Part shown: one piece after another, positions 1 through 64,000 of the stretch
How positions within the stretch are numbered: position 1 is the stretch's first letter
Layout: every line of letters starts with the position of its first letter
Assembly: GCA_028717245.1 (NCBI GenBank)
Contig: JAQUOD010000002.1
Location: 204,772-268,771, forward strand
Source of the DNA: Candidatus Omnitrophota bacterium
Lineage (GTDB): Bacteria; Omnitrophota; Gorgyraeia; Gygaellales; Profunditerraquicolaceae
DNA: 64,000 bases
Direction of reading: 5' to 3'
Notes under the pieces: model-generated
Seen by the model: only the letters and a program-made list of their open reading frames with translations
Told to the model about the DNA's origin: nothing
The model's database searches: none
Translations under genes and position numbers: made by a program

Positions 1-55
1 GCTTAAATTAAACAACTTATATTTTACGGCTGAAAATGAAATAATTTCAGAAGAG

Positions 56-3000
56 ATGAAGCGTTGTGAGGCTGCTATCATGAAATTAATCATGGAACAG
101 AACGGGACTCTTTCTGATTGGGAGGTTTTTTATTATTACGGTTGGTATATGCGGATAAGGAAGAAGTCAGCAGCGGCGAGCAGATTTAGCGGTTCATCTT
201 TAAGAGGTCTCCCAAATATTGTTTTGGCGCTCGGCACAGGATTTATCGCCGCAATGCTTTTAAGAGCAAATGGCCATTCCGGTATTAATTGGTTGAATAT
301 TAGCGCTGGTTTACTATTAGCCGGATTGCCCGTTTATATCATGATAAGAGGTCTTAGAAAAATTTCCATTAACGATTTATCCCAATCCCTAAAAAAACTT
401 ACCCGCGATGATATAATAGGATTTATAATCTTGGTTGGTTACCTTATTGTATATGCTGCCATTGTTTACGCGGCATTTTGGCTTATGCAACTGACGGCTG
501 CTCCTTCTTTAGCCCCGCACTCAATGTTGCCCAATATGCCGTTTGGCCAGGCCTTACCCTTCACTATTTCAGATTTAACTGGTTTCTTCATTAGCGCCGC
601 TTTTTTGGTTGGGATGGCACGGGGTTCGATAGGCGGCGCAGGCCAGCGTAATATTATAAGGGAAAGTGGCAATGCCAAAAAGATAATGCCCGAAGACGAA
701 ATAAGGGCCTCTGTGACGAATTTATATGTATGGTTTGACATTCTTAAAGGAACGGATCCTAAGATATCAGCGGCTTTAAGTAAGATTTATTCTGCTTATC
801 AAGAATTAGATTTTAGTCAGAATAATCGGGCTAAATTAAATGAGTTAACAGAAGCAAAAGCGAGGCTTAAGGAAGGATTAGAGCAGCTCCGAGGGATTCT
901 TCTGGGGAGAGAAAATGAGCTTACAGGAGTTATGGCTAAACTACTGGAGAAACAGCGGGTAGCAAGTAAAGACGCACCAACAAGAATAGGAGAAATGAAG
1001 AGGGAGATTAAAGCAGCGCTTGCAAAACTGGAGAGCAAAAGCACTAATGCGCTTAGCCTCAATCCCTATGCATTTTCACTTATATTTTCCATTCTTGCGC
1101 CTTTTATGCCGGTTTTAGGCCCGCTTGTTAGCATTGCCGTGAACCAGATGTACTCTCTGCCGGCTTGTATATTTGTGATTGAGGCAATATTGAATAAAAC
1201 TCAAGCCAAACGCAAGCCCAAAGAAGATATGGTTAAAGAAACAGAAGATGAAAAATCCGAAAGGCTCAGGCAGGCAAAAATATATTATAAAGAAGGGCTT
1301 TATTATGCTCAGGCAGGGCTTACTGATTTCGAAAAGGGAAATGTAAAAGCAGCAAGGAGAAACTGGTTTACGGCGATACGAAACTTTAAGGAGGCAACTG
1401 ACTCAAGCTGGGAATATACCGAAGCTTATTATAATTGGGCATTAGTTTATTACAGATACTATAATACGTTTGTTAAGCAGCCATCGCCACGGGGGGTCTT
1501 CGCTAAAATTGCAGCAGCAATAAGAGGAGACGAAGAGCATAAAAAGGAAGTTTGGGAGGAATATTTATATGAGATTAAGTTTATCTTAGGATTGTTTCCA
1601 GAATTGCGGAAGAAGCTAGAGGGTAAGATTATTATACCGGATTTAGATTCAGGAGACATTTCACCGAGCCCATCTGGAGGTAATAATTCTCTAGCCCATG
1701 GTGGCGATGTTGGCAAGGCACAATTTAGCTTAGGGAGCGGTTCTGAAGCATCAGGAATAGAGTTGGTTACCGGTCGTGAACCTCGGGAGCAATATTACGG
1801 ACCAGTTCCTGACGGGGATCTATTTAGGGGCAGCACAAGAGCCAAGCATAAATTTGAGGATGGAATAACAAGAAGCAGCGGCAGAGCGCCAGGCAAGAAA
1901 ATCTATAAAAGCCAGATTATTAGAGATGCAATTAGAGATAGAATTCCTTGTTTCTTCCTGATGCTAGTGAAAAACATTGATTTTGCGGTACCGATAAAAA
2001 GGATAATCGTCCCCAGAGATATTGCGAATTTGGAATTAGAAGGGAAAACCCCTTTTGAAAAGAAAGTTATCAGGTTAAGCCATGATTTACTGAACCAACT
2101 AAAGAATCAACATAATATTGAGGTCTTGATTAAAGAAGGCGATGATTCTATTCTAGAACATGAAACTGAAGACTTTGGAATTACTTTAAACGGCGCAGAA
2201 GGAAGGTTAAGCCCGGAGAATTTTAAGGAGATCTCAAGAAAAACCGGAAGCCTTCTAGCTGGACTACATAAGGCAGGCGTAATCGCTTCGGATTCGCACC
2301 CCGCAAATTTTATCGTTAATACTGAAACGATGGAAGTAAGAAGAATAGATTTTGAGTGGGTTGACATATTTGATAAAGAGTTAGCCCGTGAGTTAACGCA
2401 AAAATATGAATTTTCCGAAGCAGAATTAAGAGGATTAGGTATCCATTCAACCAGAATACCCAGCAGTGAAATGACTAAAGAAATTCTTACTCTTATTTGG
2501 ACTGAAAAGGACAAGTCGAAAAATTTGCATAATAGTTTATTTATCTGGCCATTTGCCGGGGGGTATTTATCAGTCAAGCATGAGTTTGATGAATGGGAAG
2601 AAGACCTTGAGAGAATGCTGTATTATTTACTCTCATTTAGAGACAAGGAAGAAGGCAATTTGGGAGGCAAAGCAAATACAGAAGCCGAGCAGTATGGCAA
2701 AACAGTTCCTGAAAGTGAGCAGCCGGTAAAGGAAACAAGGCCTAATCCTGCCAGCTCAATAGAGGTGATAGAGGCAACCCCTAAATACCGCCAAGATATA
2801 ATCTCTCTCATACATAGCTCTTTCCCCGAGCTTGACAATGAAATGGAGAGGATCCTTCGGGATAATCGGGTGTTTGTGGCTTTGGTTAAAGTTAGGGAAG
2901 AATGGGAATTCGCCGGAGCGGTCCTGACCGCAATAAAGAGGGTTATCAATGAAAAAGGAGAAATTGTTCTTCCGGCTACTTATATTGATGCCTCAAAGCA

Positions 3001-6000
3001 CGAGAGTAATTTCACAGCGCAGCCCCATAGCTTTTGGTTGATTGATTTTGCTATCGCTGTTTCTCCGGAAATTAAAGTAAAAGGCATATCTGATGCTTTA
3101 ATCCAGGCTACGGATAAGTATACCGATGAGCAGGGATTAATGAGGCCAGATGCTGCCAGCCGCGCACGGGATGCAGGAAAGTTTAAAGATGCCCTTCTGC
3201 AGGAGCGGGCAAAGGCCCTTCCTGAAGCTAAAGCAAAAAACCTTTCTGGCCTTAACATAATGATACGTTACCTTATGACTACAACGCTAAACCCCAAAGG
3301 AGTGGTTAAAGATTCATTCGCAAAATATGCAGCAATGCCCAACGGTATGAGCCCGTTTTTGCTCTGGCTTAAGGAATCCAAACGCCTGGCAAGGTCAGAT
3401 GGCGTGGATGATAGCCCTTATGCCAATTTTGTTAACGTTATTTCCCCCCTCTTAGAAGAAATTGACAAACACTCCCCTAAAGACCTCGAAGGCTTCCTGA
3501 AAACTTATGATGATTTTGATTATTCCCGCCTTGCCCAGCCGGACGTGATTGAAGAATTTGGAAAACTTCTGCGTGACTTCATCAATGGTTCCTCCAGATA
3601 TGAAGACCAGATAATAGCCGGCCTGCATATGCGCCTGGGAGCCCATATCGGAAGGATAACCAAAAACAGCCTCCCCGGCCACCCCGAGACTTTAGATATG
3701 AACATCCATATGTTTTATCCAGAAAAAGTAAATGACAATATTCCACCGGCAGATAATCCGGTTTTGCCTGTACAAGGGGTGTCCCCAAATGGGACGTCCT
3801 CAGAAGCGCATGCAAGGAATATGATTCCTCCGCTTGTGTTGACTCTTTATTTTGCCAGGATGGCTGGTTTTGCTATGCCTTCTTTAGAATTATCTGCGAG
3901 CGAGATCGATCCGGTGATAGTTATACTTTTGCTTATGTTTTTATTTGTGATAAAAAAGGTAGTGGTGGAAGAGATTGATAAAAGGAGTGAAAAATTGAAT
4001 AGGGCCAGGATTGACAAGATACTCAATAGTAACGAAATAAAGGCAGATGATACAGTGGCAAAGCCCGTTATTAAAAACTATAATTATCCGGAAAGAATTA
4101 CTCCGCATAATGCTCCTATAGCAAAGGTCTTTAAAGAACCCTTGCCGCCTTCAGCCCGGTTTTATCCAAAGACAGAACCTTCATTAAGATTGATGGACTC
4201 TAAATATCAGAATATCGCAAGGGAGTTTAAAGAAGCCATTCAGAATAAACCTTTCCCAACTGAAGGTATGTTCCTTGAAATAGGCCACGGCGGGAATCTA
4301 TCTTCCCCGGGTTTTGCTATTAAATTTGGGCTTGAGCCTTGGGGCATAGATTTAGATAGGCATGCTAATGCCGATACGATAAATGATATTGTCGGACAGG
4401 CTGAAAATATCCTGCCTTTGATAAAAGATAATTCTTTTGATGTGATAGCTGTTATTGATACCTTTGGAATTATGACCAGAGAAAATAGTTTTTATAAAGC
4501 TCAACCCATAGATCCGGTATGGTTAATAATGCAAATAGCCCGGATATTGAAACCCGATGGTTATTTGGTTATCGCAGATTTTTCCGCAGATTTAGAAGAT
4601 TTGAAGTTAAAGTATGGGATGGAACTTAATAAATTAGCTGAAGGCGCAGGCCTTAAAGTTTTGAGATATCGCATTGAAGGCAGTAGGGCAATCTCTATTA
4701 TCTATAAGCCATCAGAATTATCTCCATTAGCCCCCCGCGTAGGAGCCGCTGGTTTGGAGATAGCGGAATTTAAAAAGCCGACAGAAATAGGGTTAGGTCA
4801 AAGGCCAAGTACTGCTGTTACCCTAGATGATGTTCAACTACCTTCTGTTATAGAAAAAGACCGTAAGGATGCAGCGTTAAGCAGCCGCTCAAGGATAGAA
4901 ATAGAAGAAGTGCCTATTCCTGATGCTATGGCAGAAGACGCCAGCAAGGACTCCTTTAGTTTTAAGGAATATATGGACGCTGCGTTATATAATCCTGGCT
5001 GGGGATTTTATGGCTCAGGAAGGGTGCAGTTTACGCGAGGCAAAGATTTCGAGACCTACCCTAAAATACTTTCTCCTGTATTCGGAGAGTTAGTCTGCGA
5101 ACAGGCTTTTAAGATGTGGAAAGGCATGCTGGCTGCAAAGACTATAAGCGAGGCAGAGGAATTTACAATAGTAGAATCTGGCGCAGGCGAAGCAGATTTA
5201 TCCTATGATTTATTATCCCACGCCGAAGAGTTGGCAAAATCGGATGAGCTTTGGAATATTTTCTACCGGCAGCTCGTATATATTAGTTTAGAGCGTTCGC
5301 CGAAATTAGTAAAAAGGCAGAAAGAGAAAAACGCAAAATTCAGTCCGAAATTTCGGGTTATAGAAGGGGATGCCCGCGATGTAGCTAAGCTTATCAAAAA
5401 ACCTATTAAAGGATTAATCCTTTCTAATGAACTGATGGATAATTTCGCTGTTTATAAGGTTAGATTTGAACCAGACGGCGCAACAAAGACTCCCTTAGCC
5501 ATTCCTTTAATCAGCGTTGAGCTCGCCAAGGAATTAAGCAAAAGAGGCATAATCCGAGAATTGGATTTAGCAATGAGAAACGAACAATTGAAGAAGGATT
5601 TTTATCTCCCTAACAAGAAAGGGAAACTTTATATATCTAAAAGCGATTTCTTAAAGATTAAGGCAGAATTAAGCAAGCAAGAATATAGACAGTTGGAAGA
5701 TAGCTTTGATACCCAGATAGATTTTGTTGAGGCGTATTTGGATATTAAATACTTCCCTGAATTATTCGATTATGTCCATAAGAACAGAAGGGAGCTATCT
5801 TTTGCTATAGCCAAGGAAGCAAAAGCAGTTACTGCTTATCTTAGCCCGGATGCGGTTAGGTTTATTCAGTCCGCAGCAGGAATTTTAGATAAAGGTTATA
5901 TCCTGACTATAGATTACGGAGCAAGTACGCAGGGACTCTTGAATCCAGAATACATAAAGCATCCGATAATGATGTATGGCCCTGTATCTGTACGCGATAT

Positions 6001-9000
6001 CTTCGATGCCAATCCTTATCATTTACCGGGAAAATGCGATATTACCGTAGGTGTAGATTTTACCTCTTTGGTAGAAACCGGCGAAAATGCGGGATTGAAA
6101 TTAAAATTCTATGGTGTTCAGGGGAATCTTGAGTCAGGGATAACCAATTTGTCTCATGATGAGGAATCGAAGAGCAGGATAGTAGCCCGCCGCCTTAAAA
6201 GAGAGTACCCTCAGGCGAAGGCTCCTGAAGGTTTGCAAGAGGGAATAAGAGGCCAGGTCGAAGATGACATAAGGAGTTTTAAAAAAGATTTTCTTGGTGG
6301 CAATAGCGTTAAAATGCTAATACAGCAGAAAGAAGGCACTGATGAACAGTATGAATACAAGATACCTTCCGTAGTATCTCTTGAAGAAATGAGTTTATTC
6401 GCCAGGAGAAAAATCCCGGCCAAGCAAAGGCCTTTATTCCTTGAGCCGCGGATTAACGCCGCGATATTTATCGATGATTTTTGTAATTTAGGTTTACCAG
6501 AAAAAATAGACGCAGACGTTTTAGTTAAAGCTATCCGCGCATCCGGCATATTGCTGATGCCAGATAATAAAGACAATAAAAAATTTATTAAGAAAGAACG
6601 CTTTGAACCTTACGAGTTTGCTTCAAATTCCTATCCAGCTTATCACTGGTTAGTTTTTGGAGGGCAATTGGAAGCTTGCATTGCAAATCAGGCGAGAGAG
6701 ATTATATCAGGGGTTAGCGAATGCCCTGCTAACACTAAAATGTGGATTACATTACCATTGAATGCCATCGGATGTTTTTCTGGTAGAGACGAAAGAAAGT
6801 ATGGTTTACCGAGATATTTAGCAAAGTACCTTGTAAAGGAATATAGTTCATTTGCCGAAGGCTTACGGCCAATAAAGGAACCTTATACGCAAATTGATAC
6901 TAAAGACGTAGAAATTAATTTCGGGGATTGGGCAATAGTAGAATTTGATCCATACTCTAATGCGTCGATTTTTCAAGAGAATATAGGGTTAACCATATTA
7001 GAGAACGGCCGAGAACTGTGTTGTATTAAACCTGATGGCCGAAGAATGGTAGTACTTAATTTTATCTCTAAAAAACCAGAAAATGTATTCAGTTTATTGC
7101 AACAGAGTAGCGCAATCAAACAAGCCGGACAAAAAGAGAGCATATCAGGAAATAACACCCTGCCGCAAGGCACGATTAACAAAAAAACCCTTAACCCTGC
7201 CTTAGGCCCCGGAACATATGATCCTCGAGATCTGGCAACTCTTCAGGGGCAAAACAGTAATTCTGGAAAAACAGGGTCAGATTCAATTTTTTCCTATATT
7301 CTCGCCCATGATTTTATGAGCCCTAATAAAGTGGGGTATATTCAGGCAATAAGAGCTATGTTACCGGTAAAGAATCAAAGGAGGAGGTGCCTTTATATTG
7401 CCTTAGGCGGAGATTATTCAACCAGCCAAATGGTATCGCAGGCCCTAGAAACTATTTGTGTGGATAGGCTTCCTTTTGAGCCTTTAATAACACTATCTAA
7501 AGAAGAGGCGGATTTATATAAAGCCGTGTATATCAAAGACAGGTATTATGCGAATTTTGCTTCTTCAGTCCAATCAGTTGAAGGCGCAGTATTAAGGCGC
7601 GTAGGCGCTAAAGAATATTTTCTTTGGGAATTGGAAATGATGGGAGCCCAAGATATAGAAATAAGTTTTGATACCGCCCTTAATGCCAATAAGATTAGTT
7701 TTATCCTCCCGGGCGAATCGATGCAAAAAAGCATAATTTATTTTAGTTTTGACGCCAGGAATATAGAAGCCTACCCTCAGGCTCTGCTCAACCTTATAAA
7801 AGAAGGATTAGATTCTTTTATTTTTAAAGCCAGCGACGGCGTGGTTTTACCTCTTCAGATCAAAGACATAATTACCAACTCCTTTGATCCGGAAGCTATG
7901 CTGTTTCTGGATAGCGAAGCTTCATTTAGCCACACTTATCTTGAAGAGATAGATGAGGCAAAAATGGGGCAAATCAGGAATTTTGAAAAAATGGGTTATG
8001 CCTTTGGATATGAAAAAGTTCGTTTATTAAGGCCTAAAAAGCCCGAAATCCCCTCCCTCCCCGCAGGTGGGATAGAGGTTGAGAAAAGAAAGACACGGCA
8101 GCATCATTCGAATGACATATATCAGGAACCGTCCCCGCTGCCGTCTCTGCTAGCTAAGAATAGAATAGAGGTTTACCTAGATGATATTGCCCCCAGATTT
8201 TTTAAATTAATGAGAGCTGAATTTTCAGATGATAACAGGCTTTGTCTTATTTCTTCCAGAATTACGGGTTTAGTCCTGGCAGATAAATTTGGGATTCCTA
8301 TAGATAACAAGAGCGCCAATAGGATGGAGGTAAGGTTATGCCCTTATTTTGATGATGGCGGGAAACGTTACCATCAGATGCTTATAATTTATCGCAATAA
8401 TAACCCATGGCTTTTTGTTTATCCTGTCCTGGGATTGTTCTATAGCGGCTTAGAAGGCAGGATAATCTGCAGGGATTATCAGAAATTAAGCGAGTACAAT
8501 TTTATGGACCAGGGAAGGACAAGCTGGGTTCTCGATGAGCAGTTACAACAAAGAATAGAAAGGGTAGCCCAAGAGATTGTAGGGGATGGAAATTTAGGCT
8601 ATGGCAGCATAGCGACAACACAGCTGGCACCTTTTGAGAAGATATCCAGGGCATTAAAAATAGAAAAACTGCTTAATGAAAACTTACGGCAGGAAGGATT
8701 AAATACTCCCATTAAACATGAAGGAACAAAGGGGCTTTTCTACGAATCGGATATTTCTGATGTGGTCAAGGCCTGTCAGGTAATAGGCCTTGAGGGTAAA
8801 AGAGGCATTGATTTAGGCGCAGGCGTTGGCCACGCAGTGTTTGCTATGGCAGTAGCCGGCCTTCGGGGAGTAGGCATAGAATGGGAAAACCATTTAATTG
8901 GTATTGGTAATGGCCTCTTAGATAACAAAGAATTGAAGAAACTCGTTGATACCAGCCGCGTTGACTTAAGGCAGGGCGATTTTATGCAGGAAGATTTAAG

Positions 9001-12000
9001 CCAATACGACATAATTTACTATTATTGGAATGGCGCAGGTTATGGCAATGAAAATAAAGCCCAGGATGCGCTTATGCAAAAGATTAAGCAAGAAATGAGG
9101 CCGGATACCCTGTTGATTATTTACAGAGGGCTTGATACGCTTTCCCTCCCGGGATTTGAAAGAAAAGATTACCCCGGAATTCCCGAGACGGTGAGAGTAT
9201 TTAGGAAAGCCGAGGATATACGCAGCGATTTAGATAGCCCTGATGCAGAAATTAGAAGCAAAGCCATAAGTACTTTGCTGCGCTCAGACGAATACACGGA
9301 TAAAGAAAAGACACTTTTATTATTAAAAAGAGTTATGCAGGACGATGATAAATCAGTACGCACAGAAGCAAGAAGGGCGCTTACTATTCTCTGGTATGTA
9401 ATTGAAGGAAGGCCGAATAATAATTTTGCTGAAGTCCTGCAAGATGTGGGGCAGGGGCTTGCAAAACCAGAACGCGAAACTTTATTAGATATTCTGGTAA
9501 ATTCATTCCTTAACCGGGAAAGCCGCTATGCGCTTAACCGCTTTTGTTTGGATACATTTATGAAAGAGAATCCTAAAGTAAAGATTAATATCGACGAACG
9601 AATTCTGGAAGCAGACAATGTTGCCCCATATCTTATAACCATTGCCGGGCAGCTTTCCGGAATAAATCAGGAGAGCCTGAATTTAGAAATTATATTTTTG
9701 GATAACGTAAATGCAATTGAGAACAGGATTATGGAATCAGAGATTACCTTGCGTAAATATGGGGAGAACGGGCCAAGGGAGATGTTGATTAATATAGCCG
9801 CATTTAAAGAAAAAGCAGGCTATTCTTCGCAGGAGAACGTTATTTTCGCCAAAAAGATTTCCGAGGTATTGAATCAGTGCATTAATAAAGATAGCTGTGA
9901 TTTCGCTCCGATTGACAATACCAAAGCGGCATTGGAGGGTTTTGTGCCTTTGGATGAAAGCTTTCTCTGGAAGATAAGCAATTTATATTGGCAGTTAATG
10001 GGGAAGGATTCTTTTAAAGACCCGTACGCAGATACTTCGTTTTTCCCTGAATTACCCACGCACTTGAGAAAGGTACCCAACGGTTTATATGTTTATCACA
10101 GTTTTGCTTCTGCCTGCGCGGATAAATTCTCTAAGTATCTTTGCGAATTAGAAAATAGAGGCGATTTACCCGGGAGGATTATTGTTCAAGAATGGGGCGT
10201 GGGGAATGCCGATTTTCCGGAAAAGTTCCTGGGCGCCCTAAAACGGCTAAGCGCAGAAAAAGTAAAACAGCAGGGAGGGACGGATTTTTACGGGAGGGTA
10301 ACTTATGTAATAGGCGATATATCCCTTAAGATGTTAGAGAATATACGGCAGGCAGAATGGTACCCCCAGCATAAAGAGAAGATAGAATTTTCCGTAATGG
10401 ATGCCGTAAACCCTCCCCAGGCTTATCGGGGCAGGACTCTATTATTGATAAATAGCTATCTCTATTGCGTATTGCCGGCAAAAGTGATTGCGAAGAAAGA
10501 GGGCCGTTTTTACGAGATGTGCGTAAGGGCGTATCTGAATAAAGACATACGTATTAAAACCCGGGAGGGAAAGGACGTTTCAGCCGAAGAATTCACAGAG
10601 ATGCTGGTAAAAAATGATATACAGGCGCTTTCAAAACTCAACCCGTCTTTCTGGTATGCGTTGAATTATGAAGAGGTATATAAAGAATTTGATCCTCGGA
10701 GTAATAGCTGGGGTGATTACATAGCATGGATAACGCAAGGTAAAGATAATTGCCGGTTCATAATTAATAATCAGGCGTTAGAGAGCTTAACAAAGTCGCT
10801 TGATTTATTAGATGAAAAAAGAGGGATGATTTGGATATTTGAATTGACTTCGCCGGATGCATTAAATAACCCCCTTGCCGGCCCGATGAGTTTTGGCCCT
10901 ACGCTGGCTACACCTGTAAATACATCCTTATTGGAATACGCAATTAATAAAAACCGCGGTTGGAAAATCTCGGTTTCTCCTTCAACTATGTTTTTGCCGG
11001 AAGATACGAAGCGCGCCCAAAAATATACCTATATTGAAGTAGAAAAGAACAAATCCCCGCATATAGATACAAAAAATACGGCCTTATGTTTCAATCCCTT
11101 CATATTTTCGCTTCTTATCCCTTCCCTTATGCCCCTTATTATATTTTTGGGCGTGGCGGTATTTCCCTCTGCTCCTTTCATACCCGCGTGGCTGCCTGTA
11201 ATCAAAACAATGGTTACTAGCGCTGTAGTAAAGATTCAAAATATAGTTAGTAAGATAAAGGATAGATTCATACAAATAAAGCCAGTCCTTTATTTAGATA
11301 TATTAATATTCTTTTTTACAATCGGCATATTTATTCCTCTCTATTTCTTCCGAGATAAGATAGGAGAATTAGGAGCCTATGGCTATTTTGTGGCGTTCTG
11401 TATCTCAATACTCACTAACCTGACGGTATTTTTCCCTGTTCCAGGCATTGTAGCAACAGGTGCTTTAGCAACTGTGTTTAACCCTTTTTGGATTGGTATC
11501 GTGGTTGGCATAGGGGCGACTATCGGACAGATTACAAGTTATGGTTTTGGTTATAGCGGTAAATCCATAATTAATGGAAATCGTATCTACCAAAAACTGA
11601 TGAATTGGATACAGGGTTTGCTAATATACAAAAAAATAAATAACTGGGTAGAGAAACGGCCAAACCTGTCTATTTTTATTAGTTACTTTTTTCCTATTCC
11701 GGGTGTATCTGATACTGTCGGAGCAATAGCCGGTAGCGCAAAGTACCCTTTTTGGAAATACTTTATCTTTTGTATGTTAGGCAATATCCCTAAACATATC
11801 TTTTATGCTTATTTTAGCGCCTGGGGATTAAATTTATTTTTCCCGGATATTTTTAAATTGGGTATCTCCGGAAATCCTTTAATCTCTTTACCTCTTCTGG
11901 CAATAGCAAACTTACCTATAATGGGATATGATGATTTTGAAGGAGAAGAAGGAGAAAACCACAGAAAGAGGCCAAAGAATAAAAAAAGAAGAGAGGAAGA

Positions 12001-14530
12001 CGATATCGAAGCCCGGCTTAAGAATGTGGTGAGATTTACAGATGTGCAAGAAGCTGTTTCTAAAGCGCCAGTTAAAGAAAGATCTGTATCTGCGCAGGCA
12101 GTGGTTGTAGAGAATTCAGCAGAGGGAAGAAAAATTACTCCCAAGCAAGCCAAACCGGTTACAAAAATCAAGGCCACGGGAGTTGATAGGTTAAGGCAGA
12201 TTTCCGTTTTGCTTGAAAGAGGATTGGCGTCCGATGGGTTTACGGGATTTCAAAGAGAGGCTTATGAGATTAGCGAAGAAATGGCAGCAGAGCAAGGCAA
12301 TGTTGCCTTAAAACAACTCTACGATTTAATTACAAGGCCGGATTTACACCAAGGCGTAAACAGGTGGATAATCGGAGGAATAAGTAATTATTTTAAGCGT
12401 CCGAGCGTGAGCTTAAAGGATATTATGCTTTTACTTGCCGACGAATTTTGGCAAGATAACGCGGGAACAGGAAATATGATAACCGGCGTAATGATAACGG
12501 CGGTTAAAAGGCGATTACCCGAATATAAGGGCGCTGCAGGGATCGTCGAATTACACGTCCTGCTCCACGATAAGAATATTCGTAAGTATAAAGGCCTGCG
12601 CGCCTTGTTGTACAATCAAATCAGGGGCGATTTAAATAATATAATTTCCCTCAACGAATTAATTGAATTATATTTAAGCCAGAGATGGTTCGAGGGCGTG
12701 GGCAGGAATATGGTATTTCCCAGAATAGAAGAATTGATCGGTAAAGGCGCGTTAGCGCGGGTTGATTTTTTTAAGCTGGCTAACTGGTATATGGACCCTT
12801 TTCTTGATTCGGAAAGAAATGAAAAATCATTTTGTGAAGAACTGAATAGAAGGATTAGGGGCTTAGATTTAAATACAATAGATTCATACCTCGTTGATTC
12901 CGGCATCCCTAGAGAAGTAAAAGAATTAATACGGAAAATAAGAGGTGATGAACTTAAGGGTTTCTACGAAGAAAAAGAAAGGGAAAAGAAAGAGGCAGAT
13001 AGAAAACAAAAGATAGGGGGTCATTTGGCTTGCGTAGAGAGATTAAGCGCGGAGGGTAAATTAGAGGAATCGTCGGCAGAATTACGGGTACTACTTGAAG
13101 TTGAGCCTGAAGATGAAGGAGCGTTGTTAGAGTTTATGCTGCAACGGTGCAGCAACGCACAAGTCTTAAATAATTATATCCGTATCAGGAAAGATTTTAT
13201 AATAGATAAAATTCTGGAGGCCAAAGAAGGCAGGCCAGATTATTTCTATTGTTTGCTTGAAGTCATGCAAAAAGTTTACGGCCGGCAGGATATAGACAAA
13301 AAGGTCGCAGAGGAATTTAAAGCTCAGGCGCAAGAAATAATAAAATCCATAATTGACAGGGACATCAAAAAAATAAACCATATCTTTACGCTTCCTGCCA
13401 GCAGAGAGGTAAAACTTGGCATGCGCGATGAGATTCTGGGAGGCCTTTTTCTAAAGACGGATGATTTAGTAAAACGATTCCTGGATACCTTATCTGAAAA
13501 TGAAATCCCTGTGTTTCTGGAGTCAATGTCAGGAGCCGTCGCTTTTTATGATTTATGCGCGCGCAAGGATATAAGTAATGCCATAAGGGCGCAGCTTAGG
13601 CAGATAGTAGATTCAGCCATTGATTTTATATACTTTAACCGTTCGTTTGACTTGCCGCGCAATACTATGCTGTTTATTAAATGCCTGCTTAGTAAGGAAG
13701 AGTTTTCTCAGACTGTATTCAGCGTTCAGGCAGAGTTGATGCCTTATTTACAAGAAGACAATCAGGATAAACTGATGGGATTTGTGATGGATAAAAATAT
13801 TTCTTATAAGGAAAAGAAGGCAATTTTATTCCGGTTAGCGATGTTGTGGACAGAGTTTTTGAATAAAGACGGAAGCCCAGGGCAGATAGCTAATCTGTGC
13901 GATAATGCTGACCCGCTGGTTAGGGCGTATCTTTATTATGCCTTGTCTTTGATACGCAGCCCTAAATATGACGAGGCGAAGGCGATACAACAAGAGCTTG
14001 CGCGTAAAATAGCGGGTCTGGTTAAGGCAGGACAGATAAATAGAAAAGCGTTGATGGATATTCTTTATGAACTTCAGCCGGTAGATAGTCGTAACAGGTT
14101 GTTCTTAATCTACTGTATAGTGGCATCTTTAGCGGTTGAGAGAAAGATTTCCGCGTTCATTCCCAAGGAAAATCCGGGCGGTAAGATGTTAACAAAAGAT
14201 AGCAGTAAGTTGATAAAAGAAGCGTTGGCCGAAGCAGCAGAGAGCGATTTTGTAAAGAGCGATAGCTGGCATCAAGAATTGATTGAAGACGCGTTATGGT
14301 TGCTTGAGCAGGATGATAATTTAAAGAAACATGCCCTGAGGAATATAATTGAATTGATTACAGCTGCGGGGAGCTCAAGTAATATTTGGGCACTCTATAG
14401 GCGTAAGATTGACGCTTTGAAGAAGAAAAGAAAGGGCACTCTTGGCAATGTAGTTACTATTCCGGGCAAACAGGAACCGTTTACAAGGCAACAGCGTTCG
14501 CCTGGATGGGATGGTTTTATTTATAAGTAG
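56..14530 (+). CDS. giant multidomain membrane protein (4,824 aa): N-terminal TM bundle and coiled coil, two atypical kinase-like modules, Methyltransf_11-like SAM MTase, two MidA/NDUFAF7-like MTase modules, DOT1-like MTase motif, HEAT-like repeats, embedded DedA/VTT-like multi-TM block, helical C-terminal third
   Basis: Single uninterrupted 14.5-kb frame in an AT-rich genome; the other five frames show only ORFs under 160 aa. ATG at 56, but this frame has no stop back to base 2, so the true start may lie upstream of the window. Motifs were read directly from the translation (see findings). Confidence 0.85.
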   Translation: MKRCEAAIMKLIMEQNGTLSDWEVFYYYGWYMRIRKKSAAASRFSGSSLRGLPNIVLALGTGFIAAMLLRANGHSGINWLNISAGLLLAGLPVYIMIRGLRKISINDLSQSLKKLTRDDIIGFIILVGYLIVYAAIVYAAFWLMQLTAAPSLAPHSMLPNMPFGQALPFTISDLTGFFISAAFLVGMARGSIGGAGQRNIIRESGNAKKIMPEDEIRASVTNLYVWFDILKGTDPKISAALSKIYSAYQELDFSQNNRAKLNELTEAKARLKEGLEQLRGILLGRENELTGVMAKLLEKQRVASKDAPTRIGEMKREIKAALAKLESKSTNALSLNPYAFSLIFSILAPFMPVLGPLVSIAVNQMYSLPACIFVIEAILNKTQAKRKPKEDMVKETEDEKSERLRQAKIYYKEGLYYAQAGLTDFEKGNVKAARRNWFTAIRNFKEATDSSWEYTEAYYNWALVYYRYYNTFVKQPSPRGVFAKIAAAIRGDEEHKKEVWEEYLYEIKFILGLFPELRKKLEGKIIIPDLDSGDISPSPSGGNNSLAHGGDVGKAQFSLGSGSEASGIELVTGREPREQYYGPVPDGDLFRGSTRAKHKFEDGITRSSGRAPGKKIYKSQIIRDAIRDRIPCFFLMLVKNIDFAVPIKRIIVPRDIANLELEGKTPFEKKVIRLSHDLLNQLKNQHNIEVLIKEGDDSILEHETEDFGITLNGAEGRLSPENFKEISRKTGSLLAGLHKAGVIASDSHPANFIVNTETMEVRRIDFEWVDIFDKELARELTQKYEFSEAELRGLGIHSTRIPSSEMTKEILTLIWTEKDKSKNLHNSLFIWPFAGGYLSVKHEFDEWEEDLERMLYYLLSFRDKEEGNLGGKANTEAEQYGKTVPESEQPVKETRPNPASSIEVIEATPKYRQDIISLIHSSFPELDNEMERILRDNRVFVALVKVREEWEFAGAVLTAIKRVINEKGEIVLPATYIDASKHESNFTAQPHSFWLIDFAIAVSPEIKVKGISDALIQATDKYTDEQGLMRPDAASRARDAGKFKDALLQERAKALPEAKAKNLSGLNIMIRYLMTTTLNPKGVVKDSFAKYAAMPNGMSPFLLWLKESKRLARSDGVDDSPYANFVNVISPLLEEIDKHSPKDLEGFLKTYDDFDYSRLAQPDVIEEFGKLLRDFINGSSRYEDQIIAGLHMRLGAHIGRITKNSLPGHPETLDMNIHMFYPEKVNDNIPPADNPVLPVQGVSPNGTSSEAHARNMIPPLVLTLYFARMAGFAMPSLELSASEIDPVIVILLLMFLFVIKKVVVEEIDKRSEKLNRARIDKILNSNEIKADDTVAKPVIKNYNYPERITPHNAPIAKVFKEPLPPSARFYPKTEPSLRLMDSKYQNIAREFKEAIQNKPFPTEGMFLEIGHGGNLSSPGFAIKFGLEPWGIDLDRHANADTINDIVGQAENILPLIKDNSFDVIAVIDTFGIMTRENSFYKAQPIDPVWLIMQIARILKPDGYLVIADFSADLEDLKLKYGMELNKLAEGAGLKVLRYRIEGSRAISIIYKPSELSPLAPRVGAAGLEIAEFKKPTEIGLGQRPSTAVTLDDVQLPSVIEKDRKDAALSSRSRIEIEEVPIPDAMAEDASKDSFSFKEYMDAALYNPGWGFYGSGRVQFTRGKDFETYPKILSPVFGELVCEQAFKMWKGMLAAKTISEAEEFTIVESGAGEADLSYDLLSHAEELAKSDELWNIFYRQLVYISLERSPKLVKRQKEKNAKFSPKFRVIEGDARDVAKLIKKPIKGLILSNELMDNFAVYKVRFEPDGATKTPLAIPLISVELAKELSKRGIIRELDLAMRNEQLKKDFYLPNKKGKLYISKSDFLKIKAELSKQEYRQLEDSFDTQIDFVEAYLDIKYFPELFDYVHKNRRELSFAIAKEAKAVTAYLSPDAVRFIQSAAGILDKGYILTIDYGASTQGLLNPEYIKHPIMMYGPVSVRDIFDANPYHLPGKCDITVGVDFTSLVETGENAGLKLKFYGVQGNLESGITNLSHDEESKSRIVARRLKREYPQAKAPEGLQEGIRGQVEDDIRSFKKDFLGGNSVKMLIQQKEGTDEQYEYKIPSVVSLEEMSLFARRKIPAKQRPLFLEPRINAAIFIDDFCNLGLPEKIDADVLVKAIRASGILLMPDNKDNKKFIKKERFEPYEFASNSYPAYHWLVFGGQLEACIANQAREIISGVSECPANTKMWITLPLNAIGCFSGRDERKYGLPRYLAKYLVKEYSSFAEGLRPIKEPYTQIDTKDVEINFGDWAIVEFDPYSNASIFQENIGLTILENGRELCCIKPDGRRMVVLNFISKKPENVFSLLQQSSAIKQAGQKESISGNNTLPQGTINKKTLNPALGPGTYDPRDLATLQGQNSNSGKTGSDSIFSYILAHDFMSPNKVGYIQAIRAMLPVKNQRRRCLYIALGGDYSTSQMVSQALETICVDRLPFEPLITLSKEEADLYKAVYIKDRYYANFASSVQSVEGAVLRRVGAKEYFLWELEMMGAQDIEISFDTALNANKISFILPGESMQKSIIYFSFDARNIEAYPQALLNLIKEGLDSFIFKASDGVVLPLQIKDIITNSFDPEAMLFLDSEASFSHTYLEEIDEAKMGQIRNFEKMGYAFGYEKVRLLRPKKPEIPSLPAGGIEVEKRKTRQHHSNDIYQEPSPLPSLLAKNRIEVYLDDIAPRFFKLMRAEFSDDNRLCLISSRITGLVLADKFGIPIDNKSANRMEVRLCPYFDDGGKRYHQMLIIYRNNNPWLFVYPVLGLFYSGLEGRIICRDYQKLSEYNFMDQGRTSWVLDEQLQQRIERVAQEIVGDGNLGYGSIATTQLAPFEKISRALKIEKLLNENLRQEGLNTPIKHEGTKGLFYESDISDVVKACQVIGLEGKRGIDLGAGVGHAVFAMAVAGLRGVGIEWENHLIGIGNGLLDNKELKKLVDTSRVDLRQGDFMQEDLSQYDIIYYYWNGAGYGNENKAQDALMQKIKQEMRPDTLLIIYRGLDTLSLPGFERKDYPGIPETVRVFRKAEDIRSDLDSPDAEIRSKAISTLLRSDEYTDKEKTLLLLKRVMQDDDKSVRTEARRALTILWYVIEGRPNNNFAEVLQDVGQGLAKPERETLLDILVNSFLNRESRYALNRFCLDTFMKENPKVKINIDERILEADNVAPYLITIAGQLSGINQESLNLEIIFLDNVNAIENRIMESEITLRKYGENGPREMLINIAAFKEKAGYSSQENVIFAKKISEVLNQCINKDSCDFAPIDNTKAALEGFVPLDESFLWKISNLYWQLMGKDSFKDPYADTSFFPELPTHLRKVPNGLYVYHSFASACADKFSKYLCELENRGDLPGRIIVQEWGVGNADFPEKFLGALKRLSAEKVKQQGGTDFYGRVTYVIGDISLKMLENIRQAEWYPQHKEKIEFSVMDAVNPPQAYRGRTLLLINSYLYCVLPAKVIAKKEGRFYEMCVRAYLNKDIRIKTREGKDVSAEEFTEMLVKNDIQALSKLNPSFWYALNYEEVYKEFDPRSNSWGDYIAWITQGKDNCRFIINNQALESLTKSLDLLDEKRGMIWIFELTSPDALNNPLAGPMSFGPTLATPVNTSLLEYAINKNRGWKISVSPSTMFLPEDTKRAQKYTYIEVEKNKSPHIDTKNTALCFNPFIFSLLIPSLMPLIIFLGVAVFPSAPFIPAWLPVIKTMVTSAVVKIQNIVSKIKDRFIQIKPVLYLDILIFFFTIGIFIPLYFFRDKIGELGAYGYFVAFCISILTNLTVFFPVPGIVATGALATVFNPFWIGIVVGIGATIGQITSYGFGYSGKSIINGNRIYQKLMNWIQGLLIYKKINNWVEKRPNLSIFISYFFPIPGVSDTVGAIAGSAKYPFWKYFIFCMLGNIPKHIFYAYFSAWGLNLFFPDIFKLGISGNPLISLPLLAIANLPIMGYDDFEGEEGENHRKRPKNKKRREEDDIEARLKNVVRFTDVQEAVSKAPVKERSVSAQAVVVENSAEGRKITPKQAKPVTKIKATGVDRLRQISVLLERGLASDGFTGFQREAYEISEEMAAEQGNVALKQLYDLITRPDLHQGVNRWIIGGISNYFKRPSVSLKDIMLLLADEFWQDNAGTGNMITGVMITAVKRRLPEYKGAAGIVELHVLLHDKNIRKYKGLRALLYNQIRGDLNNIISLNELIELYLSQRWFEGVGRNMVFPRIEELIGKGALARVDFFKLANWYMDPFLDSERNEKSFCEELNRRIRGLDLNTIDSYLVDSGIPREVKELIRKIRGDELKGFYEEKEREKKEADRKQKIGGHLACVERLSAEGKLEESSAELRVLLEVEPEDEGALLEFMLQRCSNAQVLNNYIRIRKDFIIDKILEAKEGRPDYFYCLLEVMQKVYGRQDIDKKVAEEFKAQAQEIIKSIIDRDIKKINHIFTLPASREVKLGMRDEILGGLFLKTDDLVKRFLDTLSENEIPVFLESMSGAVAFYDLCARKDISNAIRAQLRQIVDSAIDFIYFNRSFDLPRNTMLFIKCLLSKEEFSQTVFSVQAELMPYLQEDNQDKLMGFVMDKNISYKEKKAILFRLAMLWTEFLNKDGSPGQIANLCDNADPLVRAYLYYALSLIRSPKYDEAKAIQQELARKIAGLVKAGQINRKALMDILYELQPVDSRNRLFLIYCIVASLAVERKISAFIPKENPGGKMLTKDSSKLIKEALAEAAESDFVKSDSWHQELIEDALWLLEQDDNLKKHALRNIIELITAAGSSSNIWALYRRKIDALKKKRKGTLGNVVTIPGKQEPFTRQQRSPGWDGFIYK

Positions 14531-14550
14531 TTGGTAAAAACTATGCAGAA

Positions 14551-14590
14551 GAACGGGGACGTTTCCCGACGGGGATACCCCGTTTAATTA
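14551..14590 (+). terminator. candidate intrinsic terminator after the giant gene
   Basis: Hairpin ACGGGG-ATA-CCCCGT at 14569-14583 followed by TTTAATTAAA, 20 bp past the stop codon. Confidence 0.5.
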
Positions 14591-14604
14591 AAGGGCAGAA
14601 AAAG

Positions 14605-15294
14605 GTGAAAGATAGAAGACGCAGTATCCGCTGGCAGATAAATCAACAGGCAAAGGTGAAATTAGAGGGCGCCTATGCCTTTATCCAATGTTTTATTAAG
14701 GATATCAATTTTACGGGCCTGCAGATTTCTCTCCGTATGAAGTTGCCGGAAGATACATTTTTAAAGTTTAACCTGGTTTTATCTGAAGAGGCTACTTTAG
14801 ATATAGAGGCATGGGTAGTTTGGCATAAAAGGAGAGATGATTTTAATGTCTACGGCCTTCGTTTTACTCAGATAAATGAAGAAAACAGGGGGGAAATCTA
14901 TAAATTTCTCTATAAATATTTCCCTGAGGAGGTGGTTAAAAGATGGGGACAAAAAACAGCAGTTAATACAGGAGGCGAGACTATGCAAGACAAGAGGATT
15001 TTTGAGAGGTTTCCCGCGAGTTTACCTTTAAGATTCATCGACTTAAGCGTAAATAAAGAGAGCCAGGCGCAGACACAGGATATCAGCGCTAAAGGGATTG
15101 GGCTAATGACAGATAAAGAGCTTAGCCCGCAAACGCCTTTAGAGATGTGGCTGGATATCCCTGACCACCGCGAGCCGCTTTATACCCGGGGAGAAGTGGC
15201 CTGGTCTAAGCTATTGGGGCCCGATAAATACAGGGTAGGAGTTAATTTAGAAAGGGCGGACTTAATGGGTATAGCGCGGATATTAAGGTCATAA
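14605..15294 (+). CDS. tandem PilZ-domain protein (c-di-GMP receptor-like)
   Basis: Two repeats of the PilZ signature: RRRSIRW ... DINFTGLQI, and KRIFERF ... DISAKGIGL. GTG start, with AAAAAGG upstream. Confidence 0.7.
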   Translation: MKDRRRSIRWQINQQAKVKLEGAYAFIQCFIKDINFTGLQISLRMKLPEDTFLKFNLVLSEEATLDIEAWVVWHKRRDDFNVYGLRFTQINEENRGEIYKFLYKYFPEEVVKRWGQKTAVNTGGETMQDKRIFERFPASLPLRFIDLSVNKESQAQTQDISAKGIGLMTDKELSPQTPLEMWLDIPDHREPLYTRGEVAWSKLLGPDKYRVGVNLERADLMGIARILRS

Positions 15295-15301
15295 TTTTTA
15301 G

Positions 15302-15340
15302 GGCTCTGGCTATGTTAAGAGAAGAAAAGCCAGTTTTTTA
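15302..15340 (+). terminator. candidate terminator after the PilZ gene
   Basis: Stem CTGGCT / AGCCAG with a 16-nt loop, followed by TTTTTT. Confidence 0.45.
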
Positions 15341-15342
15341 AC

Positions 15343-15371
15343 TTGACAGAACTTTAATTATATTATATACT
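15343..15371 (+). promoter_or_regulatory. sigma70-like promoter, TTGACA-17-TATACT
   Basis: Exact -35 TTGACA (15343-15348), 17-nt spacer, -10 TATACT (15366-15371). It lies about 190 bp upstream of the second PilZ gene. Confidence 0.5.
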
Positions 15372-15377
15372 TATGAC

Positions 15378-15486
15378 AAAGATAACAAGAAAACGTTTTT
15401 TTCATAAGAGTTTTTTAAAAGATTTAAAAATCAGGGCCACGGTTGAAATTGGACTTGAAAAGATCCAAAGAAACGCGGCCTTTTTA
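15378..15486 (+). ncRNA. candidate small RNA or 5' leader (about 110 nt) ending in a hairpin plus T-tract
   Basis: The promoter above is followed by a non-coding stretch that ends in GGCCACG...CGCGGCC TTTTTA (15435-15486). No ORF over 20 codons lies in between. Confidence 0.3.
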
Positions 15487-15564
15487 TTTATTGTATAAAT
15501 TTAGGGTTTGTGTTAAAATAAATTTTTAAAGGAATAAAGCCACGGAGAAAGGAAGGAGAGAAAT

Positions 15565-15906
15565 ATGGAGGACCGCAGGGTGTTCGCCCGGATAAATACC
15601 AGTTTTCCTGTAAGATTCTTAGACCCCACTCGCGGGATAGAGGGCCGGGCAGAGACGGTGGACATTAGCGCTAATGGCTTGGGTTTAGTTACTCAAGAAA
15701 ACTTATCGTCCAGGACGCCTTTAGAGATTTGGTTGGACATTCCTGACCAACATGAGCCGCTGTATACCCGGGGGAATGTGGTCTGGTCACAGGCCTCTTC
15801 CGATGCAGGGCAGCAGCGCGTAGGCATACGTTTGGAAAAAGCCGAACTCATGGGCCTGGCGCGCGTATTATGGATGCGGAAACAAGCAGAGGATAGGTTT
15901 AATTGA
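15565..15906 (+). CDS. single PilZ-domain protein, paralog of the C-terminal half of the upstream tandem PilZ protein
   Basis: RVFARI ... DISANGLGL motif. Roughly half the residues are identical to residues 130-229 of the upstream protein. RBS GGAAGGAGAG. Confidence 0.7.
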   Translation: MEDRRVFARINTSFPVRFLDPTRGIEGRAETVDISANGLGLVTQENLSSRTPLEIWLDIPDQHEPLYTRGNVVWSQASSDAGQQRVGIRLEKAELMGLARVLWMRKQAEDRFN

Positions 15907-15914
15907 GTTTGTTA

Positions 15915-17249
15915 ATGAAAAGGATTTGTTGCGCGTTTTTATTTGTTTTTTGTTCTTTTTTATGCCTCGCCGGTTGCGTGCCGCAGCAGTCGGATAAATA
16001 CCAAACCACCTTGACTGTCTGGCATTGGATGACCGACAGAGAAGAAGCCTTCCAGGAGTTGGCCAAAAGATATGAGGCTTCTTCCGGCGTAAAAGTAAAT
16101 TTTGAACTCTACGCGCCATCGGATGCCTACGCGCAGAAGGTGCGCGCTGCTGCCCAGGGGCAAAACCTTCCTGATATTTTTGGCGTGCTGGGCGAGACGC
16201 GGGATTTCGCGTCCTTTATAAAGGCGGGCCATGTCTTGGGCCTGACCTCCTATATGGATGCAGACAGCGCTAAATGGCGTAATACTTTTTTCAGTAAGGC
16301 CCTGGCAGTAAACGGATTCTCCGACGGTAACAGCTACGGCATCAAACCCGGCATTTACGGCGTACCCATAGATATTATGACCATCCAGATGGTCTATAAC
16401 AAGGATTTATTCAAGAAATTAGGGCTTAACCCCAATGCGCCTCCGGAAACTTTTGCGCAATTCCTGGAGATAGGAAAAAAGATATCCGCCACAAATCGTG
16501 GCGGATCGGGCGGAAAAGAGGCAAAGATGCAGGGCCTGGTTTCCGGGTGGGGAGAGATATGGATGATAGATTGTTTAGCAAACAATTACGCTTTTAATAT
16601 CATGGGCGAGGACAAGGTATTGGCCACCATAAAAGGTGAGATTCCCTATACCGATCCCGATTGGGTCAGGGTATTAACGCTTTTTAAGGAGATGCAGGAT
16701 TCGGGGGTTTTATATAACGGATTGGTGACCATGGCCAATAAGAACGCGGAGCAGTTATTTGCTAACGGAAGGGCGGTCTTTGCCTTTAACGGTTCATGGT
16801 GCGTAAATGTATATAAGTCCATGAATCCGCGCCTGGATTACGCCGCAATGCTCCTGCCAAAGGCCTCGGAAAAATTTCCGGTGAGTATCTGGGGAGGCGC
16901 CGGTTCTTCATTTATGGTAAGCGCTAAATCAAAAAATAAAGAAGAGGCAGTAAATTTTTTAAAATGGCTTACTGACCGCAGCCAACAGGCATATTTAGCG
17001 CAAACTACTTCCAACCCCCCGGCAAATAAAGAGGCGTTAAGTGAGATTCCTCCTGTCCTGGCGCAGTTTGCCGATGATATGGAGTACGCCACGCATCCGA
17101 ATACTTGGGGCGTATCCGAGTCACCCCAGGTTATAGAAACCTTTAATAGAGGGATACAGTCAATAATTATCGGCGAGAAGAGCCCCGAACAGGTAGCGCA
17201 GGAAACGCAGAAGATTAAAGAAAAAGAATTAGCAAAAAAGAAACGATGA
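15915..17249 (+). CDS. ABC transporter substrate-binding lipoprotein, carbohydrate (family 1 SBP)
   Basis: Lipobox LAGC after a hydrophobic signal; overall extracellular solute-binding protein pattern. ATG 15915 is preferred over the TTG at 15903 reported by the ORF track. Confidence 0.7.
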   Translation: MKRICCAFLFVFCSFLCLAGCVPQQSDKYQTTLTVWHWMTDREEAFQELAKRYEASSGVKVNFELYAPSDAYAQKVRAAAQGQNLPDIFGVLGETRDFASFIKAGHVLGLTSYMDADSAKWRNTFFSKALAVNGFSDGNSYGIKPGIYGVPIDIMTIQMVYNKDLFKKLGLNPNAPPETFAQFLEIGKKISATNRGGSGGKEAKMQGLVSGWGEIWMIDCLANNYAFNIMGEDKVLATIKGEIPYTDPDWVRVLTLFKEMQDSGVLYNGLVTMANKNAEQLFANGRAVFAFNGSWCVNVYKSMNPRLDYAAMLLPKASEKFPVSIWGGAGSSFMVSAKSKNKEEAVNFLKWLTDRSQQAYLAQTTSNPPANKEALSEIPPVLAQFADDMEYATHPNTWGVSESPQVIETFNRGIQSIIIGEKSPEQVAQETQKIKEKELAKKKR

Positions 17250-17276
17250 TTTCGTTATTGGGTTACTTGCGTTTTT

Positions 17277-17327
17277 GCGTTATAGCGTTCGAACGCAATA
17301 ACGCTATAACCCTATAACGCTATAACG
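17277..17327 (+). promoter_or_regulatory. 28-bp imperfect palindrome centred on GCGTTCGAACGC, plus three CTATAAC(G) direct repeats, between the SBP and permease genes
   Basis: GCGTTATAGCGTTCGAACGCAATAACGC is self-complementary except for one position per arm. It is followed by GCTATAAC CCTATAAC GCTATAAC immediately before the ATG at 17328. Confidence 0.4.
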
Positions 17328-18206
17328 ATGAGAATTAAGTCCACATTAGAAAATTATCTATTTGTTTTGCCCGCGGTATTAATCTTCGTTATTTTTTACA
17401 TTATTCCTTTTATCTGGGTCTTTCAACTGGGGATGTATGAATGGGACGGTATACTCCCCACCAAGGTCTTTGTGGGCCTGGCGAATTTTAAGGAGATATT
17501 CTTTGAAGATAAGATCTGGTGGCAGTCCATGCTTAACGCCGGATGGATTACTTTTATTGCTTTAACTTTTCAAAATGCCCTGGCATTTCTTTTAGCCTTA
17601 GCCTGTGACCGCGAGATAAAACTAAAGCATTTTTACCGGCTCATCTTTTTTATCCCGCCGGTTTTATCCGAGGTAGTGGTAGGCCTGGTCTGGCAGTGGA
17701 TGCTCGACGGGAACTATGGGTTGTTAAATCATTGGCTTACGCAATTAGGCCTGGGGAATTTAGCCAGGAATTGGCTCTCTGACCCCCGAACCGCACTTAC
17801 TACCGTGGCTATTGTGCATTCCTGGAAGGGGTTTGGCTGGGGATTTTTGATATTTTTAGCCGGCCTGCAGACGATACCGCGCGAACTCTATGAGGCGGCG
17901 CGCTTAGACGGAGCAAATGCCTGGCATTGTTTTAAAAAGATTACCCTTCCTTTAATGGTGCCTGTGGCAGTATTGGTAGGGATACTCACGGTCTTAGGCA
18001 CCATGCAGGCTTTTGTCCTGATTACGGCCATGACCGACGGCGGCCCGGCATATCATACGCAGGTGCCGGTGCTAAGGATCCTGTGGGCAATGCGCGGTTC
18101 ATCGCGTTTCGGTTATGCCTGTGCCCAGGGGATTAGTTTCGGTTTGATTCTGGTGGCAATTTCTTTTATTCAGTACCGTTTTTCGCGCAAGGCGCGCCAA
18201 GCATAA
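17328..18206 (+). CDS. carbohydrate ABC transporter permease (MalF/UgpA-like, 6 TM)
   Basis: EAA-type permease motif region ELYEAARLDGA...ITLP. Confidence 0.75.
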   Translation: MRIKSTLENYLFVLPAVLIFVIFYIIPFIWVFQLGMYEWDGILPTKVFVGLANFKEIFFEDKIWWQSMLNAGWITFIALTFQNALAFLLALACDREIKLKHFYRLIFFIPPVLSEVVVGLVWQWMLDGNYGLLNHWLTQLGLGNLARNWLSDPRTALTTVAIVHSWKGFGWGFLIFLAGLQTIPRELYEAARLDGANAWHCFKKITLPLMVPVAVLVGILTVLGTMQAFVLITAMTDGGPAYHTQVPVLRILWAMRGSSRFGYACAQGISFGLILVAISFIQYRFSRKARQA

Positions 18207-18208
18207 AC

Positions 18209-18315
18209 TCGCACCTGGTGCGAAACTGAGATTGTACCGTTTCTGAATTTAAGCTTGTACCTGGTACCCGATTGGTTTCGCAGACGGTATAAGATTGGAT
18301 CTGCACCTGGTGCCA
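18209..18315. repeat. degenerate composite copy of REP family A (GCACCWGGTGC palindromes)
   Basis: GCACCTGGTGCGAAACTGAGATTGTACC, then GTACCTGGTACCCGATTGGTTTCGCA, then GCACCTGGTGCC. It matches the other family A copies with substitutions. Confidence 0.55.
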
Positions 18316-18322
18316 AAATGAA

Positions 18323-19171
18323 ATGAAGACGATAGCGTATTATAAGACTAAGAAGGTAATGATAAATTTATTCATCCATCTTTTTTTAATTACCATTGCC
18401 GCAAGCTGCATATTTCCCTTGTTATGGATGGTTTCCTCAAGCCTGAAGACCCAGGAGACGGTATTTAAAGACATGTCTTTAATCCCGCATCAGTTTCATT
18501 TTGAAAATTATCTCCTTGCCTGGAAAGAAGGGGGGTTCGGCAGGTATGCCTTAAACAGCATAATTTACACTGCCTCGGTGGTAATCGGCATAATTATTAT
18601 CGCCTCTTTAGCCGCTTACGCGTTTAGCCGCTTGCGTTTCCCGGGAAGGAATATTCTTTTCTTCATGTTTATGGCGGCGATGATGATACCCATACCCGGA
18701 AGTTTTGTTCCCCTATACGTCCTCTTGAGTAAATTGCACTTAAGGAATACCGCCTTGGGCTATATCCTGTGCATGGTGAGCGTGGGGTTATCCACAAGTA
18801 TCTTCCTTTTAAAGACCTTTTTTGATAAACTTCCGCGCGAATTAGAAGACGCGGCCAGGATAGACGGGTGCTCCAAATTCGGCATCTGGTGGCACGTGGC
18901 TTTACCTTTGGCAAAACCGGTATTGGCAGTAGTCGTGGTCTTTAACGCCCTGAATGTCTGGAACGAATACGTGCTGGCCCTGATAATATTTGAGAATAAA
19001 AACCTGATGCCCCTGCAACGGGCGTTGATGATGTTTCGGGGAGAGTTCTTGACTGATTACCCGCTTTTGATGGCTGGCTTGACTATAACGGCCCTGCCTA
19101 TAATCATAGTGTACCTCCTGATGCAGAAGTATATTGTTAAGGGAGTAACTTCCGGCGCGTTATTTGAATGA
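18323..19171 (+). CDS. carbohydrate ABC transporter permease (MalG/UgpE-like)
   Basis: ELEDAARIDGCS permease signature; 6 TM segments. Confidence 0.75.
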   Translation: MKTIAYYKTKKVMINLFIHLFLITIAASCIFPLLWMVSSSLKTQETVFKDMSLIPHQFHFENYLLAWKEGGFGRYALNSIIYTASVVIGIIIIASLAAYAFSRLRFPGRNILFFMFMAAMMIPIPGSFVPLYVLLSKLHLRNTALGYILCMVSVGLSTSIFLLKTFFDKLPRELEDAARIDGCSKFGIWWHVALPLAKPVLAVVVVFNALNVWNEYVLALIIFENKNLMPLQRALMMFRGEFLTDYPLLMAGLTITALPIIIVYLLMQKYIVKGVTSGALFE

Positions 19172-19179
19172 AAAAATTG

Positions 19180-19216
19180 TTTAATGCGCGAGGCATATTT
19201 GTTATAATGCCCATAC
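19180..19216 (+). promoter_or_regulatory. candidate promoter with extended -10 (TGTTATAAT) for the MFS gene
   Basis: TTAATG-16-TATAAT with TG at -15/-14; RBS AAAGGAGAGAGG before the ATG at 19264. Confidence 0.4.
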
Positions 19217-19263
19217 TTATCGTCACTAATTAGGTAAAACCTAATAAAGGAGAGAGGTTATCA

Positions 19264-20763
19264 ATGGAACAATCAACTAGTCAGCCAAAACACCATGTTA
19301 CGGCCCGCGAAGACCGCATCCCTGTTTTTCAAAAAGCCATATACAGCATAGGAGGGCTGGTTAATAGTATTCAGTCCGCAGCTATTGGGGCGATGGTCAT
19401 TGTTTTAAACATCGGATTAGGCGTGAACCCCGCTTTAGTGGGCCTGGTGGGGGCCATCCCTCGCCTTATCGACGCCATATCAGATCCCATTACCGGCTAC
19501 TTTTCAGATAATTTCCGAAGCCGATGGGGACGCCGCAGGCCTGTTATATTCTTCGGAGCGATTATCGGGGGAATCCTTTTCGCATTGATGTTCCAGCTAT
19601 ATAAGGGGCATAGCGAGAGTTTCTATTTCTGGTATTTCGCGGCATTCCAGAGCCTTTATTTTCTTGGATTTACCTGTTTTTCCATCCCCTGGATCGCCTT
19701 AGGGTATGAAATGACGCCTGATTATCATGAACGCACACGCTTGCAGGCGGCCAGCAATTTTATCGGCCAATTTGCCTGGATAATCGCTCCCTGGTTCTTC
19801 AAGATTATGGACAATAAGAGTATGTTTGTAGATATTGTCCATGGGGCGCGAGTCCTCTCAATAATCCTTGGTGCCTTTATCGTGGTTGGCGGCATACTTC
19901 CGGCAATTTTTATCAAAGAGCGTTTCGCTGACATACCGAAACCTAAAAGAGGAGAGGGCCCTTGGAATATTACCAAAGACTTCTTCCGCGGTTCTGTGAT
20001 TGCTTTCCAATGCCGCCCGTTTGTTAAACTGTGCGCGGTAACATTCTTGATCTTTAACGGATTTATGCTTGCCTCCGCCTTCTCAGCCTATGTTATTTTC
20101 TTCTATGTGTATCATGGCGATTATTCCAAAGGCGGCACACTGCTTGGTTGGTTTGGCTCGCTTAGTTCCGTTTGTACTTTCTGCGTCATTTACTTGGCCA
20201 CATGGCTCTCCACAAAGATCGGCAAGCGAAAAACCTTTTTAATCACCATTTCCATTTCCATCATCGGTTACGCTTTGAAATGGATAGGGTATAACCCCGA
20301 CCATCCATACTTACTGCTGATCGCAGCCCCCTTTATTGCCTTCGGCCTGGGATCGCTCTTCACATTGGTCAGTTCCATGGTTGCCGATGTTTGTGATTTT
20401 GACGAACTTTTGACCGGCACGCGCAGAGAAGGTTTGTTTGGCGCTATTTACTGGTGGATGGTAAAACTGGGACTTGCGATTTCATCGCTTCTCTCCGGGA
20501 TCCTCCTGAATGTAACCGGCTTCAATATCGCATTAGGCGCTAACCAGACGGTCAGCGCTTTATTCTGGATGAGGATATGCGATATCGGAATTCCAATTGT
20601 GACCTCTTTAGTTGCTATTTTCATTATTATGACTTTTGAAATTTCAGAAGCTAAGGCATGTGAAATTCGTGCGCAGGTAGAGCGGCGAAGAGGGGAAAGA
20701 CGAAGCGAAGAAATGCGGGTAGAAGAAGAAAGGCGTAGAGGCGAAAGACGGGAACAGGGTTAA
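19264..20763 (+). CDS. MFS transporter, glycoside-pentoside-hexuronide (GPH) cation symporter family; Arg/Glu-rich low-complexity C-terminal tail
   Basis: GPH signature DxxxxxxGRRRP (SDNFRSRWGRRRP), 12 TM. The tail ERRRGERRSEEMRVEEERRRGERREQG is encoded by imperfect direct repeats. Confidence 0.75.
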   Translation: MEQSTSQPKHHVTAREDRIPVFQKAIYSIGGLVNSIQSAAIGAMVIVLNIGLGVNPALVGLVGAIPRLIDAISDPITGYFSDNFRSRWGRRRPVIFFGAIIGGILFALMFQLYKGHSESFYFWYFAAFQSLYFLGFTCFSIPWIALGYEMTPDYHERTRLQAASNFIGQFAWIIAPWFFKIMDNKSMFVDIVHGARVLSIILGAFIVVGGILPAIFIKERFADIPKPKRGEGPWNITKDFFRGSVIAFQCRPFVKLCAVTFLIFNGFMLASAFSAYVIFFYVYHGDYSKGGTLLGWFGSLSSVCTFCVIYLATWLSTKIGKRKTFLITISISIIGYALKWIGYNPDHPYLLLIAAPFIAFGLGSLFTLVSSMVADVCDFDELLTGTRREGLFGAIYWWMVKLGLAISSLLSGILLNVTGFNIALGANQTVSALFWMRICDIGIPIVTSLVAIFIIMTFEISEAKACEIRAQVERRRGERRSEEMRVEEERRRGERREQG

Positions 20764-20799
20764 TATATCCAAGGGAGTAACCATGGGAGCGATTGTAGG

Positions 20800-23145
20800 A
20801 TGATAAGTTCAGTTTTAAGCTATAAGCTATCAGTTTTAAGCAAGAAAAAAAATATTTTGTTTCTTTTGTTGCTGTTTCTTACAGCTTACAGCTTACAGCT
20901 TACAGCTTACAGTTGTTTTGCTGAAGAGCTAAGTAACCCTTCTTCCGGCGAGCTCATCGTCAAGGCCTGGGAGGCGCACGGTAAAAGAGACACAGAGGCG
21001 ACTTTTAGATATACGCAGGAGTGTATTGATTTATATAAAGGAGAAGCCGATAAACAACAGGCAGCCTTAGGGGCGCTTCCTAAGAATAAAGAAGAAATCG
21101 GGCAGGTAGCGGTTTTAAATGACGTAGCCACCGCTTATTTTATTCAGGCAGAAAGCCTGATGCGCCAGGAAAAGATTGGAGAAGCCAAGAAGATTTTTCA
21201 ATTAATTATTGATAAATATTCTTATGCCCAGGCGTGGGATCAGCGCGGCTGGTACTGGCAGGTCGCGCAGGCAGCAGGCCAGAGCATAAAGAAGATAGAG
21301 ATCGGCTCCATTGAGATAGATAAAAAAATCAAAATAAGCCAAATCTCTACTACTATAACCCTATACGATACGGGTAAGGAAGACTTCGTAGATTACGCCA
21401 AATACGGCGAGTTTAAAAATATCGGGACAAAGGATTACGCCTATGTAATAAAAGACCAGGAAGGTTTGAGCCAAGCAGTAGGCGAAGGCATCTATCCGAA
21501 TACTAGTTCAGTCAGGTGGGACCCGGAATTTAAAAAGGCGCGCGAGGAAAAAAGGCTGGAAGGCAACCACTGGGATTTTTTGCATTCCCCGGATTTGGAA
21601 GCTGCTTTTTTAAAATGGGCCACTACTTCTGAGCCGATGGGGATAAAGTTATTTTATACCGGCATTATCTTAGAAAAGGCAGGCCTGATAAAACACGCCA
21701 TTAAATGCTATTATGCTATTGTGGTGCATTTTCCGGGCAGTACCGGCTGGACTTATTGGCATACGCCCTGGTCAGTGGGGCAGGCGGCAATCTCCAAAAT
21801 AAATTTTCTCCTGCGCACCCAATCCAATTTAGGCTATAAGCTTGTGGATGCGGATATCCGCATCATTAACGGATACGATAATGATATCTCTAACGATATC
21901 GTGATTACCAATCCGGGCAGGTTTGAAAAGGTCAATTTTTTAGAGAAATTCAAACCCAAAACATTGCCCGCAGGGGCAAAGAATATCAAGCGGCGCCTGG
22001 GAGAAGGCAAAGTGCACCTGGTCCAATATGAAAACGGAGACTGGCAGCTTATGGTGAATAATAAGCCCTATATAATTAAAGGTATTACCTACGCCCCGAC
22101 AAAAGTAGGCGAGTCTCCCGATGAAGGGACAATGACCAACTGGATGGAAGACGATTTTAACCAAAACGGCAAAATCGACGGGCCTTATGACGCCTTTGTG
22201 GACAAAAACAGGAATAACCTGCAGGATGCAAATGAGCCGAGCGTCGGAGATTTTTATCTCATGAAGGAAATGGGTGTAAATACTATCCGGCTCTACCAGC
22301 AGCCTTTTAAGGTAAATAAAGAGCTGCTGCGTGAACTTTATCAGAATTACGGTATTATGGTGATTATGGGAGATTTTTTAGGTAAATATGCCTTAGGTTC
22401 CGGGGCGAGCTGGTATCCGGGTACGGATTATAATAACGAAGAACACAGAAAAAATATGTTGGAATCCGTCATCAAGATGGTTTTGGAATTTAAGGATGAA
22501 CCATACGTTCTGTTCTGGTTATTAGGTAATGAGAATGTCTATGGGTTTGCCTGTAATGCCAATACCGAGCCGGATGCCTTTTTTAAATTTGCCAATGAAG
22601 TAGCCAAACAAATCAAGGCGATTGACCCTGAGCATCCGGTAGCTATCTGTAGCGGCGATACCTTATTTTTAGATAAATTCGGCAAGAATTCATGCGATAT
22701 TGATATCTTCGGCACCAATGCCTACCGGGGCGAATATGGTTTTGGTTTTATCTGGAAACAGGTAAAAGAAGAGGCGGATAAAGCGGTATTTATTACGGAA
22801 TTCGGCTGCCCGGCTCATGCTGAGAGTAAAGCCTTAGACAAAGCGGAATTTTTGCAGGCGCGATATCATCAGGGGGCCTGGGGCGATATAGAGCATAATA
22901 TGGCCTTTCAGCATGGCGCGGGAAATGCCTTAGGTGGCGTAGTCTTTGAATGGCTGGATGAATGGTGGAAGGCCTATGAGCCTTTTTTGCATGATACCAA
23001 AGGCCTCTTCACCGGCCCTTTTCCCGACGGATTTATGCATGAGGAGTGGCTGGGTTTGAGCGGCCAGGGCGACGGCAAGCTAAGCCCGTTCTTGCGGCAG
23101 TTACGCCAGTCATATTATACGTATAAGAAATTATGGAGGCGATAG
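20800..23145 (+). CDS. secreted clan GH-A (TIM-barrel) glycoside hydrolase-like protein with an N-terminal helical/TPR-like region
   Basis: Signal peptide. LLGNENVYG (NE acid/base) and FITEFGCP (nucleophile) occur at the spacing typical of GH2/GH5-type retaining hydrolases. Paralogous to 24489..25748. Confidence 0.55.
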   Translation: MISSVLSYKLSVLSKKKNILFLLLLFLTAYSLQLTAYSCFAEELSNPSSGELIVKAWEAHGKRDTEATFRYTQECIDLYKGEADKQQAALGALPKNKEEIGQVAVLNDVATAYFIQAESLMRQEKIGEAKKIFQLIIDKYSYAQAWDQRGWYWQVAQAAGQSIKKIEIGSIEIDKKIKISQISTTITLYDTGKEDFVDYAKYGEFKNIGTKDYAYVIKDQEGLSQAVGEGIYPNTSSVRWDPEFKKAREEKRLEGNHWDFLHSPDLEAAFLKWATTSEPMGIKLFYTGIILEKAGLIKHAIKCYYAIVVHFPGSTGWTYWHTPWSVGQAAISKINFLLRTQSNLGYKLVDADIRIINGYDNDISNDIVITNPGRFEKVNFLEKFKPKTLPAGAKNIKRRLGEGKVHLVQYENGDWQLMVNNKPYIIKGITYAPTKVGESPDEGTMTNWMEDDFNQNGKIDGPYDAFVDKNRNNLQDANEPSVGDFYLMKEMGVNTIRLYQQPFKVNKELLRELYQNYGIMVIMGDFLGKYALGSGASWYPGTDYNNEEHRKNMLESVIKMVLEFKDEPYVLFWLLGNENVYGFACNANTEPDAFFKFANEVAKQIKAIDPEHPVAICSGDTLFLDKFGKNSCDIDIFGTNAYRGEYGFGFIWKQVKEEADKAVFITEFGCPAHAESKALDKAEFLQARYHQGAWGDIEHNMAFQHGAGNALGGVVFEWLDEWWKAYEPFLHDTKGLFTGPFPDGFMHEEWLGLSGQGDGKLSPFLRQLRQSYYTYKKLWRR
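20878..20912 (+). repeat. perfect (CTTACAG)x5 heptanucleotide tract inside the signal-peptide coding region
   Basis: Five exact 7-nt units at 20878-20912, encoding LTAYSLQLTAYS. Confidence 0.9.
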
Positions 23146-23174
23146 GGGGGGTGGTAAGAAGCATAAATAGATAA

Positions 23175-23233
23175 AAGGGACAGGTACAATCTTAATTCCG
23201 CACCAGGTGCCCGATTAGATTTGCACCTGGTGT
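23175..23233 (+). repeat. REP family A copy (A2)
   Basis: AAGGGACAGGTACAATCTTA..GCACCAGGTGCCCGATTAGATTTGCACCTGGTG; an internal hairpin is formed by GCACCAGGTGC / GCACCTGGTGC. Confidence 0.8.
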
Positions 23234-23262
23234 AAACAAAAAATAAAGAGGAGGTGTGGGAG

Positions 23263-24402
23263 ATGAAGAAGTTATTAGTAGTATTATTGGCGTTGGCGCT
23301 CTTGGTTCCTGCTTGCATTTACGCAGAAGAGCAACTTAAAGAATTTGTGGTTTACAGCGATAAAAGTTCCAGGGATAACCATTATATTCCCGCAGGCTGG
23401 ATAGGCGACTATGGCGACATCAAGATAAACGACCAGGCCGCGGCCAATCCGCATTCGGGCAATACCTGTATCCAGTTCGTTTATACGGCCAAGAAATCTC
23501 AAGGCCAGGGTTGGGCAGGCATTTACTGGCAGAATCCCGCGAACAACTGGGGAGGCAAAAAGGGCGGTTTTGATTTGACCGGGATGACTAAGCTCACCTT
23601 TTGGGCGCGCGGGGAAAAGGGCGGTGAGATCATCCAGAAGTTTGTCGTAGGCGGCATCAAAGGTACATATCCGGATTCAACAGTCGTGGAAATGGGCCCT
23701 GTTGAGCTTACGGATACCTGGACAGAATACACCATCAATCTGGCCGGCCGCGACTTATCTTATCTTAACGGCGGTTTCAGCTGGGTGACTACCGCGGATT
23801 TAAACCCTAATGGCATGACCTTCTACCTTGATGATATAAAATTTTCGGCAGATACCTCTATGAAACCCGAAGCTAGGAAACAGGATAATATGCCTTTCTA
23901 TGTCTACGCCGACAGGGGTTCCATAAATAATCACTTCGTCCCTTCTGGATGGGTAGGCGATTATGGCGACTTAAGATACGATAATGCCTCTAAAGAAGAC
24001 CCTTACTTAGGCGATACCTGCGTAAAGATAATTTATTCAGGCAAGGCCACTCAGGGCGCGCGCTGGGCAGGTATATACTGGCAGAATCCCGCCAACAACT
24101 GGGGGACAGTGGATGCAGGTTATGACCTTTCCCGCGCTACCAAGCTTACCTTTTGGGCACGCGGAGAAAAAGGCGGCGAGAGGATAGAAGAATTTAAGTT
24201 AGGCGGTATAATGGGAGAGTTTTCCGATTCAGATACTGCTGTGATCGGGCCTGTGATCCTGGATAAAACCTGGACCCAATATACCATTGACTTAAAGGGC
24301 AAGGATATGTCTTACATCATCGGCGGTTTCTGCTGGTCAACAAATGTTGACGTTAACCCCGAAGGTGCTACTTTCTATTTAGACGAGATTAAGTACGAAT
24401 AA
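23263..24402 (+). CDS. secreted protein made of two ~185-aa internal repeats (beta-sandwich CBM-like modules)
   Basis: Signal peptide. Each repeat carries GWxGDYGD ... WAGIYWQNPANNWG ... KLTFWARGEKGG ... FYLD(D/E)IK(F/Y). ATG 23263 with RBS AAGAGGAGG is preferred over the GTG at 23254. Confidence 0.5.
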   Translation: MKKLLVVLLALALLVPACIYAEEQLKEFVVYSDKSSRDNHYIPAGWIGDYGDIKINDQAAANPHSGNTCIQFVYTAKKSQGQGWAGIYWQNPANNWGGKKGGFDLTGMTKLTFWARGEKGGEIIQKFVVGGIKGTYPDSTVVEMGPVELTDTWTEYTINLAGRDLSYLNGGFSWVTTADLNPNGMTFYLDDIKFSADTSMKPEARKQDNMPFYVYADRGSINNHFVPSGWVGDYGDLRYDNASKEDPYLGDTCVKIIYSGKATQGARWAGIYWQNPANNWGTVDAGYDLSRATKLTFWARGEKGGERIEEFKLGGIMGEFSDSDTAVIGPVILDKTWTQYTIDLKGKDMSYIIGGFCWSTNVDVNPEGATFYLDEIKYE

Positions 24403-24407
24403 AACCC

Positions 24408-24484
24408 TAGGGACGGTTCTCAAGCCAAAGCAAGAAGTGTCCCCATAAGGGGACACTTCTCCGATTGGACTAAGAACCGTCCCT
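24408..24484. repeat. REP family B doublet (B1): ~77-bp long palindrome
   Basis: TAGGGACGGTTCTCAAGCCAAAGCAAGAAGTGTCCCC-ATAA-GGGGACACTTCTCCGATTGGACTAAGAACCGTCCCT; arms of about 36 bp. Confidence 0.8.
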
Positions 24485-24488
24485 CTAT

Positions 24489-25748
24489 ATGCAGTATGCA
24501 GTGAAGAAATTAAACGCTACATTCATTATTGCCGTATTTTTTTTGGTCTTAACGGCTATATCCTGTGCTCCGGCTAATAGGCCGAGCGTCTATATTCAAA
24601 AACTCAAAAATAGCCGTTACCAGTTAATGGTAGAGCGTAAGCCCTATGTGGTCAGAGGCGTCTGTTATAATCCTATCCCCATCGGAGCGAACCACGAATA
24701 CGATTGGTGGTCAGACTCCAATAAACCTTGGCTTATAGACGGAAAATTAATGCAGGAGATGGGCGCGAATACTGTCAGGCTCTATCAGGTCCATGAGAAT
24801 GCCGAAGAGGTCAAGACGGTCATCCGCGATTTATACGAACGTTACGGTATCCGCACTATTCTCGGGCATTGGCTGGGTTTTTGGGAATATCCCTGCCCGC
24901 TTTACGCGGATAAAGGCTTCCAGGATAGGATAAAGGGAGAGGTCCTGGCTATGGTTTCTACATACAAGGATGAGCCGGGCCTGCTCTTATGGATTCTGGG
25001 TAATGAAAATAATTATTCCTGTTGGGGCAGGGTTAATCCCTGGTCGGATGATGGAATAGACAAGGAGCCTGACCCGCAGAAAAAATGCCTCATGCGCGCC
25101 GATATTTATTATTCTTTTGTGAACGAGTTGGCAAAAGAGATACACAAGATAGACCCAGAGCATCCGGTGGCGCTGGGTAACGGAGAATTAATAGGTTTGG
25201 ATATTGCCAACAAAGCATGCCCGGATATAGACCTGGTTGCCTGCATTATTTACCGGGGCAAGACCTTTGGTAATCTTTTCCAGTCTTTGAAGTTATCCTT
25301 TGATAAGCCGATATTGTTATCGGAGATCGGCGCAGACAGTTACAATGCCCACAAAAATGTAGAGGACCAGAACATGCAGGCCTTCTTCTTAGAATCGCAG
25401 TGGCGCCAGATTTATGAAAACTTAGCCCGGAATAAAAAAGGCGCGGGCAATTGTTTAGGAGGCGCAATCTTTGAATGGACAGACGAGTGGTGGAAACATA
25501 ATGAAGGCGACCCCGAAGGCTGGAAGATGCATAATACCGAAGCCGGCTGGTCCAGCGGCAGTTATTATTTTGATATACAGGCGCCCAATAATATGAATAT
25601 GAACGAAGAGTATTTCGGTATTGTGGCCCTCTCGCAGGACTTAGAGGGCGGCATCGATAAGCGTATCCCCAAAAAAAGCTATTATGTCATCAGGGAGTTC
25701 TGGAAGAATCCCGTTGAGAAGCCAAAAGCCAAAAATAAAAAGCCGTAA
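24489..25748 (+). CDS. secreted clan GH-A glycoside hydrolase-like protein (paralog of the 20800 gene catalytic region)
   Basis: LLWILGNENNYS and LLSEIGADS motifs, with AIFEWTDEWWKHNEG matching VVFEWLDEWWKAYE in the paralog. Confidence 0.55.
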   Translation: MQYAVKKLNATFIIAVFFLVLTAISCAPANRPSVYIQKLKNSRYQLMVERKPYVVRGVCYNPIPIGANHEYDWWSDSNKPWLIDGKLMQEMGANTVRLYQVHENAEEVKTVIRDLYERYGIRTILGHWLGFWEYPCPLYADKGFQDRIKGEVLAMVSTYKDEPGLLLWILGNENNYSCWGRVNPWSDDGIDKEPDPQKKCLMRADIYYSFVNELAKEIHKIDPEHPVALGNGELIGLDIANKACPDIDLVACIIYRGKTFGNLFQSLKLSFDKPILLSEIGADSYNAHKNVEDQNMQAFFLESQWRQIYENLARNKKGAGNCLGGAIFEWTDEWWKHNEGDPEGWKMHNTEAGWSSGSYYFDIQAPNNMNMNEEYFGIVALSQDLEGGIDKRIPKKSYYVIREFWKNPVEKPKAKNKKP

Positions 25749-25787
25749 GCTATAAGTCCTAAGCTTTAGGCCGAAAAGGAAAAAAGA

Positions 25788-27410
25788 ATGAGAAAAATAA
25801 AATATAAACTTATCAAAGCATTTTTGATATTTATTTTTGCTTACAGCTTACAGCTTACAGCTTACAGCTTATTCGCCCAGGACGCCGATAAAACAGCCGC
25901 GCTTATGCAACAGATTATTGAAGTGAAAACAAACACGGATTTATACGCGCCCTTTGAGGAATTAAAGAACTTATATTTTCAAGAGAATAAATATTCGGAA
26001 TTTATAGAATCCTTAGGCCCTTTACTTACGAAAAAAGAGGCCTCAGCGCCCTTCGTAAATTATTACACTGCCTTAAGCCGCTATTCCCAGCTTAAATATT
26101 TGGAAGAGACACAGAACTGGGACGAATATTTTAATAAAGGTAATACCTATAGGGATGAACTCAACTTAGGCCTGCAGAATACAATCGCTTCTACGAACGC
26201 TAAAGAAGCCTTGAATCTTTATGCTAAGCTTCTCTTGTGGCAGTTCCATAAGGACCAGCAGGATGTTTTTGCGGATGCCGCATTTACTGACTTATTGAAT
26301 ACCGCCTCGGAGTATGCCAAAGATACGCAAAACCCCAAGCCCATAAAAGATGTTGCGGATAAACTTTTAGCCTACGCGGAAAAAAACGAATCCAGGCAGT
26401 TGTACCGGCTTTATGTAGAGAAGTTAATCGCTTCGGTTAAGGAAGACAAGGAATTGGAGAATATTGCCTTAGGATTTTATCAGGAAGGTAATTTAGAGTT
26501 ATCCGAGGCCCTTTTTGATGCTTATATAGAGCGTATCAGTAAAGAATCTCCAAAAGATAGGGTCCTGTTGGCGCTGATAGATATTGCCCGGAAATTTTCC
26601 TATCGGGAGGATGGGACAAAAGATGCCGCTTACGCCGAGAAGATATTTGCCAAGATCGAGGAGATAGGCAAAAAGGATGCCTTTAGTGAAGAGCTGAAGT
26701 ATCTACGCGCTTTCAATGCGCAGACATTAAAGGAATACGCAAAGGCAAAAGATTTTTATCTGGATTTGCTGCAGCGTTATCCTAAGAGCGCTTATGCTGA
26801 TGAGGCGAATCTCAAGGCGGGCATTATCTCTACCTATATATTAAGGGATATAAAAGCAGGCAGGGATTATTTTAGCATATTGGTGCAGAAGGAGCCATTA
26901 GCCCCGGGGGGCATCTTGAGTTTATACCAATTAGGATTACTTAGCCAGTGGGAGAATGATTTAGAAAAGGCCAAGGGTTATTATCGTCAACTGCTTGAGA
27001 AAGCAGGCGAGAATTTCCCTGAGACCACGGCATTGGCTAGGGAGAGGCTGAAAGAGATAGAAGAGGCAAAGCCGTTGGAATATAATCTTAAGACGTTCTT
27101 AGACCTTTCCTTAAAAGACGAATATAAAATTTTCGATATGACCAAGCTGGATTTAAAGGCATCTTTGGCTAAAGCCAGGAAAGGCCAAGGCATAAACTTC
27201 AGCACTAGCACTTATGCTGGCGAAAGCGGCTGCATGCAGGTAGAAATACAATATCTCTGGTCAGGCGAGCTCGGGGCGACACAACCTGCTACGCAGGAGC
27301 AGGCATTTGATACTGCCTACAACCAGGCCGGCACTAAAATCATAAGTTTAGTCGTAGCTTCTCCTTCAGGCATTATAGACAGAGGCATCGTAATACTAGA
27401 CATCGATTAG
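25788..27410 (+). CDS. secreted TPR-repeat protein
   Basis: Signal peptide followed by helical repeat composition. Confidence 0.55.
   Translation: MRKIKYKLIKAFLIFIFAYSLQLTAYSLFAQDADKTAALMQQIIEVKTNTDLYAPFEELKNLYFQENKYSEFIESLGPLLTKKEASAPFVNYYTALSRYSQLKYLEETQNWDEYFNKGNTYRDELNLGLQNTIASTNAKEALNLYAKLLLWQFHKDQQDVFADAAFTDLLNTASEYAKDTQNPKPIKDVADKLLAYAEKNESRQLYRLYVEKLIASVKEDKELENIALGFYQEGNLELSEALFDAYIERISKESPKDRVLLALIDIARKFSYREDGTKDAAYAEKIFAKIEEIGKKDAFSEELKYLRAFNAQTLKEYAKAKDFYLDLLQRYPKSAYADEANLKAGIISTYILRDIKAGRDYFSILVQKEPLAPGGILSLYQLGLLSQWENDLEKAKGYYRQLLEKAGENFPETTALARERLKEIEEAKPLEYNLKTFLDLSLKDEYKIFDMTKLDLKASLAKARKGQGINFSTSTYAGESGCMQVEIQYLWSGELGATQPATQEQAFDTAYNQAGTKIISLVVASPSGIIDRGIVILDID
25840..25867 (+). 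repeat. perfect (CTTACAG)x4 heptanucleotide tract inside the signal-peptide coding region
   Basis: Four exact units plus a partial CTTA, encoding AYSLQLTAYSL. Same repeat as at 20878. Confidence 0.9.
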
Positions 27411-28080
27411 CACCAGGTGCAAATCTAATCGGGCACCTGGTGCGGAATCAATCTTGTACCTGTCCCTCCCGGATTAAAGAAGAAATAATTGATTGAGAAT
27501 CCCGTCATCCTTACCTAATACCCGTGCATTATAGCTATTCCACGGATATTCCGAAAGTTGTTTTACCAAACCCGCTTTTAATGGATTTAATTCTATATAG
27601 TTTATACATTCGATTAAATAGTTATCTTTAGTGATAATCATACTTTTGAATCTACCTTGCCAGAGATGGCCGACTTCCTCATATTTATTATTAAAATAGA
27701 GGGTGTAGGCCCTATTTAAATCGTGCATAAAACTAGATAGCAATAAATGGTCATCCATTTCGCCGAGTAGATGTACGTGGTTAGGCATGAGACAATAAGC
27801 ATATGCCCGGAAATTATGTTTTCGCTTGAATTTCTTTAAAAGTGAAAGATAAAAAAGATGATCCTCCCGGCATTTAAAGACTTCCCGTTTTTGGTTGCCC
27901 CTTGTTATTAAGTGATAGCAGGCATTTTTTATCAAAAGCCTCTTTACGTTACTCATTCCAATCACCTCCTTCTATTATAATAGACGCAGAGATACCGGTT
28001 TTCTAACAGAAAAATTATAAAAGGGACAGGTACAATCTTAAATTCGCACCAGGTGCCCGATTGAAATCGCACCAGGTGCG
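27409..28080 (-). mobile_element. RAYT-REP unit 1: RAYT gene bracketed by inverted REP family A copies (A3 27409-27466, A4 28021-28080)
   Basis: The reverse complement of A4 aligns with A3 (TCGGGCACCTGGTGCG.AAT..A..TTGTACCTGTCCCT). The RAYT sits between them. Confidence 0.8.
27474..27956 (-). CDS. REP-associated tyrosine transposase (RAYT; IS200/IS605-like Y1 HUH transposase fold)
   Basis: CYHLITRGNQ ... CLMPNHVHLL (HUH) ... GHLWQGRFKS ... YIELNPLKAG (catalytic Tyr + NP). ATG at 27956 with RBS GGAGGTGAT is preferred over the GTG at 27965. Confidence 0.85.
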   Translation of the reverse strand: MSNVKRLLIKNACYHLITRGNQKREVFKCREDHLFYLSLLKKFKRKHNFRAYAYCLMPNHVHLLGEMDDHLLLSSFMHDLNRAYTLYFNNKYEEVGHLWQGRFKSMIITKDNYLIECINYIELNPLKAGLVKQLSEYPWNSYNARVLGKDDGILNQLFLL

Positions 28081-28093
28081 ATAATTCTTTCCT

Positions 28094-28122
28094 TGACTTA
28101 TATTCCGGTTAGTAGTATAAAT
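28094..28122 (+). promoter_or_regulatory. candidate promoter TTGACT-17-TATAAA for the ROK regulator
   Basis: Hexamers and spacing were read directly. Confidence 0.35.
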
Positions 28123-28181
28123 AAAGTTTAAGCAAGCATTAAATAAGATAAAAATCCCCGCAGCAATACCAAAAAGATTAG

Positions 28182-29417
28182 ATGTATCCCATCGATTTGC
28201 AAAAAAATAATCTTACCGAAAAAGAAAAACGCAGTATTGATATCCTGGAGGCCTTAAGGAGGCGCGGCCCCTTAAGCCGGCCGGATATCTCCAAGGAATT
28301 AGGTATCAACGTAGTCACTATCTCCAATTATGTAGACGAATTTATCAGGCGCAAGCTGGTCTTTGAAAAAGAGCTGGATATCTCAGAAGGCGGCCGGCCC
28401 CCGGCCCTTTTGGCCTTGAATGCCGAAGGCGGGTATATAATAGGAGTAGGTCTGAACCTGGTGAATATGGTCGGTATTTTAATGGATTTACAGGGCAATA
28501 TTATTACCAAGACCCAGATTGTCAGGCCTGAGCCTTCGGTTAAAGAAGTCACCGAATGTTTATTGGAGATTATCCGTGAAATCCTGCGGCGTTCCAAGGA
28601 ATATACCTCTAATATCAAAGGCATAGGCATAGGCCTTGCGGGCCTGGTAAACAAACAAAACGGCTCTATCCATTGGCCGCAAAAAACCGGCCATCATTAT
28701 ACTTATGCGTCGGTGGACGTGCCTATCCTGGACCTGATCCAGAAAGAATTCAGCCTGCCTGTGTTAGTGGAGAACGACGCCACCTGCGCCTGTTTTGGCG
28801 AATATTGGCTGAATTTAAAAGGCGTATATAAAAATGTTATCTATATGTTTTCCGGAGTAGGCTGCGGGATCATCATTAACGGAGAAATCTATAGCGGCGC
28901 CAAGGGTTATGCCGGGGAGGTCTCTATTTATAATTATAAAGAAGAGGACCTCTTTGAGTGTGCTGAGGCGCGCGGTTGTTTTATGAAGCGTTGGGAGATG
29001 GACCTGGGGATCATAGAAGATGTTAAGCTGTTGTTGGCCAAAGAGCACAAATTAGCTAAAGAATTCTTTGAGCTGACCTCCAGCAATATGAATAACGTGG
29101 ATTTAAAAAGCGTATTTATCGCTAACCGCAGTAATGACGCCATTGCCCGCGCTGCCTTAGACAGGGCAGCCAGGAGGCTGGGGATAAAAGTTGCCTATCT
29201 GGTAAATTTATTAAATCCGGAAGTGGTCATGATCGGCGGCGGGTTAGAGGACGCGGGCGAGGAATTTCTCGCCAAGGTCAACCTGACCATAAAGGAGTGG
29301 GCCTTTCGGGAGGCGACCGAAGACCTGAAAGTTATTTATTCCCAGTTAAGGGAGAACGCAGTGGCTACAGGCGCAGGCAGCCTCCTGACCCAGAAGGTCT
29401 TCGCCGGGATATTGTAA
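28182..29417 (+). CDS. ROK-family transcriptional regulator (N-terminal winged HTH + sugar-kinase-like domain; NagC/XylR type)
   Basis: HTH region ILEALRRRGPLSRPDISKELGI; ROK glycine-rich motifs GIGIGLAGLV and GCGIIINGE. Confidence 0.7.
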   Translation: MYPIDLQKNNLTEKEKRSIDILEALRRRGPLSRPDISKELGINVVTISNYVDEFIRRKLVFEKELDISEGGRPPALLALNAEGGYIIGVGLNLVNMVGILMDLQGNIITKTQIVRPEPSVKEVTECLLEIIREILRRSKEYTSNIKGIGIGLAGLVNKQNGSIHWPQKTGHHYTYASVDVPILDLIQKEFSLPVLVENDATCACFGEYWLNLKGVYKNVIYMFSGVGCGIIINGEIYSGAKGYAGEVSIYNYKEEDLFECAEARGCFMKRWEMDLGIIEDVKLLLAKEHKLAKEFFELTSSNMNNVDLKSVFIANRSNDAIARAALDRAARRLGIKVAYLVNLLNPEVVMIGGGLEDAGEEFLAKVNLTIKEWAFREATEDLKVIYSQLRENAVATGAGSLLTQKVFAGIL

Positions 29418-30530
29418 ATGAAGATAAAAACTATCCTCATTATTTTAATCGGTTCATTGATTATCAGCCTCTTGATTAACCTGCAGGCTTATATGGCTAA
29501 AAAATCCACAGAGATAGAAATAAACGCCTTAAGAAACGAAAACGGAGTATTGTCCGCAAAGATTGACGAAGCGGCCAGGAATCATAAGCAACTCGGGGAT
29601 AAAATTAGTGCCTTGAGTAACGATTTGGCGCAGGTTTCTCAGGAGAGGGAAAGCCTGAAGAAAGAAAAGGCGGATATTCAGGAACTATATGAAGCAGTTG
29701 CTAAAGAAAAAGAAGCGCTGATAGAAAAAATAAAAACCCAGGAGGCCCTTAAAGAAGAGCAAAAGAAGCCATTGTCCTTAAGTGATAAAGATAGTTACTG
29801 GGCTGGCATTCTTAAGGCCAAGGCGGATTTAGAAACGCAATTAGAAAAAACATATAGCCAGTTACAAACTGCCCAGGGCGAGAATGAGCGGTTGCGTCAG
29901 GAGAAAAAGAACTTAGAGTTGGAACTGGCCAGCCAGAAGGATATAGTTGATTCCATGGCCTTAGAGCTTGTCCAAAAGAATAAGGATAGTTTTCAACTTG
30001 AGGAGGCCTTAAAACCGTTAAGAGACAAAAATGAAATCTTGAAATTACAGTTAAGGGCGCTGAATAAAGAACGGAATAAATTAGAGGGGCAGCTTCAAGA
30101 GCTGCGGGCAGAAAAGGCTACTATGGACAGACATCCAGAGCCCACCCGTATTGAAAGCCGTGCGGGCAGTACGCCGCCGCCCGCGACAAAAGAATCTGTA
30201 GAATTACCGCCTATTATTGTTCGTCTACAGTCAAGCGGCGTATCCGCATCTGCCGCTAGCCCCGATACGCAGATACCTGTGGCGCGCAGCAGGGATAAAG
30301 GTAAGGAAGCATATTCAGGGGGGTCGATCCTGACGGTAAACAGAGAGAATAATTTTGTGGTAGTTAATCTCGGCCGCAGCGCCGGCATAGAGGTAGGTAA
30401 CACCATGCAGGTGTATAGGGGGGCAAGCCCTATTGCTACTATTGAAGTCATCCAGGTGCGCGAAAGCATCTCAGCCTGTAATATAAAAGAGGAAGTTTCG
30501 AATCCCCAAGTGGGCGATACAGTCAGGTAA
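29418..30530 (+). CDS. membrane-anchored coiled-coil protein with C-terminal beta-rich domain (hypothetical)
   Basis: N-terminal TM, about 200 aa of heptad-rich sequence, and C-terminal SILTVNRENNFVVVNLGRSAGIEVGNTMQVYRG. Confidence 0.45.
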   Translation: MKIKTILIILIGSLIISLLINLQAYMAKKSTEIEINALRNENGVLSAKIDEAARNHKQLGDKISALSNDLAQVSQERESLKKEKADIQELYEAVAKEKEALIEKIKTQEALKEEQKKPLSLSDKDSYWAGILKAKADLETQLEKTYSQLQTAQGENERLRQEKKNLELELASQKDIVDSMALELVQKNKDSFQLEEALKPLRDKNEILKLQLRALNKERNKLEGQLQELRAEKATMDRHPEPTRIESRAGSTPPPATKESVELPPIIVRLQSSGVSASAASPDTQIPVARSRDKGKEAYSGGSILTVNRENNFVVVNLGRSAGIEVGNTMQVYRGASPIATIEVIQVRESISACNIKEEVSNPQVGDTVR

Positions 30531-30532
30531 AT

Positions 30533-31561
30533 ATGCGGATTAAAAAAGGCCCTTCTAAAACCGTTTCCATAAAAGACGTAGCGCGTATGGCCGGGGTATC
30601 TATTACTACCGTCTCGCGCGTCATCAATAAATTCCCTTCGGTTAAAGAAAGTAACCGCATCAGCGTGCTGGAGGCAGTCAAACAGCTTAATTTCCAGCCT
30701 TCTGTTTTTGCGCAACGCCTCGCCACCGGTAAGAGCAATGTGGTGGCCTTGGTCATACCGCGTTATGAGGGGATATTTTATTCCTATTATGCCTTGGAGT
30801 TGATACGCGGTATCGGCACGCTTTGCGAGGCATTGAAGTTGGATTTATTGCTGCACCTGACCGACGCGCATACCCCGCTGAATTTAAAGGGCGTAGGCGG
30901 GATAATCTTTGCCGATATCATCGGTAATAAAAAACAATTTGAAGATACCTTTAATTCCGGGGCACCTTGTATAGTAATCAATAATTATGTGGAAGGACTA
31001 GAGGTCGATTGTATTGCTATAGATAATATAGGAGGCGCCCGGGAAGCGGTGGATTATTTAGTTGGCCTGGGCCATAGAAAAATAGCGCATATTACCGGTG
31101 ACTTAATCACTCAGGCAGCCGCCTGGCGTTTTGAAGGATACAAGCAGGCCTTGGAAAAAAATAAAATTGTATTCCGGCCGGACTATGTATTTAAGACGGA
31201 TTATTCGCGCGGGCAGGCCAGGCTTGCGGCAGAAAAATTAATCAAGATGGATGAGCCTCCTACTGCGGTATTCATCGCCTCTGATTCCATGGCTCTTGAA
31301 GTGATGGCAGTAGCTGCGGAATTAGGCCGTAAGATTCCGCGTGATTTATCCATTGTAGGTTTTGACGATAATCCTTCGGGGCTTTATGGGCCGGTAGCTT
31401 TAACCACGGTGAAACAGCCCCTGATTAAAATGGCAGAGGAGAGTGTCAAGGAATTGAACCTTTTGCTCTCCCGTAAAGATAAGCCCCATAAGGCAAAAAA
31501 AGTTCTTCTGCCGGCAGAGTTGGTAATCAGAGAATCTTGCCAGGCCCCGGTTTCTGCTTAG
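30533..31561 (+). CDS. LacI-family transcriptional regulator
   Basis: HTH VSIKDVARMAGVSITTVSRVIN followed by a periplasmic-binding-protein-like sugar-binding domain. Confidence 0.8.
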   Translation: MRIKKGPSKTVSIKDVARMAGVSITTVSRVINKFPSVKESNRISVLEAVKQLNFQPSVFAQRLATGKSNVVALVIPRYEGIFYSYYALELIRGIGTLCEALKLDLLLHLTDAHTPLNLKGVGGIIFADIIGNKKQFEDTFNSGAPCIVINNYVEGLEVDCIAIDNIGGAREAVDYLVGLGHRKIAHITGDLITQAAAWRFEGYKQALEKNKIVFRPDYVFKTDYSRGQARLAAEKLIKMDEPPTAVFIASDSMALEVMAVAAELGRKIPRDLSIVGFDDNPSGLYGPVALTTVKQPLIKMAEESVKELNLLLSRKDKPHKAKKVLLPAELVIRESCQAPVSA

Positions 31562-31589
31562 AGTTTTTTTAAAGGCCCCGTCGCGTTTA

Positions 31590-31636
31590 ATACAAAATGT
31601 TGTATGCCAGTAGCAAACTAATACTATATATTGTAT
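31590..31636 (+). promoter_or_regulatory. pair of NrdR-box-like 16-bp sites (ATACAAAATGTTGTAT and ATACTATATATTGTAT) spaced 31 bp centre to centre
   Basis: They match the NrdR consensus acaCwAtATaTwGtgt at 12/16 and 14/16 positions. They lie directly upstream of a TTGACA-17-TATATT promoter (31644-31672) driving nrdJ. Confidence 0.5.
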
Positions 31637-31643
31637 TTTTTTC

Positions 31644-31672
31644 TTGACAGGCAAATACAAGAGTGTTATATT
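31644..31672 (+). promoter_or_regulatory. sigma70-like promoter TTGACA-17-TATATT for nrdJ
   Basis: Exact -35 hexamer and 17-nt spacer. Confidence 0.5.
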
Positions 31673-31717
31673 TTCTTACAGGGTTTTTATTTTTTTAGTC
31701 TTAATATTTGATGTAAT

Positions 31718-34030
31718 ATGGAGGATAAAATGACGCTGCCACTTTCGGAGAATGCCTTAAAGGTATTGGAGAAAAGATACCTTAGTAAAGACGAAGCGGG
31801 AAAGGCCATTGAGACGCCGCAAGGGATGTTTCGCCGCGTCGCCAAGGCCATTGCCGCGGCAGATAAATCTTACGGCAAAAAAGAAGAAGAGGTAGAGGCC
31901 CTTGAGGAATCTTTTTACCGTATTATGGCAGCACTGGAATTTATCCCCAATTCACCTTGTTTAATGAATGCGGGAAAGGAATTAGGGCAATTAAGCGCTT
32001 GCTTTGTTTTGCCTATTGAAGACTCAATGGATTCTATTTTTGAAAGCCTTAAGGCGACGGCCATGATACACAAGTCAGGAGGCGGGACAGGGTTTTCTTT
32101 TTCGCGGCTGCGCCCGAAAAATTCGGTAGTAAGGACAACAGGGGGGATTGCATCCGGGCCAGTTTCCTTTATGAAGGTTTATGACGCGGCAACTGAAGCA
32201 GTGAAACAAGGGGGTAGCCGTCGCGGAGCGAATATGGGAATCCTGAGGGTGGACCATCCAGATATCCTGGAATTCATTACCTGCAAGGAAAACGATAAAC
32301 ACATAAATAACTTCAATATCTCGGTCAATATCACCGAAGATTTTATGAAGAAATTGGAAAAGGGCGAAGATTATGACCTGGTTGATCCTCGCACGCAAGA
32401 AGTAGTAAAGCGCATTAATACCAAAGATGTATTTGAGCTGATCGTCAAGCAGGCGCATAAGAACGGAGAACCGGGGGTTGTTTTTATCGACCGGATGAAT
32501 GATTTTAATCCCACGCCAAAATTAGGAAGGTTTGAGTCGACCAATCCCTGCGGTGAACAGAATTTACTTCCTTATGAAAGCTGCGATTTGGGTTCCATAA
32601 ATTTATCCGTCATGCATAAAAAGGTGGAAGGCCGTTTTGAAATTGATTGGGAGAGGTTAAAGTCAGTCACACATCTATCAGTACATTTCCTGGACAACCT
32701 CATTGATGTAAATAAGTTCCCCCTTCAGCAGATTGAAAAGGCCACAAGGCTTACGCGTAAAATAGGCCTTGGGGTTATGGGCTGGGCAAGCCTGTTGATA
32801 CGTTTAAATATCCCTTATAACAGCGACGAGGCAGTTGCCCTAGGCGAAAAGGTCATGTCATTTATTTTAAACGAGGCAACCAAGAAGTCGCTGGAATTAG
32901 GTAAGAGTAAAGGACTTTTTCCTGCCTTTAAGGGGAGTATTTACGATAAAAAAGAAGGCGTGTTGAGGGTGCGTAACGCCACCCTCACCACTATTGCTCC
33001 CACAGGTACAATAAGCATAATCGCCGGGCCCTGTTCGTCTGGCATCGAGCCGCTCTTTGCCATATCTTATTACCGTAACGTAATGGATAATGATAAATTA
33101 GTTGAGGTTGACCCCTTATTTGAAGAGATTGCCAAAACACGGGGTTTTTACAGCCGCGAACTGATGGAGAAGATTGCCGAGAAATCCTCCCTCCAGGGTA
33201 TTGAAGGGATTCCCGAAGACGTAAAGAGGATTTTTGTCACGGCGCATGACATCTCTCCTGAATGGCATGTACGCATGCAGGCGGCATTTCAGAAATACGT
33301 GCATAATGCCACCTCCAAGACCATAAACTTTCCTCACGAAGCAAAGGCAGAAGAAGTAAAAAAGGCATATCTTTTAGCTTATGAGTTGGGCTGCAAAGGC
33401 ATAACCATTTACAGGGACAAGAGCCGCGAGGAACAGGTCTTGAATGTCGGCCAAGCGACAGAAAAGCCGCAACAGCAATTGAAAGAGCTCAAAAAAGAGA
33501 TTGCCCCCCGGCCGCGCCCGGAAGTGATCATGGGCACGACTACCAAAGTGGCTACGGGCTGCGGTAACCTCTATGTGACCATAAACAGCGACGAGACTGG
33601 TGCGCCTTTTGAACTTTTTACGCAGATGGGTAAGGCCGGCGGTTGCGCCGCCAGCCAGCTTGAGGCTATCGGCCGTTTAGTTTCCCTGGGTTTTCGTTCC
33701 GGCATTGAAGTAAAAGCTATTATCGAGCAGTTACGTAATATCCGTTGTCCCTCGCCTTCCTGGGAAAAGGGGCAGCGTATATTTTCCTGCGCGGACGCTA
33801 TCGCCCGCGTAGTGGAGAAGAGGCTATTGAACGGCGTGGCGGATATTCCTGTTCCTTTAGAAGAGGCCGCGAATATCGCTATGAAACATTCCCACCATGA
33901 TGAGATTACGGCCTCCGATGATTTCAGCCTGCACGGAGATATCGTTGGCGTCTGCCCTGATTGCGGAGGCGCGCTGCGTCATGAAGAGGGCTGTGTTAAA
34001 TGCCATGCCTGCGGATTTTCGAAGTGTTGA
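31718..34030 (+). CDS. nrdJ: ribonucleoside-diphosphate/triphosphate reductase, class II (adenosylcobalamin-dependent), with C-terminal Cys4 zinc ribbon
   Basis: NPCGEQ active-site thiol motif, ESCDLGSINL, and C-terminal CPDCGG...CVKCHACG. Confidence 0.8.
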   Translation: MEDKMTLPLSENALKVLEKRYLSKDEAGKAIETPQGMFRRVAKAIAAADKSYGKKEEEVEALEESFYRIMAALEFIPNSPCLMNAGKELGQLSACFVLPIEDSMDSIFESLKATAMIHKSGGGTGFSFSRLRPKNSVVRTTGGIASGPVSFMKVYDAATEAVKQGGSRRGANMGILRVDHPDILEFITCKENDKHINNFNISVNITEDFMKKLEKGEDYDLVDPRTQEVVKRINTKDVFELIVKQAHKNGEPGVVFIDRMNDFNPTPKLGRFESTNPCGEQNLLPYESCDLGSINLSVMHKKVEGRFEIDWERLKSVTHLSVHFLDNLIDVNKFPLQQIEKATRLTRKIGLGVMGWASLLIRLNIPYNSDEAVALGEKVMSFILNEATKKSLELGKSKGLFPAFKGSIYDKKEGVLRVRNATLTTIAPTGTISIIAGPCSSGIEPLFAISYYRNVMDNDKLVEVDPLFEEIAKTRGFYSRELMEKIAEKSSLQGIEGIPEDVKRIFVTAHDISPEWHVRMQAAFQKYVHNATSKTINFPHEAKAEEVKKAYLLAYELGCKGITIYRDKSREEQVLNVGQATEKPQQQLKELKKEIAPRPRPEVIMGTTTKVATGCGNLYVTINSDETGAPFELFTQMGKAGGCAASQLEAIGRLVSLGFRSGIEVKAIIEQLRNIRCPSPSWEKGQRIFSCADAIARVVEKRLLNGVADIPVPLEEAANIAMKHSHHDEITASDDFSLHGDIVGVCPDCGGALRHEEGCVKCHACGFSKC

Positions 34031-34083
34031 TATAAAGCCGTAAGTCCTAAGCTGTAAGCTTAAAGCTTTTTAAGTTTACGAAT

Positions 34084-35367
34084 ATGAAGAAAATATTATA
34101 TATTGTTCTCGACGGCCTCGGCGATCTCCCGATTAAGGAGTTGGACAACAAGACCCCGCTTGAGGCGGCCTTAACGCCTAACCTTGACCGACTCACTCAA
34201 AAAGGCAGGACTGGGATTGTCTATCCGGTCGCCAAAGGCATTGCCCCGGAATCGGATATCGCGGTAATCAGCCTTTTGGGCTATGATGCCCGTAAATATT
34301 ATACAGGCAGGGGCCCCTTGGAGGCCTTTGCCGAGGGTTTAAGCATACAGGATGGCAATCTGGCGCTAAGGGTAAATTTCGCTACTGCCGCAGAAGACGG
34401 TAAAACCATCAAGGACCGACGGGTAGGGAGGAATTTGACTACAGAGGAGGCTACCAGTTTAGCTAAAGAGATAAATTCTAAAGTTACTCTATCCAGCGCT
34501 ACCTTTGAATTCAAGAATACCATCGGCCACCGGGGGATTTTAGTCATCAGGGGCGTTCGTTCTAAATTATCCGGATGGATTACCAATACTGACCCGGCAT
34601 ATGAGCGCGAGGGGGTATTCGGCATAGCCAAAGAAAAATTTGAAAATCTTGTCGCAGAGTCTCTTCCTATGCCGGGCTATGAAAATGTAAGCGAGGCAAA
34701 GGAAGCAGCCGCGTTGTTAAATGAATTTACGCAGAAATCTCACCCGGTGCTTAACGAATCGGGAGTGAATAAAAAAAGGATCTCCGAGAATAAACTCCCG
34801 GCCAATATCATATTATCCCGTGATGCCGGCGACCACCTTCCGCAATTCCCCAAGATAGAAGGCCTTTATAATATAAAATTCGGCTCTTTTGTGCAGATGC
34901 CGGTAGAAAAAGGCATTGCCCTTTTAACCGGAATAGAGGTGATAGATGTGCCTTCATCTAGCGGACACTTGGATGTGGATTATCCGGTCTGGGCTAAAGT
35001 AGCGCTGGATTCCATCAAAAAATATGGAGGTATCTACGTCCACATCAAGGGCCCTGATGAGCCGGCACACGACGGAGATTTTCAGAAAAAGAAAGAAATC
35101 ATCGAGGCAATCGATAAATTTTTCTTCGCTAATTTATTACCCAAGTTAGATATGGCCAACACGATTATCGCCGTTACCGCCGACCATTCTACTGTTTGTG
35201 CTATCAAGGCCCATTCCAGCGACCCTGTGCCGCTACTAATTTGCGGGGGCAATATCCCTGCCGATGGCAGCTTGAGTTTCTCGGAGAAGACAGCCCGGCT
35301 TGGTTCCATAGGGGAACTACGCGGCCAGGAAATTATACCCCTCCTTGTAAAATTCGCTCAAACTTAA
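34084..35367 (+). CDS. apgM: cofactor-independent phosphoglycerate mutase, archaeal type
   Basis: N-terminal VLDGLGD metal-binding motif and the overall aPGAM layout. Confidence 0.7.
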   Translation: MKKILYIVLDGLGDLPIKELDNKTPLEAALTPNLDRLTQKGRTGIVYPVAKGIAPESDIAVISLLGYDARKYYTGRGPLEAFAEGLSIQDGNLALRVNFATAAEDGKTIKDRRVGRNLTTEEATSLAKEINSKVTLSSATFEFKNTIGHRGILVIRGVRSKLSGWITNTDPAYEREGVFGIAKEKFENLVAESLPMPGYENVSEAKEAAALLNEFTQKSHPVLNESGVNKKRISENKLPANIILSRDAGDHLPQFPKIEGLYNIKFGSFVQMPVEKGIALLTGIEVIDVPSSSGHLDVDYPVWAKVALDSIKKYGGIYVHIKGPDEPAHDGDFQKKKEIIEAIDKFFFANLLPKLDMANTIIAVTADHSTVCAIKAHSSDPVPLLICGGNIPADGSLSFSEKTARLGSIGELRGQEIIPLLVKFAQT

Positions 35368-35369
35368 TC

Positions 35370-35989
35370 AGGGACGGTTCTCAAACTAACCTAAAAGTGT
35401 CCCCCTCCCGCAGAGATATTGTCTAGAGAAGAGGAATATCGTCTAAAAACAGACTATTTTTTAGCCTAAAAACATAGCTGCTCCAGCGATATCCGTTTAT
35501 GTTTGCAGTTATAGACGCCCTCAAAGGATTAGTTTCTATATAGTTTATACATGCTAAAAAATAACCATCTTTATGTATAATTTTACTTTTATATCTGTCC
35601 TGCCAGAGATGACCAACTGTTTTATATCTGTAATTGAAATATAAGGTATAGCTCAAATTTAAGCCACGCATAATCTTATTTAATAGGAACGGATTTTCAA
35701 CCTCGATAATAAGATGCACGTGGTTAGGCATTAAACAAAAACAATATAGTTTAAATTTATATCGTCTTTTGTATTTAATTAATATGTTTAAGTATTTTTC
35801 GTAATCTTGAGGGTTCCTAAAAACCGATTGTTTTTGATTACCCCTTGTGATAATATGATAACAGCTATTCTCTATAGTTATTCTTGCTGTTCGTGGCATA
35901 TTTCTCACCTCCCAATATAATAGACGCATAAAGTATAAATTTCTAACATAAAAAGGGGACACTTTTAACCGCAATTGAGAACCGTCCCT
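35370..35989 (-). mobile_element. RAYT-REP unit 2: RAYT gene bracketed by inverted REP family B half-elements (35370-35405 and 35955-35989)
   Basis: The reverse complement of the right arm, AGGGACGGTTCTCAATTGCGGTTAAAAGTGTCCCC, matches the left arm AGGGACGGTTCTCAAACTAACCTAAAAGTGTCCCC. Confidence 0.8.
35423..35899 (-). CDS. REP-associated tyrosine transposase (RAYT), second paralog
   Basis: CYHIITRGNQ ... CLMPNHVHLI ... GHLWQDRYKS ... YIETNPLRA. ATG at 35899 with RBS GGGAGGTGAG. The longer ORF-track start at 35974 would read through the REP arm. Confidence 0.85.
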   Translation of the reverse strand: MPRTARITIENSCYHIITRGNQKQSVFRNPQDYEKYLNILIKYKRRYKFKLYCFCLMPNHVHLIIEVENPFLLNKIMRGLNLSYTLYFNYRYKTVGHLWQDRYKSKIIHKDGYFLACINYIETNPLRASITANINGYRWSSYVFRLKNSLFLDDIPLL

Positions 35990-35997
35990 AATAGAAA

Positions 35998-37896
35998 ATG
36001 GATAATTATGACGTCATCGTTATCGGTGCAGGGCACGCGGGCATAGAAGCAGCCTTAGCTTGCGCACGCATGGGCGCTAAGACGCTGATTTTAACCTTAA
36101 AGCGCGATACCATAGGCCTGATGAGCTGTAATCCCGCTATCGGCGGCGTGGGCAAGGGCCAGCTGGTGAAAGAAGCCGATGCCTTGGGCGCAGAGATGGC
36201 CAAGGCAGCTGATGCCTGCGGGATACAGTTTCGCATACTCAATGCCTCTAAAGGCGCGGCAGTGCAGTCATCGCGCGCGCAGATAGACCGCAATAAATAT
36301 AAGCAGTATATGCAAAAGTTGCTCCAGGGCCAGGAGAATCTTTTTATAAAGGAGGCGGAGGCGAGCAGTTTAATCGTGGAGGGTAATTTTGTAAGAGGAG
36401 TACTCACGAATAAGAATGAAGAGATTAATTCTTCTACTGTGATTATTTGTCCGGGGACTTTTTTGGACGGTTTAATACACATAGGCCTGAATCATTTTAG
36501 CGCAGGCAGGATTGATGAGCCCGCGGCATCCGGCTTGGCAAAAAACTTAAAAGAATTAGGGTTTAATTTACTCAGGTTCAAGACCGGCACCTGCCCGCGT
36601 TTAGATAAAAACACCATAAATTTTTCTCAATTAACCGTTCAGCAAGGCGATAGCCCGGCGCGCCCCTTTTCTTTTTCTACTAAAGAAATAACCCAAAGAC
36701 AGATCCCCTGCCACATCACTTACACCAATAATAATACCCATAAGATTATCCGGGATAATCTGGATGAGTCTCCTCTATATACCGGCATAATTAAAGCTAC
36801 AGGCGTAAGGTACTGCCCGTCAATTGAAGATAAGGTGGTTAAATTCAGCGATAAGCAGAGGCACCAGGTATTTTTAGAACCGGAAGGTTATGAAAGCGAT
36901 GAAGTCTACCCCAATGGTTTAGCCACGAGCCTGCCTGAGGAAGCGCAGCTTAAGATTTTACATTCCATAGGGGGTTTAGAAAATGTCAGAGTAATTAAGT
37001 TCGGCTATGGCATAGAGCATACGGTAGTTGAGCCCACGCAACTTTATCCTACCCTAGAAACAAAGTTGATTAAGAACCTGTATCTTGCCGGACAGATAAA
37101 CGGCACTACCGGTTACGAAGAAGCCGCAGCCCAGGGGTTGGTAGCGGGTATAAATGCTGCTTTGCGGGTAAAAAATAAAGAGCCGCTGATTTTAGACCGT
37201 GCCTCAAGTTATATCGGGGTATTAATTGACGATTTGACTACCAAAGGCACAAACGAGCCCTATCGGATGTTTACCTCGCGCGTAGAATACCGCCTCATTT
37301 TACGCGAAGACAACGCGGATTTACGCCTGAGGAAGACAGGCTATGATTTAGGCCTGGTGAGTAAGGCGGATTACGAAAAATCCCAGGAGAAAGAGCAGGC
37401 TATAAAGCAGGCGGTTAATTTATTAAAGACGCATTACCTTAAGCCTACGCCGCAGGTTAATAACCGTCTTGCGGATTTAAAGACTTCGCCTATAAGAAAG
37501 GTAGTCAGCCTGGAGGAAATTTTAAAAAGGCCAGAGATAAGTTTCAAGGACTTAGAGGGTCTTGATGGGATGGGGCTGGATATCCAGGAATCTGCTTTGC
37601 GTCAGGCAGAAATAGAGGTAAAATATGCTGGGTTTATCCAGAGGCAATTAAGTGAGGTAGAGCGCTTTAAGAACCTTGAGAAGATAAGAATACCCCGGGA
37701 TTTAGATTATGGTAATATTTGCGGCCTTTCGCGGGAGATAAAAGAAAAGTTGCATAATCTTAAACCGATTAACCTGGGTCAGGCCTCGCGGATTTCCGGA
37801 GTAACCCCGGTAGCCATTTCCCTTTTGATGGTATATTTGAAAAAGATCAGCCTACGCCTGCCTAGGGCTAAAGCCCGGGGTTTGCCAAATGTATAA
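35998..37896 (+). CDS. mnmG: tRNA uridine 5-carboxymethylaminomethyl modification enzyme
   Basis: N-terminal FAD fold YDVIVIGAGHAGIEAALACARMG and the overall GidA layout. Confidence 0.85.
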   Translation: MDNYDVIVIGAGHAGIEAALACARMGAKTLILTLKRDTIGLMSCNPAIGGVGKGQLVKEADALGAEMAKAADACGIQFRILNASKGAAVQSSRAQIDRNKYKQYMQKLLQGQENLFIKEAEASSLIVEGNFVRGVLTNKNEEINSSTVIICPGTFLDGLIHIGLNHFSAGRIDEPAASGLAKNLKELGFNLLRFKTGTCPRLDKNTINFSQLTVQQGDSPARPFSFSTKEITQRQIPCHITYTNNNTHKIIRDNLDESPLYTGIIKATGVRYCPSIEDKVVKFSDKQRHQVFLEPEGYESDEVYPNGLATSLPEEAQLKILHSIGGLENVRVIKFGYGIEHTVVEPTQLYPTLETKLIKNLYLAGQINGTTGYEEAAAQGLVAGINAALRVKNKEPLILDRASSYIGVLIDDLTTKGTNEPYRMFTSRVEYRLILREDNADLRLRKTGYDLGLVSKADYEKSQEKEQAIKQAVNLLKTHYLKPTPQVNNRLADLKTSPIRKVVSLEEILKRPEISFKDLEGLDGMGLDIQESALRQAEIEVKYAGFIQRQLSEVERFKNLEKIRIPRDLDYGNICGLSREIKEKLHNLKPINLGQASRISGVTPVAISLLMVYLKKISLRLPRAKARGLPNV

Positions 37897-38560
37897 AAAT
37901 TACCTGATGACAAAACGGTTTTGCCGTAGCCTGGGCGTAGATTTATTTGGCGTGGCGGATATTTCTAAGATAAAGGATGAGTTCGCGCTTTCAAAAAAGG
38001 TTTTAGATAAGTTTGACCGGGCGATCTGTATGGGGGTGAGGTTATCCGCAGGTATATTGGAAGAAATAACGCAGGCGCCCACGCGTTTATATTTCCACCA
38101 CTATCGCACAGCCAATGCCTTTATGGATCAGGCAGCGTTTAAAGTTTGTAATTGGATACAGTCTAAGGGTTATCTGGCCATACCCATACCCGCCTCTCAG
38201 ATTTTAGATTGGCAGAATCAGAAGGCCCACCTTTCACATAAGAGGCTGGGTGTTTTAGCCGGCCTAGGCTGGATAGGCAGAAACAACCTCTTGGTAAATA
38301 AAAAATTGGGCAGCCAGTTCCGTTTAGTTTCCATCCTGACGGATATGCCCTTAAAAGCAGATAAGCCGCTTAAACAGGATTGCGGGCCTTGCCGGCTTTG
38401 TATTACGGTTTGCCCTTGCGCTGCCATAAAAGATAATCCTGCGGATTTTGACTATTTGAAATGCTTTGAAAAATTAAAAGAATTCCAAAAACAGCATTTA
38501 GTTGACCAGTATGTCTGCGGGGTGTGCGTGAACGCCTGCCAGGGGGTTGAAAAAAAATGA
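37889..38560 (+). CDS. QueG-like 4Fe-4S protein (short homolog of the epoxyqueuosine reductase core; C-terminal HEAT region absent)
   Basis: GWIGRNNLLVNKKLGSQFRLVSILTDMPL..D.P..CGPCRLCITVCPCAAI parallels the QueG catalytic segment. A second Cys cluster is CGVCVNAC. Confidence 0.45.
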   Translation: MYKNYLMTKRFCRSLGVDLFGVADISKIKDEFALSKKVLDKFDRAICMGVRLSAGILEEITQAPTRLYFHHYRTANAFMDQAAFKVCNWIQSKGYLAIPIPASQILDWQNQKAHLSHKRLGVLAGLGWIGRNNLLVNKKLGSQFRLVSILTDMPLKADKPLKQDCGPCRLCITVCPCAAIKDNPADFDYLKCFEKLKEFQKQHLVDQYVCGVCVNACQGVEKK

Positions 38561-39252
38561 AAGAGAAAATCCTGATTGTGGAAGACGAGAGAGATATCGT
38601 CAAGATGCTGGAGTATAATCTTAAGAAAGAAGGATTTAGGACCATATCGGTTTATGACGGAGAAGATGCTTTAGATTCGGCAAACAGGGAGCACCCTGAC
38701 CTTATTCTTTTGGATTTAATGCTGCCCGGGATGGATGGCCTTGAGGTCTGCAAGGCGCTAAAGAAAGAGATTAAGACCGCATCTATACCCATTATTATGC
38801 TTACGGCTAAGAGCCAGGAATCGGATAAGGTAGTAGGGTTGGAATTAGGCGCCGACGATTATATTACCAAACCCTTTAGCCCCAGGGAGCTGATTGCCCG
38901 GATTAAGGCAGTCTTACGCCGGGTGAAAGACAAGGAAAAGCCGCCTGAGGCCTTGAAAATCGGAGATTTAAGTATTGATTTTTCCAAGATTCAGGTAAGC
39001 GTAAAAGGAAAACCGGTAGAATTGACTTCCAAAGAATTCGAACTTTTGCGGGTACTTATAAAAGCTAAAGGTAGATTTCTCTCCCGAGATTATCTTTTAG
39101 ATACTATCTGGGGTTTTGACCATGCCATAGAGATAGAGACCCGTACAGTAGATGTGCATATCAGGACGCTACGCAAAAAATTAAAAAGCGAGGCCAGGCG
39201 GATTATTACCGTAAAGAATTACGGCTACAGATTTGAAGCAGAAGAGGACTAA
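38557..39252 (+). CDS. phoB: OmpR-family response regulator, phosphate regulon type
   Basis: Receiver domain with DLILLDLMLPGMDG plus a winged-helix output domain. Adjacent to phoR and the pst operon. Confidence 0.75.
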   Translation: MKEKILIVEDERDIVKMLEYNLKKEGFRTISVYDGEDALDSANREHPDLILLDLMLPGMDGLEVCKALKKEIKTASIPIIMLTAKSQESDKVVGLELGADDYITKPFSPRELIARIKAVLRRVKDKEKPPEALKIGDLSIDFSKIQVSVKGKPVELTSKEFELLRVLIKAKGRFLSRDYLLDTIWGFDHAIEIETRTVDVHIRTLRKKLKSEARRIITVKNYGYRFEAEED

Positions 39253-39318
39253 AGCTAAAATATGACCCATTCGACTTTCGCTTTAGGGTCATCCTGAGCG
39301 ACCGGAGGGAGCAGAAGG

Positions 39319-40434
39319 ATGATATTTTTTAAGCGCAACCGATACCTTAAATTAATCGAAGGCTTAAACGCCAAGATTACGGCGTTAAATGAAAAAATCC
39401 ATAAATTAGAAAGCGAAAACAGCCAGATGCAGGCCATCTTAAGCAGCATGGCAGAGGGGGTTATCGCTGTTGATAAGGAATCAAGGATCCTTTCTATCAA
39501 TCCCGCGATAGAGAAAATATTTAATATTATAAAGAAAGACGCCGGAGGGAAATTTTTTCTTGAGGTCATCCGCAATAACGACATTTCGGAAATTATAAAT
39601 AACGTTCTAAAGAAAGGGGAATTTATATCAAAAGAACTAAATCTGGTCTGGCCCATCCAGAAAGTTTTTCAGATTAATGCTTCGCCTCTCTTTGAAAATG
39701 CTGCTGTAAACGGATGTTTAGTAGTCTTACACGATATTACCGAGATAAGGAAACTAGAGAAGATGCGCTCGGATTTTGTGGCAAACGTATCGCATGAACT
39801 CAAAACCCCGCTTACCTCCATAAAGGGTTTTGTGGAGACCCTTCTTGAGGGTGCGTTAGAAGACAAAAAGAATAGCCGTCATTTTTTAGAGATCATCCAG
39901 GAGCACGCCAACCGGCTGAATATCCTTATTAGAGACCTGCTGGATTTATCGTACCTTGAATCCCAAGAGGCGCAATTACATAAAGAAGAAATCAATCTTA
40001 AAGATTTGACCGACGACATCTTAGCCGGGTTTAAATCACAATTAAAAAAGGGCCCTATCAAAGCCGAGAATAACTTACCCGCTGGCTTATCAGTAAAAGC
40101 AGATAAAGATAAAATCGGGCAAGTCCTGACTAATCTTATTGATAATGCCATAAAGTTTAACCGCGAAAACGGCACAATCAAAATTTATGAGCAGGATTCA
40201 GCGGATAAAATAAAAATTGTTGTAGAAGACTCCGGTACCGGCATTCCCCCTAAAGATATCCCCCGTATTTTTGAGCGTTTTTACCGCGTAGATAAAGCGC
40301 GCTCGCGCGAACTCGGCGGCACGGGCCTGGGGCTATCCATCGTAAAGCATATTGTAGAATTACACGGCGGTTCAGTCGGCGTAGAAAGTACCGAAGGCTT
40401 AGGCTCCGGGTTCTTCTTTACCCTCCCCAAGTAA
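39319..40434 (+). CDS. phoR: sensor histidine kinase (PAS + HisKA + HATPase), PhoR-like
   Basis: H-box SHELKTPL plus N, G1 and G2 boxes; PAS segment upstream. Confidence 0.7.
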   Translation: MIFFKRNRYLKLIEGLNAKITALNEKIHKLESENSQMQAILSSMAEGVIAVDKESRILSINPAIEKIFNIIKKDAGGKFFLEVIRNNDISEIINNVLKKGEFISKELNLVWPIQKVFQINASPLFENAAVNGCLVVLHDITEIRKLEKMRSDFVANVSHELKTPLTSIKGFVETLLEGALEDKKNSRHFLEIIQEHANRLNILIRDLLDLSYLESQEAQLHKEEINLKDLTDDILAGFKSQLKKGPIKAENNLPAGLSVKADKDKIGQVLTNLIDNAIKFNRENGTIKIYEQDSADKIKIVVEDSGTGIPPKDIPRIFERFYRVDKARSRELGGTGLGLSIVKHIVELHGGSVGVESTEGLGSGFFFTLPK

Positions 40435-40447
40435 ACCCTTTATTTAA

Positions 40448-40456
40448 CCCCCCCCC
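40448..40456 (+). repeat. C9 homopolymer tract in the phoR-porin intergenic region
   Basis: Nine consecutive C residues in an AT-rich spacer. Confidence 0.9.
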
Positions 40457-40631
40457 AATAATTTTACCTACTTTTTACTTATCCTATAAGTTTATTTAAC
40501 GCCCTTAGTTTATACTTCTTTTAGAAATCAAAAGAAAGGAGGTTAAATATTACTTGAGTTGAGTCTATTATATGCAGTTTGTATTTTAGGCGGTTTAAAG
40601 GAAAAGTATCATTCTAAAAAGGAGTATAACG

Positions 40632-41285
40632 ATGAAGAAAGAAATTCTTGCGGCGGTTGGATTAAGCCTAATGATAGCCGGGCCGGTTTACGCTTACGAT
40701 GACGGAGATTTTCAGCTATGGCATACCGAGAACCAGGAATTTAAGGCCAGCAAGGAATCAAAGGTAACCTTAGAAGAAGAATTCCGCTGGGGCGACGATG
40801 CCAGTGATTTCTATTATCAGCATTATGACGCGGGGTTTGTTTATAGTTTGAATAAGAGTTTGGACTTGGGGTTAAATTATCGGCAGGTTTATGAAAAGAA
40901 GGGTAGTAAATTTAAAGAAGAAAACCGGCCCCATATAAATGCTACCCTGAAGTGGGATTTAGCGGGATTCAAATTTGATGACCGTAACCGCTTTGAGTAC
41001 AGGCATTTCAACTACCAGACAGATTACGGCCGCTACCGTAACAAGTTCAACGTAAAATTTCCCTGGAAATTTACCAAAATAGCAATCCAGCCGTATCTCG
41101 CGGATGAAATATTCTTAAACTTCAAATACAAGGCATTTAGCCGTAATCGGTTCTACGCTGGCTTTAGCATGGCTTTTACACAGAACGTTAAAGCAGAGGT
41201 CTATTATTTACTCCAAAGCAACAGGAGTTCGGATAGATGGACCGATGCCAATGCATTGGGTACGAAGCTAAAAATAGCCTTTTAA
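40632..41285 (+). CDS. outer-membrane beta-barrel protein (DUF2490-like), possible Pho-regulon porin
   Basis: Signal peptide ending in AYD, alternating amphipathic beta-strand pattern, C-terminal aromatic residue. Confidence 0.45.
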   Translation: MKKEILAAVGLSLMIAGPVYAYDDGDFQLWHTENQEFKASKESKVTLEEEFRWGDDASDFYYQHYDAGFVYSLNKSLDLGLNYRQVYEKKGSKFKEENRPHINATLKWDLAGFKFDDRNRFEYRHFNYQTDYGRYRNKFNVKFPWKFTKIAIQPYLADEIFLNFKYKAFSRNRFYAGFSMAFTQNVKAEVYYLLQSNRSSDRWTDANALGTKLKIAF

Positions 41286-41297
41286 TTTTTTCCGCTA

Positions 41298-41320
41298 AGG
41301 GCGGGATCCCGCCTTCTCTA
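41298..41320 (+). terminator. candidate terminator after the OM barrel gene
   Basis: GGGCGGGATCCCGCC palindrome followed by TTCTCT. Confidence 0.4.
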
Positions 41321-41338
41321 AATAGCCTTACGGGAAAA

Positions 41339-41377
41339 TTTTACACAGATTTTACATTATTCTCACACGGATATAAT
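41339..41377 (+). promoter_or_regulatory. Pho-box-like array: three 7-bp direct repeats at 11-bp periodicity (TTTTACA-caga-TTTTACA-ttat-TCTCACA), then TATAAT
   Basis: The 7-bp repeat plus 4-bp spacer architecture is characteristic of PhoB/PhoP sites. It lies 40 bp upstream of the pstS ATG. Confidence 0.55.
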
Positions 41378-41416
41378 ATGGATAAGATATCCTTTATTTA
41401 AAAATAGGGAGGAAAT

Positions 41417-42271
41417 ATGCTGAAAAAAATATTTATCATTTTATCCGTAATCATGTTCTTAAGGCCCGCCTTTGCTGCTATACAGAAAAATTCCATACAA
41501 ATAAAAGGCTCTGATACGATGGTTAATTTAGGCCAGGCCTGGGCTGAAAAATATATGGAGAAAAACGCAGGCGATTTCGTGGCAATTACCGGGGGAGGTT
41601 CAGGCACAGGGTTCTCCAGCCTCATCAGTAATACCTGCGATATTGCCATGAGTTCAAGAAACATCAAAGAGAAGGAAATCGCTCTCGCTAAACAAAAAGG
41701 TATAAACCCGGATGAAATTAAGGTAGCGCTGGACGGTTTGGCAGTGGTAGTAAACCCGGCTAACCCGGTGAATAGGCTTACCACAGATCAGCTTGCCGGG
41801 ATTTTTACCGGTAAAATTATCAACTGGAAAGATGTAGGCGGGCAAGAGAAGAAGATCGTCATCCTTTCGCGCGAGGTCAATTCCGGCACGCACGTTTATT
41901 TTAAAGAGCATGTTTTAAGAAGGAATGATCCGAATTCCAAAGAGGAGTTTTCCCCTGCCGCATTGTTATTATCTTCTTCGCAGGCCATTGCCGATGAAGT
42001 AGCGGGTAACCCCGCGGCAGTTGGTTATTACGGTATGGGTTATATCTCTAGCGGACAGAAAGCCATTGCAGTCGCAAAAGATGAGAAGTCCGGATATGTG
42101 GCGCCTACTATAGAAAATGTAATAAGCGGTAAATACCCGATATCCCGGCCGTTGTTTCTTTATACCAATGGGCGAGGAGAGGGGTTGGTTAAGAAGTTTA
42201 TAGATTTCTGTCTTTCAGAAGAAGGCCAGGCAATTGTTTTGAAGACAGACTTCGTTCCTATAAGCAGGTAA
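41417..42271 (+). CDS. pstS: phosphate ABC transporter substrate-binding protein
   Basis: GSDTMVNLGQAWAEKY and GGGSGTG phosphate-binding signatures. Confidence 0.85.
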   Translation: MLKKIFIILSVIMFLRPAFAAIQKNSIQIKGSDTMVNLGQAWAEKYMEKNAGDFVAITGGGSGTGFSSLISNTCDIAMSSRNIKEKEIALAKQKGINPDEIKVALDGLAVVVNPANPVNRLTTDQLAGIFTGKIINWKDVGGQEKKIVILSREVNSGTHVYFKEHVLRRNDPNSKEEFSPAALLLSSSQAIADEVAGNPAAVGYYGMGYISSGQKAIAVAKDEKSGYVAPTIENVISGKYPISRPLFLYTNGRGEGLVKKFIDFCLSEEGQAIVLKTDFVPISR

Positions 42272-42358
42272 TCCGATAGGTATGCGTAAATTAAAAGAAT
42301 TCATCCCCCTTCGCTAAAGCTTCGGGGGATTTCACTGAATAACAACATATTGTGTCCA

Positions 42359-43225
42359 ATGCGTAAAATTAAGGAGTTCATTATCGAGAAGCTCATTCTA
42401 CTCTGCGGCATTGCTTCAATATTTTTTGTGGTATTGATATTCCTGTTCCTGTTGAAAGAGGGGCTTGCGGTTTTTAAAACCGTAAGCCCTTTTCATTTTC
42501 TTTGCGGTAAAAACTGGTATCCCATTTCAGAGCCGGCGCAATTAGGGATACTCCCTTTGATACTTGGTTCGTTGTTGGTTACCTTTGGCGCTGCAATTAT
42601 TTCTGTTCCGATTGGTGTCGCCTGCGCAGTTTATATCGCTGAGATAGCGCCCGTAAAAATTAAAGAGGCCCTTAAATCGGGGATCGAGTTGTTAGCTGCT
42701 ATACCAAGCGTGGTCCTGGGATTCATCGGCATGGTGACGCTTGTGCCGTGGGTAAAGAATGTCTTTAATTTGCCTACCGGCCTGACTGCCTTATCCGGTT
42801 CAATAATGTTGGCATTTATGGCTATGCCTACGATAGTTTCTATCGCCGAAGATGCGCTTTATTCTATACCGAAAACTTATAAGGAAGGCGCCCTGGCATT
42901 AGGGGCAACGCAGTGGCAGGCAATATGGCGGGTGATGTTACCGGCGGCATCTTCAGGCATTCTGGCAGCGGTAATGCTGGGGATCGGCAGGGTTATCGGC
43001 GAAACTATGGCAGTGATGATGATTACGGGAAATGCCGCAGTTATCCCGCAGAGTATTTTAGCCCCGGTGAGGACTTTAACTGCTACCATTGCCGCTGAGA
43101 TGGGTGAGGCGGTAGTGGGGAGTGAACATTATTTTGCTTTATTTGCTATTGGCATAGTTTTATTTATCATCAGTTTTGCCATTAACGTAACCGCAGATTT
43201 AGCTCTACATAGAAGGCAAGAATGA
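42359..43225 (+). CDS. pstC: phosphate ABC transporter permease
   Basis: 6-TM PstC pattern. ATG 42359 is preferred over the TTG at 42350. Confidence 0.8.
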   Translation: MRKIKEFIIEKLILLCGIASIFFVVLIFLFLLKEGLAVFKTVSPFHFLCGKNWYPISEPAQLGILPLILGSLLVTFGAAIISVPIGVACAVYIAEIAPVKIKEALKSGIELLAAIPSVVLGFIGMVTLVPWVKNVFNLPTGLTALSGSIMLAFMAMPTIVSIAEDALYSIPKTYKEGALALGATQWQAIWRVMLPAASSGILAAVMLGIGRVIGETMAVMMITGNAAVIPQSILAPVRTLTATIAAEMGEAVVGSEHYFALFAIGIVLFIISFAINVTADLALHRRQE

Positions 43226-44070
43226 GGAACTCCCATAGAGTACAAAATATCGCCTTTTTCTTTTTATTCCTGGCAACCCTTTTAATAGTCGTGCCTGTGG
43301 GGTTAATTATAGTCATTATTATTCAAAAAGGCCTGCCTGCTATAAGCTGGCAGTTCCTTTCGGATATACCGCGCCAGGGTATGCGTAGCGGAGGGATATT
43401 CCCGGCAATCGTAGGCACAATATATTTAGTTTTGGGCGCGATTATCTTTGCCCTGCCCGTTGGATTGCTGGCAGCTATATATTTAAGCGAATACGCCAAA
43501 GATAATCTTCTCACCCGGATGATTAAGCTGGCGATTGTTAATTTAGCAGGTGTGCCTTCGGTGGTTTACGGCCTTTTTGGCCTGGCGTTATTCGTAGTCT
43601 TCTTTAAATTCGGGGTCTCGGTTCTTTCGGGTTCATTGACCTTGGGGATTATGATCCTGCCGATAATTATCACCACTTCGCGCGAGGCCCTAGAAAGCGT
43701 TCCGCATTCTTTCCGTGAAGTAAGTTTATCCTTGGGTGCTAGTAAATGGCAGACCATCAGGCACATTGTTTTACCTAATGCCATCCCCGGCATATTAACC
43801 GGGACCATCCTGGGCTTGGGCAGGGCTGCCGGTGAGACTGCGCCTATTCTTTTTACCGTGGCAGCTTTTTATCTGCCGCAACTACCAAAGTCTATTTTTG
43901 AGCAAGCCATGGCGTTACCTTATCACCTGTATGTTATTTCAACTCAAGTGCCTAATGTGGATGAGAAGGTAAGATATGGCACTGCCCTGGTTTTGTTAAC
44001 CCTGGTTCTGCTTATGAATCTACTTGCGATAATTATACGTTATCAATTCAGAAAGAAAAAGAGATGGTAA
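43222..44070 (+). CDS. pstA: phosphate ABC transporter permease
   Basis: PstA pattern; ATGA overlap with pstC. Confidence 0.8.
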   Translation: MRNSHRVQNIAFFFLFLATLLIVVPVGLIIVIIIQKGLPAISWQFLSDIPRQGMRSGGIFPAIVGTIYLVLGAIIFALPVGLLAAIYLSEYAKDNLLTRMIKLAIVNLAGVPSVVYGLFGLALFVVFFKFGVSVLSGSLTLGIMILPIIITTSREALESVPHSFREVSLSLGASKWQTIRHIVLPNAIPGILTGTILGLGRAAGETAPILFTVAAFYLPQLPKSIFEQAMALPYHLYVISTQVPNVDEKVRYGTALVLLTLVLLMNLLAIIIRYQFRKKKRW

Positions 44071-44810
44071 AGCTTGAGATACACGACCTCAATATATGGT
44101 TTGGTTCATTGCACGCCATAAAACAGGCGAACATGGAGATCCAATCTAATGAGATCCTGAGTATAATAGGGCCGGCGAATAGCGGTAAGACTACTCTCTT
44201 AAGGGCTTTGAACCGCCTGAATGATCTTAATGCGAATTATAGGATGGACGGGGCAGTAGAATTTGAAAGAGAGGATATCCGCAGGTTCGATATAGAATTA
44301 TTGCGCCGTAAAATAGGTATGGTATTCGCCTTGCCATTACCGCTTCCTTTATCCATATTTGACAATGTGGCATATGGGATAAGGATGCACGGGGAAAGAA
44401 ATAAGAAAAGGCTGGAAGAAAAAGTCCGGGAGGCATTACGGCAGGCGTATCTTTTTGAAGAAGTGAAAGGGAGGCTGGATGAGTCAGCCTTTAAACTTTC
44501 GGGAGGCCAACAGCAGCGCCTGTGTATTGCAAGGACACTGGCAGTTGAACCTGAGATAATCTTGTTTGATGAACCATGCTCGGGCCTTGACCCTATTTCT
44601 ACGGCGAAAGTAGAAGACGCTATGATTAAACTAAAAGAGAAATATACCATAATCCTGGTGACTAATAACGTTAAACAGGCAGCGAGAGTAGGAAATAGAA
44701 CGGCATTTTTCTTAAACGGCGAGCTTATTGAAATAGATAAGACCGAAAGAATTTTTACTGCTCCTTCTGATAAGAGGACCGAGGGTTATATTTTAGGAAA
44801 GTTCGGATAA
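44064..44810 (+). CDS. pstB: phosphate ABC transporter ATP-binding protein (copy 1)
   Basis: Walker A GPANSGKTT, signature LSGGQQQRL, Walker B ILFDEP. Confidence 0.85.
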   Translation: MVKLEIHDLNIWFGSLHAIKQANMEIQSNEILSIIGPANSGKTTLLRALNRLNDLNANYRMDGAVEFEREDIRRFDIELLRRKIGMVFALPLPLPLSIFDNVAYGIRMHGERNKKRLEEKVREALRQAYLFEEVKGRLDESAFKLSGGQQQRLCIARTLAVEPEIILFDEPCSGLDPISTAKVEDAMIKLKEKYTIILVTNNVKQAARVGNRTAFFLNGELIEIDKTERIFTAPSDKRTEGYILGKFG

Positions 44811-44814
44811 TGAG

Positions 44815-44940
44815 GGCGTAAAGTGTAAAGCGCCTGCCTGCCGGCAGGCAGGAAAAGCGTAGAACTAAAACGCAAAGTTTAAAACATTTTTAAGTTTTAC
44901 ACTTCAACTTTACGCCTTGCGCTTTGAGTTTTACGTTAAA
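44815..44940. repeat. structured spacer between the two pstB copies: perfect 21-bp palindrome GCCTGCCTGCCGGCAGGCAGG flanked by ~23-bp imperfect inverted repeats
   Basis: Palindrome at 44842-44862. GGCGTAAAGTGTAAAGCGC at 44816-44834 pairs with GTTTTACACTTCAACTTTACGCC at 44895-44917. Confidence 0.7.
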
Positions 44941-44944
44941 ATAT

Positions 44945-45748
44945 ATGTACAAAATAGTCACTAAAAATCTGAATCTCTGGTATAGCGGGTTTCATGCTTT
45001 AAAGAATGTAGACTCGGTATTTAAGGAAGATAAGATTACAGCTATTATCGGTCCTTCGGGCTGTGGAAAATCAACTCTGCTCAGGGTTTTTAACCGGATG
45101 AATGATTTGATTGAAGGCGTACGTACTTCAGGCGAAGTTTTAATTGATGGCACAGATATTATTGATTCTCCCGCTATTGTTCCTAATACGCTTGCCGGAT
45201 CCCGCCAAAAGCGGGAAAAAATAGATTTGGTTGTCCTGCGCAAGAAAGTGGGCATGGTATTCCAGAGGCCTAACCCTTTTCCTCTCTCAATTTACGAGAA
45301 CATTGTTTTTGGAGAGAGAATTCACGCTGACTCTATCAGCAGGGATAAATTAGATGAAATTGTAGAGGAGAGTTTAAGGTCAGTCCTCTTGTGGAAGGAA
45401 TTAAAAGATAAGCTCCGTAAGCCGGCATTAGGGTTATCATTAGAACAGAAGCAGAGGCTTTGTATTGCCCGCCTCATAGCCGTTAAACCCGGCATATTAT
45501 TGATGGATGAACCCTGTTCTGCCCTGGACCCCCAGGCTACCGCCAGGATCGAAGAATTAATGCGTGAGCTTAGGAATAATTATACTATAATAATAGTTAC
45601 CCATAATATGCAGCAGGCAGCGCGCGTTTCTGATGAAACGGGGTTTATGCTTTTAGGCGAATTGATAGAGTCCGGCAGGACCGAAGATATTTTTACCAAT
45701 CCCAAAGACAGGCGCACCGAGGATTATATTACGGGGAGGTACGGATAA
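44945..45748 (+). CDS. pstB: phosphate ABC transporter ATP-binding protein (copy 2; B. subtilis pstBA/pstBB-like tandem arrangement)
   Basis: Walker [10 protein letters not shown], signature LSLEQKQRL, Walker B LLMDEP. Start taken at the internal ATG 44945. Confidence 0.8.
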
Positions 45749-45821
45749 TCCCTCGCCGCAATTTGTAATAGATGGTGGCTCGGGATGAAATTCCAGATAA
45801 TAAAAGAAAGGGGAAATTTCA

Positions 45822-46490
45822 ATGGAAAGGTACTTTGACGAAGAATTAAAAGAATTACGCGAAGAAATCTTAAGGATGGGCGTTTTGACTCAGGAGGCAA
45901 TCTACAAGTCCATAGAGGCCTTAAAAAATCGTGATAAAAATGAGGCCCAGGAAGTCATTGATAAAGACGCTAAGATAGACGGGCTGGAGCTTCTGGTTGA
46001 TGAGCGCTGCATTGACCTGATTGCCCGGCATCAGCCTATGGCCGGAGACTTGAGGTTTATTACTACCGGTATGAAAATAAATGCTGAACTTGAACGGATG
46101 GCGGATTTGGCCGTTGATATCGCCCAGCGGGTGATAGAACTGGTAGATAAGCCGTTATTAAAACCGTTACTTGATATACCTAAATTATCCGGTATCGCCC
46201 AGAATATGGTATGTGATTCTATAGACGCCTTTTTAAAAAAGGACGCAGAACTCGCCAAGAAAGTGGTACTTTCCGATTCAGAGGCGGATAGATTACGCGA
46301 TTTAGTCCAGGGCGAATTGATTAATGACTATATGGCGCATGATGCCAAAACCGTAGACCGCGCAGTGCCGTTGTTATTAATCGCCCGTTATCTGGAGCGC
46401 ATATGCGACCACGCTACTAATATTGCCGAAGATGTTATTTATCTGGCTAAAGGGCAAGTAGTAAAACATCATCCTGAAGAGTTAAACTAG
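45822..46490 (+). CDS. phoU: phosphate transport system regulator
   Basis: Two PhoU repeats with conserved D/E..ERI.DH motifs (ERMADLAVDIA and ERICDHATNIA). Confidence 0.8.
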   Translation: MERYFDEELKELREEILRMGVLTQEAIYKSIEALKNRDKNEAQEVIDKDAKIDGLELLVDERCIDLIARHQPMAGDLRFITTGMKINAELERMADLAVDIAQRVIELVDKPLLKPLLDIPKLSGIAQNMVCDSIDAFLKKDAELAKKVVLSDSEADRLRDLVQGELINDYMAHDAKTVDRAVPLLLIARYLERICDHATNIAEDVIYLAKGQVVKHHPEELN

Positions 46491-46565
46491 AATTCTCTCC
46501 CTTTACTTATCCTGCCTTAAGTGTTATAATTCAACTAATAAAATTTACTAAACCAATACGGATAA

Positions 46566-47552
46566 ATGTATCTGTTATTAGTTTCGTTTGCCATATTAAT
46601 GGGCCTTGCCGTAGGCTGGTCAATCGGCGCTAATGATGCCGCCAATTCCCTGGGCACGGCAGTCGGCTCAAAAGTCCTCACCCTAAAGCAGGCGATTATT
46701 TTAATTACCATATTCGGTTTCCTGGGTGCTTTCTTGCAGGGGTCTTATGTTACCAAGACCATCGGCAAGGGTATTGTGCCGATGGCTGAGTTAGGTAAGA
46801 ACTTAGCGCTCTATTTAGCGTTAGTATCTACCTTTGCTGCTTGCGCCTGGGTGGTGCTGGCGACATACTGGAAGATGCCCATTTCTACCAGCCACTCTAT
46901 CGTGGGCGCAGTCGCAGGCGCGGGCCTGGCAATAGGCGCGCCGATTAGATGGAAAGTACTTTTAGATATATTTATCTGCTGGGTTTTTACTCCTGTAGGC
47001 GCAGCTATCTTAGGTTATATTTTCTACCGGATTTTTAAAAATATTTTTTACCGGATTATCCCCCGCAAATATATAAAGATAACCATGGCAGCGTTGATTA
47101 CCGTGAGCGGTTGTTATGTGGCTTATTCCTGGGGGGCAAATGATGTGGCTAACGCTACAGGCGTGATGGTAGGCGCGGGAATATTATCGCCGCATATCAG
47201 CGTAATGTTAGGGGGCGTTGCGATTGTCTTAGGTATTGTTACCTGGGGATATAAAGTTATCGAGACCATAGGCACGCAGATAACCCGCCTTTTACCGATT
47301 ATGGCTTTTTCGGTGCAGTTAGCCAGCGCCATCAACGTGCATATTTACACGGTTTTCGGCATACCGGTTTCTACCAGCCACTCTATCGTGGGCGCTATTT
47401 TCGGGGTAGGGTTAGTCAGGGGTGTGCGGGTTTTAAATGTCCGCATTATGCGCGAGATAATCATCTGTTGGCTGGCGACGCCTTTTATTTCCGGTATCAT
47501 TAGTTTTCTAGTGCTTAAAGGGATAATGGTTTTTGTAAAAATAGGAGGTTAA
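46566..47552 (+). CDS. pit: inorganic phosphate transporter, PiT family
   Basis: Two PHO4 repeats with GANDAAN and GANDVAN signatures. Confidence 0.85.
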   Translation: MYLLLVSFAILMGLAVGWSIGANDAANSLGTAVGSKVLTLKQAIILITIFGFLGAFLQGSYVTKTIGKGIVPMAELGKNLALYLALVSTFAACAWVVLATYWKMPISTSHSIVGAVAGAGLAIGAPIRWKVLLDIFICWVFTPVGAAILGYIFYRIFKNIFYRIIPRKYIKITMAALITVSGCYVAYSWGANDVANATGVMVGAGILSPHISVMLGGVAIVLGIVTWGYKVIETIGTQITRLLPIMAFSVQLASAINVHIYTVFGIPVSTSHSIVGAIFGVGLVRGVRVLNVRIMREIIICWLATPFISGIISFLVLKGIMVFVKIGG

Positions 47553-47554
47553 AG

Positions 47555-48223
47555 ATGAAAGAGATAAGAAATATACTAGGTTGGTTAGGCATGGCAGAGG
47601 AACAGTCCATATTACTGGATGCCCAGAAGCACGTTGAAGAAACTTACAAGACCGTGGCGTATTTCTCCGACGCGGTTGAGGCTTTTATCCAGGGGGATTT
47701 AGCCGCTAAGGCAAAAGCCATAGAGAGCGTCAGGGAGAGTGAGCATCAGGCAGATATATTAAGGTCAAAGATGGTGGATGAACTTTCCGAAGGGCTCCTG
47801 CTTCCGCCGGATAGGGAAGACCTGATGCATTTCGTCAAAGGCCTGGATAAAATTGCCGACTGGACCAACGGCGCAGCCAGGATCCTGGGGTTCATTGAGC
47901 AGAAACTACCGGAAAATATCTTAGGCAATATCTCCTCAGCCACAGCGTTAATCTTTGCTTCCATCTCCAAACTAAAAGAGGCTATTCAGTCTATCAGCAA
48001 GAATGATCTGAAGAAGGCGCTTGAAGATTGCCAGGCTGTGGACCACATTGAACATGACGCTGATGACCAGAAAAAGCTCCTCATTGAGACAATCATCCAT
48101 GCCAAGCTTGAGCCGGCTACGCTTTTATTGTGCTACCAGTTAGCCGAATACTTAGAAGGGGTAACGGATAAAATAGAAGACGCAGCGGATTTCATCAAGG
48201 TCTTGGCCATTAAGTCAAAATAA
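47555..48223 (+). CDS. Pit accessory protein (DUF47 / PhoU-like, TIGR00153 family)
   Basis: Immediately downstream of pit with a 2-bp gap; PhoU-like helical repeats. Confidence 0.65.
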   Translation: MKEIRNILGWLGMAEEQSILLDAQKHVEETYKTVAYFSDAVEAFIQGDLAAKAKAIESVRESEHQADILRSKMVDELSEGLLLPPDREDLMHFVKGLDKIADWTNGAARILGFIEQKLPENILGNISSATALIFASISKLKEAIQSISKNDLKKALEDCQAVDHIEHDADDQKKLLIETIIHAKLEPATLLLCYQLAEYLEGVTDKIEDAADFIKVLAIKSK

Positions 48224-48225
48224 GA

Positions 48226-48303
48226 TAGGGACGGTTCTTTAAGCCAAAGCAAGAAGTGCCCCTTTTTAGGGACACTTCTCCGATTGTATTGAGAACCGTC
48301 CCT
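48226..48303. repeat. REP family B doublet (B2): ~78-bp long palindrome
   Basis: TAGGGACGGTTCTTTAAGCCAAAGCAAGAAGTGCCCC-TTTTTA-GGGACACTTCTCCGATTGTATTGAGAACCGTCCCT. It shares GCCAAAGCAAGAAGTG and GACACTTCTCCGATTG with B1. Confidence 0.8.
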
Positions 48304-48312
48304 AATGTTTTC

Positions 48313-48341
48313 TTGACCCTGTATTCTTTAAATGATATAAT
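48313..48341 (+). promoter_or_regulatory. sigma70-like promoter TTGACC-17-TATAAT for nadE
   Basis: Hexamers and 17-nt spacer were read directly. Confidence 0.5.
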
Positions 48342-48350
48342 TCAAGCCAT

Positions 48351-49067
48351 ATGAAAAAGAAGATTATTTCCTGGCTGAAAAAGCAATTAAAAGATTCAGG
48401 CGCAAAGGGTATGGTGATGGGCCTTTCCGGCGGCCTGGATTCAGCAGTAGTAGCGGCCTTGGCAAAAGAAGCAGTCGGTAAGAAGGGGGTTTTGGCCCTG
48501 CTTTTACCTTGTCATAGCCAGGCGCAGGATTTAAAAGACGCGCGCTTGGTGGCTAAGTGGATGGGCATTAAGACTAAGACCATTGACCTGACTAAGGTAT
48601 ACGATAATCTGTGGAAAATCCTGCCTCAGGCAGGCGGGCTGCCCTTAGCGAATCTGAGGCCGCGTTTACGCATGACAATTTTATATTATTTTGCCAATAA
48701 ATTTAATTATCTGGTTTGCGGCACAGGGAATAAATCGGAACTTGCGGCGGGGTACTTTACAAAATACGGAGATGGCGGCGTAGATATATTACCCATAGGG
48801 GATTTATTAAAGACACAGGTGAGGAAATTAGCCGGGGAATTCGGGATTCCTCTGTCTATAATCAGTAAACCGCCTACTGCAGGGCTTTGGCCCGGCCAGA
48901 CTGACGAAGGCGAAATGGGCATAACCTACCCGGAATTAGACGATATATTAGAGCGCCTTGAGCATAAAAGAAGACAGGCGCTTCCGGCAAGTAAAGTGAA
49001 TAAGGTCCAAGATATGGTTAAACGTTCCCAACATAAGAGGCAGGGGCCTCGTATATGCTATGTTTAG
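48351..49067 (+). CDS. nadE: NH3-dependent NAD+ synthetase
   Basis: PP-loop GLSGGLDSAVVAAL. Confidence 0.8.
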   Translation: MKKKIISWLKKQLKDSGAKGMVMGLSGGLDSAVVAALAKEAVGKKGVLALLLPCHSQAQDLKDARLVAKWMGIKTKTIDLTKVYDNLWKILPQAGGLPLANLRPRLRMTILYYFANKFNYLVCGTGNKSELAAGYFTKYGDGGVDILPIGDLLKTQVRKLAGEFGIPLSIISKPPTAGLWPGQTDEGEMGITYPELDDILERLEHKRRQALPASKVNKVQDMVKRSQHKRQGPRICYV

Positions 49068-49080
49068 AGCTAAGTTAGTG

Positions 49081-49170
49081 TCATTGTGTCAAGTATCAAT
49101 GTATCAAAGAAAAAGCTTAAAAGATAACACTTTGACACTATGACACTTTGATACCCTGATACTATGTAAC
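49081..49170 (+). promoter_or_regulatory. operator-like array of inverted/direct GTGTCAA / ATCAAAG elements upstream of the Lrp/AsnC regulator gene
   Basis: GTGTCAAG at 49106 pairs with CTTTGACAC at 49143; ATCAAAG at 49124 pairs with CTTTGAT at 49157; TGACAC appears as a direct repeat. Confidence 0.35.
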
Positions 49171-49177
49171 TTTTAAA

Positions 49178-49675
49178 ATGGAGGCGAAAATGGATGAGAT
49201 ATTAGAGATATTACAGAAGGACGCGCGCACCACGGCGGAAGATATTGCCAAGATGCTCAAAAAGAGTCCTCAGAAAATAAAGGAAGCCATAAAGAAATAT
49301 GAGAAAGAAGGGGTGATATTAAAGTATAAGACAGTAATTAACAGAGAGTTAATCAAGGATACGAATTCCGAGGTCCGCGCCCTGATAGAAGTCAATATTG
49401 CCCCGCAGAAAGACGTAGGTTTTGATAAGGTTGCCGAACGGATATATTCGTTTCCCGAAGTTTCCAGTTGTTATCTGATTTCCGGCACCTATGATTTATT
49501 ATTGATTGTCGAAGGCCCTGACCTGCATACTGTTTCCCGATTTATAGCGGAAAAACTGGCTCCATTAGAGAATATCAAGGGGACAACCACGCATTTCCTC
49601 TTAAAAAAATACAAGGAAGACGGCGTGATTTTAAAACATAGAGAAGAGAATAAAAGAATAGCAATATCGTATTAG
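49178..49675 (+). CDS. Lrp/AsnC-family transcriptional regulator
   Basis: N-terminal HTH (ILEILQKDARTTAEDIAKML) plus a C-terminal RAM domain. Confidence 0.75.
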   Translation: MEAKMDEILEILQKDARTTAEDIAKMLKKSPQKIKEAIKKYEKEGVILKYKTVINRELIKDTNSEVRALIEVNIAPQKDVGFDKVAERIYSFPEVSSCYLISGTYDLLLIVEGPDLHTVSRFIAEKLAPLENIKGTTTHFLLKKYKEDGVILKHREENKRIAISY

Positions 49676-49762
49676 TTTATTGAGTTTATAGAGTTCGTTG
49701 AGTTTGTTGAGTTTTGGGTTTAACTCAATAACACAATAAACTCAAGTAACGCAATAACGAAA

Positions 49763-50914
49763 ATGATTTCCCAAAAAGTCAAAAATATGCAGCCTTCCGG
49801 CATCCGGGCATTCTTTGATTTGGTGCTCGGGATGAAGGATGTGATCTCTTTGGGGGTGGGGGAGCCGGATTTTGTGACTCCCTGGCAGATCCGCGAAGCA
49901 GGCATATATTCTTTGGAGGAGGGTTTTACCTCCTATACCTCCAACAAAGGGCTCTATAAATTAAGACTAAGCGTAAGCCGTTATCTGAAAAACCGGTATG
50001 GCCTCAACTATTGCCCTGACGAAGAAATCCTGATTACCGTGGGGGTAAGCGAGGCTTTTGATCTGGCTTTGCGGGCAATCATCAACCCGGGAGATAAAAT
50101 TTTAATCCCCAGTCCTTGTTACGTTTCTTACGGCCCGCTTACGGAATTAGCCGGCGGGCTGCCCGTCTATATAGATACTCAAGGCGGAGGGTTTAAACTT
50201 ACGCCCCGGGCTTTGGAAAAATCTATCGATAAAAAAACTAAAGGCATAATCCTGAACTATCCCGTAAACCCCACGGGTGTTTCCTATACAAAAAAAGAAT
50301 TAGAGGAGATTAAAAAGGTTATCCTTAAAAATAAATTGTTCTGTATATCCGATGAGATTTACGCGGACCTGACCTATGATTTTGAGCATACACCGTTTCC
50401 TACCCTATCCGGGGCAAAAGAAAATACGCTTTATCTAAGCGGTTTCTCCAAAAGTTACGCCATGACCGGATGGAGGGTAGGTTATGCCTGCGGGCCGAAG
50501 GATATCATCGCTGCTATGACTAAAATTCATCAGTACACTATTATGTGCGTCTCCATCACCAGCCAGATGGCTGCCTGCGAGGCGCTGCAGACAGGCAGGA
50601 AATCCGTAGAAGAAATGAAACGCGAATACAAGAGGCGCAGGGAATTTATCTGCGAGGGTTTAAATAAGCTGGGATTAGGCTGCCGCAAGCCCGACGGCGC
50701 ATTCTATGTATTCACCTCCATAAAGAAGACAGGCCTGGATTGCCTGGCTTTCGCAGAGAGGCTGCTTAAAGAACAAAAAGTAGCGGTAGTCCCGGGGACG
50801 GCTTTTGGAGAGCACTATAAAGATTATGTCCGTATATCCTATGCCTCCAGTTTTGATAACCTCAAAGAGGCGCTTTTGCGGTTGGATAATTTTTTAAAAA
50901 AGATAGGGAGATAA
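49763..50914 (+). CDS. PLP-dependent aminotransferase, class I (aspartate aminotransferase-like)
   Basis: SGFSKSYAMTGWRVGY, with the PLP lysine in the SK motif. Confidence 0.75.
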   Translation: MISQKVKNMQPSGIRAFFDLVLGMKDVISLGVGEPDFVTPWQIREAGIYSLEEGFTSYTSNKGLYKLRLSVSRYLKNRYGLNYCPDEEILITVGVSEAFDLALRAIINPGDKILIPSPCYVSYGPLTELAGGLPVYIDTQGGGFKLTPRALEKSIDKKTKGIILNYPVNPTGVSYTKKELEEIKKVILKNKLFCISDEIYADLTYDFEHTPFPTLSGAKENTLYLSGFSKSYAMTGWRVGYACGPKDIIAAMTKIHQYTIMCVSITSQMAACEALQTGRKSVEEMKREYKRRREFICEGLNKLGLGCRKPDGAFYVFTSIKKTGLDCLAFAERLLKEQKVAVVPGTAFGEHYKDYVRISYASSFDNLKEALLRLDNFLKKIGR

Positions 50915-50918
50915 TAAA

Positions 50919-52277
50919 ATGAGACCCAAGACAAAATCAGAATTAATGAAATTAGTAAAAGAACAAAAAGTGAGGTACATCAGGTTGTGGTTTACCGATG
51001 TATTGGGATTCCTCAAAGGTTTTACCATAACCGTGGATGAACTGCCGCGGGCCTTAGGGGATGGCATGGGTTTTGACGGCTCCTCTATCGAGGGGTTTGC
51101 CCGCATAGAAGAATCAGACATGATCGCCCGGCCCGATATCTCTACCTTTGCTATTTTGCCCTGGGAGTCAAAGGAGCAGCCGGTAGCGAGGATGTTTTGC
51201 GATATCTACATGCCCGACGGTAAACCTTTTGTCGGCGATCCCCGCTATGTCTTAAAAAGGAATTTGGATAAGGCTAAGAAGATGGGGTTTACCTATTATG
51301 TGGGGCCGGAACTGGAATATTTTTATTTTAATAACCCCAAGAATGCCATTGTTTTGGATAGGGGCGGATATTTTGATTTAACACCCTTAGATGTGGCCCA
51401 GGGCGTAAGGAATGAAACTGTGAGCGCCTTAGAGGATTTAGGTATCATTGTGGAATACAGCCATCATGAAGTAGCTTCCAGCCAGCATGAGATTGACTTA
51501 AGATACTCCGATGCCCTGTCTATGGCGGATAATGTGATGACCTACCGGCTGGTAGCTAAGGAGATTGCTCAAGGTAAGGGCCTGCATGCTTCGTTTATGC
51601 CTAAGCCGATTTACGGGATAAACGGTTCGGGTATGCATACGCACCAGTCATTATTCTCCGCCAAAGGCGGATCCGCCTCCGGCGGAAAGGGCGAAACTAA
51701 TGCCTTTTTTGAAAAAAAAGATAAGTTCCATCTTTCTGAAATTGCTAAACAATTTATCGGCGGATTGCTAAAATATAGCACGGAGATAACCTCCATAACC
51801 AGCCAGTGGGTCAATTCTTACAAGCGCCTGGTGCCCGGATACGAAGCTCCGGTTTATATCTGCTGGGCGCAGATGAACCGTTCAGCTTTAATCAGGGTGC
51901 CGATGTATAAGCCCGGGAAAGAGAAATCTACGCGCATAGAATACCGTTCTCCCGATCCGGCGTGTAACCCTTATTTGGCTTTTTCCGTGATGTTAGCGGC
52001 AGGCCTTGAGGGCATTGAAAAAAAATGCGCCTTACCGGAACCGGCCAATGACAATATTTATCATATGACTGACGAACAGAGGGAGCGTGCCAAGATTAAG
52101 TCTTTGCCGGAAGACCTTCTTGAGGCAATCAAGATCACGGAGAAATCGGAATTAGTGAAGAAGGCATTAGGCGAGGAGCTTTTTCATTTCTTTATCCGCA
52201 ACAAAAAATTAGAATGGGATGAATATAAGCAGCAGGTTACCCAATACGAAATAGACAAATACCTGCCTATACTGTAA
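50919..52277 (+). CDS. glnA: glutamine synthetase, type I
   Basis: Overall GS beta-grasp plus catalytic domain pattern, including the GINGSGMHTHQS region. Confidence 0.85.
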   Translation: MRPKTKSELMKLVKEQKVRYIRLWFTDVLGFLKGFTITVDELPRALGDGMGFDGSSIEGFARIEESDMIARPDISTFAILPWESKEQPVARMFCDIYMPDGKPFVGDPRYVLKRNLDKAKKMGFTYYVGPELEYFYFNNPKNAIVLDRGGYFDLTPLDVAQGVRNETVSALEDLGIIVEYSHHEVASSQHEIDLRYSDALSMADNVMTYRLVAKEIAQGKGLHASFMPKPIYGINGSGMHTHQSLFSAKGGSASGGKGETNAFFEKKDKFHLSEIAKQFIGGLLKYSTEITSITSQWVNSYKRLVPGYEAPVYICWAQMNRSALIRVPMYKPGKEKSTRIEYRSPDPACNPYLAFSVMLAAGLEGIEKKCALPEPANDNIYHMTDEQRERAKIKSLPEDLLEAIKITEKSELVKKALGEELFHFFIRNKKLEWDEYKQQVTQYEIDKYLPIL

Positions 52278-53008
52278 TGCCAAAGGCGAAAAAGAGCGAA
52301 AATTACAAAATTTATCTGAAGCAGATTGAGGCCCTGGCCAAGGTAGCCAACCTGATCACTTCCGGGCTCTATTTAGAGGAACTCCTGCGTTTAGTGGTCC
52401 AGGTTACCGCCGAAATAATGAATTCCAAAATTTCCTCTCTTATGCTCTTTGACCCGTTCAAGAAAGAATTGGTGGTCAGGGCTACGCAATCTATTTCTGA
52501 GGCCTACAATAAAAAACCCAATGTCAAATTAGGAGAAGGTATTGCCGGTATAGTTGCGCGGGATAATAAGGCTATCTGTGTATTAGATGTCAAAGAAGAT
52601 GAGCGCTATCTAAATAGAGATATTGCCGTAAAAGAGGGGCTCTGTTCTTTGGCCAGCGTCCCTTTAGCAGTAAAGGCCAGGGTGATAGGCGTACTGAATT
52701 GCTATACCTCCAGAAAACATAAATTTACCAAGCCCGAGTTAGATGTCTTGACTGCTTTGGCTAATCAGGCAGCCGTGGCCATTGAAAACGCGGAATTAGA
52801 CCTGCGGGCGCGCAGCGCCGAAGAGGCGTTAACCACGCGTAAACTTATTGAGCGGGCCAAAGATATTCTTTCGCAGGAAGCAAAGGTCTTGCCCTCTGAG
52901 GCTTATCGCTTAATCCAGAAACAGAGCATGGATAGCCGTAAATCCATGCGCGAAATTGCCGAGGCCATAATTCTGGCTAAAGATGTAAAAGAACCAAAAC
53001 TCAAATGA
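52277..53008 (+). CDS. GAF + ANTAR domain RNA-binding antiterminator-type regulator
   Basis: N-terminal GAF-like segment; C-terminal ANTAR helix pattern TRKLIERAKDILSQEAKVLPSEAYRLIQKQSMDSRKSMREIAEAI. Its start overlaps the glnA stop. Confidence 0.65.
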   Translation: MPKAKKSENYKIYLKQIEALAKVANLITSGLYLEELLRLVVQVTAEIMNSKISSLMLFDPFKKELVVRATQSISEAYNKKPNVKLGEGIAGIVARDNKAICVLDVKEDERYLNRDIAVKEGLCSLASVPLAVKARVIGVLNCYTSRKHKFTKPELDVLTALANQAAVAIENAELDLRARSAEEALTTRKLIERAKDILSQEAKVLPSEAYRLIQKQSMDSRKSMREIAEAIILAKDVKEPKLK

Positions 53009-53070
53009 TTTAATGCAAAGTCTGCCTTCAATTTCAAACCTCTACGATCCTCCTTTAAGAACGGCATAAG

Positions 53071-54897
53071 ATGCCTGAAGAAAATTTAAAAGAATACCTG
53101 ATTAAAACCCCCGCGCAAGATAAATGGAAAAGAATCGGCACGCAAAAGAGGGCAGGCATATTAGCCCCTTTGTTTTGCGTTTATTCTAAAAAGAGCGCGG
53201 GTATAGGCGAATTCAGGGATTTAAAACTCTTGATAGATTGGGCGAAATTAACCGGTAATTCCATTATTCAGCTTTTGCCCTTGAATGAAGTCGGCCCTCT
53301 TTTTTGCCCCTATGATTCCTTAAGTTCTTTTGCCCTTGAACCGGCATACCTGTCTTTAGAGGTTATTCTCAGCAGAAATAAAAATTCTTTCAGAACAAAA
53401 ATTAATCAACTTAAAGAGGAATTCCCGGCAGGCAGGCCATATCTGGATTACCGTATCAAAAAGAGGAAAATAGGGTTACTCCGGGAGATATTCCTTGCCG
53501 GAGAAGAGCCCGCTTCCAAAGACTTAGAAAAATTCAGGCGGGATAATGATTATTGGATTGATGATTTCGTTCTATTTAAAGCCCTTAAGGATTATCATGG
53601 GGGTAAGCCCTGGTATGAATGGGAGGCGCGCTATAAAGACCGCGATGTCGCGGCCCTTAAGGAATTCTTCGAAGCGCACTCTAAGGAAATTACTTTTCAA
53701 ATCTGGCTGCAGTGGCAGGCATCTAAGCAGTTTAAAGAGGTAAGAAAATACGCCGAGGTGAAAAAAATCCTGTTAAAAGGGGACCTGCCTTTTCTTGTTT
53801 CCAGGGATAGCGCGGATGTCTGGCAACACCGGCGATTTTTTAAATTAGGGTTTGCCGCAGGCGCTCCGCCGGATATGTATTGCGCTAAGGGCCAGCGCTG
53901 GGGTGTACCTACCTATAATTGGGATGAGGTAGCCGCAGATGATTACAGGTATTTAAAAGAGAAACTTAAATTCGCCCAGCAATTTTATGACATATTGCGC
54001 ATAGACCATGTCGTGGGCTTATTCCGTATCTGGAGTATCCCTTATCAGGAGCCTTTAGAGAACCAGGGCCTAAACGGTTTTTTTGACTTGCCTGATGAGA
54101 ATAAATGGGAGCAACAGGGCAGAAATATTTTATCGGTTATGCTCAATAATACCAGGATGCTTTTATGCGCGGAAGATTTAGGGATAATACCCGATATGTG
54201 TAAAAAGACATTAAGAGAATTAGGCATACCCGGTAATGATGTCCAACGCTGGACTAAAGATTGGAAGATAAAGCACGATTTTCTCCTGCCGCAGGATTAC
54301 CGTGTTCTTTCCGTGGCCATGCTCTCTACCCATGATACGACTAACTGGGCTGCCTGGTGGGAGAACGAAGCCGGGACAGTGGATGCGGAACTCTTTAAAA
54401 GGAAATGCGCTGAGCGTGGGGTAGATTATAACTCTGTAAAAGATAAATTATTTGATTTGGCGCGTTCGGGGCACGCTAGATTACGCTGGTTAGATAGTAT
54501 CAATTCAAGCGATATTCTGACAGCCGTTCTAGGCAAAAAGAGAGAGGAAATCGGGGATTTTATAGATATCTATGATAATACTTACCGTGAAAAAGAAAAA
54601 CTCTTTCAACGTTTGGGTTTACCCGGGCCGATGCCGGATAAGGTAGGTGCGGATATTATCAAAGCCGCGTTAAAAATAACCCTTGGCTCAAGCGCGATAT
54701 TCTGCATAGAGTTGATACTAGACTGGATGTATCTAGCCGGCATACTTAAGGGAGAACCCTATCAATACCGCATAAACACACCCGGCACAATCAGCGTAAA
54801 GAACTGGTCTCTGGTTATTCCTCTGCCGCTTGAAGATTTAATCAAACATAAGGTTACGAAAGAGATCAGGAGTATGGTTATCGTTTCCCGCAGGTAG
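53071..54897 (+). CDS. malQ: 4-alpha-glucanotransferase (amylomaltase, GH77)
   Basis: GH77 conserved segments (DHVVGLFR, GIPGNDVQRW). Confidence 0.75.
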   Translation: MPEENLKEYLIKTPAQDKWKRIGTQKRAGILAPLFCVYSKKSAGIGEFRDLKLLIDWAKLTGNSIIQLLPLNEVGPLFCPYDSLSSFALEPAYLSLEVILSRNKNSFRTKINQLKEEFPAGRPYLDYRIKKRKIGLLREIFLAGEEPASKDLEKFRRDNDYWIDDFVLFKALKDYHGGKPWYEWEARYKDRDVAALKEFFEAHSKEITFQIWLQWQASKQFKEVRKYAEVKKILLKGDLPFLVSRDSADVWQHRRFFKLGFAAGAPPDMYCAKGQRWGVPTYNWDEVAADDYRYLKEKLKFAQQFYDILRIDHVVGLFRIWSIPYQEPLENQGLNGFFDLPDENKWEQQGRNILSVMLNNTRMLLCAEDLGIIPDMCKKTLRELGIPGNDVQRWTKDWKIKHDFLLPQDYRVLSVAMLSTHDTTNWAAWWENEAGTVDAELFKRKCAERGVDYNSVKDKLFDLARSGHARLRWLDSINSSDILTAVLGKKREEIGDFIDIYDNTYREKEKLFQRLGLPGPMPDKVGADIIKAALKITLGSSAIFCIELILDWMYLAGILKGEPYQYRINTPGTISVKNWSLVIPLPLEDLIKHKVTKEIRSMVIVSRR

Positions 54898-54906
54898 AAA
54901 AATTAT

Positions 54907-54984
54907 TTGACAAAATTTATTTTGCTGATATTATGTATGATAATATTCAATTTGTGAGAAAGACAATGGTGTCTTTCCTTTTAT
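54907..54984 (+). promoter_or_regulatory. gdhA promoter (TTGACA-16-TATTAT) followed by a leader hairpin GAAAGAC-AATGGT-GTCTTTC plus CTTTTAT
   Basis: Promoter at 54907-54934. A perfect 7-bp stem with a 6-nt loop (A at loop position 1, G at position 4) and a T-rich tail at 54958-54984, about 85 nt before the gdhA ATG. Confidence 0.45.
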
Positions 54985-55054
54985 AAAAGGGGAGGCGCCA
55001 TTTTATTTTTATGTTCCTTGCCTGAAAATTAAGCAGTATCTGGATAAAACATAA

Positions 55055-56407
<1,353 letters not shown>

Positions 56408-56412
56408 GTATA

Positions 56413-56786
56413 GCGGCCTGTCTTGGCTTGCTTTAAATGAATCTGTCAATTTTCTCGCTCAAGTCGGTTTTGCCCTATCGGGCACGCCAAAGGTCTTTCG
56501 TGAACTCGGCAGCTGCGGAACTCGCCCGTCGGCTTTCGCCAGGACGGGCTCAAACATCCTCGCTGTCCGAATGCTTCCGCGTTCGGATTCCCTCGTTCAC
56601 TCAAGCTGCTTTGGCTAAAACCTCCATTTGCTCGAAAACCGCCAGATTCATTTGTTGTAAATTGACATATTTATTTTTAGCGGGTGGCGCGGGGATGCCT
56701 CGAGGAAAATTTGACGAGAGGCACCCCGTGACAGGACCCGCTACCTCATAAGATAGAAATGCGAGAAAGCAAGACAAGGCAGCCGC
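56413..56786. ncRNA. candidate large structured non-coding RNA or structured element (~375 nt, GC-rich, unidentified family)
   Basis: GCGGCCTGTCTTGGCTTGC (56413-56431) is complementary to GCAAGACAAGGCAGCCGC (56769-56786). Internal hairpins include GCCCGTC...GACGGGC, CCGAA...TTCGG and a nested GCGGGT/GGGG/GCCTC...GAGGC/CCCC/ACCCGC structure. Local GC is near 58% against a ~45% background. Overlapping ORFs are R/S/A-rich and not protein-like. Confidence 0.3.
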
Positions 56787-56805
56787 TAAGAGTGTTATTG
56801 AGTCA

Positions 56806-56834
56806 TTTACAAATTTCAATCTGCGTATTATAAT
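56806..56834 (+). promoter_or_regulatory. sigma70-like promoter TTTACA-17-TATAAT for the UPF0371 gene
   Basis: Hexamers and spacer were read directly; RBS AAGGAG precedes the ATG at 56859. Confidence 0.5.
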
Positions 56835-56858
56835 ATAGATGATAATGATAAGGAGTAT

Positions 56859-58385
56859 ATGGTTAAGAGAGTAGGTTTTGATAATGAGAAGTACCTCAAA
56901 GAGCAGACTGCCGCGATTTCAGATAGGGTAAAAAAGTTCGATAATAAATTATATCTGGAATTTGGCGGAAAGCTCTGTTTTGATTATCACGCCGCGCGCG
57001 TCCTGCCCGGATATGACCCCAATGTCAAAATAAGGCTATTGCAGTTATTAAAGGATAAAATAGATATTGTCCTGTGTATCTATGCCGGAGACATTGAGAA
57101 AGGAAGGGTAAGGGGGGATTTCGGGATAACTTACGATGTTGCTACTTTAAAGTTAATCGATGATTTGAGAAAATGGGGGCTGGATATTGTTGCGGTGGTA
57201 ATCACGCGTTTTACCAACCAGCCCACGGCAGTTATCTTTAAGAATAAATTAGAACGCCGGGGCGTAAAGGTCTATCTGCATTACCCTATAGAAGGATATC
57301 CTGCCAATATAGATTTAGTGACTAGCGAGGAGGGTTTCGGTAAAAACGAATATATAGAAACCCAAAAGCCGATTGTTATAGTAACCGGCCCGGGCCCGGG
57401 GAGCGGGAAACTGGCTACCTGCCTCTCGCAGTTATACCAGGAGCACAAGCGCAGGGTAAACGCCGGCTACGCAAAATTTGAAACTTTTCCTATTTGGAAT
57501 ATCCCGCTCAAACATCCGGTTAACGTTGCCTATGAAGCAGCCACCGCCGACATACAGGATTTTAATTTAGTAGATCCTTTTCATCTGAATACTTATAGCG
57601 AAACCGCTATAAATTATAACCGTGACGTAGAGAGTTTTCCTATACTGAAATTGATCCTGGGCAAGATTTTCGATAAAGGCGCGCAGGTACCTATGTATAA
57701 TTCGCCTACGGATATGGGGGTTAACCGTGCGGGTTTCGGTATTGTGGATGATGCCATAGTGCAGGAGGCGGCAAAACAGGAATTAATCCGCAGGTATTTC
57801 AGGTATAACTCAGAATATGTTTTGGGCATAGAAAAGAAAGAGACAGTAGACAGGGTGATGCTTTTGATGGAAGAGCTAGGCGTTAAGATTACGGACCGCT
57901 CTGTCGTAGAACCGGCCAGGGTTGCTGCTGAAGAGGCAGAAGCCAAAGCTCAGGGCAATGCCGGCATATATTGCGGGGCTGCCATAGAGTTAAAAGACGG
58001 CCGGATTATCACCGGTAAAAATTCCCACCTGATGCATGCTGCTTCAAGCCTGATATTGAACGCCACAAAGGTCCTGGCCAATATTCCCGACGAAATACTC
58101 CTGCTTTCTCCGCATATCATAAACCAGATCTCCAAGTTAAAAGAAGGGATCTTAAATGCCGAATCCGAGAGTTTGGATTTAGAGGAGACTTTAATTGCCC
58201 TCTCCATCAGCGCCACCACCAACCATACCGCAGAATTAGCCATGAAAAAGCTGGTAGAATTAAAAGGCTGCGAAGTGCACACAACGCACATCCCTACCCC
58301 CGGAGATGAGGTCGGCTTAAAAAGGTTAGGCGTGAACTTGACTACCGACGGTAAATTTTCGTCCCGTAATCTCTTCGTAACTTAA
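56859..58385 (+). CDS. UPF0371/DUF1846-family protein (function unknown)
   Basis: From memory, the N-terminal GFDNEKYLKEQ and overall ~500-aa layout look like this family. Not verified. Confidence 0.4.
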   Translation: MVKRVGFDNEKYLKEQTAAISDRVKKFDNKLYLEFGGKLCFDYHAARVLPGYDPNVKIRLLQLLKDKIDIVLCIYAGDIEKGRVRGDFGITYDVATLKLIDDLRKWGLDIVAVVITRFTNQPTAVIFKNKLERRGVKVYLHYPIEGYPANIDLVTSEEGFGKNEYIETQKPIVIVTGPGPGSGKLATCLSQLYQEHKRRVNAGYAKFETFPIWNIPLKHPVNVAYEAATADIQDFNLVDPFHLNTYSETAINYNRDVESFPILKLILGKIFDKGAQVPMYNSPTDMGVNRAGFGIVDDAIVQEAAKQELIRRYFRYNSEYVLGIEKKETVDRVMLLMEELGVKITDRSVVEPARVAAEEAEAKAQGNAGIYCGAAIELKDGRIITGKNSHLMHAASSLILNATKVLANIPDEILLLSPHIINQISKLKEGILNAESESLDLEETLIALSISATTNHTAELAMKKLVELKGCEVHTTHIPTPGDEVGLKRLGVNLTTDGKFSSRNLFVT

Positions 58386-58409
58386 TAGCTAAAATCGGGA
58401 ATATCAAAA

Positions 58410-59804
58410 GTGCCTATAACCATAAAATTTTTAGGCGGAGTAAGGACCGTTACGGGCTCAAGCCACTTAGCCTCAACAGATAAGGCCGAGGTCCTTATTG
58501 ATGCCGGGCTCTTCCATGGGCATCGCGATGCCTTTTATCGGGTGAATACTACTTTCAACTATAATCCGCGCAAAATAAATGCCCTGGTTTTATCCCACGC
58601 CCACATTGACCATTGCGGCAACATACCCAGCTTGATAAAGCAGGGCCTGCGCTGCAGGATATATACTACATCTGCTACCCGGGATTTAGCCAGGTTGATG
58701 CTGGAAGATTCAGGCAAAATCCAGGAAGAAGATGTCCGTTATGTCAATAAAATCAATAAAAGGCTGGGGTTGCCTTTACGCAAACCTCTTTACACCCGCA
58801 AAGAAGCATTAAAAGCCATGTCCAGATTCAGGGCCATTTCTTATGCGCAAAAATTTTGCGTGGCAGGAGATATCTTTGTTACTTTTTATGACGCCGGGCA
58901 CATTTTAGGTTCAAGCATTATCGTCCTGGATATAAAAGACGGCGCAAAGGCCGTGAGGTTAGGTTATGCCGTGGACTTAGGCAGGAAGAATTTGCCTTTG
59001 CTTAATGACCCGGTAGTGCCGCCGGGGTTAGATTATTTGATTCTGGAGAGCACTTACGGCGGCAGGCTCCATGCGCCCATAGAGCAGGCAAGGGCCAGGC
59101 TCAAAGATGCGATTAACGGCACTGTGGGGCGTAAAGGAAAAATCCTTATTCCCGCCTTTACCCTTGAACGCACGCAAGAAGTCATCTATTTTTTAAACGA
59201 ACTCTTAAAAGAGAAAGCTATAGCGCCTATACCCGTGTATGTGGATAGCCCTCTGGCCCTGGGTATAACCGATTTATTCAAATACCACTCTTCTTACCTG
59301 AATGAACAGACCCGTCAGGATATGCGTCAGGGTAATAATCCCTTTGAATTCCTGAACCTTAAATTTATCCGCGACCAGAATGAATCAAAGGCATTGAATA
59401 ACGATAAGCGGCCGATGATTATCATTGCCGGTTCGGGTATGTGCGAATCCGGGAGGATCCTGCACCACTTAAAGAACAATATCGAGGATTCCCGCAATAC
59501 CATTTTGGTCGTAGGTTATATGGCAGCCGATACCCTGGGTAAAAAAATTGTAGATAAGGCGCGTTTTGTGCATATATTCGGGGTGGAATATGAACTCAAT
59601 GCCGAGGTGATAGTCATTAATGCCTTCTCCGGCCATGCCGATAAAAACGGGTTAGTGGATTTTGTTTCGCGCTGCCTTCCTTTAAAGCGGATATTTTTAG
59701 TCCACGCTGACCCCGGCCAATCTCAGGCCCTATTTGAGATACTTACCCAACAGGGGCTGGCTGCTTATCTTCCCGAAAAGAACGAAGAAATCTTGCTTAA
59801 TTAA
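58410..59804 (+). CDS. beta-CASP family MBL-fold hydrolase (putative RNA-processing nuclease)
   Basis: MBL motif HAHIDHCG, beta-CASP motifs downstream; GTG start. Confidence 0.6.
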   Translation: MPITIKFLGGVRTVTGSSHLASTDKAEVLIDAGLFHGHRDAFYRVNTTFNYNPRKINALVLSHAHIDHCGNIPSLIKQGLRCRIYTTSATRDLARLMLEDSGKIQEEDVRYVNKINKRLGLPLRKPLYTRKEALKAMSRFRAISYAQKFCVAGDIFVTFYDAGHILGSSIIVLDIKDGAKAVRLGYAVDLGRKNLPLLNDPVVPPGLDYLILESTYGGRLHAPIEQARARLKDAINGTVGRKGKILIPAFTLERTQEVIYFLNELLKEKAIAPIPVYVDSPLALGITDLFKYHSSYLNEQTRQDMRQGNNPFEFLNLKFIRDQNESKALNNDKRPMIIIAGSGMCESGRILHHLKNNIEDSRNTILVVGYMAADTLGKKIVDKARFVHIFGVEYELNAEVIVINAFSGHADKNGLVDFVSRCLPLKRIFLVHADPGQSQALFEILTQQGLAAYLPEKNEEILLN

Positions 59805-59846
59805 GGATTGTGTGGTAATATTAGCGGAATTAAATAGGAGGACACA

Positions 59847-60095
59847 ATGGCAGGCGGAAAATCAACGCCCAAGAAAGATAAGGCGCTTAAGGTATCCGGA
59901 GGAAAAATAGTCAAGACAGGCGAAATCCTGGCCAGGGGAATTAATACTTATAAGGCAGGCCAGAACGTCAGGGGAAGGGGTACACTTTTTGCCCTCTGCC
60001 CGGGGAAAATTCATTTTACGAAAAAAAAGACCAGTCACGGCAGGCCCCGGACCTTTATCAATATCATGCCGGTTAACGAAAAATCCGTTAAATAG
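59847..60095 (+). CDS. rpmA: 50S ribosomal protein L27
   Basis: G.IL.R.G......G.NV..G.TLFAL..G.I.F pattern matches the L27 core. RBS AGGAGG. Confidence 0.55.
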   Translation: MAGGKSTPKKDKALKVSGGKIVKTGEILARGINTYKAGQNVRGRGTLFALCPGKIHFTKKKTSHGRPRTFINIMPVNEKSVK

Positions 60096-60097
60096 AC

Positions 60098-61222
60098 GTG
60101 TCCGGCCCAGGTGATGATAATCTTTTAAATAAGGCCAAGAGATATTCTTCCCTCAAGTATAGCCTGGCCCTTTTGGATATAGTTTATGTTATCGCGCTAC
60201 TTTTAATATTTTTAGGGCTGGGCATATCCAAGGGCCTGGCAGAGACGCTCAGCAATTTTACTCAGAGTCAATATATCGTCGTCCCGCTCTTTATCCTCAT
60301 AGTCTCACTTGCCTATTATCTGCTTAGCTTTCCTTTAAATTTTTATTCCTCGTATATACTGGAACATAAATTTTCCCTCTCCCGGCAGAAATTAGGGGAT
60401 TGGTTCCTGGATCAGGCCAAGGCAGGCATTATTTCTTATCTCATCGGCCTCATCTTTATTTCTGTATTGTATTATGTATTGAAGTGTTATGTCTTTAGCT
60501 GGTGGTGGATTATTTCTTTTATCTGGATATTCTTCAGCCTGATTTTAGCCAGGCTTACGCCTGTTGTGATTATACCTTTATTTTTCAAATATAAGAAACT
60601 CTCAGACGATAATCTCCGGCAGCGGATTCTACGCCTGGCAGATAAGATGAGAATCAGAGGGCTTGATGTCTTTGAGATAGACTTCAGTAAAAAAACGCAA
60701 AAAGCAAATGCTGCTTTTGTCGGAGTCGGCAGGACAAAACGGGTGATATTGGCGGATACGTTAAGGGATAAATATAGCCCTGATGAAATTGAGGTTATCC
60801 TGGCGCATGAATTCGCGCATTACAGGTTAAGGCACCTGCTTAAGCTTATTCTGGTCAGTTCTTTAGCTACGCTGCTGACATTTTATTTTATATTTAAAAC
60901 CAGTAATTATCTCCTGGGCCTGTTTGGTTTATCTTCCTTATTGGATATTGCGGCACTGCCGGTTATTTTTCTCTATTGGATTATATTCGGGATAATCACG
61001 CAGCCCTTGAATAACTATATCAGCCGCAGATTAGAAAGGAATGCGGATGCCCTGGCGTTAGAAACGACCGGATTAAAAGAGGCCTTTATTTCTACTATGG
61101 ATAAACTCTGTGAACAGAATCTTGCCGATAGAAAACCCCACCCGCTGATCAAGTTTTTTTTCTTTGACCACCCGCCCATCGATGAACGCATAACTCTTGC
61201 AAAGGGACAGGTACAATCTTAG
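60098..61222 (+). CDS. polytopic membrane zinc metalloprotease (HExxH; M48/M56-like)
   Basis: ILAHEFAHYRLRH zincin motif after multiple TM segments. The last six codons and the stop are contributed by REP copy A5. Confidence 0.5.
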   Translation: MSGPGDDNLLNKAKRYSSLKYSLALLDIVYVIALLLIFLGLGISKGLAETLSNFTQSQYIVVPLFILIVSLAYYLLSFPLNFYSSYILEHKFSLSRQKLGDWFLDQAKAGIISYLIGLIFISVLYYVLKCYVFSWWWIISFIWIFFSLILARLTPVVIIPLFFKYKKLSDDNLRQRILRLADKMRIRGLDVFEIDFSKKTQKANAAFVGVGRTKRVILADTLRDKYSPDEIEVILAHEFAHYRLRHLLKLILVSSLATLLTFYFIFKTSNYLLGLFGLSSLLDIAALPVIFLYWIIFGIITQPLNNYISRRLERNADALALETTGLKEAFISTMDKLCEQNLADRKPHPLIKFFFFDHPPIDERITLAKGQVQS

Positions 61223-61260
61223 TTTTGCACCAGGTGCCCGATTGGATTTGCACCAGGTGC
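61202..61260 (+). repeat. REP family A copy (A5) between convergent genes; overlaps the 3' end of the M48-like gene
   Basis: AAGGGACAGGTACAATCTTAGTTTTGCACCAGGTGCCCGATTGGATTTGCACCAGGTGC. The TAG at 61220-61222 inside the element terminates the upstream gene. Confidence 0.8.
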
Positions 61261-62480
61261 TAAAGGCCGAGGTTTTTGAATAAGGGGATGGAGATTTTAG
61301 CAATCTCAGGGTCAAACTGCTGTCCGGCGAGCCTCTTGATTTCCTGGCAGGCTTCGCTAGGAGTAAGGGAGGTGCGGTAAGGCCGGTTTGAGGTCATGGC
61401 ATCAAAGGCGTCGCAGACAACCAGGATCCTGGCGCCTAAGGGTGCCTCGTTACCTTTTAGCCCTTGAGGATAACCTGAACCGTTAAAGTATTCATGGTGG
61501 TCTGAAGCAATCTCCACAATTTCTTTTAAGCTGGGCAGCATCCCCATAATCTTACGGGTATGCGAGGCGTGTTTTTTAACTTCCAGGAATTCCTTCTCGG
61601 TAAGTTTCGTAGGCTTATTCATGATGTAACGGGAGATATTGATTTTGCCGATATCGTGTATAAGCCCTGCCCATTTTATCCGGGTTACTTCATCGTGTTC
61701 CAGTCTCATAGCTAAGGCAATCGCCAGGGCATAGCGCGAAACGCGCAGTGAATGCCCGGCAGAATAGGGGTGGCGCATATCGATAATCTGCGCCACAAAC
61801 TCCAGGGTTTTGCCGATGGCATCAATTTTAAAAGGTATGGGGATAAGCCCAACCGCAGCGCTCGTTTTCTTAAAGATTGAATCTGTGTTACGCCGGCCGG
61901 TTATTTGATGGAATAGCCTGTCCTCTTTCAATGCCTTTAATCCGGCGTCGAATAAATCCTGAGAATACTCTTTCCCGATATTTAAAGAAAGCTTATCCTC
62001 CATCTTTTTTAAATTACGGTAGCGGCCTGTCTGCAGGAGGATATCTATAGCATCACCCATCCTGATTATCTGGGAACCGAGAGGAATATATTTCTTTATT
62101 TTTGCCCGGGGGTAACCTGCGCCGTTTATCCATTCGTGATGGTCAAGGATTAGCCTTGCTATTTCATTCATCTGGGGGATATTGGATACCAGCTGCGCGC
62201 CGATGATAGGATGAGACAAAAGTATATTCCTGCTCGTCTTATCCTTACGTTTGAGATAATGGATTATATGAAAGGGAAACCCCACTCCGCCGATATCATG
62301 CAGGAGGCTGGCATAGAAGACGCATTTTAAAAGGCGGGTATCCGTTTTTTTACGGGCGAGCTTTGCCGATATTATGGCGACGCGCCAGGCATGATAGATA
62401 TTTTTTTTGCCTTCAATGTTGGTTACATAAGAAATAGTGTTGATTAATTCGCTTACGGTTTTAGTGGGGTCTATCTTCAT
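61260..62480 (-). CDS. tandem HD-GYP domain protein (putative c-di-GMP phosphodiesterase)
   Basis: Two HD modules (LLHDIGGVG; LIHDIGKINI), each followed by an HHE..NG.GYP signature (HHEWINGAGYP; HHEYFNGSGYP). Confidence 0.7.
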   Translation of the reverse strand: MKIDPTKTVSELINTISYVTNIEGKKNIYHAWRVAIISAKLARKKTDTRLLKCVFYASLLHDIGGVGFPFHIIHYLKRKDKTSRNILLSHPIIGAQLVSNIPQMNEIARLILDHHEWINGAGYPRAKIKKYIPLGSQIIRMGDAIDILLQTGRYRNLKKMEDKLSLNIGKEYSQDLFDAGLKALKEDRLFHQITGRRNTDSIFKKTSAAVGLIPIPFKIDAIGKTLEFVAQIIDMRHPYSAGHSLRVSRYALAIALAMRLEHDEVTRIKWAGLIHDIGKINISRYIMNKPTKLTEKEFLEVKKHASHTRKIMGMLPSLKEIVEIASDHHEYFNGSGYPQGLKGNEAPLGARILVVCDAFDAMTSNRPYRTSLTPSEACQEIKRLAGQQFDPEIAKISIPLFKNLGL

Positions 62481-62482
62481 TT

Positions 62483-63628
62483 TTACCTAAGCATTTCAGC
62501 AACTATCTGCGCTGCTTTCATGCTTGCTCCTTTTTCTCCGAGAGAGGCAGCGACATAAGACAGGCCTTCCCGTATCCGGCTTAATTTTTCCTTATCCTTC
62601 AGGGTTTTAATTATATAACCGGCGATTCTGCGGGGCCGGGCATTATATTGTATAAATTCTTCGATGATTTTCTCTCCTTTAACTACATTGACTAAACCTA
62701 TGTAAGGTATCCTGATTTTCATCCTCAAATAGGCCCAGGTGGGGAAGGAGACCTTGTATAAAATTACCATCGGTATTCCCAGTATGGCTGTTTCCAAGGT
62801 AGCGGTCCCTGAGGCAACCAGGGCAAAATCCGAAGCTGCTAAGCCGTCGTAAGCCCTGCCCGAAACCAGCCGTAGCGTCAGCGCCTTATGGCGGAGAAGC
62901 ATTTTTTTAAATAAATCTTCTTTTACCGTCGTAGACCTGAGGATTAAAAATTGGGTATTGCCCCCCATGCCCTTAGAAATCAAAGCGGCACTATCCAGCA
63001 TTACCGGTAGGAGCGCCTTGACTTCTTTTTCCCTTGAGCCGGGCAGGAGCGCCAGAGTGAGGCGATTTGAATCTAGATTGAGTTCTCTAAAAAGTTCTTC
63101 CCTGTTCACCTTAGGCCTGACAATATCCAGCAAGGGGTGGCCAACGAAGGATACCGGTATGTTATGTTTTTGGTAAAGCGCCTCTTCAAATTTAAAGACC
63201 ACCAGCATTCTTTTTACCAATTTTCCGATAATCTCTATCCTATTTTCACCCCAGGCCCAGACCTGGGGGCTGATATAGTAGATAATAGGTATATTTCTTT
63301 TTTTTAGTTCTCCTGCCAGGCGCAGGTTAAAACCCGGATAATCCACCAGTATGGCCAAGTCGGGCCTTACTTTATCTACTTCCCTGAGTATCCCGCAGAA
63401 GACCTCGCGGAATTCCTTAAGGTTTTTCAGGACCTCAAAGAACCCCACTACTGCCAAATCCACCAGATTAAAATACAGGTTTACCCCTTCTTTTTTTAAG
63501 GCCTCACCGCCCAGGCCGAAGAAATTCAACTGCGGGTAAATATTTTTTAGGGCTTTCACCAGGCACGAGGCGTGCAGGTCTCCTGATGCCTCGCCTGCGA
63601 CGATCAGGATATTCTTTGGGTTTTCCAT
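62483..63628 (-). CDS. lpxB: lipid-A-disaccharide synthase
   Basis: N-terminal ILIVAGEASGDLHA and the overall GT19 layout. Confidence 0.8.
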   Translation of the reverse strand: MENPKNILIVAGEASGDLHASCLVKALKNIYPQLNFFGLGGEALKKEGVNLYFNLVDLAVVGFFEVLKNLKEFREVFCGILREVDKVRPDLAILVDYPGFNLRLAGELKKRNIPIIYYISPQVWAWGENRIEIIGKLVKRMLVVFKFEEALYQKHNIPVSFVGHPLLDIVRPKVNREELFRELNLDSNRLTLALLPGSREKEVKALLPVMLDSAALISKGMGGNTQFLILRSTTVKEDLFKKMLLRHKALTLRLVSGRAYDGLAASDFALVASGTATLETAILGIPMVILYKVSFPTWAYLRMKIRIPYIGLVNVVKGEKIIEEFIQYNARPRRIAGYIIKTLKDKEKLSRIREGLSYVAASLGEKGASMKAAQIVAEMLR

Positions 63629-64000
63629 ATTTGTTTGGAGATTTCAAAGGCGACTCTCAACGCTTCTCTGGCTACCTCGCCGGAAACAAGCGGCACTCTG
63701 TTTTGCGCTACGCAGTCGATAAAAGCGGAGAGTTCTTTTTTCAGGGGTTGTTCTTTTTCTATGGGCAGGGCTTCTTTAGAAATAGAGGAATCCGTTTTTT
63801 TATAGACAAAGGCCTCTTCGTTCTTGTAATCCAGGGATATGTAGGTATTCTTAAAGAAAATGCGGATTTTACGCATCGCTTCATCGGAGACGCGGCTGGC
63901 AGTCAAATTACACACGCAGCCATTCTTAAAGGTAAGGCGGGCATTGGCAATATCCTCAAGCGGGGTCAGGACCGGGATGCCTACTGCCTCAATTTTCTTT
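63604..64000 (-). CDS. partial CDS (5' end beyond the window): C-terminal part of a Gfo/Idh/MocA-like oxidoreductase, as is common next to lpxB
   Basis: The frame is open from 63604 to the window edge. The ORF-track start at 63915 is only an internal GTG. The tail EALRVAFEISKQIW looks Gfo/Idh/MocA-like. Confidence 0.4.
   Translation of the reverse strand, partial: KKIEAVGIPVLTPLEDIANARLTFKNGCVCNLTASRVSDEAMRKIRIFFKNTYISLDYKNEEAFVYKKTDSSISKEALPIEKEQPLKKELSAFIDCVAQNRVPLVSGEVAREALRVAFEISKQIWKTQRIS

Follow-up and report, generated by a model that had tools for sequence, protein, structure and literature searches.

Does the giant open reading frame at the head of this locus encode a bacterial counterpart of the lysine methyltransferase DOT1, or a methyltransferase of another kind? 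The window, a stretch of 64,000 nt from a Candidatus Omnitrophota bacterium, carries at 56..14530 (+) a reading frame that translates without interruption into 4,824 aa. A sequence-only reading had proposed that this frame contains a DOT1-like core of a type rare in bacteria, followed by HEAT/PBS-lyase-like repeats, and both peptides it quoted are present, GIDLGAGVGHAVFAMAVAGLRGVGIEWENHLIGIGN...VDLRQGDFMQEDLSQYDIIYYYW at aa 2917-2991 (nt ~8804-9028) and DSPDAEIRSKAISTLL...DDDKSVRTEARRAL at aa 3060-3109 (nt 9233-9382). Judging from sequence and modelled structure, nt 8702-9220 would encode, with a probability of about 0.6, a catalytically competent minimal (~165 aa) SAM-dependent N-methyltransferase module, akin to aKMT and FAM173B and further removed from DOT1. 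The core would then extend an already known type of methyltransferase by one member, and would not be a true bacterial DOT1.

The core, a compact seven-beta-strand (7BS) SAM-dependent methyltransferase domain of the aKMT/ATPSc-KMT/DOT1-related type, spans aa 2883-3055 (8702..9220, +), as seen from homologues, AlphaFold2, Foldseek, profile searches against the PDB and hhalign. Its methyltransferase signal is far beyond chance. An exhaustive HMMER scan of 1.84 billion representatives recovered homologues in 147 protein clusters at E<=1e-3 (best E=1e-53), and the AlphaFold2 model, based on an alignment of 54 sequences (A1), reached a pLDDT of 92.7 and a pTM of 0.89, with a canonical Rossmann-type sheet of seven strands plus an N-terminal hairpin. 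Foldseek returned 1,424 methyltransferase-type PDB matches to this model at E<=1e-3. The true domain start lies at nt ~8702-8732, with the GLFYES loop, about 90 nt upstream of the start first proposed.

The closest homologue (P0001) is 55% identical, and the core is part of a small, separate family whose consensus reads G-x-F-x-P-S ... DLGSGDGRVV ... GIE-x-D ... GDFF ... YDVI(Y/F)YY. Proteins of 1,000 aa or more hold 57 copies of the domain, often 2-3 each, and the named giant carriers (P0001, P0002 and P0090) are Omnitrophota; the core is thus a module that recurs in Omnitrophota giant proteins. Some standalone bacterial members carry an N-terminal hydrophobic segment and a conserved pre-domain. 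The proposed rarity in bacteria holds only approximately: the family, though small, has members in several phyla and in many giant proteins.

All the nearly invariant family residues (G11, D37, L38, G39, G41, G43, G58, E60, D93, D103 and K127 in A1) are kept in the window copy. The N-terminal loop GLFYES (aa 2893-2898; 8732..8749, +), placed by hhalign columns and family tabulation, is the equivalent of motif X, whose counterparts are VYGE in DOT1, YVPT in aKMT and G-x-F-x-P-S in the window domain's family; its G2893 is nearly invariant in A1. Motif I, the glycine-rich SAM-binding loop DLGAGVG (aa 2919-2925; 8810..8830, +), was read directly off the DNA, and D37, L38, G39, G41 and G43 within it are invariant or nearly so. 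Motif II, G-I-E (aa 2940-2942; 8873..8881, +), was located by A1, the family tabulation and hhalign, in which it aligns with GVE of DOT1L. Its E60 is invariant in 54/54 A1 sequences and in each of the 141 domain copies that were tabulated, of which 57 are in giants and 84 standalone. This acidic residue, which ends strand 2, presumably contacts the ribose of SAM. Motif III, G-D-F-M (aa 2974-2977; 8975..8986, +; A1 and hhalign), contains the nearly invariant D93 and stands opposite RGDFL of DOT1L and GNFF of aKMT. Furthermore, strand 4 and the next loop, YDIIYYYWNG (aa 2984-2993; 9005..9034, +), form a family-specific aromatic cluster, evident from the family consensus (Y-D-[VI]-[IL]-[YF]-Y-[YF], with D103 nearly invariant) and from hhalign. 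This cluster sits opposite VIFVNNFAFG of DOT1L, occupies the place of DOT1 motif IV (NNFAF), and may line the substrate channel. The window copy departs from its family at two points, GVGH versus GDGR in motif I and E versus P in the N-terminal loop (FYES vs F-x-P-S).

Among solved structures, the best structural and sequence matches are aKMT (aKMT4) of Sulfolobus islandicus (5FA8, 5FAD, 5JWJ) and its uncharacterised Salinibacter ruber homologue 5BXY, which share with the window core the design of a ~160 aa seven-beta-strand core without a recognition domain. In a search of the PDB, the family profile matched 5BXY at 1.5e-17, aKMT at 4.4e-17 and 3.3e-15, 9NE1 (probably the Legionella LpDot1) at 1.1e-12 and DOT1L at ~2e-9; the best generic methyltransferases (e.g. 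1VE3, 7e-10) came level with DOT1L, and phosphoethanolamine N-methyltransferases were also matched (~5e-8). Pairwise hhalign comparisons of the family gave 98.9%/1e-17 for aKMT, 98.85% and E=4e-17 over 142 columns for ATPSc-KMT, reaching the C-terminal strand (V-x-x-Y-[RQ]), 97.8%/9e-13 for the LpDot1-like fragment (9NE1), and 96.6% probability (E=6e-10) for human DOT1L residues 125-273, with 4%/0.011 for the giant's own generic Methyltransf_11 domain as control. In addition, a profile search of 5.8 billion proteins produced a match named ATP synthase c-subunit lysine N-methyltransferase. The nearest characterised relatives are aKMT, an archaeal protein-lysine methyltransferase of broad specificity, and the mitochondrial ATPSc-KMT (FAM173B), with DOT1 and LpDot1 more distant.

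The kinship with aKMT extends to the motif order (aromatic-x-P-(S/T), DLGxGxG, G-[IV]-E, G-[DN]-F-F), with several differences. aKMT is a free-standing protein of 161 aa whereas the window core is embedded in a membrane protein, identity to aKMT and 5BXY is only 16-21% in structural alignments, strand 4 reads ATVVTMFLL in aKMT and YDIIYYYW here, and GDGR and YVPT of aKMT stand against GVGH and FYES. ATPSc-KMT and ANT-KMT (FAM173A) are membrane-tethered lysine methyltransferases from aKMT-like ancestors (PMC9006661); they are eukaryotic and mitochondrial, with one transmembrane helix, a 'pre-MTase' domain and single known substrates, and no such pre-domain was seen upstream of the window copy. 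Foldseek also placed aKMT 5FA8 (2.7e-10), 5JWJ, 5BXY and 9NE1 foremost, with TM-scores (query/target length-normalised) of 0.67/0.71 for 5JWJ, 0.66/0.73 for 5BXY and 0.67/0.58 for the bacterial DOT1L 9NE1. Only 5FA8 and 5FAD (1.6e-9) beat every generic match, and the E-values of 5JWJ, 5BXY and 9NE1 (6e-9 to 5e-8) overlap with those of small-molecule and RNA methyltransferases (5.6e-9 to 8e-8); the fold alone thus does not give the acceptor.

For the homologue set, DOT1 (PF08123; human DOT1L, yeast Dot1p, LpDot1) gives the best match of any specific Pfam family (37/54 members at E<0.01, best 2.3e-9), and several relatives exceed its gathering score of 23 bits (P0002 27.3, P0005 30.3, P0013 30.0, P0030 28.9 and P0097 35.9 bits). 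It is also the only specific Pfam family to match the window copy, although at 15.0-16.5 bits (E=0.0065-0.018, profile positions 31-114) the score stays below that threshold; the generic Methyltransf_31 scores higher (21-22 bits), and animal ATPSc-KMT, itself no DOT1, also stays under the threshold with a similar score (18.8 bits). It is very improbable that the core truly belongs to the DOT1 (KMT4) family as the bacterial equivalent of the histone H3K79 methyltransferase, with the DOT1 lysine channel and possible histone-like or host chromatin targets. The class I fold and the order and spacing of motifs I (DxGxGxG), II (GxE) and III (DF) are common to both, DLGAGVGHAV resembles DLGSGVGQVV, the E of FYES stands opposite E138, which is essential for catalysis in DOT1L, and bacterial DOT1-like enzymes do exist, namely the lysine methyltransferase LpDot1 and Rv2067c as cited in the same work (bioRxiv 10.64898/2026.01.11.698932). 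However, motifs IV (NNF[L/A]F) and VIII (VSWT), from which DOT1 forms its lysine channel, are missing, as are the DNA/nucleosome-binding and ubiquitin-binding elements; the DOT1 N-terminal domain is unmatched in the window protein, motif VI is D-x6-R and not G-x6-K, and motif X is half kept (LFYE vs VYGE), its G replaced. DOT1L is 7-8 orders of magnitude further from the family than 5BXY, aKMT and ATPSc-KMT are. Moreover, GVGH and the E of FYES are peculiar to the window copy: the family and the 55%-identical homologue have DLG(S/A)GDGR and F-x-P-S, as do aKMT and ATPSc-KMT. Generic best matches lacking a DOT1-specific motif arrangement had been named as the outcome that would speak against a DOT1-like core, and half of this was found.

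A non-protein substrate is a possible but unlikely alternative: the methyl group would go to RNA, to the head group of a membrane lipid or to a small metabolite that adjacent domains of the giant also process. The closest solved structure, 5BXY, was deposited as 'RNA methyltransferase', a label behind which a literature search found no publication. Small-molecule N-/O-methyltransferases (MtfA, CcbJ, PhzM, UbiG) reach about the same Foldseek E-values as 5JWJ and 5BXY, the phosphoethanolamine enzymes appear in the profile search, and a VTT/DedA-type membrane domain resides in the same polypeptide. Against this, the closest characterised relatives (aKMT, ATPSc-KMT, LpDot1 and DOT1L) all methylate protein lysines, and generic profile matches are at least 7 orders of magnitude weaker than those to aKMT and 5BXY. 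It is very improbable that the fold is degenerate and catalytically dead, retained by the giant scaffold only to give structure or to sense SAM. The two departures from consensus, the fast change and domain shuffling of Omnitrophota giant proteins and the degraded motif I ('LEIGHGGN') of the giant's other Methyltransf_11-like domain would fit such a decay, but the copy preserves the G-x-G-x-G loop together with E2942, which is invariant, and D2975, D2985 and K3009. Furthermore, against the truncated giant gene of a syntenic Omnitrophota locus (L007), the core is the only segment of the window protein that BLASTP can align, at 54% identity, which argues for purifying selection beyond bulk structure.

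The core is thus a probable protein-lysine methyltransferase module. The DLGAGVG loop would grip SAM, with E2942 contacting the ribose and D2975/F2976 the adenine. The substrate lysine would reach it between the GLFYES loop and the aromatic Y2988-Y-Y-W at the end of strand 4, and its epsilon-amine would be methylated in a direct SN2 reaction. aKMT4 has been described as having a 'KMT4/Dot1 family catalytic core', lacking domains for substrate recognition and methylating many proteins (PMC4639711), and its homologues FAM173B and ANT-KMT are lysine methyltransferases (PMC9006661). The window core, similarly devoid of a recognition domain, may be targeted by tethering within the giant protein; candidate substrates would be proteins close by, in the cytoplasm or near the membrane, or else the giant itself.

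The 4,824-aa product is a membrane-anchored multi-domain protein, and the module would be one among several enzyme domains along an inner-membrane-anchored polypeptide. Pfam places Methyltransf_11/31 at aa 1400-1517, Methyltransf_28 at aa 1679-2016 and VTT_dom at aa 3796-3921. By hydropathy count, on which the topology is based, hydrophobic segments occupy aa 51-185, 342-375, 1286-1304 and 3682-3821; the core falls between aa 1286-1304 and 3682 onward, a segment shared with two further SAM methyltransferase domains. Its SAM dependence argues for the cytoplasmic side, where the core may reside, whereas published predictions that put many domains of Omnitrophota giants outside the cell count against this placement.

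Directly after the core, two HEAT-like helical repeats (aa 3056-3115; 9221..9400, +) are plausible from Pfam HEAT_2, a signature scan and AlphaFold2, and may help targeting. Two D-x-D-x-x-[VI]-R-x-x-A signatures (DSPDAEIRSKAISTLL and DDDKSVRTEARRAL) lie 36 residues apart, the pattern having been drawn up after the sequence was seen. HEAT_2 matches at E=6e-4 to 3e-3 (18-20.5 bits, below the curated cut-off of 27.7), and a single-sequence AlphaFold2 model is all-helical, with a pLDDT of only 55-67. Pfam found no HEAT adjoining the methyltransferase domain in the nine relatives that were scanned, and what follows the domain in P0001 is unrelated sequence.

The surroundings match published Omnitrophota giant-gene loci. 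Two PilZ-domain genes follow the giant frame, one directly downstream at 14605..15294 (+; Pfam PilZ 4.4e-24, in two stretches) and one at 15565..15906 (+; 5.2e-12), succeeded by genes for a solute-binding protein and permeases (sugar transporter genes) and by a glycoside hydrolase. PilZ neighbours are typical of such loci, in which a '5BXY-like' fold has already been drawn; DOT1 is mentioned in neither paper (bioRxiv 10.1101/2023.11.21.568195; bioRxiv 10.64898/2026.06.07.730766). Like the 'Archaeovorin-type' giants (West-Roberts et al. 2023, Nielsen & Lui 2026), the window protein has an Omnitrophota host, joins several enzymes in one transmembrane-anchored polypeptide, contains methyltransferase and HEAT-like parts, and precedes the same series of genes. 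In contrast, its 4,824 aa fall far below the cut-offs of 10,000-30,000 aa in both studies, and the glycosyltransferase, NUDIX, peptidase and SecA-like domains of those giants were not detected in it by Pfam. The syntenic L007 locus shows the order giant gene, PilZ, PilZ, SBP. MnmG, 80% identical to that of UBA1562, speaks for the Omnitrophota host.

The sequence-only reading had described a DOT1-like methyltransferase motif followed by HEAT-like repeats inside the 4,824-aa giant protein, and the peptides quoted for the two elements are present exactly, at aa 2917-2991 (nt ~8804-9028) and aa 3060-3109 (nt 9233-9382). The methyltransferase core itself spans aa 2883-3055 (nt 8702-9220) and has a class I SAM methyltransferase fold. 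Its 173-aa AlphaFold2 model, computed with the family alignment (pLDDT 92.7, pTM 0.89), displays a seven-stranded Rossmann-type sheet after a small hairpin, with strands at residues 34-38, 55-60, 87-91, 104-108, 137-141, 152-155 and 164-169. Foldseek returned 1,424 PDB matches for this model at E<=1e-3, and all of the top ones were methyltransferases. Motif I (DLGAGVG, aa 2919-2925) and the GIE motif (E2942) are both present and vary little or not at all across the family to which the core belongs.

This family was found only by an exhaustive HMMER scan, which was needed because a word-indexed homologue search with a 300-aa query covering the methyltransferase and HEAT-like regions returned nothing at E<=1e-3. 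The same query found no relative in a scan of GTDB genomes, an exact-sequence look-up of the giant protein also came back empty, and the methyltransferase domain had no match in NCBIfam. Among 1.84 billion representatives, the HMMER scan detected 147 clusters with E-values up to 1e-3. Of these, 29 reached 1e-10 or lower, the top match (1e-53, 55% identity) being P0001, a giant protein from another Omnitrophota metagenome-assembled genome (MAG). Re-scanning the homologous proteins gave 157 domain copies (domain E-value < 1e-5), of which 57 belong to proteins of 1,000 aa or more and 84 to free-standing proteins of <400 aa; more than 20 of the proteins contain two or three matching places. All three named giant homologues are Omnitrophota MAG proteins, and standalone members occur in other lineages, e.g. 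Armatimonadota, Patescibacteria and a eukaryotic transcriptome. The module thus recurs in Omnitrophota giant proteins. The family consensus reads G-x-F-x-P-S ... DLGSGDGRVV ... GIE-x-D ... GDFF ... YDVI(Y/F)YY ... K-L-x-x-E-[ML]-K-P-G, and the window copy keeps every invariant or nearly invariant residue, namely G11, D37, L38, G39, G41, G43, G58, E60, D93, D103 and K127 of the 173-aa core (aa 2893, 2919-2921, 2923, 2925, 2940, 2942, 2975, 2985 and 3009 of the giant protein). In the 54-sequence family alignment, free-standing members of ~250 aa (P0007, P0016, P0026, P0065, P0076 and others) carry an N-terminal hydrophobic segment and a conserved pre-domain (..IQRECLRAYPPELLAEM..) before the core. 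This layout recalls that of mitochondrial FAM173B, with its transmembrane helix, pre-methyltransferase domain and methyltransferase domain, and these proteins may be bacterial counterparts of FAM173B.

The nearest characterised relatives emerged from profile comparisons. A phmmer search of PDB with the window copy alone returned only 5BXY (0.005) and CypM (0.006), and no DOT1; an alignment profile was required to see the relationships to the archaeal lysine methyltransferase aKMT and to DOT1. Against PDB sequences, the family profile matched 5BXY, an unpublished Salinibacter ruber structure (1.5e-17), and aKMT of Sulfolobus islandicus (4.4e-17 and 3.3e-15), followed by 9NE1, deposited as a bacterial DOT1L methyltransferase (1.1e-12), the generic 1VE3 (6.6e-10), human DOT1L entries (1.6-3e-9), further generic methyltransferases (2e-8 and weaker) and yeast Dot1p (about 3e-4). 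Furthermore, hhalign of the family profile gave 98.9% (1e-17) for the aKMT fragment and 98.85% (4e-17) for an animal ATP-synthase c-subunit lysine methyltransferase taken from the profile search, with 142 columns extending to the C-terminal strand; the latter protein is annotated with Pfam PF27912, a family that came up in none of the Pfam scans. The corresponding values were 97.8% (9e-13) for the 9NE1 fragment, 96.6% (6e-10) for DOT1L residues 125-273, from a sequence checked to be identical to 1NW3, and 4% (0.011) for the giant protein's own Methyltransf_11 domain, used as a control. In the structural comparison, Foldseek placed aKMT first (5FA8, 2.7e-10), the highest TM-scores under both normalisations belonged to 5JWJ, 5BXY and 9NE1, and the target-normalised TM-score was 0.66-0.73 for aKMT/5BXY versus 0.30-0.35 for DOT1L/Dot1p. 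DOT1L and Dot1p stood at ranks 33-35, and generic small-molecule methyltransferases were interleaved at similar E-values.

The window copy shares with the aKMT/FAM173 group a minimal core of ~150-170 aa that carries neither insertions nor a substrate-recognition domain. The DLGxGDGR motif and N-terminal (Y/F)-x-P-(T/S) typical of this group are found in the family consensus and in P0001, whereas the window copy has DLGAGVGH and F-Y-E-S. Methylation of the protein-lysine epsilon-amine is known for aKMT4 (PMC4639711), for ATPSc-KMT (PMC9006661) and for LpDot1 (bioRxiv 10.64898/2026.01.11.698932). FAM173B, which is ATPSc-KMT, and ANT-KMT (FAM173A) are distant aKMT homologues (PMC9006661), and LpDot1, which probably corresponds to 9NE1, is a DOT1-like enzyme of Legionella that methylates lysines of non-histone targets (bioRxiv 10.64898/2026.01.11.698932). 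The literature therefore supports the grouping of the core with aKMT, FAM173 and LpDot1. Sequence comparison and modelling together establish the core as a predicted well-folded, motif-complete SAM-binding 7BS domain, from a family for which the nearest enzymes of known activity all methylate protein lysines, and we regard this assignment of fold and family as highly probable.

The DOT1 aspect of the sequence-only reading held in its broad sense, and Pfam would name several of the relatives DOT1, but neither membership of the DOT1 family nor a DOT1-type lysine channel was borne out. On PF08123 (DOT1), the window copy scored 15.0 bits (E=0.018) and 16.5 bits (E=0.0065), with a gathering threshold of 23, and its relatives scored 17 to 36 bits. 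As calibration, ATPSc-KMT reached 18.8 bits, the 5BXY fragment 26.2, family member P0097 35.9, the aKMT fragment 36.1 and the 9NE1 fragment 46.1, so that a weak DOT1 match is normal for the aKMT/FAM173 group as a whole. In DOT1, motifs I (DLGSGxG), II (GxE) and III (F(V/L)) bind SAM, motifs X, IV and VIII build the lysine channel, and the E of motif X (VYGE) is essential (PMC10951340). When the family profile and DOT1L were compared on hhalign columns, the window copy showed DLGAGVG, GIE and DFM at motifs I, II and III, all of which are also common to many non-DOT1 methyltransferases. At motif X, in the activation loop, it reads LFYE, with the E kept and G137 replaced by Y; the family consensus at this place is G-x-F-x-P-S, resembling YVPT of aKMT, and the E is thus special to the window copy. 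Motif IV (NNF(L/A)F) is replaced by Y-W-N followed by a gap, the family having YDVI(Y/F)YY-x-x-G, and motif VI (Gx6K) by D-x6-R. Motif VIII (VSWT) has no counterpart in the window copy, and neither VSWT nor a W-containing equivalent follows the end of the hhalign match at DOT1L residue 273. The profile covers only DOT1L 125-273, with no match to the DOT1 N-terminal helical domain or to the nucleosome-, DNA- and ubiquitin-binding elements. Just upstream of the core, aa 2704-2898 (window 8165-8749) are homologous not to the DOT1 N-terminal domain but to an unrelated stretch of P0032, another giant protein (aa 1425-1624, 28% identity, 5e-9); as this counterpart does not adjoin the methyltransferase in P0032, the segment is an independent module. 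Where the window copy looks most like DOT1, with 'GVGH' at motif I and an E within 'FYES', the family and the 55%-identical P0001 have 'GDGR' and 'P', as do aKMT and ATPSc-KMT. The two features are thus not family characters but arose as substitutions in a single copy. The DOT1-looking motif string of the window copy is accordingly no marker of a bacterial histone-type DOT1.

The HEAT-like repeats directly after the core were likewise retained in part. HEAT_2 (PF13646) matched aa 3059-3109 at E=6e-4 to 3e-3 (18.2-20.5 bits, cut-off 27.7) and HEAT (PF02985) gave 12.9 bits versus a cut-off of 23.5; HEAT repeats are tandem helix-turn-helix units of about 31-40 aa. After the core come two D-x-D-x-x-[VI]-R-x-x-A signatures spaced by 36 residues, and a third occurs at aa 4616; shuffling gives an expectation of 0.09, although the pattern was devised with the sequence already in view. 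Single-sequence AlphaFold2 predicted the region to be helical (pLDDT 55-67), the mean pLDDT of the methyltransferase with the following 145 aa being 45.7, too low to judge a HEAT solenoid or its packing on the methyltransferase, and phmmer against PDB gave no meaningful match for it. The pair is probably composed of real repeats lying below the Pfam cut-off, since such repeats are typical content of Omnitrophota giant proteins. As a conserved partner of the methyltransferase, however, it found no support. Pfam detected no HEAT repeat beside the domain in nine relatives (P0002, P0004, P0005, P0009, P0013, P0015, P0019, P0021 and P0030), and the signature scan placed the HEAT-like signature near only 2 of the 157 domain copies; methyltransferase-then-HEAT was therefore rejected as a general architecture. 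A similar string, 'DLDSPDTEAR', occurs directly after the domain of P0019, and in P0001, the closest homologue, the sequence after the domain is unrelated.

The giant protein is encoded by an uninterrupted open reading frame of 4,824 codons (window 56-14530, + strand). Hydropathy counts mark hydrophobic segments at aa 51-185, 342-375, 1286-1304 and 3682-3821, and the core and HEAT-like region fall within the extended soluble part that separates the third of these from the fourth. Pfam, run on the protein both intact and in ten pieces, gives very little beyond methyltransferase, VTT and weak HEAT_2 (aa 3059-3109) matches, with no glycosyltransferase, NUDIX, peptidase or SecA-like domain. The matches comprise a Methyltransf_11/31 match at aa 1400-1517, where the Methyltransf_11-like domain (window 4274-4573) is degraded and reads 'LEIGHGGN' at motif I, a Methyltransf_28 domain (PF02636, 3e-28; aa 1679-2016, window 5090-6103) of the NDUFAF7 methyltransferase family (NDUFAF7 cited in PMC9006661), and a VTT/DedA-type membrane domain (PF09335, 1.8e-12; aa 3796-3921, window 11441-11818) embedded in a C-terminal cluster of transmembrane helices. 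Together with the core, the first two bring the protein to at least three SAM-methyltransferase-type folds. A further segment, aa 3351-3649 (window 10106-11002), is homologous to the N-terminus of the 7,631-aa P0106 (29% identity, 2e-24) and includes the string 'EWGVGNADF', similar in appearance to motif I of a methyltransferase. With no Methyltransf_28 similarity and no Pfam or PDB match, the segment was left unassigned and not counted as a fourth methyltransferase. A weak protein-kinase-like match (Pkinase, E=0.02) at window 2195-2380, around 'DSHPANFIV...RIDFEW', resembles the catalytic loop and DFG-like motif of a putative small kinase fold.

Two PilZ-domain genes for c-di-GMP receptors (window 14605-15294 and 15565-15906) lie directly downstream of the giant gene, followed by genes for a sugar-binding protein, two ABC permeases, a GPH symporter and a GH2-like protein. 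The same order of giant gene, PilZ, PilZ and solute-binding protein is found on the contig that encodes P0001 (PilZ at 4441-5559 of that contig). This is the arrangement described by West-Roberts et al. 2023 (bioRxiv 10.1101/2023.11.21.568195), consisting of a giant TM-anchored gene, PilZ, a solute-binding protein, transporters and a glycoside hydrolase, although the present protein has 4,824 aa versus at least 10,000-30,000 aa in that class, which also features the glycosyltransferase, NUDIX, peptidase and SecA-like domains that Pfam does not find here. For this 'Archaeovorin' class, methyltransferases were reported as consistent content and HEAT repeats as the most frequent domain (West-Roberts et al., bioRxiv 10.1101/2023.11.21.568195), and methyltransferase and HEAT content in such giants is also given by a 2026 preprint with 176 complete Omnitrophota genomes (bioRxiv 10.64898/2026.06.07.730766); the term DOT1 is absent from both. 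P0001 corresponds to the last 1,417 aa encoded by a giant gene that is truncated at the contig end (19-4272 of its contig). In BLASTP, only the methyltransferase core aligns between the two giants, at 54% identity over aa 2866-3054 (window 8651-9217). Nothing else in P0001 aligns even at E<=10, and the ~1,200 aa after its core have no detectable similarity to the giant protein. Collinear homology of this protein with other giants was likewise rejected, only isolated domains being matched. In such genes, which diverge fast or have been shuffled, the methyltransferase module forms a conserved island, a pattern that fits domain shuffling or fast divergence combined with purifying selection on the module.

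We propose that the core is a protein-lysine methyltransferase module tethered on the cytoplasmic side of a membrane-anchored giant protein, and assign this statement as a whole a probability of about 0.6. SAM would be bound by the DLGAGVG loop, E2942 and D2975/F2976, the lysine would enter with the GLFYES loop on one side and the aromatic YYYW terminus of strand 4 on the other, and the methyl group would be passed directly to it. Because the core, like aKMT, carries no recognition domain, specificity would come from tethering in the giant protein, perhaps also from the adjacent helical repeats. The segment would face the cytoplasm, as it carries three SAM-dependent domains; an enzyme that depends on SAM needs this location unless it works inside another cell. 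Taken by itself, lysine as the acceptor is moderately favoured. A core acting on a non-protein substrate is less likely. That the core is a genuine DOT1 appears very unlikely. A dead domain serving as scaffold is also quite improbable, and the purifying-selection pattern, with only the core alignable with P0001, argues against it.

The lysine methyltransferase reading has a more far-reaching form, likened to the use of LpDot1 by Legionella, in which these recurring modules, often several to a protein, would be effector-like enzymes with which host-dependent or predatory bacteria methylate proteins of the cell to which they attach. The giant protein would then be a delivery or anchoring scaffold and its adjacent repeats, such as the HEAT-like pair, target adaptors; we consider this a long shot. 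Most sequence in Omnitrophota giant proteins is without assigned function, and the module's one published glimpse calls it an "RNA methyltransferase", named after an uncharacterised structural-genomics entry. Placement of the module with aKMT, ATPSc-KMT and, distantly, DOT1 leads to the hypothesis of giant membrane proteins with protein-lysine methyltransferase activity, often in multiple copies. The gain is incremental, refining annotation inside a protein class known from earlier work, which had described its locus structure, its content of methyltransferases and HEAT repeats and even a 5BXY-like fold. The present analysis groups that fold with aKMT, ATPSc-KMT and DOT1, defines the family together with its motifs, and adds the finding of the conserved island.

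The neighbouring genes in the window (NrdJ, MnmG, PhoB, GlnA, GdhA and LpxB) are of the kind carried on a Gram-negative bacterial chromosome, and MnmG is 80%, 70% and 69% identical to its counterparts in three Candidatus Omnitrophota genomes. In addition, a beta-CASP metallo-beta-lactamase ribonuclease gene at window 58410-59804 has as its best NCBIfam match the 'type VII CRISPR-associated Cas14' model (5.7e-127, 424 bits; cut-off 800), and more likely encodes an ordinary aCPSF1/RNase J-like enzyme.

Follow-up and report, generated by a model that had tools for sequence, protein, structure and literature searches.

A DedA-superfamily (VTT) domain embedded in a giant Omnitrophota-type protein

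What is a membrane domain of the DedA superfamily doing inside a giant predicted protein? The question is raised by a very long open reading frame (ORF) on a contig of a Candidatus Omnitrophota bacterium, in a stretch of 64,000 nucleotides that was analyzed as a whole and is called the window below. DedA/VTT proteins are single-domain in 90 to 99% of cases, depending on the subfamily, and their known fusions are limited to PAP2, rhodanese, and pyridine-nucleotide oxidoreductase. As the family is almost always single-domain, a VTT core inside proteins of 1,000 to 4,800 residues represents a new architectural context. The reading that we prefer, with a probability of roughly 55%, is that the block is a functional DedA-superfamily domain, which would have been recruited from a small stand-alone VTT lineage into a giant multi-enzyme protein of the Omnitrophota type that is anchored in the membrane and lies mostly in the cytoplasm.

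The giant gene

56..14530, + strand: giant ORF, 4,824 codons, stop-free reading
12008..14527, + strand: C-terminal tail, 840 aa, predicted to be all alpha-helical with low confidence

The reading frame is also open over nt 2 to 55, upstream of the ORF start at nt 56, so the true N terminus is uncertain; in this start region, a GAGG lies 8 nt upstream of an ATG at nt 80. The protein begins with a six-helix membrane bundle and ends with the all-alpha tail; besides the VTT block, it contains HEAT repeats, a stretch that weakly resembles kinases, and at least three SAM-methyltransferase-like domains. Searched as a whole with phmmer, it had a COG1565 methyltransferase as its sole PDB match, and no peptidase, SecA-DEAD, or glycosyltransferase domains were identified in it with Pfam (SecA was absent even at E<=1). 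Neither the whole giant protein nor the VTT alignment, each used as the query of a GTDB genome scan, found a relative, and the region of aa 3151 to 4400, which comprises the block and both flanks, retrieved zero homologs. A six-frame HMM search of the window found no second DedA gene.

The C-terminal tail has no detectable homolog, and a single-sequence AlphaFold prediction returned it as all-helical with a pLDDT of 50. The tail was also considered as a beta-rich lipid-transfer partner of the bridge-like kind, an idea rejected because no strands were predicted. The tails of the four embedded relatives described below show no similarity to each other.

Architecture of the VTT block

Kyte-Doolittle hydropathy and AlphaFold secondary structure together delimit ten hydrophobic helical segments at nt 11096 to 11929 (aa 3681 to 3958), within the 8 to 10 that a preliminary description of this DNA had claimed. 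That description was also right in placing the block inside the giant protein, but not in putting it two-thirds of the way along, as it occupies 76 to 82% of the length, closer to three-quarters. The DedA/VTT identity had been staked on a match to the Pfam family PF09335 (VTT_dom), which is present at 48.3 bits (E 1.8e-12) on the whole protein and at 54.8 bits (E 1.7e-14) on the isolated segment, against a gathering score of 33.9 bits. The match at aa 3796 to 3921 covers positions 2 to 121 of the 123 in the model, and the peptide FPVPGIVATG...GYSGKS corresponds to aa 3793 to 3837 (nt 11432 to 11566). A match of this strength goes far beyond what chance would produce, and the block is a genuine DedA-superfamily/VTT domain embedded in the giant protein. 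Its parts are as follows.

11096..11347, + strand: three adapter TM helices before the VTT core (hydropathy, K/R counts, AlphaFold)
11372..11476, + strand: putative re-entrant loop 1, half-helices aa 3773-3789 and 3797-3807, turn FFPVPG
11441..11818, + strand: Pfam PF09335 VTT_dom match (aa 3796-3921), 48.3/54.8 bits
11483..11572, + strand: TMH1, Gly-rich, 30 residues (aa 3810-3839; AlphaFold)
11573..11659, + strand: basic amphipathic extramembrane loop, 6 K/R in 29 aa
11660..11737, + strand: putative re-entrant loop 2, half-helices aa 3869-3878 and 3884-3894, turn FPIPG
11750..11839, + strand: TMH2, 30 residues (aa 3899-3928; AlphaFold)
11876..11929, + strand: extra C-terminal helix TMd (aa 3941-3958), low pLDDT
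11939..12004, + strand: hyper-charged linker EGEEGENHRKRPKNKKRREEDD (aa 3962-3983), with acidic, basic, and acidic patches

The AlphaFold model, built with 116 sequences and covering aa 3670 to 3975, has a mean pLDDT of 78, with block means of 86 to 98 across model residues 131 to 260, one dip excepted. Combined with the motifs, it gives a core in the order re-entrant loop 1, TMH1, basic loop, re-entrant loop 2, and TMH2. In the definition of Okawa et al., loop 1 turns at a conserved Pro-Gly and is followed by TMH1, an extramembrane region, a loop 2 whose turn has two prolines 1 to 2 residues apart, and TMH2; here, the Pro-Gly is found in FFPVPG and the P-x-P in FPIPG, with the basic loop located between TMH1 and loop 2. 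The predicted half-helices are short (17 and 11 residues in loop 1, where the block-mean pLDDT is 76 to 98, and 10 and 11 residues in loop 2) compared to the 30 residues of both TMH1 and TMH2. From these helix lengths and motifs we infer a re-entrant geometry for both hairpins, in line with the pattern proposed in the preliminary description.

Before the core, hydropathy places the adapter helices TMa, TMb, and TMc at aa 3681 to 3702, 3709 to 3727, and 3743 to 3764, respectively, while the AlphaFold helices of this region span model residues 12 to 33, 43 to 69, and 74 to 95; TMb and TMc are separated by the K/R-rich loop QNIVSKIKDRFIQIK. The basic loop of the core contains a 13-aa tandem duplication, RIYQKLMNWIQG and LIYKKINNWVEK (nt 11582 to 11656), whose copies share 22 of 36 nt, and a match this good occurs in only 1 of 4,815 in-frame windows. 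Downstream of the core, TMd has a counterpart in all of the embedded relatives, while the nearest stand-alone relatives end at TMH2 and have no aligned residues there. The hyper-charged linker that had been announced after the block follows, with 8 acidic and 8 basic amino acids counted among its 22 residues.

Conservation of the block

Conservation was scored over 115 relatives. The block keeps 14 of the 14 columns that are at least 90% conserved and 25 of the 32 conserved at 70% or more. Of the loop 1 prolines, P3794 is kept in 99% of the relatives and P3796 in 92%, and G3909 of TMH2 is conserved in 98%, while the tip of loop 2 carries a conserved aspartate, D3886, and zero basic residues. 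In TMH1, Q3825 replaces the Glu found in 83% of the relatives, a substitution common to the nearest stand-alone relatives (P0001 to P0003); such an E-to-Q change could signal function loss instead of uncoupling. Motif 1, [F/Y]xxx[R/K], reads Y-GFG-Y in the giant protein, ending in Tyr as reported for TMEM41A/B, and Y-YVG-R in the relative P0005. The region of motif 2, Gxxx[VILM]xxxx[FY], reads G-SAK-Y-PFWK-Y, so that the Gly and the end aromatic are kept and the fifth position is a Tyr (Phe in P0001), not an aliphatic residue.

These data bear on whether the block could be a mere membrane anchor, in which the VTT fold was kept as a multi-helix tether and lipid movement was lost. The missing TMH1 Glu and the departure from the classical motif 1 point in this direction, as do the two other membrane blocks of the protein, which look like plain anchors. 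Nevertheless, a plain anchor would have no need for all 14 subfamily-invariant positions, including the loop-turn prolines and D3886, and the Gln is also found in P0001 to P0003, which have no scaffold to anchor, so we regard the loss of lipid movement as rather unlikely and a functional domain as the better reading.

Membrane topology

The core is preceded by three adapter helices and followed by one, so that the chain probably makes six full crossings and leaves both flanks in the cytoplasm, as predicted from hydropathy and the positive-inside rule. The chain would enter from the cytoplasm and cross three times through TMa, TMb, and TMc; loop 1 would then dip in from the outer face, and TMH1 would bring the chain back to the cytoplasm. 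The basic amphipathic loop would be cytoplasmic, loop 2 would dip in from the inner face, TMH2 would exit outward, and TMd would return the chain inward, where the basic patch of the linker (RKRPKNKKRR) may fix it on the cytoplasmic side and the linker may act as a flexible spacer ahead of the alpha-helical tail. The role of the adapter helices would thus be to keep both flanks on the same side of the membrane. Under this arrangement, the proposed inside loops carry 27 K+R and the proposed outside loops only 3. By helix and K+R counts, the chain crosses the membrane an even number of times in every one of its three membrane blocks, which would leave all of the large soluble parts on the K/R-rich, cytoplasmic side. 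As TMd and TMb are weakly hydrophobic (KD values of 1.5 and 1.3, respectively) and the pLDDT of TMd is low, the parity argument rests on the positive-inside rule.

The preliminary description had instead suggested that separate compartments may house the kinase-like, methyltransferase, and C-terminal regions; the tail, for instance, could then be exported. Parity would indeed flip if either of the weak helices, TMb or TMd, were not a true span, and West-Roberts et al. place many domains of giant proteins outside the cell in their predictions, yet they call these predictions unreliable. Several observations speak against it, namely, the 27-to-3 distribution of K+R under even parity, the basic patch right after TMd, and the K/R-rich stretches directly after the first downstream helix in three of the embedded relatives (P0005, P0014, and P0031; P0008 ends just past that helix). 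In all four, one helix precedes loop 1, and TMH2 is followed by one or more additional helices. Moreover, the upstream flank contains SAM-dependent methyltransferase domains, enzymes that need a cytoplasmic cofactor. The 2026 Omnitrophota preprint reads giants with TM helices only as membrane-anchored with cytoplasmic domains. By hydropathy rules only, a split between compartments is not favored and seems improbable to us, and the VTT block can be taken as a topological marker supporting a cytoplasmic, membrane-tethered bulk of the giant protein.

Relatives and origin of the embedding

A scan of 1.84 billion representative proteins yielded 1,077 homologs at E<=1e-3, of which the best 150 are nearly all 100 to 310 aa long, consistent with the earlier statement that the family usually consists of stand-alone proteins about 200 aa long. 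Those nearest to the block likewise stand alone, with 176 to 195 aa and 43 to 46% identity. Among the matches listed, an embedded VTT domain was found in only four long relatives (P0005, P0008, P0014, and P0031), and in 80 of 80 metagenome loci, the VTT gene was stand-alone, without pilZ. A profile search with alignment A1 retrieved only six small or short proteins. In a neighbor-joining tree, the embedded VTTs group together, with a bootstrap of 52% for a single clade. The genomic context of one stand-alone relative, P0152, is ordinary housekeeping and offers no functional clue.

Could the embedding carry no biological meaning, being an assembly or frame error or concealing a block made separately by internal initiation or proteolysis? 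A separate ORF, located after a much larger one, bears the VTT domain in the loci L001 and L002, and cleavage of giant proteins has been proposed. Here, however, 3,675 codons precede the block and 866 follow it without any break in the frame, no Met of the giant protein lines up with the N terminus of the stand-alone forms, and Pfam gave no peptidase. Other samples supplied three independent loci at which a VTT domain likewise lies inside an ORF (1,063 to 1,627 aa), flanked by soluble sequence at either end in P0014 and P0031. A fusion artifact was rejected on account of these independent loci with the same embedding, and we consider a meaningless embedding highly improbable. The embedded VTT is a new architectural variant of a known family and a rare arrangement, and for the giant genes of Omnitrophota-like bacteria, it provides a recognizable membrane module with a testable activity.

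Subfamily placement and likely activity

The profile of the block's own subfamily scored 51.4 bits on YdjZ, 50.0 on YqaA, 20.6 on YdjX, and 14.9 on YqjA. The block shares the superfamily and core order with Escherichia coli YdjZ (COG0398) and YqaA (COG1238), all of them having an Asp after the loop 2 turn and lacking the loop 2 arginine pair. YdjZ resembles the block further in that its C-terminal helix leads into a K/R tail, comparable to TMd and the linker. Both residue features of COG0398, the TVP38/TMEM64/TMEM41B-like group of putative phospholipid scramblases, i.e., no acidic residues in loop 1 and one or both of the basic residues missing from loop 2, fit the block. For COG1238, the lack of positive charges in loop 2 fits, but the loop 1 tip, acidic in YqaA (PGNSE), has no acidic residue in the block, and the giant protein is multi-domain. 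Indeed, the YdjZ and YqaA subfamilies are 90 to 99% single-domain (99% for COG1238); YdjZ and YqaA themselves are proteins of 142 to 235 aa, whereas the block is part of a 4,824-aa chain and has three additional helices upstream. TMEM41B and VMP1, the phospholipid scramblases of the endoplasmic reticulum (ER), likewise combine a VTT domain with extra helices on both sides of the core, and in TMEM41B, two facing re-entrant loops have been verified by SCAM. These are eukaryotic ER proteins of about 300 to 400 aa without enzymatic flanks, and scramblase activity has been shown for them, while for the block it is our prediction.

The third comparison is with UptA, YqjA, and YghB (COG0586), which share the DedA fold with the block. 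According to Todor 2023, the undecaprenyl-phosphate flippases of COG0586 are defined by acidic residues at the loop 1 tip and basic residues at the loop 2 tip. In the block, the aligned loop 1 positions read LTN and PGIV, with zero Asp/Glu, and loop 2, YFFPIPGVSDTVG, has no Arg/Lys and a conserved Asp instead, so that equivalents of E39/D51 and R130/R136 are absent. COG0586 offers a fusion precedent, since its DedA domains are occasionally fused to PAP2 or rhodanese, but those are two-domain proteins and the block is an internal module of a giant one. The loop tips lack the acidic pair and the arginines, and the TMH1 Glu is a Gln; judged from these residues, the block would most likely scramble or transport phospholipids in the manner of YdjZ, TMEM41B, and YqaA, either passively or with weak coupling, rather than use protons to drive the flipping of undecaprenyl phosphate. 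The path that lipid headgroups take in this superfamily would be created where the two loop tips meet halfway across the membrane, and the block would also tether the final quarter of the scaffold to the inner membrane.

That the giant protein contains a fused flippase for undecaprenyl phosphate (C55-P) like UptA, YqjA, and YghB, the kind of activity raised in the preliminary description, is very unlikely, and this reading was rejected, for although UptA is the only NCBIfam match to the block (17.9 to 22.4 bits, E 1e-4) and COG0586 comprises the best-studied bacterial members, this score is far below the equivalog cut-off of 250 bits, the subfamily profile gives 15 bits on YqjA versus 50 to 51 on YqaA and YdjZ, and the defining loop-tip residues are absent.

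The pilZ neighbor and the giant-gene locus

14605..15294, + strand: two-domain PilZ gene, 74 nt 3' of the giant ORF
15903-17249: solute-binding protein (SBP)
17328-19171: permeases, then MFS
20800-23145: GH2-like gene

A giant gene followed by pilZ has been published as a layout of Omnitrophota giant genes (West-Roberts et al. 2023), and the window shows the order described there, i.e., giant gene, pilZ, solute-binding protein, permeases, and glycosyl hydrolase. The similarity to the "Archaeovorin"-type genes (West-Roberts et al. 2023; 2026 complete-genome preprint) extends to the product, which likewise has many TM helices and methyltransferase and HEAT content, and in both cases pilZ is immediately downstream, ahead of the solute-binding protein, permeases, and glycosyl hydrolase. 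The differences are in size and content: "Archaeovorin"-type giants exceed 30,000 aa and have a divergent SecA-DEAD, while the protein described here has 4,824 aa, with the frame open at the window start, and no SecA-DEAD. The published locus type also has a type II secretion/pilus-like locus upstream of the giant gene; the window starts 55 nt ahead of the ORF. A DedA/VTT domain is mentioned in the main text of neither West-Roberts et al. 2023 nor the 2026 preprint, and our literature search found no paper pairing Omnitrophota with DedA.

It is tempting to think that giant-gene loci of the Omnitrophota type end in a conserved cassette made of the VTT block and pilZ, in which a c-di-GMP-responsive PilZ protein would control a scramblase built into a giant cytoplasmic enzyme scaffold, although we hold this to be improbable. 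If true, local lipid redistribution or membrane expansion, e.g., at a predator-prey or epibiont contact site, would be coupled to the scaffold enzymes, and a single bacterial polypeptide would parallel the eukaryotic pairing of a VTT scramblase with a giant lipid-handling protein. The recurrent pilZ neighborhood is, in any case, added to the picture of giant genes, without settling a long-standing question. The PilZ gene is a conserved partner of the VTT-bearing long genes in L001 and L002 (52 to 54% identity, E of about 1e-38), and in these two of the four embedded-VTT loci, the VTT-bearing long gene is followed directly by pilZ. L002 also shares a 279-aa module with the giant protein of the window (E 4e-53) and carries fused glycolytic enzymes.

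Identity and fold of the VTT block

The preliminary description placed a DedA/VTT block, followed by a hyper-charged linker, inside the giant protein, and both elements were located: the peptide it quoted lies at aa 3793-3837 (nt 11432-11566) and the linker at aa 3962-3983 (nt 11939-12004). The finding is real and the block was rightly assigned to its family: Pfam VTT_dom (PF09335) aligns with aa 3796-3921, covering model positions 2-121 of 123, and scores 48.3 bits for the whole protein and 54.8 bits for a 415-aa excerpt (gathering score 33.9). The block sits 76-82% along the chain and coincides with a dense hydrophobic stretch (aa 3676-3950); hydropathy shows nothing comparable for ~2,300 residues N-terminal of it. 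A HMMER search with the 295-aa block against 1.84 billion representative proteins returned 1,077 relatives at E<=1e-3, including 327 at E<=1e-10.

AlphaFold2 modeling of aa 3670-3975 on the basis of 116 relatives gave a mean pLDDT of 78, with block means of 86-98 across model residues 131-260 apart from one dip. The helix layout of the model agrees exactly with the DedA domain definition of Okawa et al.

Core elements in the AlphaFold2 model
Hairpin 1: half-helices of 17 and 11 residues, turn FFPVPG
TMH1: 30-residue helix
Basic amphipathic extramembrane stretch: between TMH1 and hairpin 2
Hairpin 2: half-helices of 10 and 11 residues, turn FPIPG (two prolines, one residue apart)
TMH2: 30-residue helix

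All 14 columns that are at least 90% conserved among 115 relatives are kept in the giant protein, as are 25 of the 32 conserved at 70% or more. The classical motif 1, [F/Y]xxx[R/K], is replaced by YGFGY, Tyr-terminated as in TMEM41A/B, and motif 2 fits only loosely. The amphipathic helix of the cytoplasmic loop carries a tandem 13-aa (39-nt) duplication (window 11582-11656; RIYQKLMNWIQG / LIYKKINNWVEK), the two copies being identical at 22 of 36 nt, which was found in none of the aligned relatives.

Subfamily and proposed function

Todor et al. divide bacterial DedA proteins into three subfamilies: the UndP flippases of COG0586, with acidic residues at loop 1's tip and two arginines at the tip of loop 2; the putative phospholipid scramblases of COG0398 (YdjX/YdjZ, TMEM41B-like), which lack both features; and COG1238 (YqaA), in which loop 1 is acidic and loop 2 has no positive residues. 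Undecaprenyl-phosphate flipping, named in the preliminary description as one role of DedA proteins, is unlikely for this domain. It is not of the UndP-flippase type, since in the alignment the surroundings of the loop-1 turn lack acidic residues and those of the loop-2 turn lack basic ones, and NCBIfam UptA scores the block at 22 bits against a cut-off of 250. Scored against the E. coli K-12 paralogues, the subfamily profile gave 51.4 bits for YdjZ, 50.0 for YqaA, 20.6 for YdjX and 14.9 for YqjA, and an aspartate of the giant protein (D3886) is common to YdjZ and YqaA. Judged by these sequence comparisons, the domain appears to lie near the YdjZ/YqaA side of the superfamily, without an exact subfamily placement.

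The TMH1 glutamate, present in 83% of relatives, is replaced by glutamine in the giant protein. Most of its nearest relatives share this glutamine, namely the embedded P0005, P0014, P0008 and the stand-alone P0001-P0003; P0031 has alanine and P0004 keeps the glutamate. The replacement argues against strict proton coupling. The most likely function is that of a lipid-translocating core of the scramblase-like kind and not of the UndP-flippase kind, an activity to which we would give roughly even odds. The block would also anchor the final quarter of a giant cytoplasmic scaffold in the inner membrane.

Membrane topology

Topology was modeled by simple rules from the AlphaFold helices and K+R counts, with TMb and TMd weak, and we consider the result about 70% probable. 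The flank before the block would be cytoplasmic (6 K/R in its last 41 aa), TMa and TMb would form a hairpin followed by a basic loop (4 K/R in 15 aa), and TMc would cross outward. Loop 1 would then enter from the outer face, TMH1 cross inward, the basic amphipathic loop lie inside (6 K/R in 29 aa), loop 2 enter from the inner face, TMH2 cross outward and TMd inward, leaving linker and tail inside (11 K/R in 42 aa). In total, loops assigned to the inside hold 27 K+R versus 3 in those assigned to the outside.

The embedded relatives have the same parity: in each, a single helix precedes loop 1 and at least one more comes after TMH2 (P0014 possibly has a second there). In P0005, P0014 and P0031 the first of these additional helices is succeeded by a K/R-rich segment. 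The nearest stand-alone relatives end at TMH2. TMd would be an adapter, not an invention, because E. coli YdjZ, YdjX and YqjA have comparable C-terminal helices. The 22-residue linker runs from an acidic patch (DDF just before) through the basic patch HRKRPKNKKRR to the acidic patch EEDD. Because it immediately follows TMd and relatives have equivalent basic stretches, it may serve as a positive-inside determinant and a flexible spacer. For the 840-aa tail beyond it no relatives were detected, and the low-confidence prediction is all-helical.

The N-terminal bundle can be read as a set of six helices whose two termini are both inside. What had been described as a single TM at nt 3905-3960 is more likely part of a helical hairpin (window 3839-3961, aa 1262-1302) than a lone crossing, because a second, weaker hydrophobic segment (aa 1262-1280) lies before it; a K/R-rich stretch follows. 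All large soluble parts would be cytoplasmic, consistent with the cofactor needs of the SAM-methyltransferase-like domains, of which there are at least three in Pfam (Methyltransf_28 at 99 bits, Methyltransf_31/11 and a weak Methyltransf_25). This agrees with the reading of TM-only giants in a 2026 preprint, and the model speaks against the earlier idea that regions may sit in different compartments, within the limits of its simple rules and of the weak TMb and TMd.

The "kinase-like" label of one region (window 2180-2420, aa 712-790) stems solely from weak NCBIfam matches (12-17 bits, E 0.003-0.03) to kinase domains of the Bud32 and lanthionine-synthetase kinds; no kinase match came from Pfam.

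Distribution of the embedded architecture

The closest matches are stand-alone proteins of 176-215 aa, P0001 and P0002 being 43-46% identical. Only three long proteins occur among the best 150 of the 1,077 relatives, and a further embedded sequence, P0008, is a fragment related to P0014.

Long relatives carrying an embedded VTT domain
P0005: 1,610 aa, VTT at aa 76-282
P0014: 1,063 aa, VTT at aa 416-617
P0031: 1,627 aa, VTT at aa 1262-1464

A pattern scan of JGI metagenomes yielded 80 loci, all stand-alone ORFs of 151-320 aa from stop to stop except two copies of a 418-aa ORF, with at most 43 residues after the match and in no case a downstream pilZ gene. No other VTT gene occurs in the 64-kb window. 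In BLASTP, the long relatives showed no similarity to the giant protein outside the VTT block, and their tails are not related to one another. A neighbor-joining tree of 124 cores places the five embedded sequences in one group, with a bootstrap of only 52%, and the giant protein adjoins P0005. Before its membrane block, P0014 (L003 109-3300) has a weak sigma-70 region-4-like helix-turn-helix (aa 270-309), which fits a cytoplasmic N-terminal flank.

The embedded VTT domain of the giant protein is a new architecture within a known family, found again in a small set of related loci which also have a downstream pilZ in common.

Genomic context

Giant ORF and the gene that follows it
56-14530, + strand: giant ORF, 4,824 codons, stop-free
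14605-15294: PilZ gene, 74 nt downstream, two PilZ domains

The reading frame is open already from nt 2, and the gene may therefore extend upstream beyond the window. The AT-rich nt 1-55 and a GAGG (nt 68-71) 8 nt before the second ATG at nt 80 point to a probable start of the gene within the window, either at nt 56 or at nt 80, and nt 80 may be the true start.

In locus L001, a 110-aa PilZ gene (4891-5223) comes 36 nt after P0005, and in L002 a 6,884-aa gene lies 18 nt upstream of P0031, which precedes a 109-aa PilZ gene (12936-13265). These PilZ proteins have one domain each versus two in the window, where the second (C-terminal) domain is 52-54% identical to them, and all three end in the motif ...ERA(D/E)LMG(I/M)ARI(L/F)RS. 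Small pilZ homologs directly after most Omnitrophota giant genes were reported by West-Roberts et al., in exactly the gene order of the window. From this agreement we infer that the window is a smaller member of that locus class, an assignment by layout and not by taxonomy, as GTDB genomes, scanned twice, yielded no relative. DedA and VTT are absent from the main text of West-Roberts et al. and from that of the 2026 complete-genome preprint, and no paper in the literature searched pairs Omnitrophota with DedA.

Besides the VTT block, the only part of the giant protein with a clear relative is a 279-aa unannotated module (window 7220-8044, aa 2389-2663), 40% identical (E 4e-53) to L002 4837-5628, within the 6,884-aa gene of that JGI metagenome contig; both copies are without a Pfam match. 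Downstream of the giant-gene pair, L002 15038-20884 encodes a 2,485-aa phosphofructokinase-GAPDH-phosphoglycerate kinase (PFK-GAPDH-PGK) fusion. Pfam gave no match at E<=1e-5 for three consecutive ORFs of the window (382, 419 and 540 aa; 23254-27410) downstream of a GH2-like gene, and window positions 38557-48223 form a phosphate-uptake block.

Genes of the phosphate-uptake block (window 38557-48223)
Regulatory: response regulator, PAS histidine kinase, PhoU, PhoU_div protein
Transport: PstS-like binding protein, two permeases, two ABC ATPases, PHO4/Pit transporter
Further gene: DUF2490

Follow-up and report, generated by a model that had tools for sequence, protein, structure and literature searches.

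A paralog-specific pairing of Y1 nuclease genes with inverted, dispersed palindromic repeats in a Candidatus Omnitrophota genome

The window (i.e., the whole 64-kb stretch of DNA analysed here) belongs to a Candidatus Omnitrophota MAG and carries, at 27474-27956 on the minus strand, a gene for a 160-aa protein (RAYT-1) predicted to be a Y1 nuclease of the HUH/Tyr class, which is neighboured by a ROK gene and by a convergent gene encoding a TPR protein of 540 aa. In the open reading frame listing of the window this gene extends over 27474..27965 (minus strand, 163 aa) from a GTG codon; translation almost certainly begins at the ATG at 27956 and not at the listed GTG, since this ATG is preceded by GGAGGTGA, and 160 aa is also the length of the database protein P0001 and of all homologs. 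The gene, its flanking repeats and the related elements of the window are the following:

27474..27956, minus strand: RAYT-1, predicted 160-aa Y1 HUH/Tyr nuclease gene, with its stop codon at 27474-27476
27957..28021, minus strand: RAYT-1 leader, with the Shine-Dalgarno sequence GGAGGTGA and a promoter-like TAGAAA-17-TATTAT (28005..27977)
27410..27467, minus strand: family-A arm 3' of RAYT-1, terminal inverted repeat, 84.6 bits (covariance model)
28022..28079, plus strand: family-A arm 5' of RAYT-1, inverted relative to 27410-27467, 76.6 bits
23176..23233, plus strand: family-A singlet, full, in the gap between genes of 781 and 382 aa, 83.7 bits
61203..61260, plus strand: family-A singlet, full, filling the gap between two convergent genes, 82.5 bits
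18209..18315, unstranded: family-A degenerate inverted doublet, with a minus copy at 18209-18269 (32.3 bits) and a plus copy at 18263-18315 (27.1 bits)
35423..35899, minus strand: RAYT-2, second paralog, 158 aa, 50% identical to RAYT-1
35370..35404, plus strand: family-B arm 3' of RAYT-2, AGGGACGGTTCTCAA-N10-AAGTGTCCCC
35955..35989, minus strand: family-B arm 5' of RAYT-2, inverted relative to 35370-35404
24409..24484, unstranded: family-B inverted doublet (REPIN/MITE-like), with the arms found around RAYT-2 and 4 nt replacing the gene
48227..48303, unstranded: second family-B inverted doublet, in an intergenic gap

The original prediction had described a minus-strand open reading frame of about 160 aa bearing the motifs CLMPNHVHLL and YIELNPLKAG, and both are present in the translation of RAYT-1, in which the HUH motif corresponds to H60-V-H62, the catalytic tyrosine to Y120 within YIELNP, and the proximal tail motif to PWNSY. 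The HMM comparison with Pfam PF01797 (Y1_Tnp) that had been suggested as a check gave a clear match (62.3 bits against a cut-off of 23, E 6e-17, residues 14-125), this being the sole domain found in the Pfam search. The NCBI model for REP-associated tyrosine transposases (NF047646) was passed marginally by RAYT-1 (84.2 bits against a cut-off of 80), with RAYT-1 orthologs scoring 78.9-85.6 and RAYT-2 falling just below the cut-off at 74; the RAYT-1 clade is at the edge of this model. A sequence search of the PDB returned a single match, the E. coli TnpA_REP structure 4ER8 (E 1.5e-8), whose HUH and Tyr motifs align with H60-V-H62 and Y120 of RAYT-1. The same structure was the best match of the AF2 model of RAYT-1 (pLDDT 90.2), with a TM of 0.75 and all 160 residues covered, C-terminal tail included, and the top 29 PDB matches of the model were Y1 transposases without exception (29/29). 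Across 32 homologs, H60, Y120, N124, P125 and S141 are invariant, and the HUH and Tyr motifs are invariant or nearly so. The fold and the catalytic residues of a Y1 enzyme are thus present, and all of the 120 closest homologs listed are likewise about 160 aa long.

An inverted-repeat search recovered the arms of RAYT-1 at 27410-27467 and 28022-28079 (58 nt, 83% complementary, with 554 nt between them), one base off the positions previously given for inverted flanking elements of about 58 bp. The GGGAC ends of both arms point toward the gene, and the outer end of the 27410-27467 arm, which reads on the minus strand AGGGACAGGTAC / spacer / GCACCAGGTGC / CCGATTAGATTT / GCACCTGGTGC, overlaps the TAG stop codon of the convergent TPR gene. 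These family-A repeats are built of 23-nt modules, each made of an 11-nt palindromic box and a CCGATT spacer, with a GGGGWSAS-like box at the start and three boxes per 58-nt repeat. The palindrome GCACC(A/T)GGTGC and the shared tail, both pointed out in the original prediction, occur far above shuffle expectation: GCACCWGGTGC with one mismatch at most was found 13 times in the window (0.34 expected; 0/100 shuffles reached 13), and the tail AGGGACAGGTACAATCTTA, when as many as 3 mismatches were allowed, was found 4 times (0.02 expected), the left-flank tail carrying 3 mismatches (AGGGACAGGTACAAGATTG).

A covariance-model search of the 64-kb window yielded four full family-A copies and one doublet, such that the element is indeed repeated elsewhere in the form of dispersed copies; among the further copies that had been listed, those at 23176 and 61203 are full, while the one at 18209 is a degenerate inverted doublet and not a full copy. 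All of the window's copies are intergenic or overlap stop codons, with the 23176 singlet being 95% identical to the 27467 copy over 57 nt, the 61203-61260 singlet overlapping the stop codons of both convergent genes, and the 18209-18315 doublet having its GGGAC tails inward, as in the RAYT-1 unit with its gene removed. Every family-A copy is predicted to be foldable into a hairpin with an 11-bp stem and a 12-nt loop (dG -15.7 and z -4.0 for the 27410-27467 arm). When the window was scanned for Rfam families and tRNAs there were no matches, and the family-A and family-B repeats correspond to no described RNA family.

RAYT-1 with family A and RAYT-2 with family B constitute two cognate pairs less than 8 kb apart, and no Y1 gene beyond these two was found by tblastn with RAYT-1 across the window. 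For the family-B doublet at 24409-24484, folding predicts a stem some 36 bp long (dG -30.5, z -10.3). A third RAYT type (P0095, in L020) is flanked by a third repeat family (family C), for which no standalone copies were found within ±10 kb in L017, L018 and L020.

The gene-repeat pairing is conserved across genomes, each paralog having its own family. Arms of the family-A type flank the RAYT-1 orthologs of L002, L005, L007, L009 and L011 alike, and do so at fixed distances (the upstream arm in L002, L005 and L007 having non-palindromic boxes, GCACCGTYTGC), and family B borders both RAYT-2 and its syntenic ortholog in L017. At all loci alike, the gene-proximal ends of the arms are about 57 nt upstream of the start codon and 6-8 nt past the stop codon, and the paralog-specific pairing is kept at a minimum of eight independent loci. 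In addition, the promoter-like hexamers of RAYT-1 are located inside a block (TGTTAGAAAA...CGTCTATTATA) that is kept in all orthologs and in RAYT-2; the promoter is predicted solely from its consensus match, the cross-locus conservation being the evidence for it.

RAYT genes are under purifying selection, with a dN/dS of about 0.09 for RAYT-1 versus its syntenic ortholog at saturated dS. They are syntenic in close relatives, yet each unit is missing from some related genomes: the RAYT-1 unit is absent beside ROK in L017, and in L002 no RAYT-2 unit lies between mnmG and the phosphomutase gene. Similarly, the 23176 singlet and the family-B doublet are missing from the orthologous gaps of L002 and L005, and the gap of L002 orthologous to the 18209-18315 doublet holds one family-A-like singlet. 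These presence/absence differences are all between species whose synonymous sites are saturated, and the orthologous gaps have diverged, such that comparison of filled and empty gaps gave no precise insertion boundaries or target duplications. Furthermore, L007 contains, about 5 kb away from its own unit, an internally deleted copy of it (4877-5103) which has kept both distinct ends and a promoter remnant.

The locus had been presented as the 'classic' RAYT/REP arrangement, a description that does not hold. Judged by sequence comparison, RAYT-1 is closest to the TIR-associated branch, i.e., the TIRYTs of TIRtrons (Di Nocera, De Gregorio and Rocco, 2013, PMC3733652), which correspond to TnpA_Y1 subclass 2.1 (Quentin et al., 2018, PMC6006769) and to RAYT Group 1 (Bertels et al., 2017, PMC5581495), and not to the classical GTAG-REP RAYTs. 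When RAYT-1 was compared by BLASTP with the sequence set given in Additional file 5 of PMC3733652, its best matches were TIRYTs (35-39% identity, about 150-157 aa, E 1e-37 to 1e-41), with weaker matches to classical RAYTs (24-31%, E about 1e-12), and its motifs NHVH, WQ and YIELNP match exactly the table for subclass 2.1 (PMC6006769). The long terminal inverted repeats with a gene-proximal GGGGWSAS also fit this branch: the family-A sequence is AGGGACAG, agreeing at 7/8 positions, and exact matches are seen in L007 (GGGGACAG) and in L009, family B and family C (GGGGACAC). Moreover, the dispersed singles and dimers are moderately abundant, as in some TIRYT hosts (PMC3733652).

Differences to the published TIRYTs were also found. 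Those compared have 216-238 aa, long proteins with a median of 238 aa being typical of the branch, whereas RAYT-1, at 160 aa, ends right past the W[NS]SY proximal tail; the alignments stop at about residue 150-159 of the TIRYTs, and the C-terminal HTH-like (DnaA_C-type) extension of ~70 aa is absent from RAYT-1. The modular organization described here, with quasi-palindromic boxes of 11-12 nt, a 23-nt period and CCGATT spacers, is one for which we found no published description, and the host phylum is Omnitrophota.

The solved relative, E. coli TnpA_REP (RayT/YafM) with its REP/BIME elements, belongs to subclass 2.2 (4ER8; Messing et al., 2012, PMC3479197). Like RAYT-1, it is a small single-domain Y1 enzyme of low copy number and vertical inheritance pattern, with its gene lying between inverted copies of a palindromic repeat that is dispersed through intergenic DNA. 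However, the two proteins are just 22-26% identical; the HUH context is NHVH in RAYT-1, not DHLH/EHMH; and the residues E100, H101 and R104 that contact GTAG are S, M and T in RAYT-1 (alignment read against PMC6006769). The E. coli REP is one imperfect palindrome of about 35 nt with a 5' GT[AG]G hairpin foot, whereas family A has 58 nt and three boxes, with no GTAG or GTGG at either hairpin foot; the 5 nt before the family-A hairpin vary (ATTCC, AATTC, GTTTT, AATTT), with no conserved guide tetranucleotide.

With a probability of roughly 75%, we propose that the locus is a 'TIRtron/REPtron', namely a chromosomal gene that has its own recognition element on either side, in inverted orientation, and whose product is a small HUH/Tyr (Y1) nuclease-ligase for single-stranded DNA from the TIRYT-like branch of the RAYT/TnpA_REP class. 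The idea of a RAYT with a cognate REP is accordingly retained as regards the Y1/RAYT class, the inverted and dispersed repeats and the recurrence of the pairing in Omnitrophota orthologs, and given up as regards the GTAG-REP branch. Adjacent 11-nt palindromic boxes would pair in single-stranded DNA (e.g., at the replication fork) into a hairpin exposing CCGATT in its 12-nt loop, and the enzyme would bind both this hairpin and the GGGAC(A/C) end box. Y120 would then cleave through a 5'-phosphotyrosine link, with a metal held by H60/H62, and the strands would be rejoined, an activity that would give rise to repeat singlets, gene-less doublets and, rarely, a copied or moved whole unit. For the most part, the RAYT gene itself acts like a resident passed on vertically, unlike an insertion sequence that multiplies, and mobility on an evolutionary scale is supported by the presence/absence of units and singlets and by the internal deletion in L007.

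The gene-less inverted doublets, i.e., those of family B (24409-24484 and 48227-48303), the family-A doublet 18209-18315 and that of L007 (4877-5103), resemble the REPINs of Pseudomonas fluorescens (Bertels and Rainey, 2011, PMC3116915) in the long hairpins that they are predicted to form. Unlike these REPINs, the doublets mirror the geometry of the whole gene unit, the L007 doublet with its promoter remnant is a visible deletion derivative, and family A is found in the window mostly as singlets, its sole doublet there being degenerate.

An unlikely alternative would be that the locus is an autonomous IS200-like insertion sequence, with movement of the 672-bp unit (ends plus transposase), and that the singlets and doublets are its decayed remnants (solo ends, internal deletions) instead of trans-mobilised elements. 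The presence or absence of whole units among related genomes fits this explanation, as do the three different neighbourhoods occupied by RAYT-1 homologs of more distant lineages and the internal-deletion derivative of L007 with its distinct left and right ends. RAYT-1 and RAYT-2 are also much AT-richer than their neighbours (GC 31-35% vs 42-48%), and AT-richness relative to the surroundings is frequent in foreign or mobile genes. Group 1 RAYTs are, besides, the most IS-like RAYT group (Bertels et al., 2017, PMC5581495). The TnpAs of IS200/IS605 elements (IS608, ISDra2) have the HUH/Tyr core fold in common with the RAYT-1 model, matching the core only (TM about 0.5); the ends of the RAYT-1 unit could likewise form hairpins, and in the relatives L002, L005 and L007 the left and right ends are unlike.

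On the other hand, RAYT-1 failed the IS200 model NF033573 (21.5 bits vs a cut-off of 55), its tyrosine motif is the Y---NP of class 2 and not the Y---Q of class 1.1 to which IS200 belongs (PMC6006769), and it has an extra C-terminal tail, inverted arms and no tnpB partner. Nor is the unit multi-copy in the available sequence, the window's two copies being just 50% identical and having different ends, and most RAYT-1 homolog clusters are on 1-2 contigs. RAYT-1 has moreover kept its ROK/TPR position in three species with saturated synonymous sites at the low dN/dS given above, and neutral decay is disfavoured for the singlets because their boxes stay near-perfect while their spacers drift.

It is considerably less probable that the repeats are host regulatory elements, whether terminators, mRNA-stabilising hairpins or duplex operators placed every 23 bp for a dimeric protein, with an incidental or autoregulatory link to the Y1 gene. 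Such a role is compatible with the location of the copies, each of which is found either at the 3' end of a gene or in a narrow gap between genes; the boxes, perfect palindromes of 11 bp that recur every 23 bp as expected of sites bound in duplex form, could just as well be such sites, and the upstream arm overlaps the promoter-like hexamers of the RAYT gene. Covariation gave the hairpin no support, as among 13 sequences with hardly varying stems the observed values were reached by shuffles in 124-328 of 500 trials. Against a regulatory role, the pairing is conserved and paralog-specific at the loci described above, individual copies are present in some species and missing from others in gaps that are syntenic apart from this, and RAYT-1 is a short protein with no HTH or other duplex-binding domain. 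As a main explanation the terminator reading was dropped, given that the terminator scan flagged only sub-hairpins of some copies, with no T-run after the hairpins, and these were not called as convincing intrinsic terminators. Finally, that the repeats are MITEs of an unrelated (e.g., DDE) transposase which came to flank the Y1 gene by chance insertions is hardly credible, as only the general MITE-like look of the doublets speaks for it, whereas in every ortholog the arms keep the same distances to the start and stop codons, each of the three RAYT types has an arm family of its own, and the tblastn search, which covered the Y1 type, revealed no further Y1 gene in the window.

Returning to the TIRtron/REPtron reading, the proposal that the system is active or recently active was not borne out. 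The family-A copies of the window differ by 7-17%, no two being identical, and differences in occupancy were seen between species only. A scan of genome contigs with a 24-base family-A pattern found one copy, in another Omnitrophota MAG (L001), which is about as similar as the copies inside one genome, and this similarity may reflect constraint instead of recent spread; a metagenome scan with the family-A pattern added 4 short contigs bearing variant arrays.

The locus is a clear but fairly ordinary further example of a known enzyme-plus-repeat partnership, and it leaves the current understanding of RAYT/REP systems unchanged. To our knowledge, RAYT/REP partnerships have been studied almost solely in Proteobacteria, and our literature search found no paper linking RAYT or REP elements to Omnitrophota. 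Subclass 2.1 (TIRYT) is the largest RAYT group; we know of no biochemistry on this TIR-associated branch, which is reported to lack REP-like hairpins. In the compact Omnitrophota genomes, a minimal 160-aa member of the branch has ends that join the GGGGWSAS signature with boxes predicted to form REP-like hairpins.

More tentatively, and with less than even probability, Omnitrophota might harbour a phylum-wide, long-persisting clade of TIRYT-like Y1 nucleases of ~160 aa. Their ends would be assembled from homologous modules of 23 nt that co-diverge with the enzyme, each combining a quasi-palindromic box and a CCGATT loop, and an inner GGGGACAS box would be present as well. If this were true, the passage from full unit to internally deleted doublets and to singlets would have all of its stages visible side by side, and the lineage would represent a still living link between IS200-like elements, TIRtrons and REP/REPIN systems; biochemical work on the TIRYT branch, which is poorly understood, would also gain a minimal enzyme with a defined substrate. 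RAYT-1/family A versus RAYT-2/family B offers a clean natural specificity test, and the small size of the enzyme suits in vitro work. As for annotation, a set of intergenic palindromes is now explained, several of which supply the stop codons of neighbouring genes. TA or A-rich flanks tend to border the repeats.

The minus-strand open reading frame of the original prediction exists, and both CLMPNHVHLL and YIELNPLKAG were found in its translation. ORF calling placed it at 27474..27965 (163 aa, GTG start); this GTG sits within the Shine-Dalgarno sequence GGAGGTGA, and translation from the ATG at 27956 gives 160 aa, a length shared by an identical database protein (P0001) and all close homologs, of which those named are all Omnitrophota. 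The product, RAYT-1, matched Pfam Y1_Tnp (6e-17), the profile proposed as a check, passed the NCBI REP-associated tyrosine transposase equivalog narrowly (84.2 bits, cut-off 80) and fell below the IS200 model cut-off (21.5 vs 55); since its orthologs and paralog score 74-86 bits against the same equivalog, the clade lies at the edge of that model. E. coli TnpA_REP (4ER8) was the sole PDB sequence match (E 1.5e-8), its HUH and Tyr motifs aligning with those of RAYT-1, and also the best structural match (TM 0.75, all 160 residues) of a confident AlphaFold model built from 32 homologs (pLDDT 90.2), followed by IS200/IS605 transposases matching in the core only (TM about 0.5). The homolog alignment shows no variation at H60, Y120, N124, P125 and S141.

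The inverted repeat flanking RAYT-1 is likewise real, with 58-nt arms at 27410-27467 and 28022-28079 that are 83% complementary. With up to 1 mismatch allowed, its GCACCWGGTGC box has 13 occurrences in the window vs 0.34 expected; with up to 3 allowed, its 19-nt tail has 4 vs 0.02 expected. Among the further copies predicted for this repeat, designated family A, two proved to be full, and the one at 18209 is a degenerate inverted doublet, not a plain copy:

Family-A copies elsewhere in the window
23176-23233, full copy
61203-61260, full copy
near 18209, degenerate inverted doublet

Each copy in the window sits in a tight intergenic gap, several overlapping the stop codons of neighbouring genes. 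Thirteen copies from the window and five other genomes were aligned without gaps, displaying three boxes with a 23-nt period: box 1 [A/G]GGGACAGGTAC, a 12-nt spacer, box 2 GCACCWGGTGC, spacer CCGATTNNNTTT, and box 3 GCACCWGGTGC. Boxes 2 and 3 can pair over 11 bp and so close a loop of 12 nt (dG -11 to -16 kcal/mol, z -1.8 to -4.7); the stems hardly vary among the copies compared, and covariation speaks neither for nor against the hairpin. With a covariance model, the window yielded four full copies plus one doublet, and each RAYT-1 ortholog examined had both arms beside it. Variant box arrays were also observed on metagenome contigs L013, L015 and L016, including three tandem CAGGTGC-CCGATTAACTTT modules in L016 and, in L015, arrays that mix GCACCAGGTGC with GCACCGCTTGC boxes; more than two repetitions of the 23-nt module can therefore occur.

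A tblastn search revealed a second paralog of 158 aa on the minus strand, RAYT-2 (35423-35899), which shares 50% identity with RAYT-1 and is flanked by inverted copies of a 35-nt repeat unlike family A, AGGGACGGTTCTCAA-N10-AAGTGTCCCC (family B). The RAYT-2 unit (35370-35989) exactly spans the gap from the phosphomutase stop codon to the mnmG start codon, and its syntenic ortholog in the relative L017 likewise carries family-B arms. Two gene-less copies were found:

Family-B copies elsewhere in the window
24409-24484, gene-less inverted doublet
48227-48303, gene-less inverted doublet

When folded, these doublets have stems of about 36 bp (dG -30.5 kcal/mol, z -10). They share the layout of the RAYT-2 unit, with 4-5 nt in place of the gene, and the family-A spacer motif CCGATTG occurs in their right arms. 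P0095, in the genome L020, represents a third RAYT type and has a third arm family of like plan, GGGGACACCTTT-CCGATTGATTCC-AAAGACGTCCCT-CGATTAGAAGC-AAAGACGTCCCT. Common to the arm families are a gene-proximal box fitting GGGGWSAS, the 23-nt period and recurring CCGATT in the spacers; 7 of the window's 44 CCGATT sites lie inside elements, in 562 nt, vs 0.39 expected, these copies not being independent.

RAYT-1 exactly fits the motif set NHVH / W[EQ] / YIELNP tabulated for TnpA_Y1 subclass 2.1 (Quentin et al. 2018, PMC6006769), which those authors equate with the TIRYTs of Di Nocera et al. 2013 (PMC3733652). The latter are RAYT-like genes between long terminal inverted repeats sharing GGGGWSAS, not GTAG-tagged REPs, and in some hosts the repeat families are moderately abundant, as singles, dimers or groups (PMC3733652). 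In BLASTP against published RAYT and TIRYT sequences rebuilt from Additional file 5 of PMC3733652, both window proteins were closest to long TIRYTs (35-39% identity, about 150-157 aa, E 1e-37 to 1e-41), and classical RAYTs were far from both (24-31% identity; for RAYT-1, E 1e-12 to 1e-15). The matched TIRYTs are 216-238 aa long, whereas the Omnitrophota proteins, ending shortly past their W[NS]SY proximal tail, miss the C-terminal extension of roughly 70 aa. RAYT-1 retains W94 and Q95 of E. coli TnpA_REP, but has S, M and T in place of that enzyme's GTAG-contact residues E100, H101 and R104; in agreement with this, none of the 13 aligned copies has GT[AG]G at the foot of the hairpin. The predicted RAYT with cognate REPs holds in outline, and the locus is best classed as an Omnitrophota RAYT locus of the TIRtron type, which pairs a short TIRYT-like enzyme with its dispersed cognate repeat and has some variant features (short protein, modular 23-nt ends). 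The literature searched contained no description of such a locus in this phylum.

In the window, as in the relatives L002 and L005 (72% and 71% protein identity), RAYT-1 has a ROK gene on one side and a TPR gene of 520-540 aa on the other; dN/dS is about 0.09 and synonymous sites are saturated. The gap with the downstream arm measures 63 nt in all three (59-73% identical). Neighbourhoods of more distant homologs differ. L002 and L005 lack the 23176 singlet and the family-B doublet in the orthologous gaps, the RAYT-2 unit is absent at the mnmG/phosphomutase junction in L002 and present in L017, and the RAYT-1 unit is absent next to ROK in L017. In the relative L007, a doublet without the gene lies about 5 kb away from the RAYT; it retains the distinct left arm of that RAYT unit (GCACCGTCTGC boxes), a promoter-region remnant and the right arm, and therefore derives from the whole unit by internal deletion. 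These differences and the L007 derivative show movement or loss, on an evolutionary time scale only. Family-A copies in the window are 83-93% identical to one another, and a copy from another species (L001) is similarly close.

Upstream RAYT arms with non-palindromic GCACCGTYTGC boxes were observed in L002 (9875-9933), L005 (3650-3709) and L007 (9883-9919 and 4877-4936), the downstream arms there keeping GCACCWGGTGC, so that left and right ends are unlike. Both window RAYT-1 arms have palindromic boxes; conversion by a dispersed copy may explain this. Both RAYT genes are far richer in AT than the genes around them, RAYT-1 despite its synteny across species with saturated synonymous sites: GC is 35% in RAYT-1 and 31% in RAYT-2 (42-48% in adjoining genes), and GC3 37% and 30% (47-57%).

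Fold, catalytic residues, paralog-specific enzyme-repeat pairing, repeat dispersal and selection on the gene are established; a mechanism may be proposed by analogy with TnpA_REP and IS608 (PMC3479197). The enzyme would recognise the repeat as single-stranded DNA (box hairpin, CCGATT loop and GGGAC end box), cleavage would proceed via Y120 with metal bound by H60/H62, and strand rejoining would mobilise singlets and doublets in trans. The short protein has no HTH domain, which favours single-strand recognition over duplex binding; the palindromic boxes, at fixed 23-bp spacing, may nevertheless be duplex binding sites.

Among other features, the window ribonucleotide reductase (31718-34030, 770 aa) is without the intein insertion of its orthologs in L017 (11808-15473) and L018, a further relative (1221 aa, Intein_splicing and LAGLIDADG domains). 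At 17249-17327 and 49670-49758, paired neighbouring tandem arrays with 8-9-nt units and opposing orientations (ATTGCGTT/AACGCTAT and TATTGAGTT/TAACTCAA) form long imperfect intergenic palindromes, unrelated to families A and B. Perfect heptanucleotide arrays, (CTTACAG)5 at 20878-20912 and (GCTTACA)4.7 at 25839-25871, lie inside 5' signal-peptide-like coding regions of 781-aa and 540-aa genes; since the 7-nt unit is not divisible by 3, slippage would cause frameshifts, and phase variation of both genes is possible. Related arrays occur a short way upstream, with further sites at 20816-20841, 25747-25776 and 34033-34067, and similar ones are found in intergenic DNA of L005.
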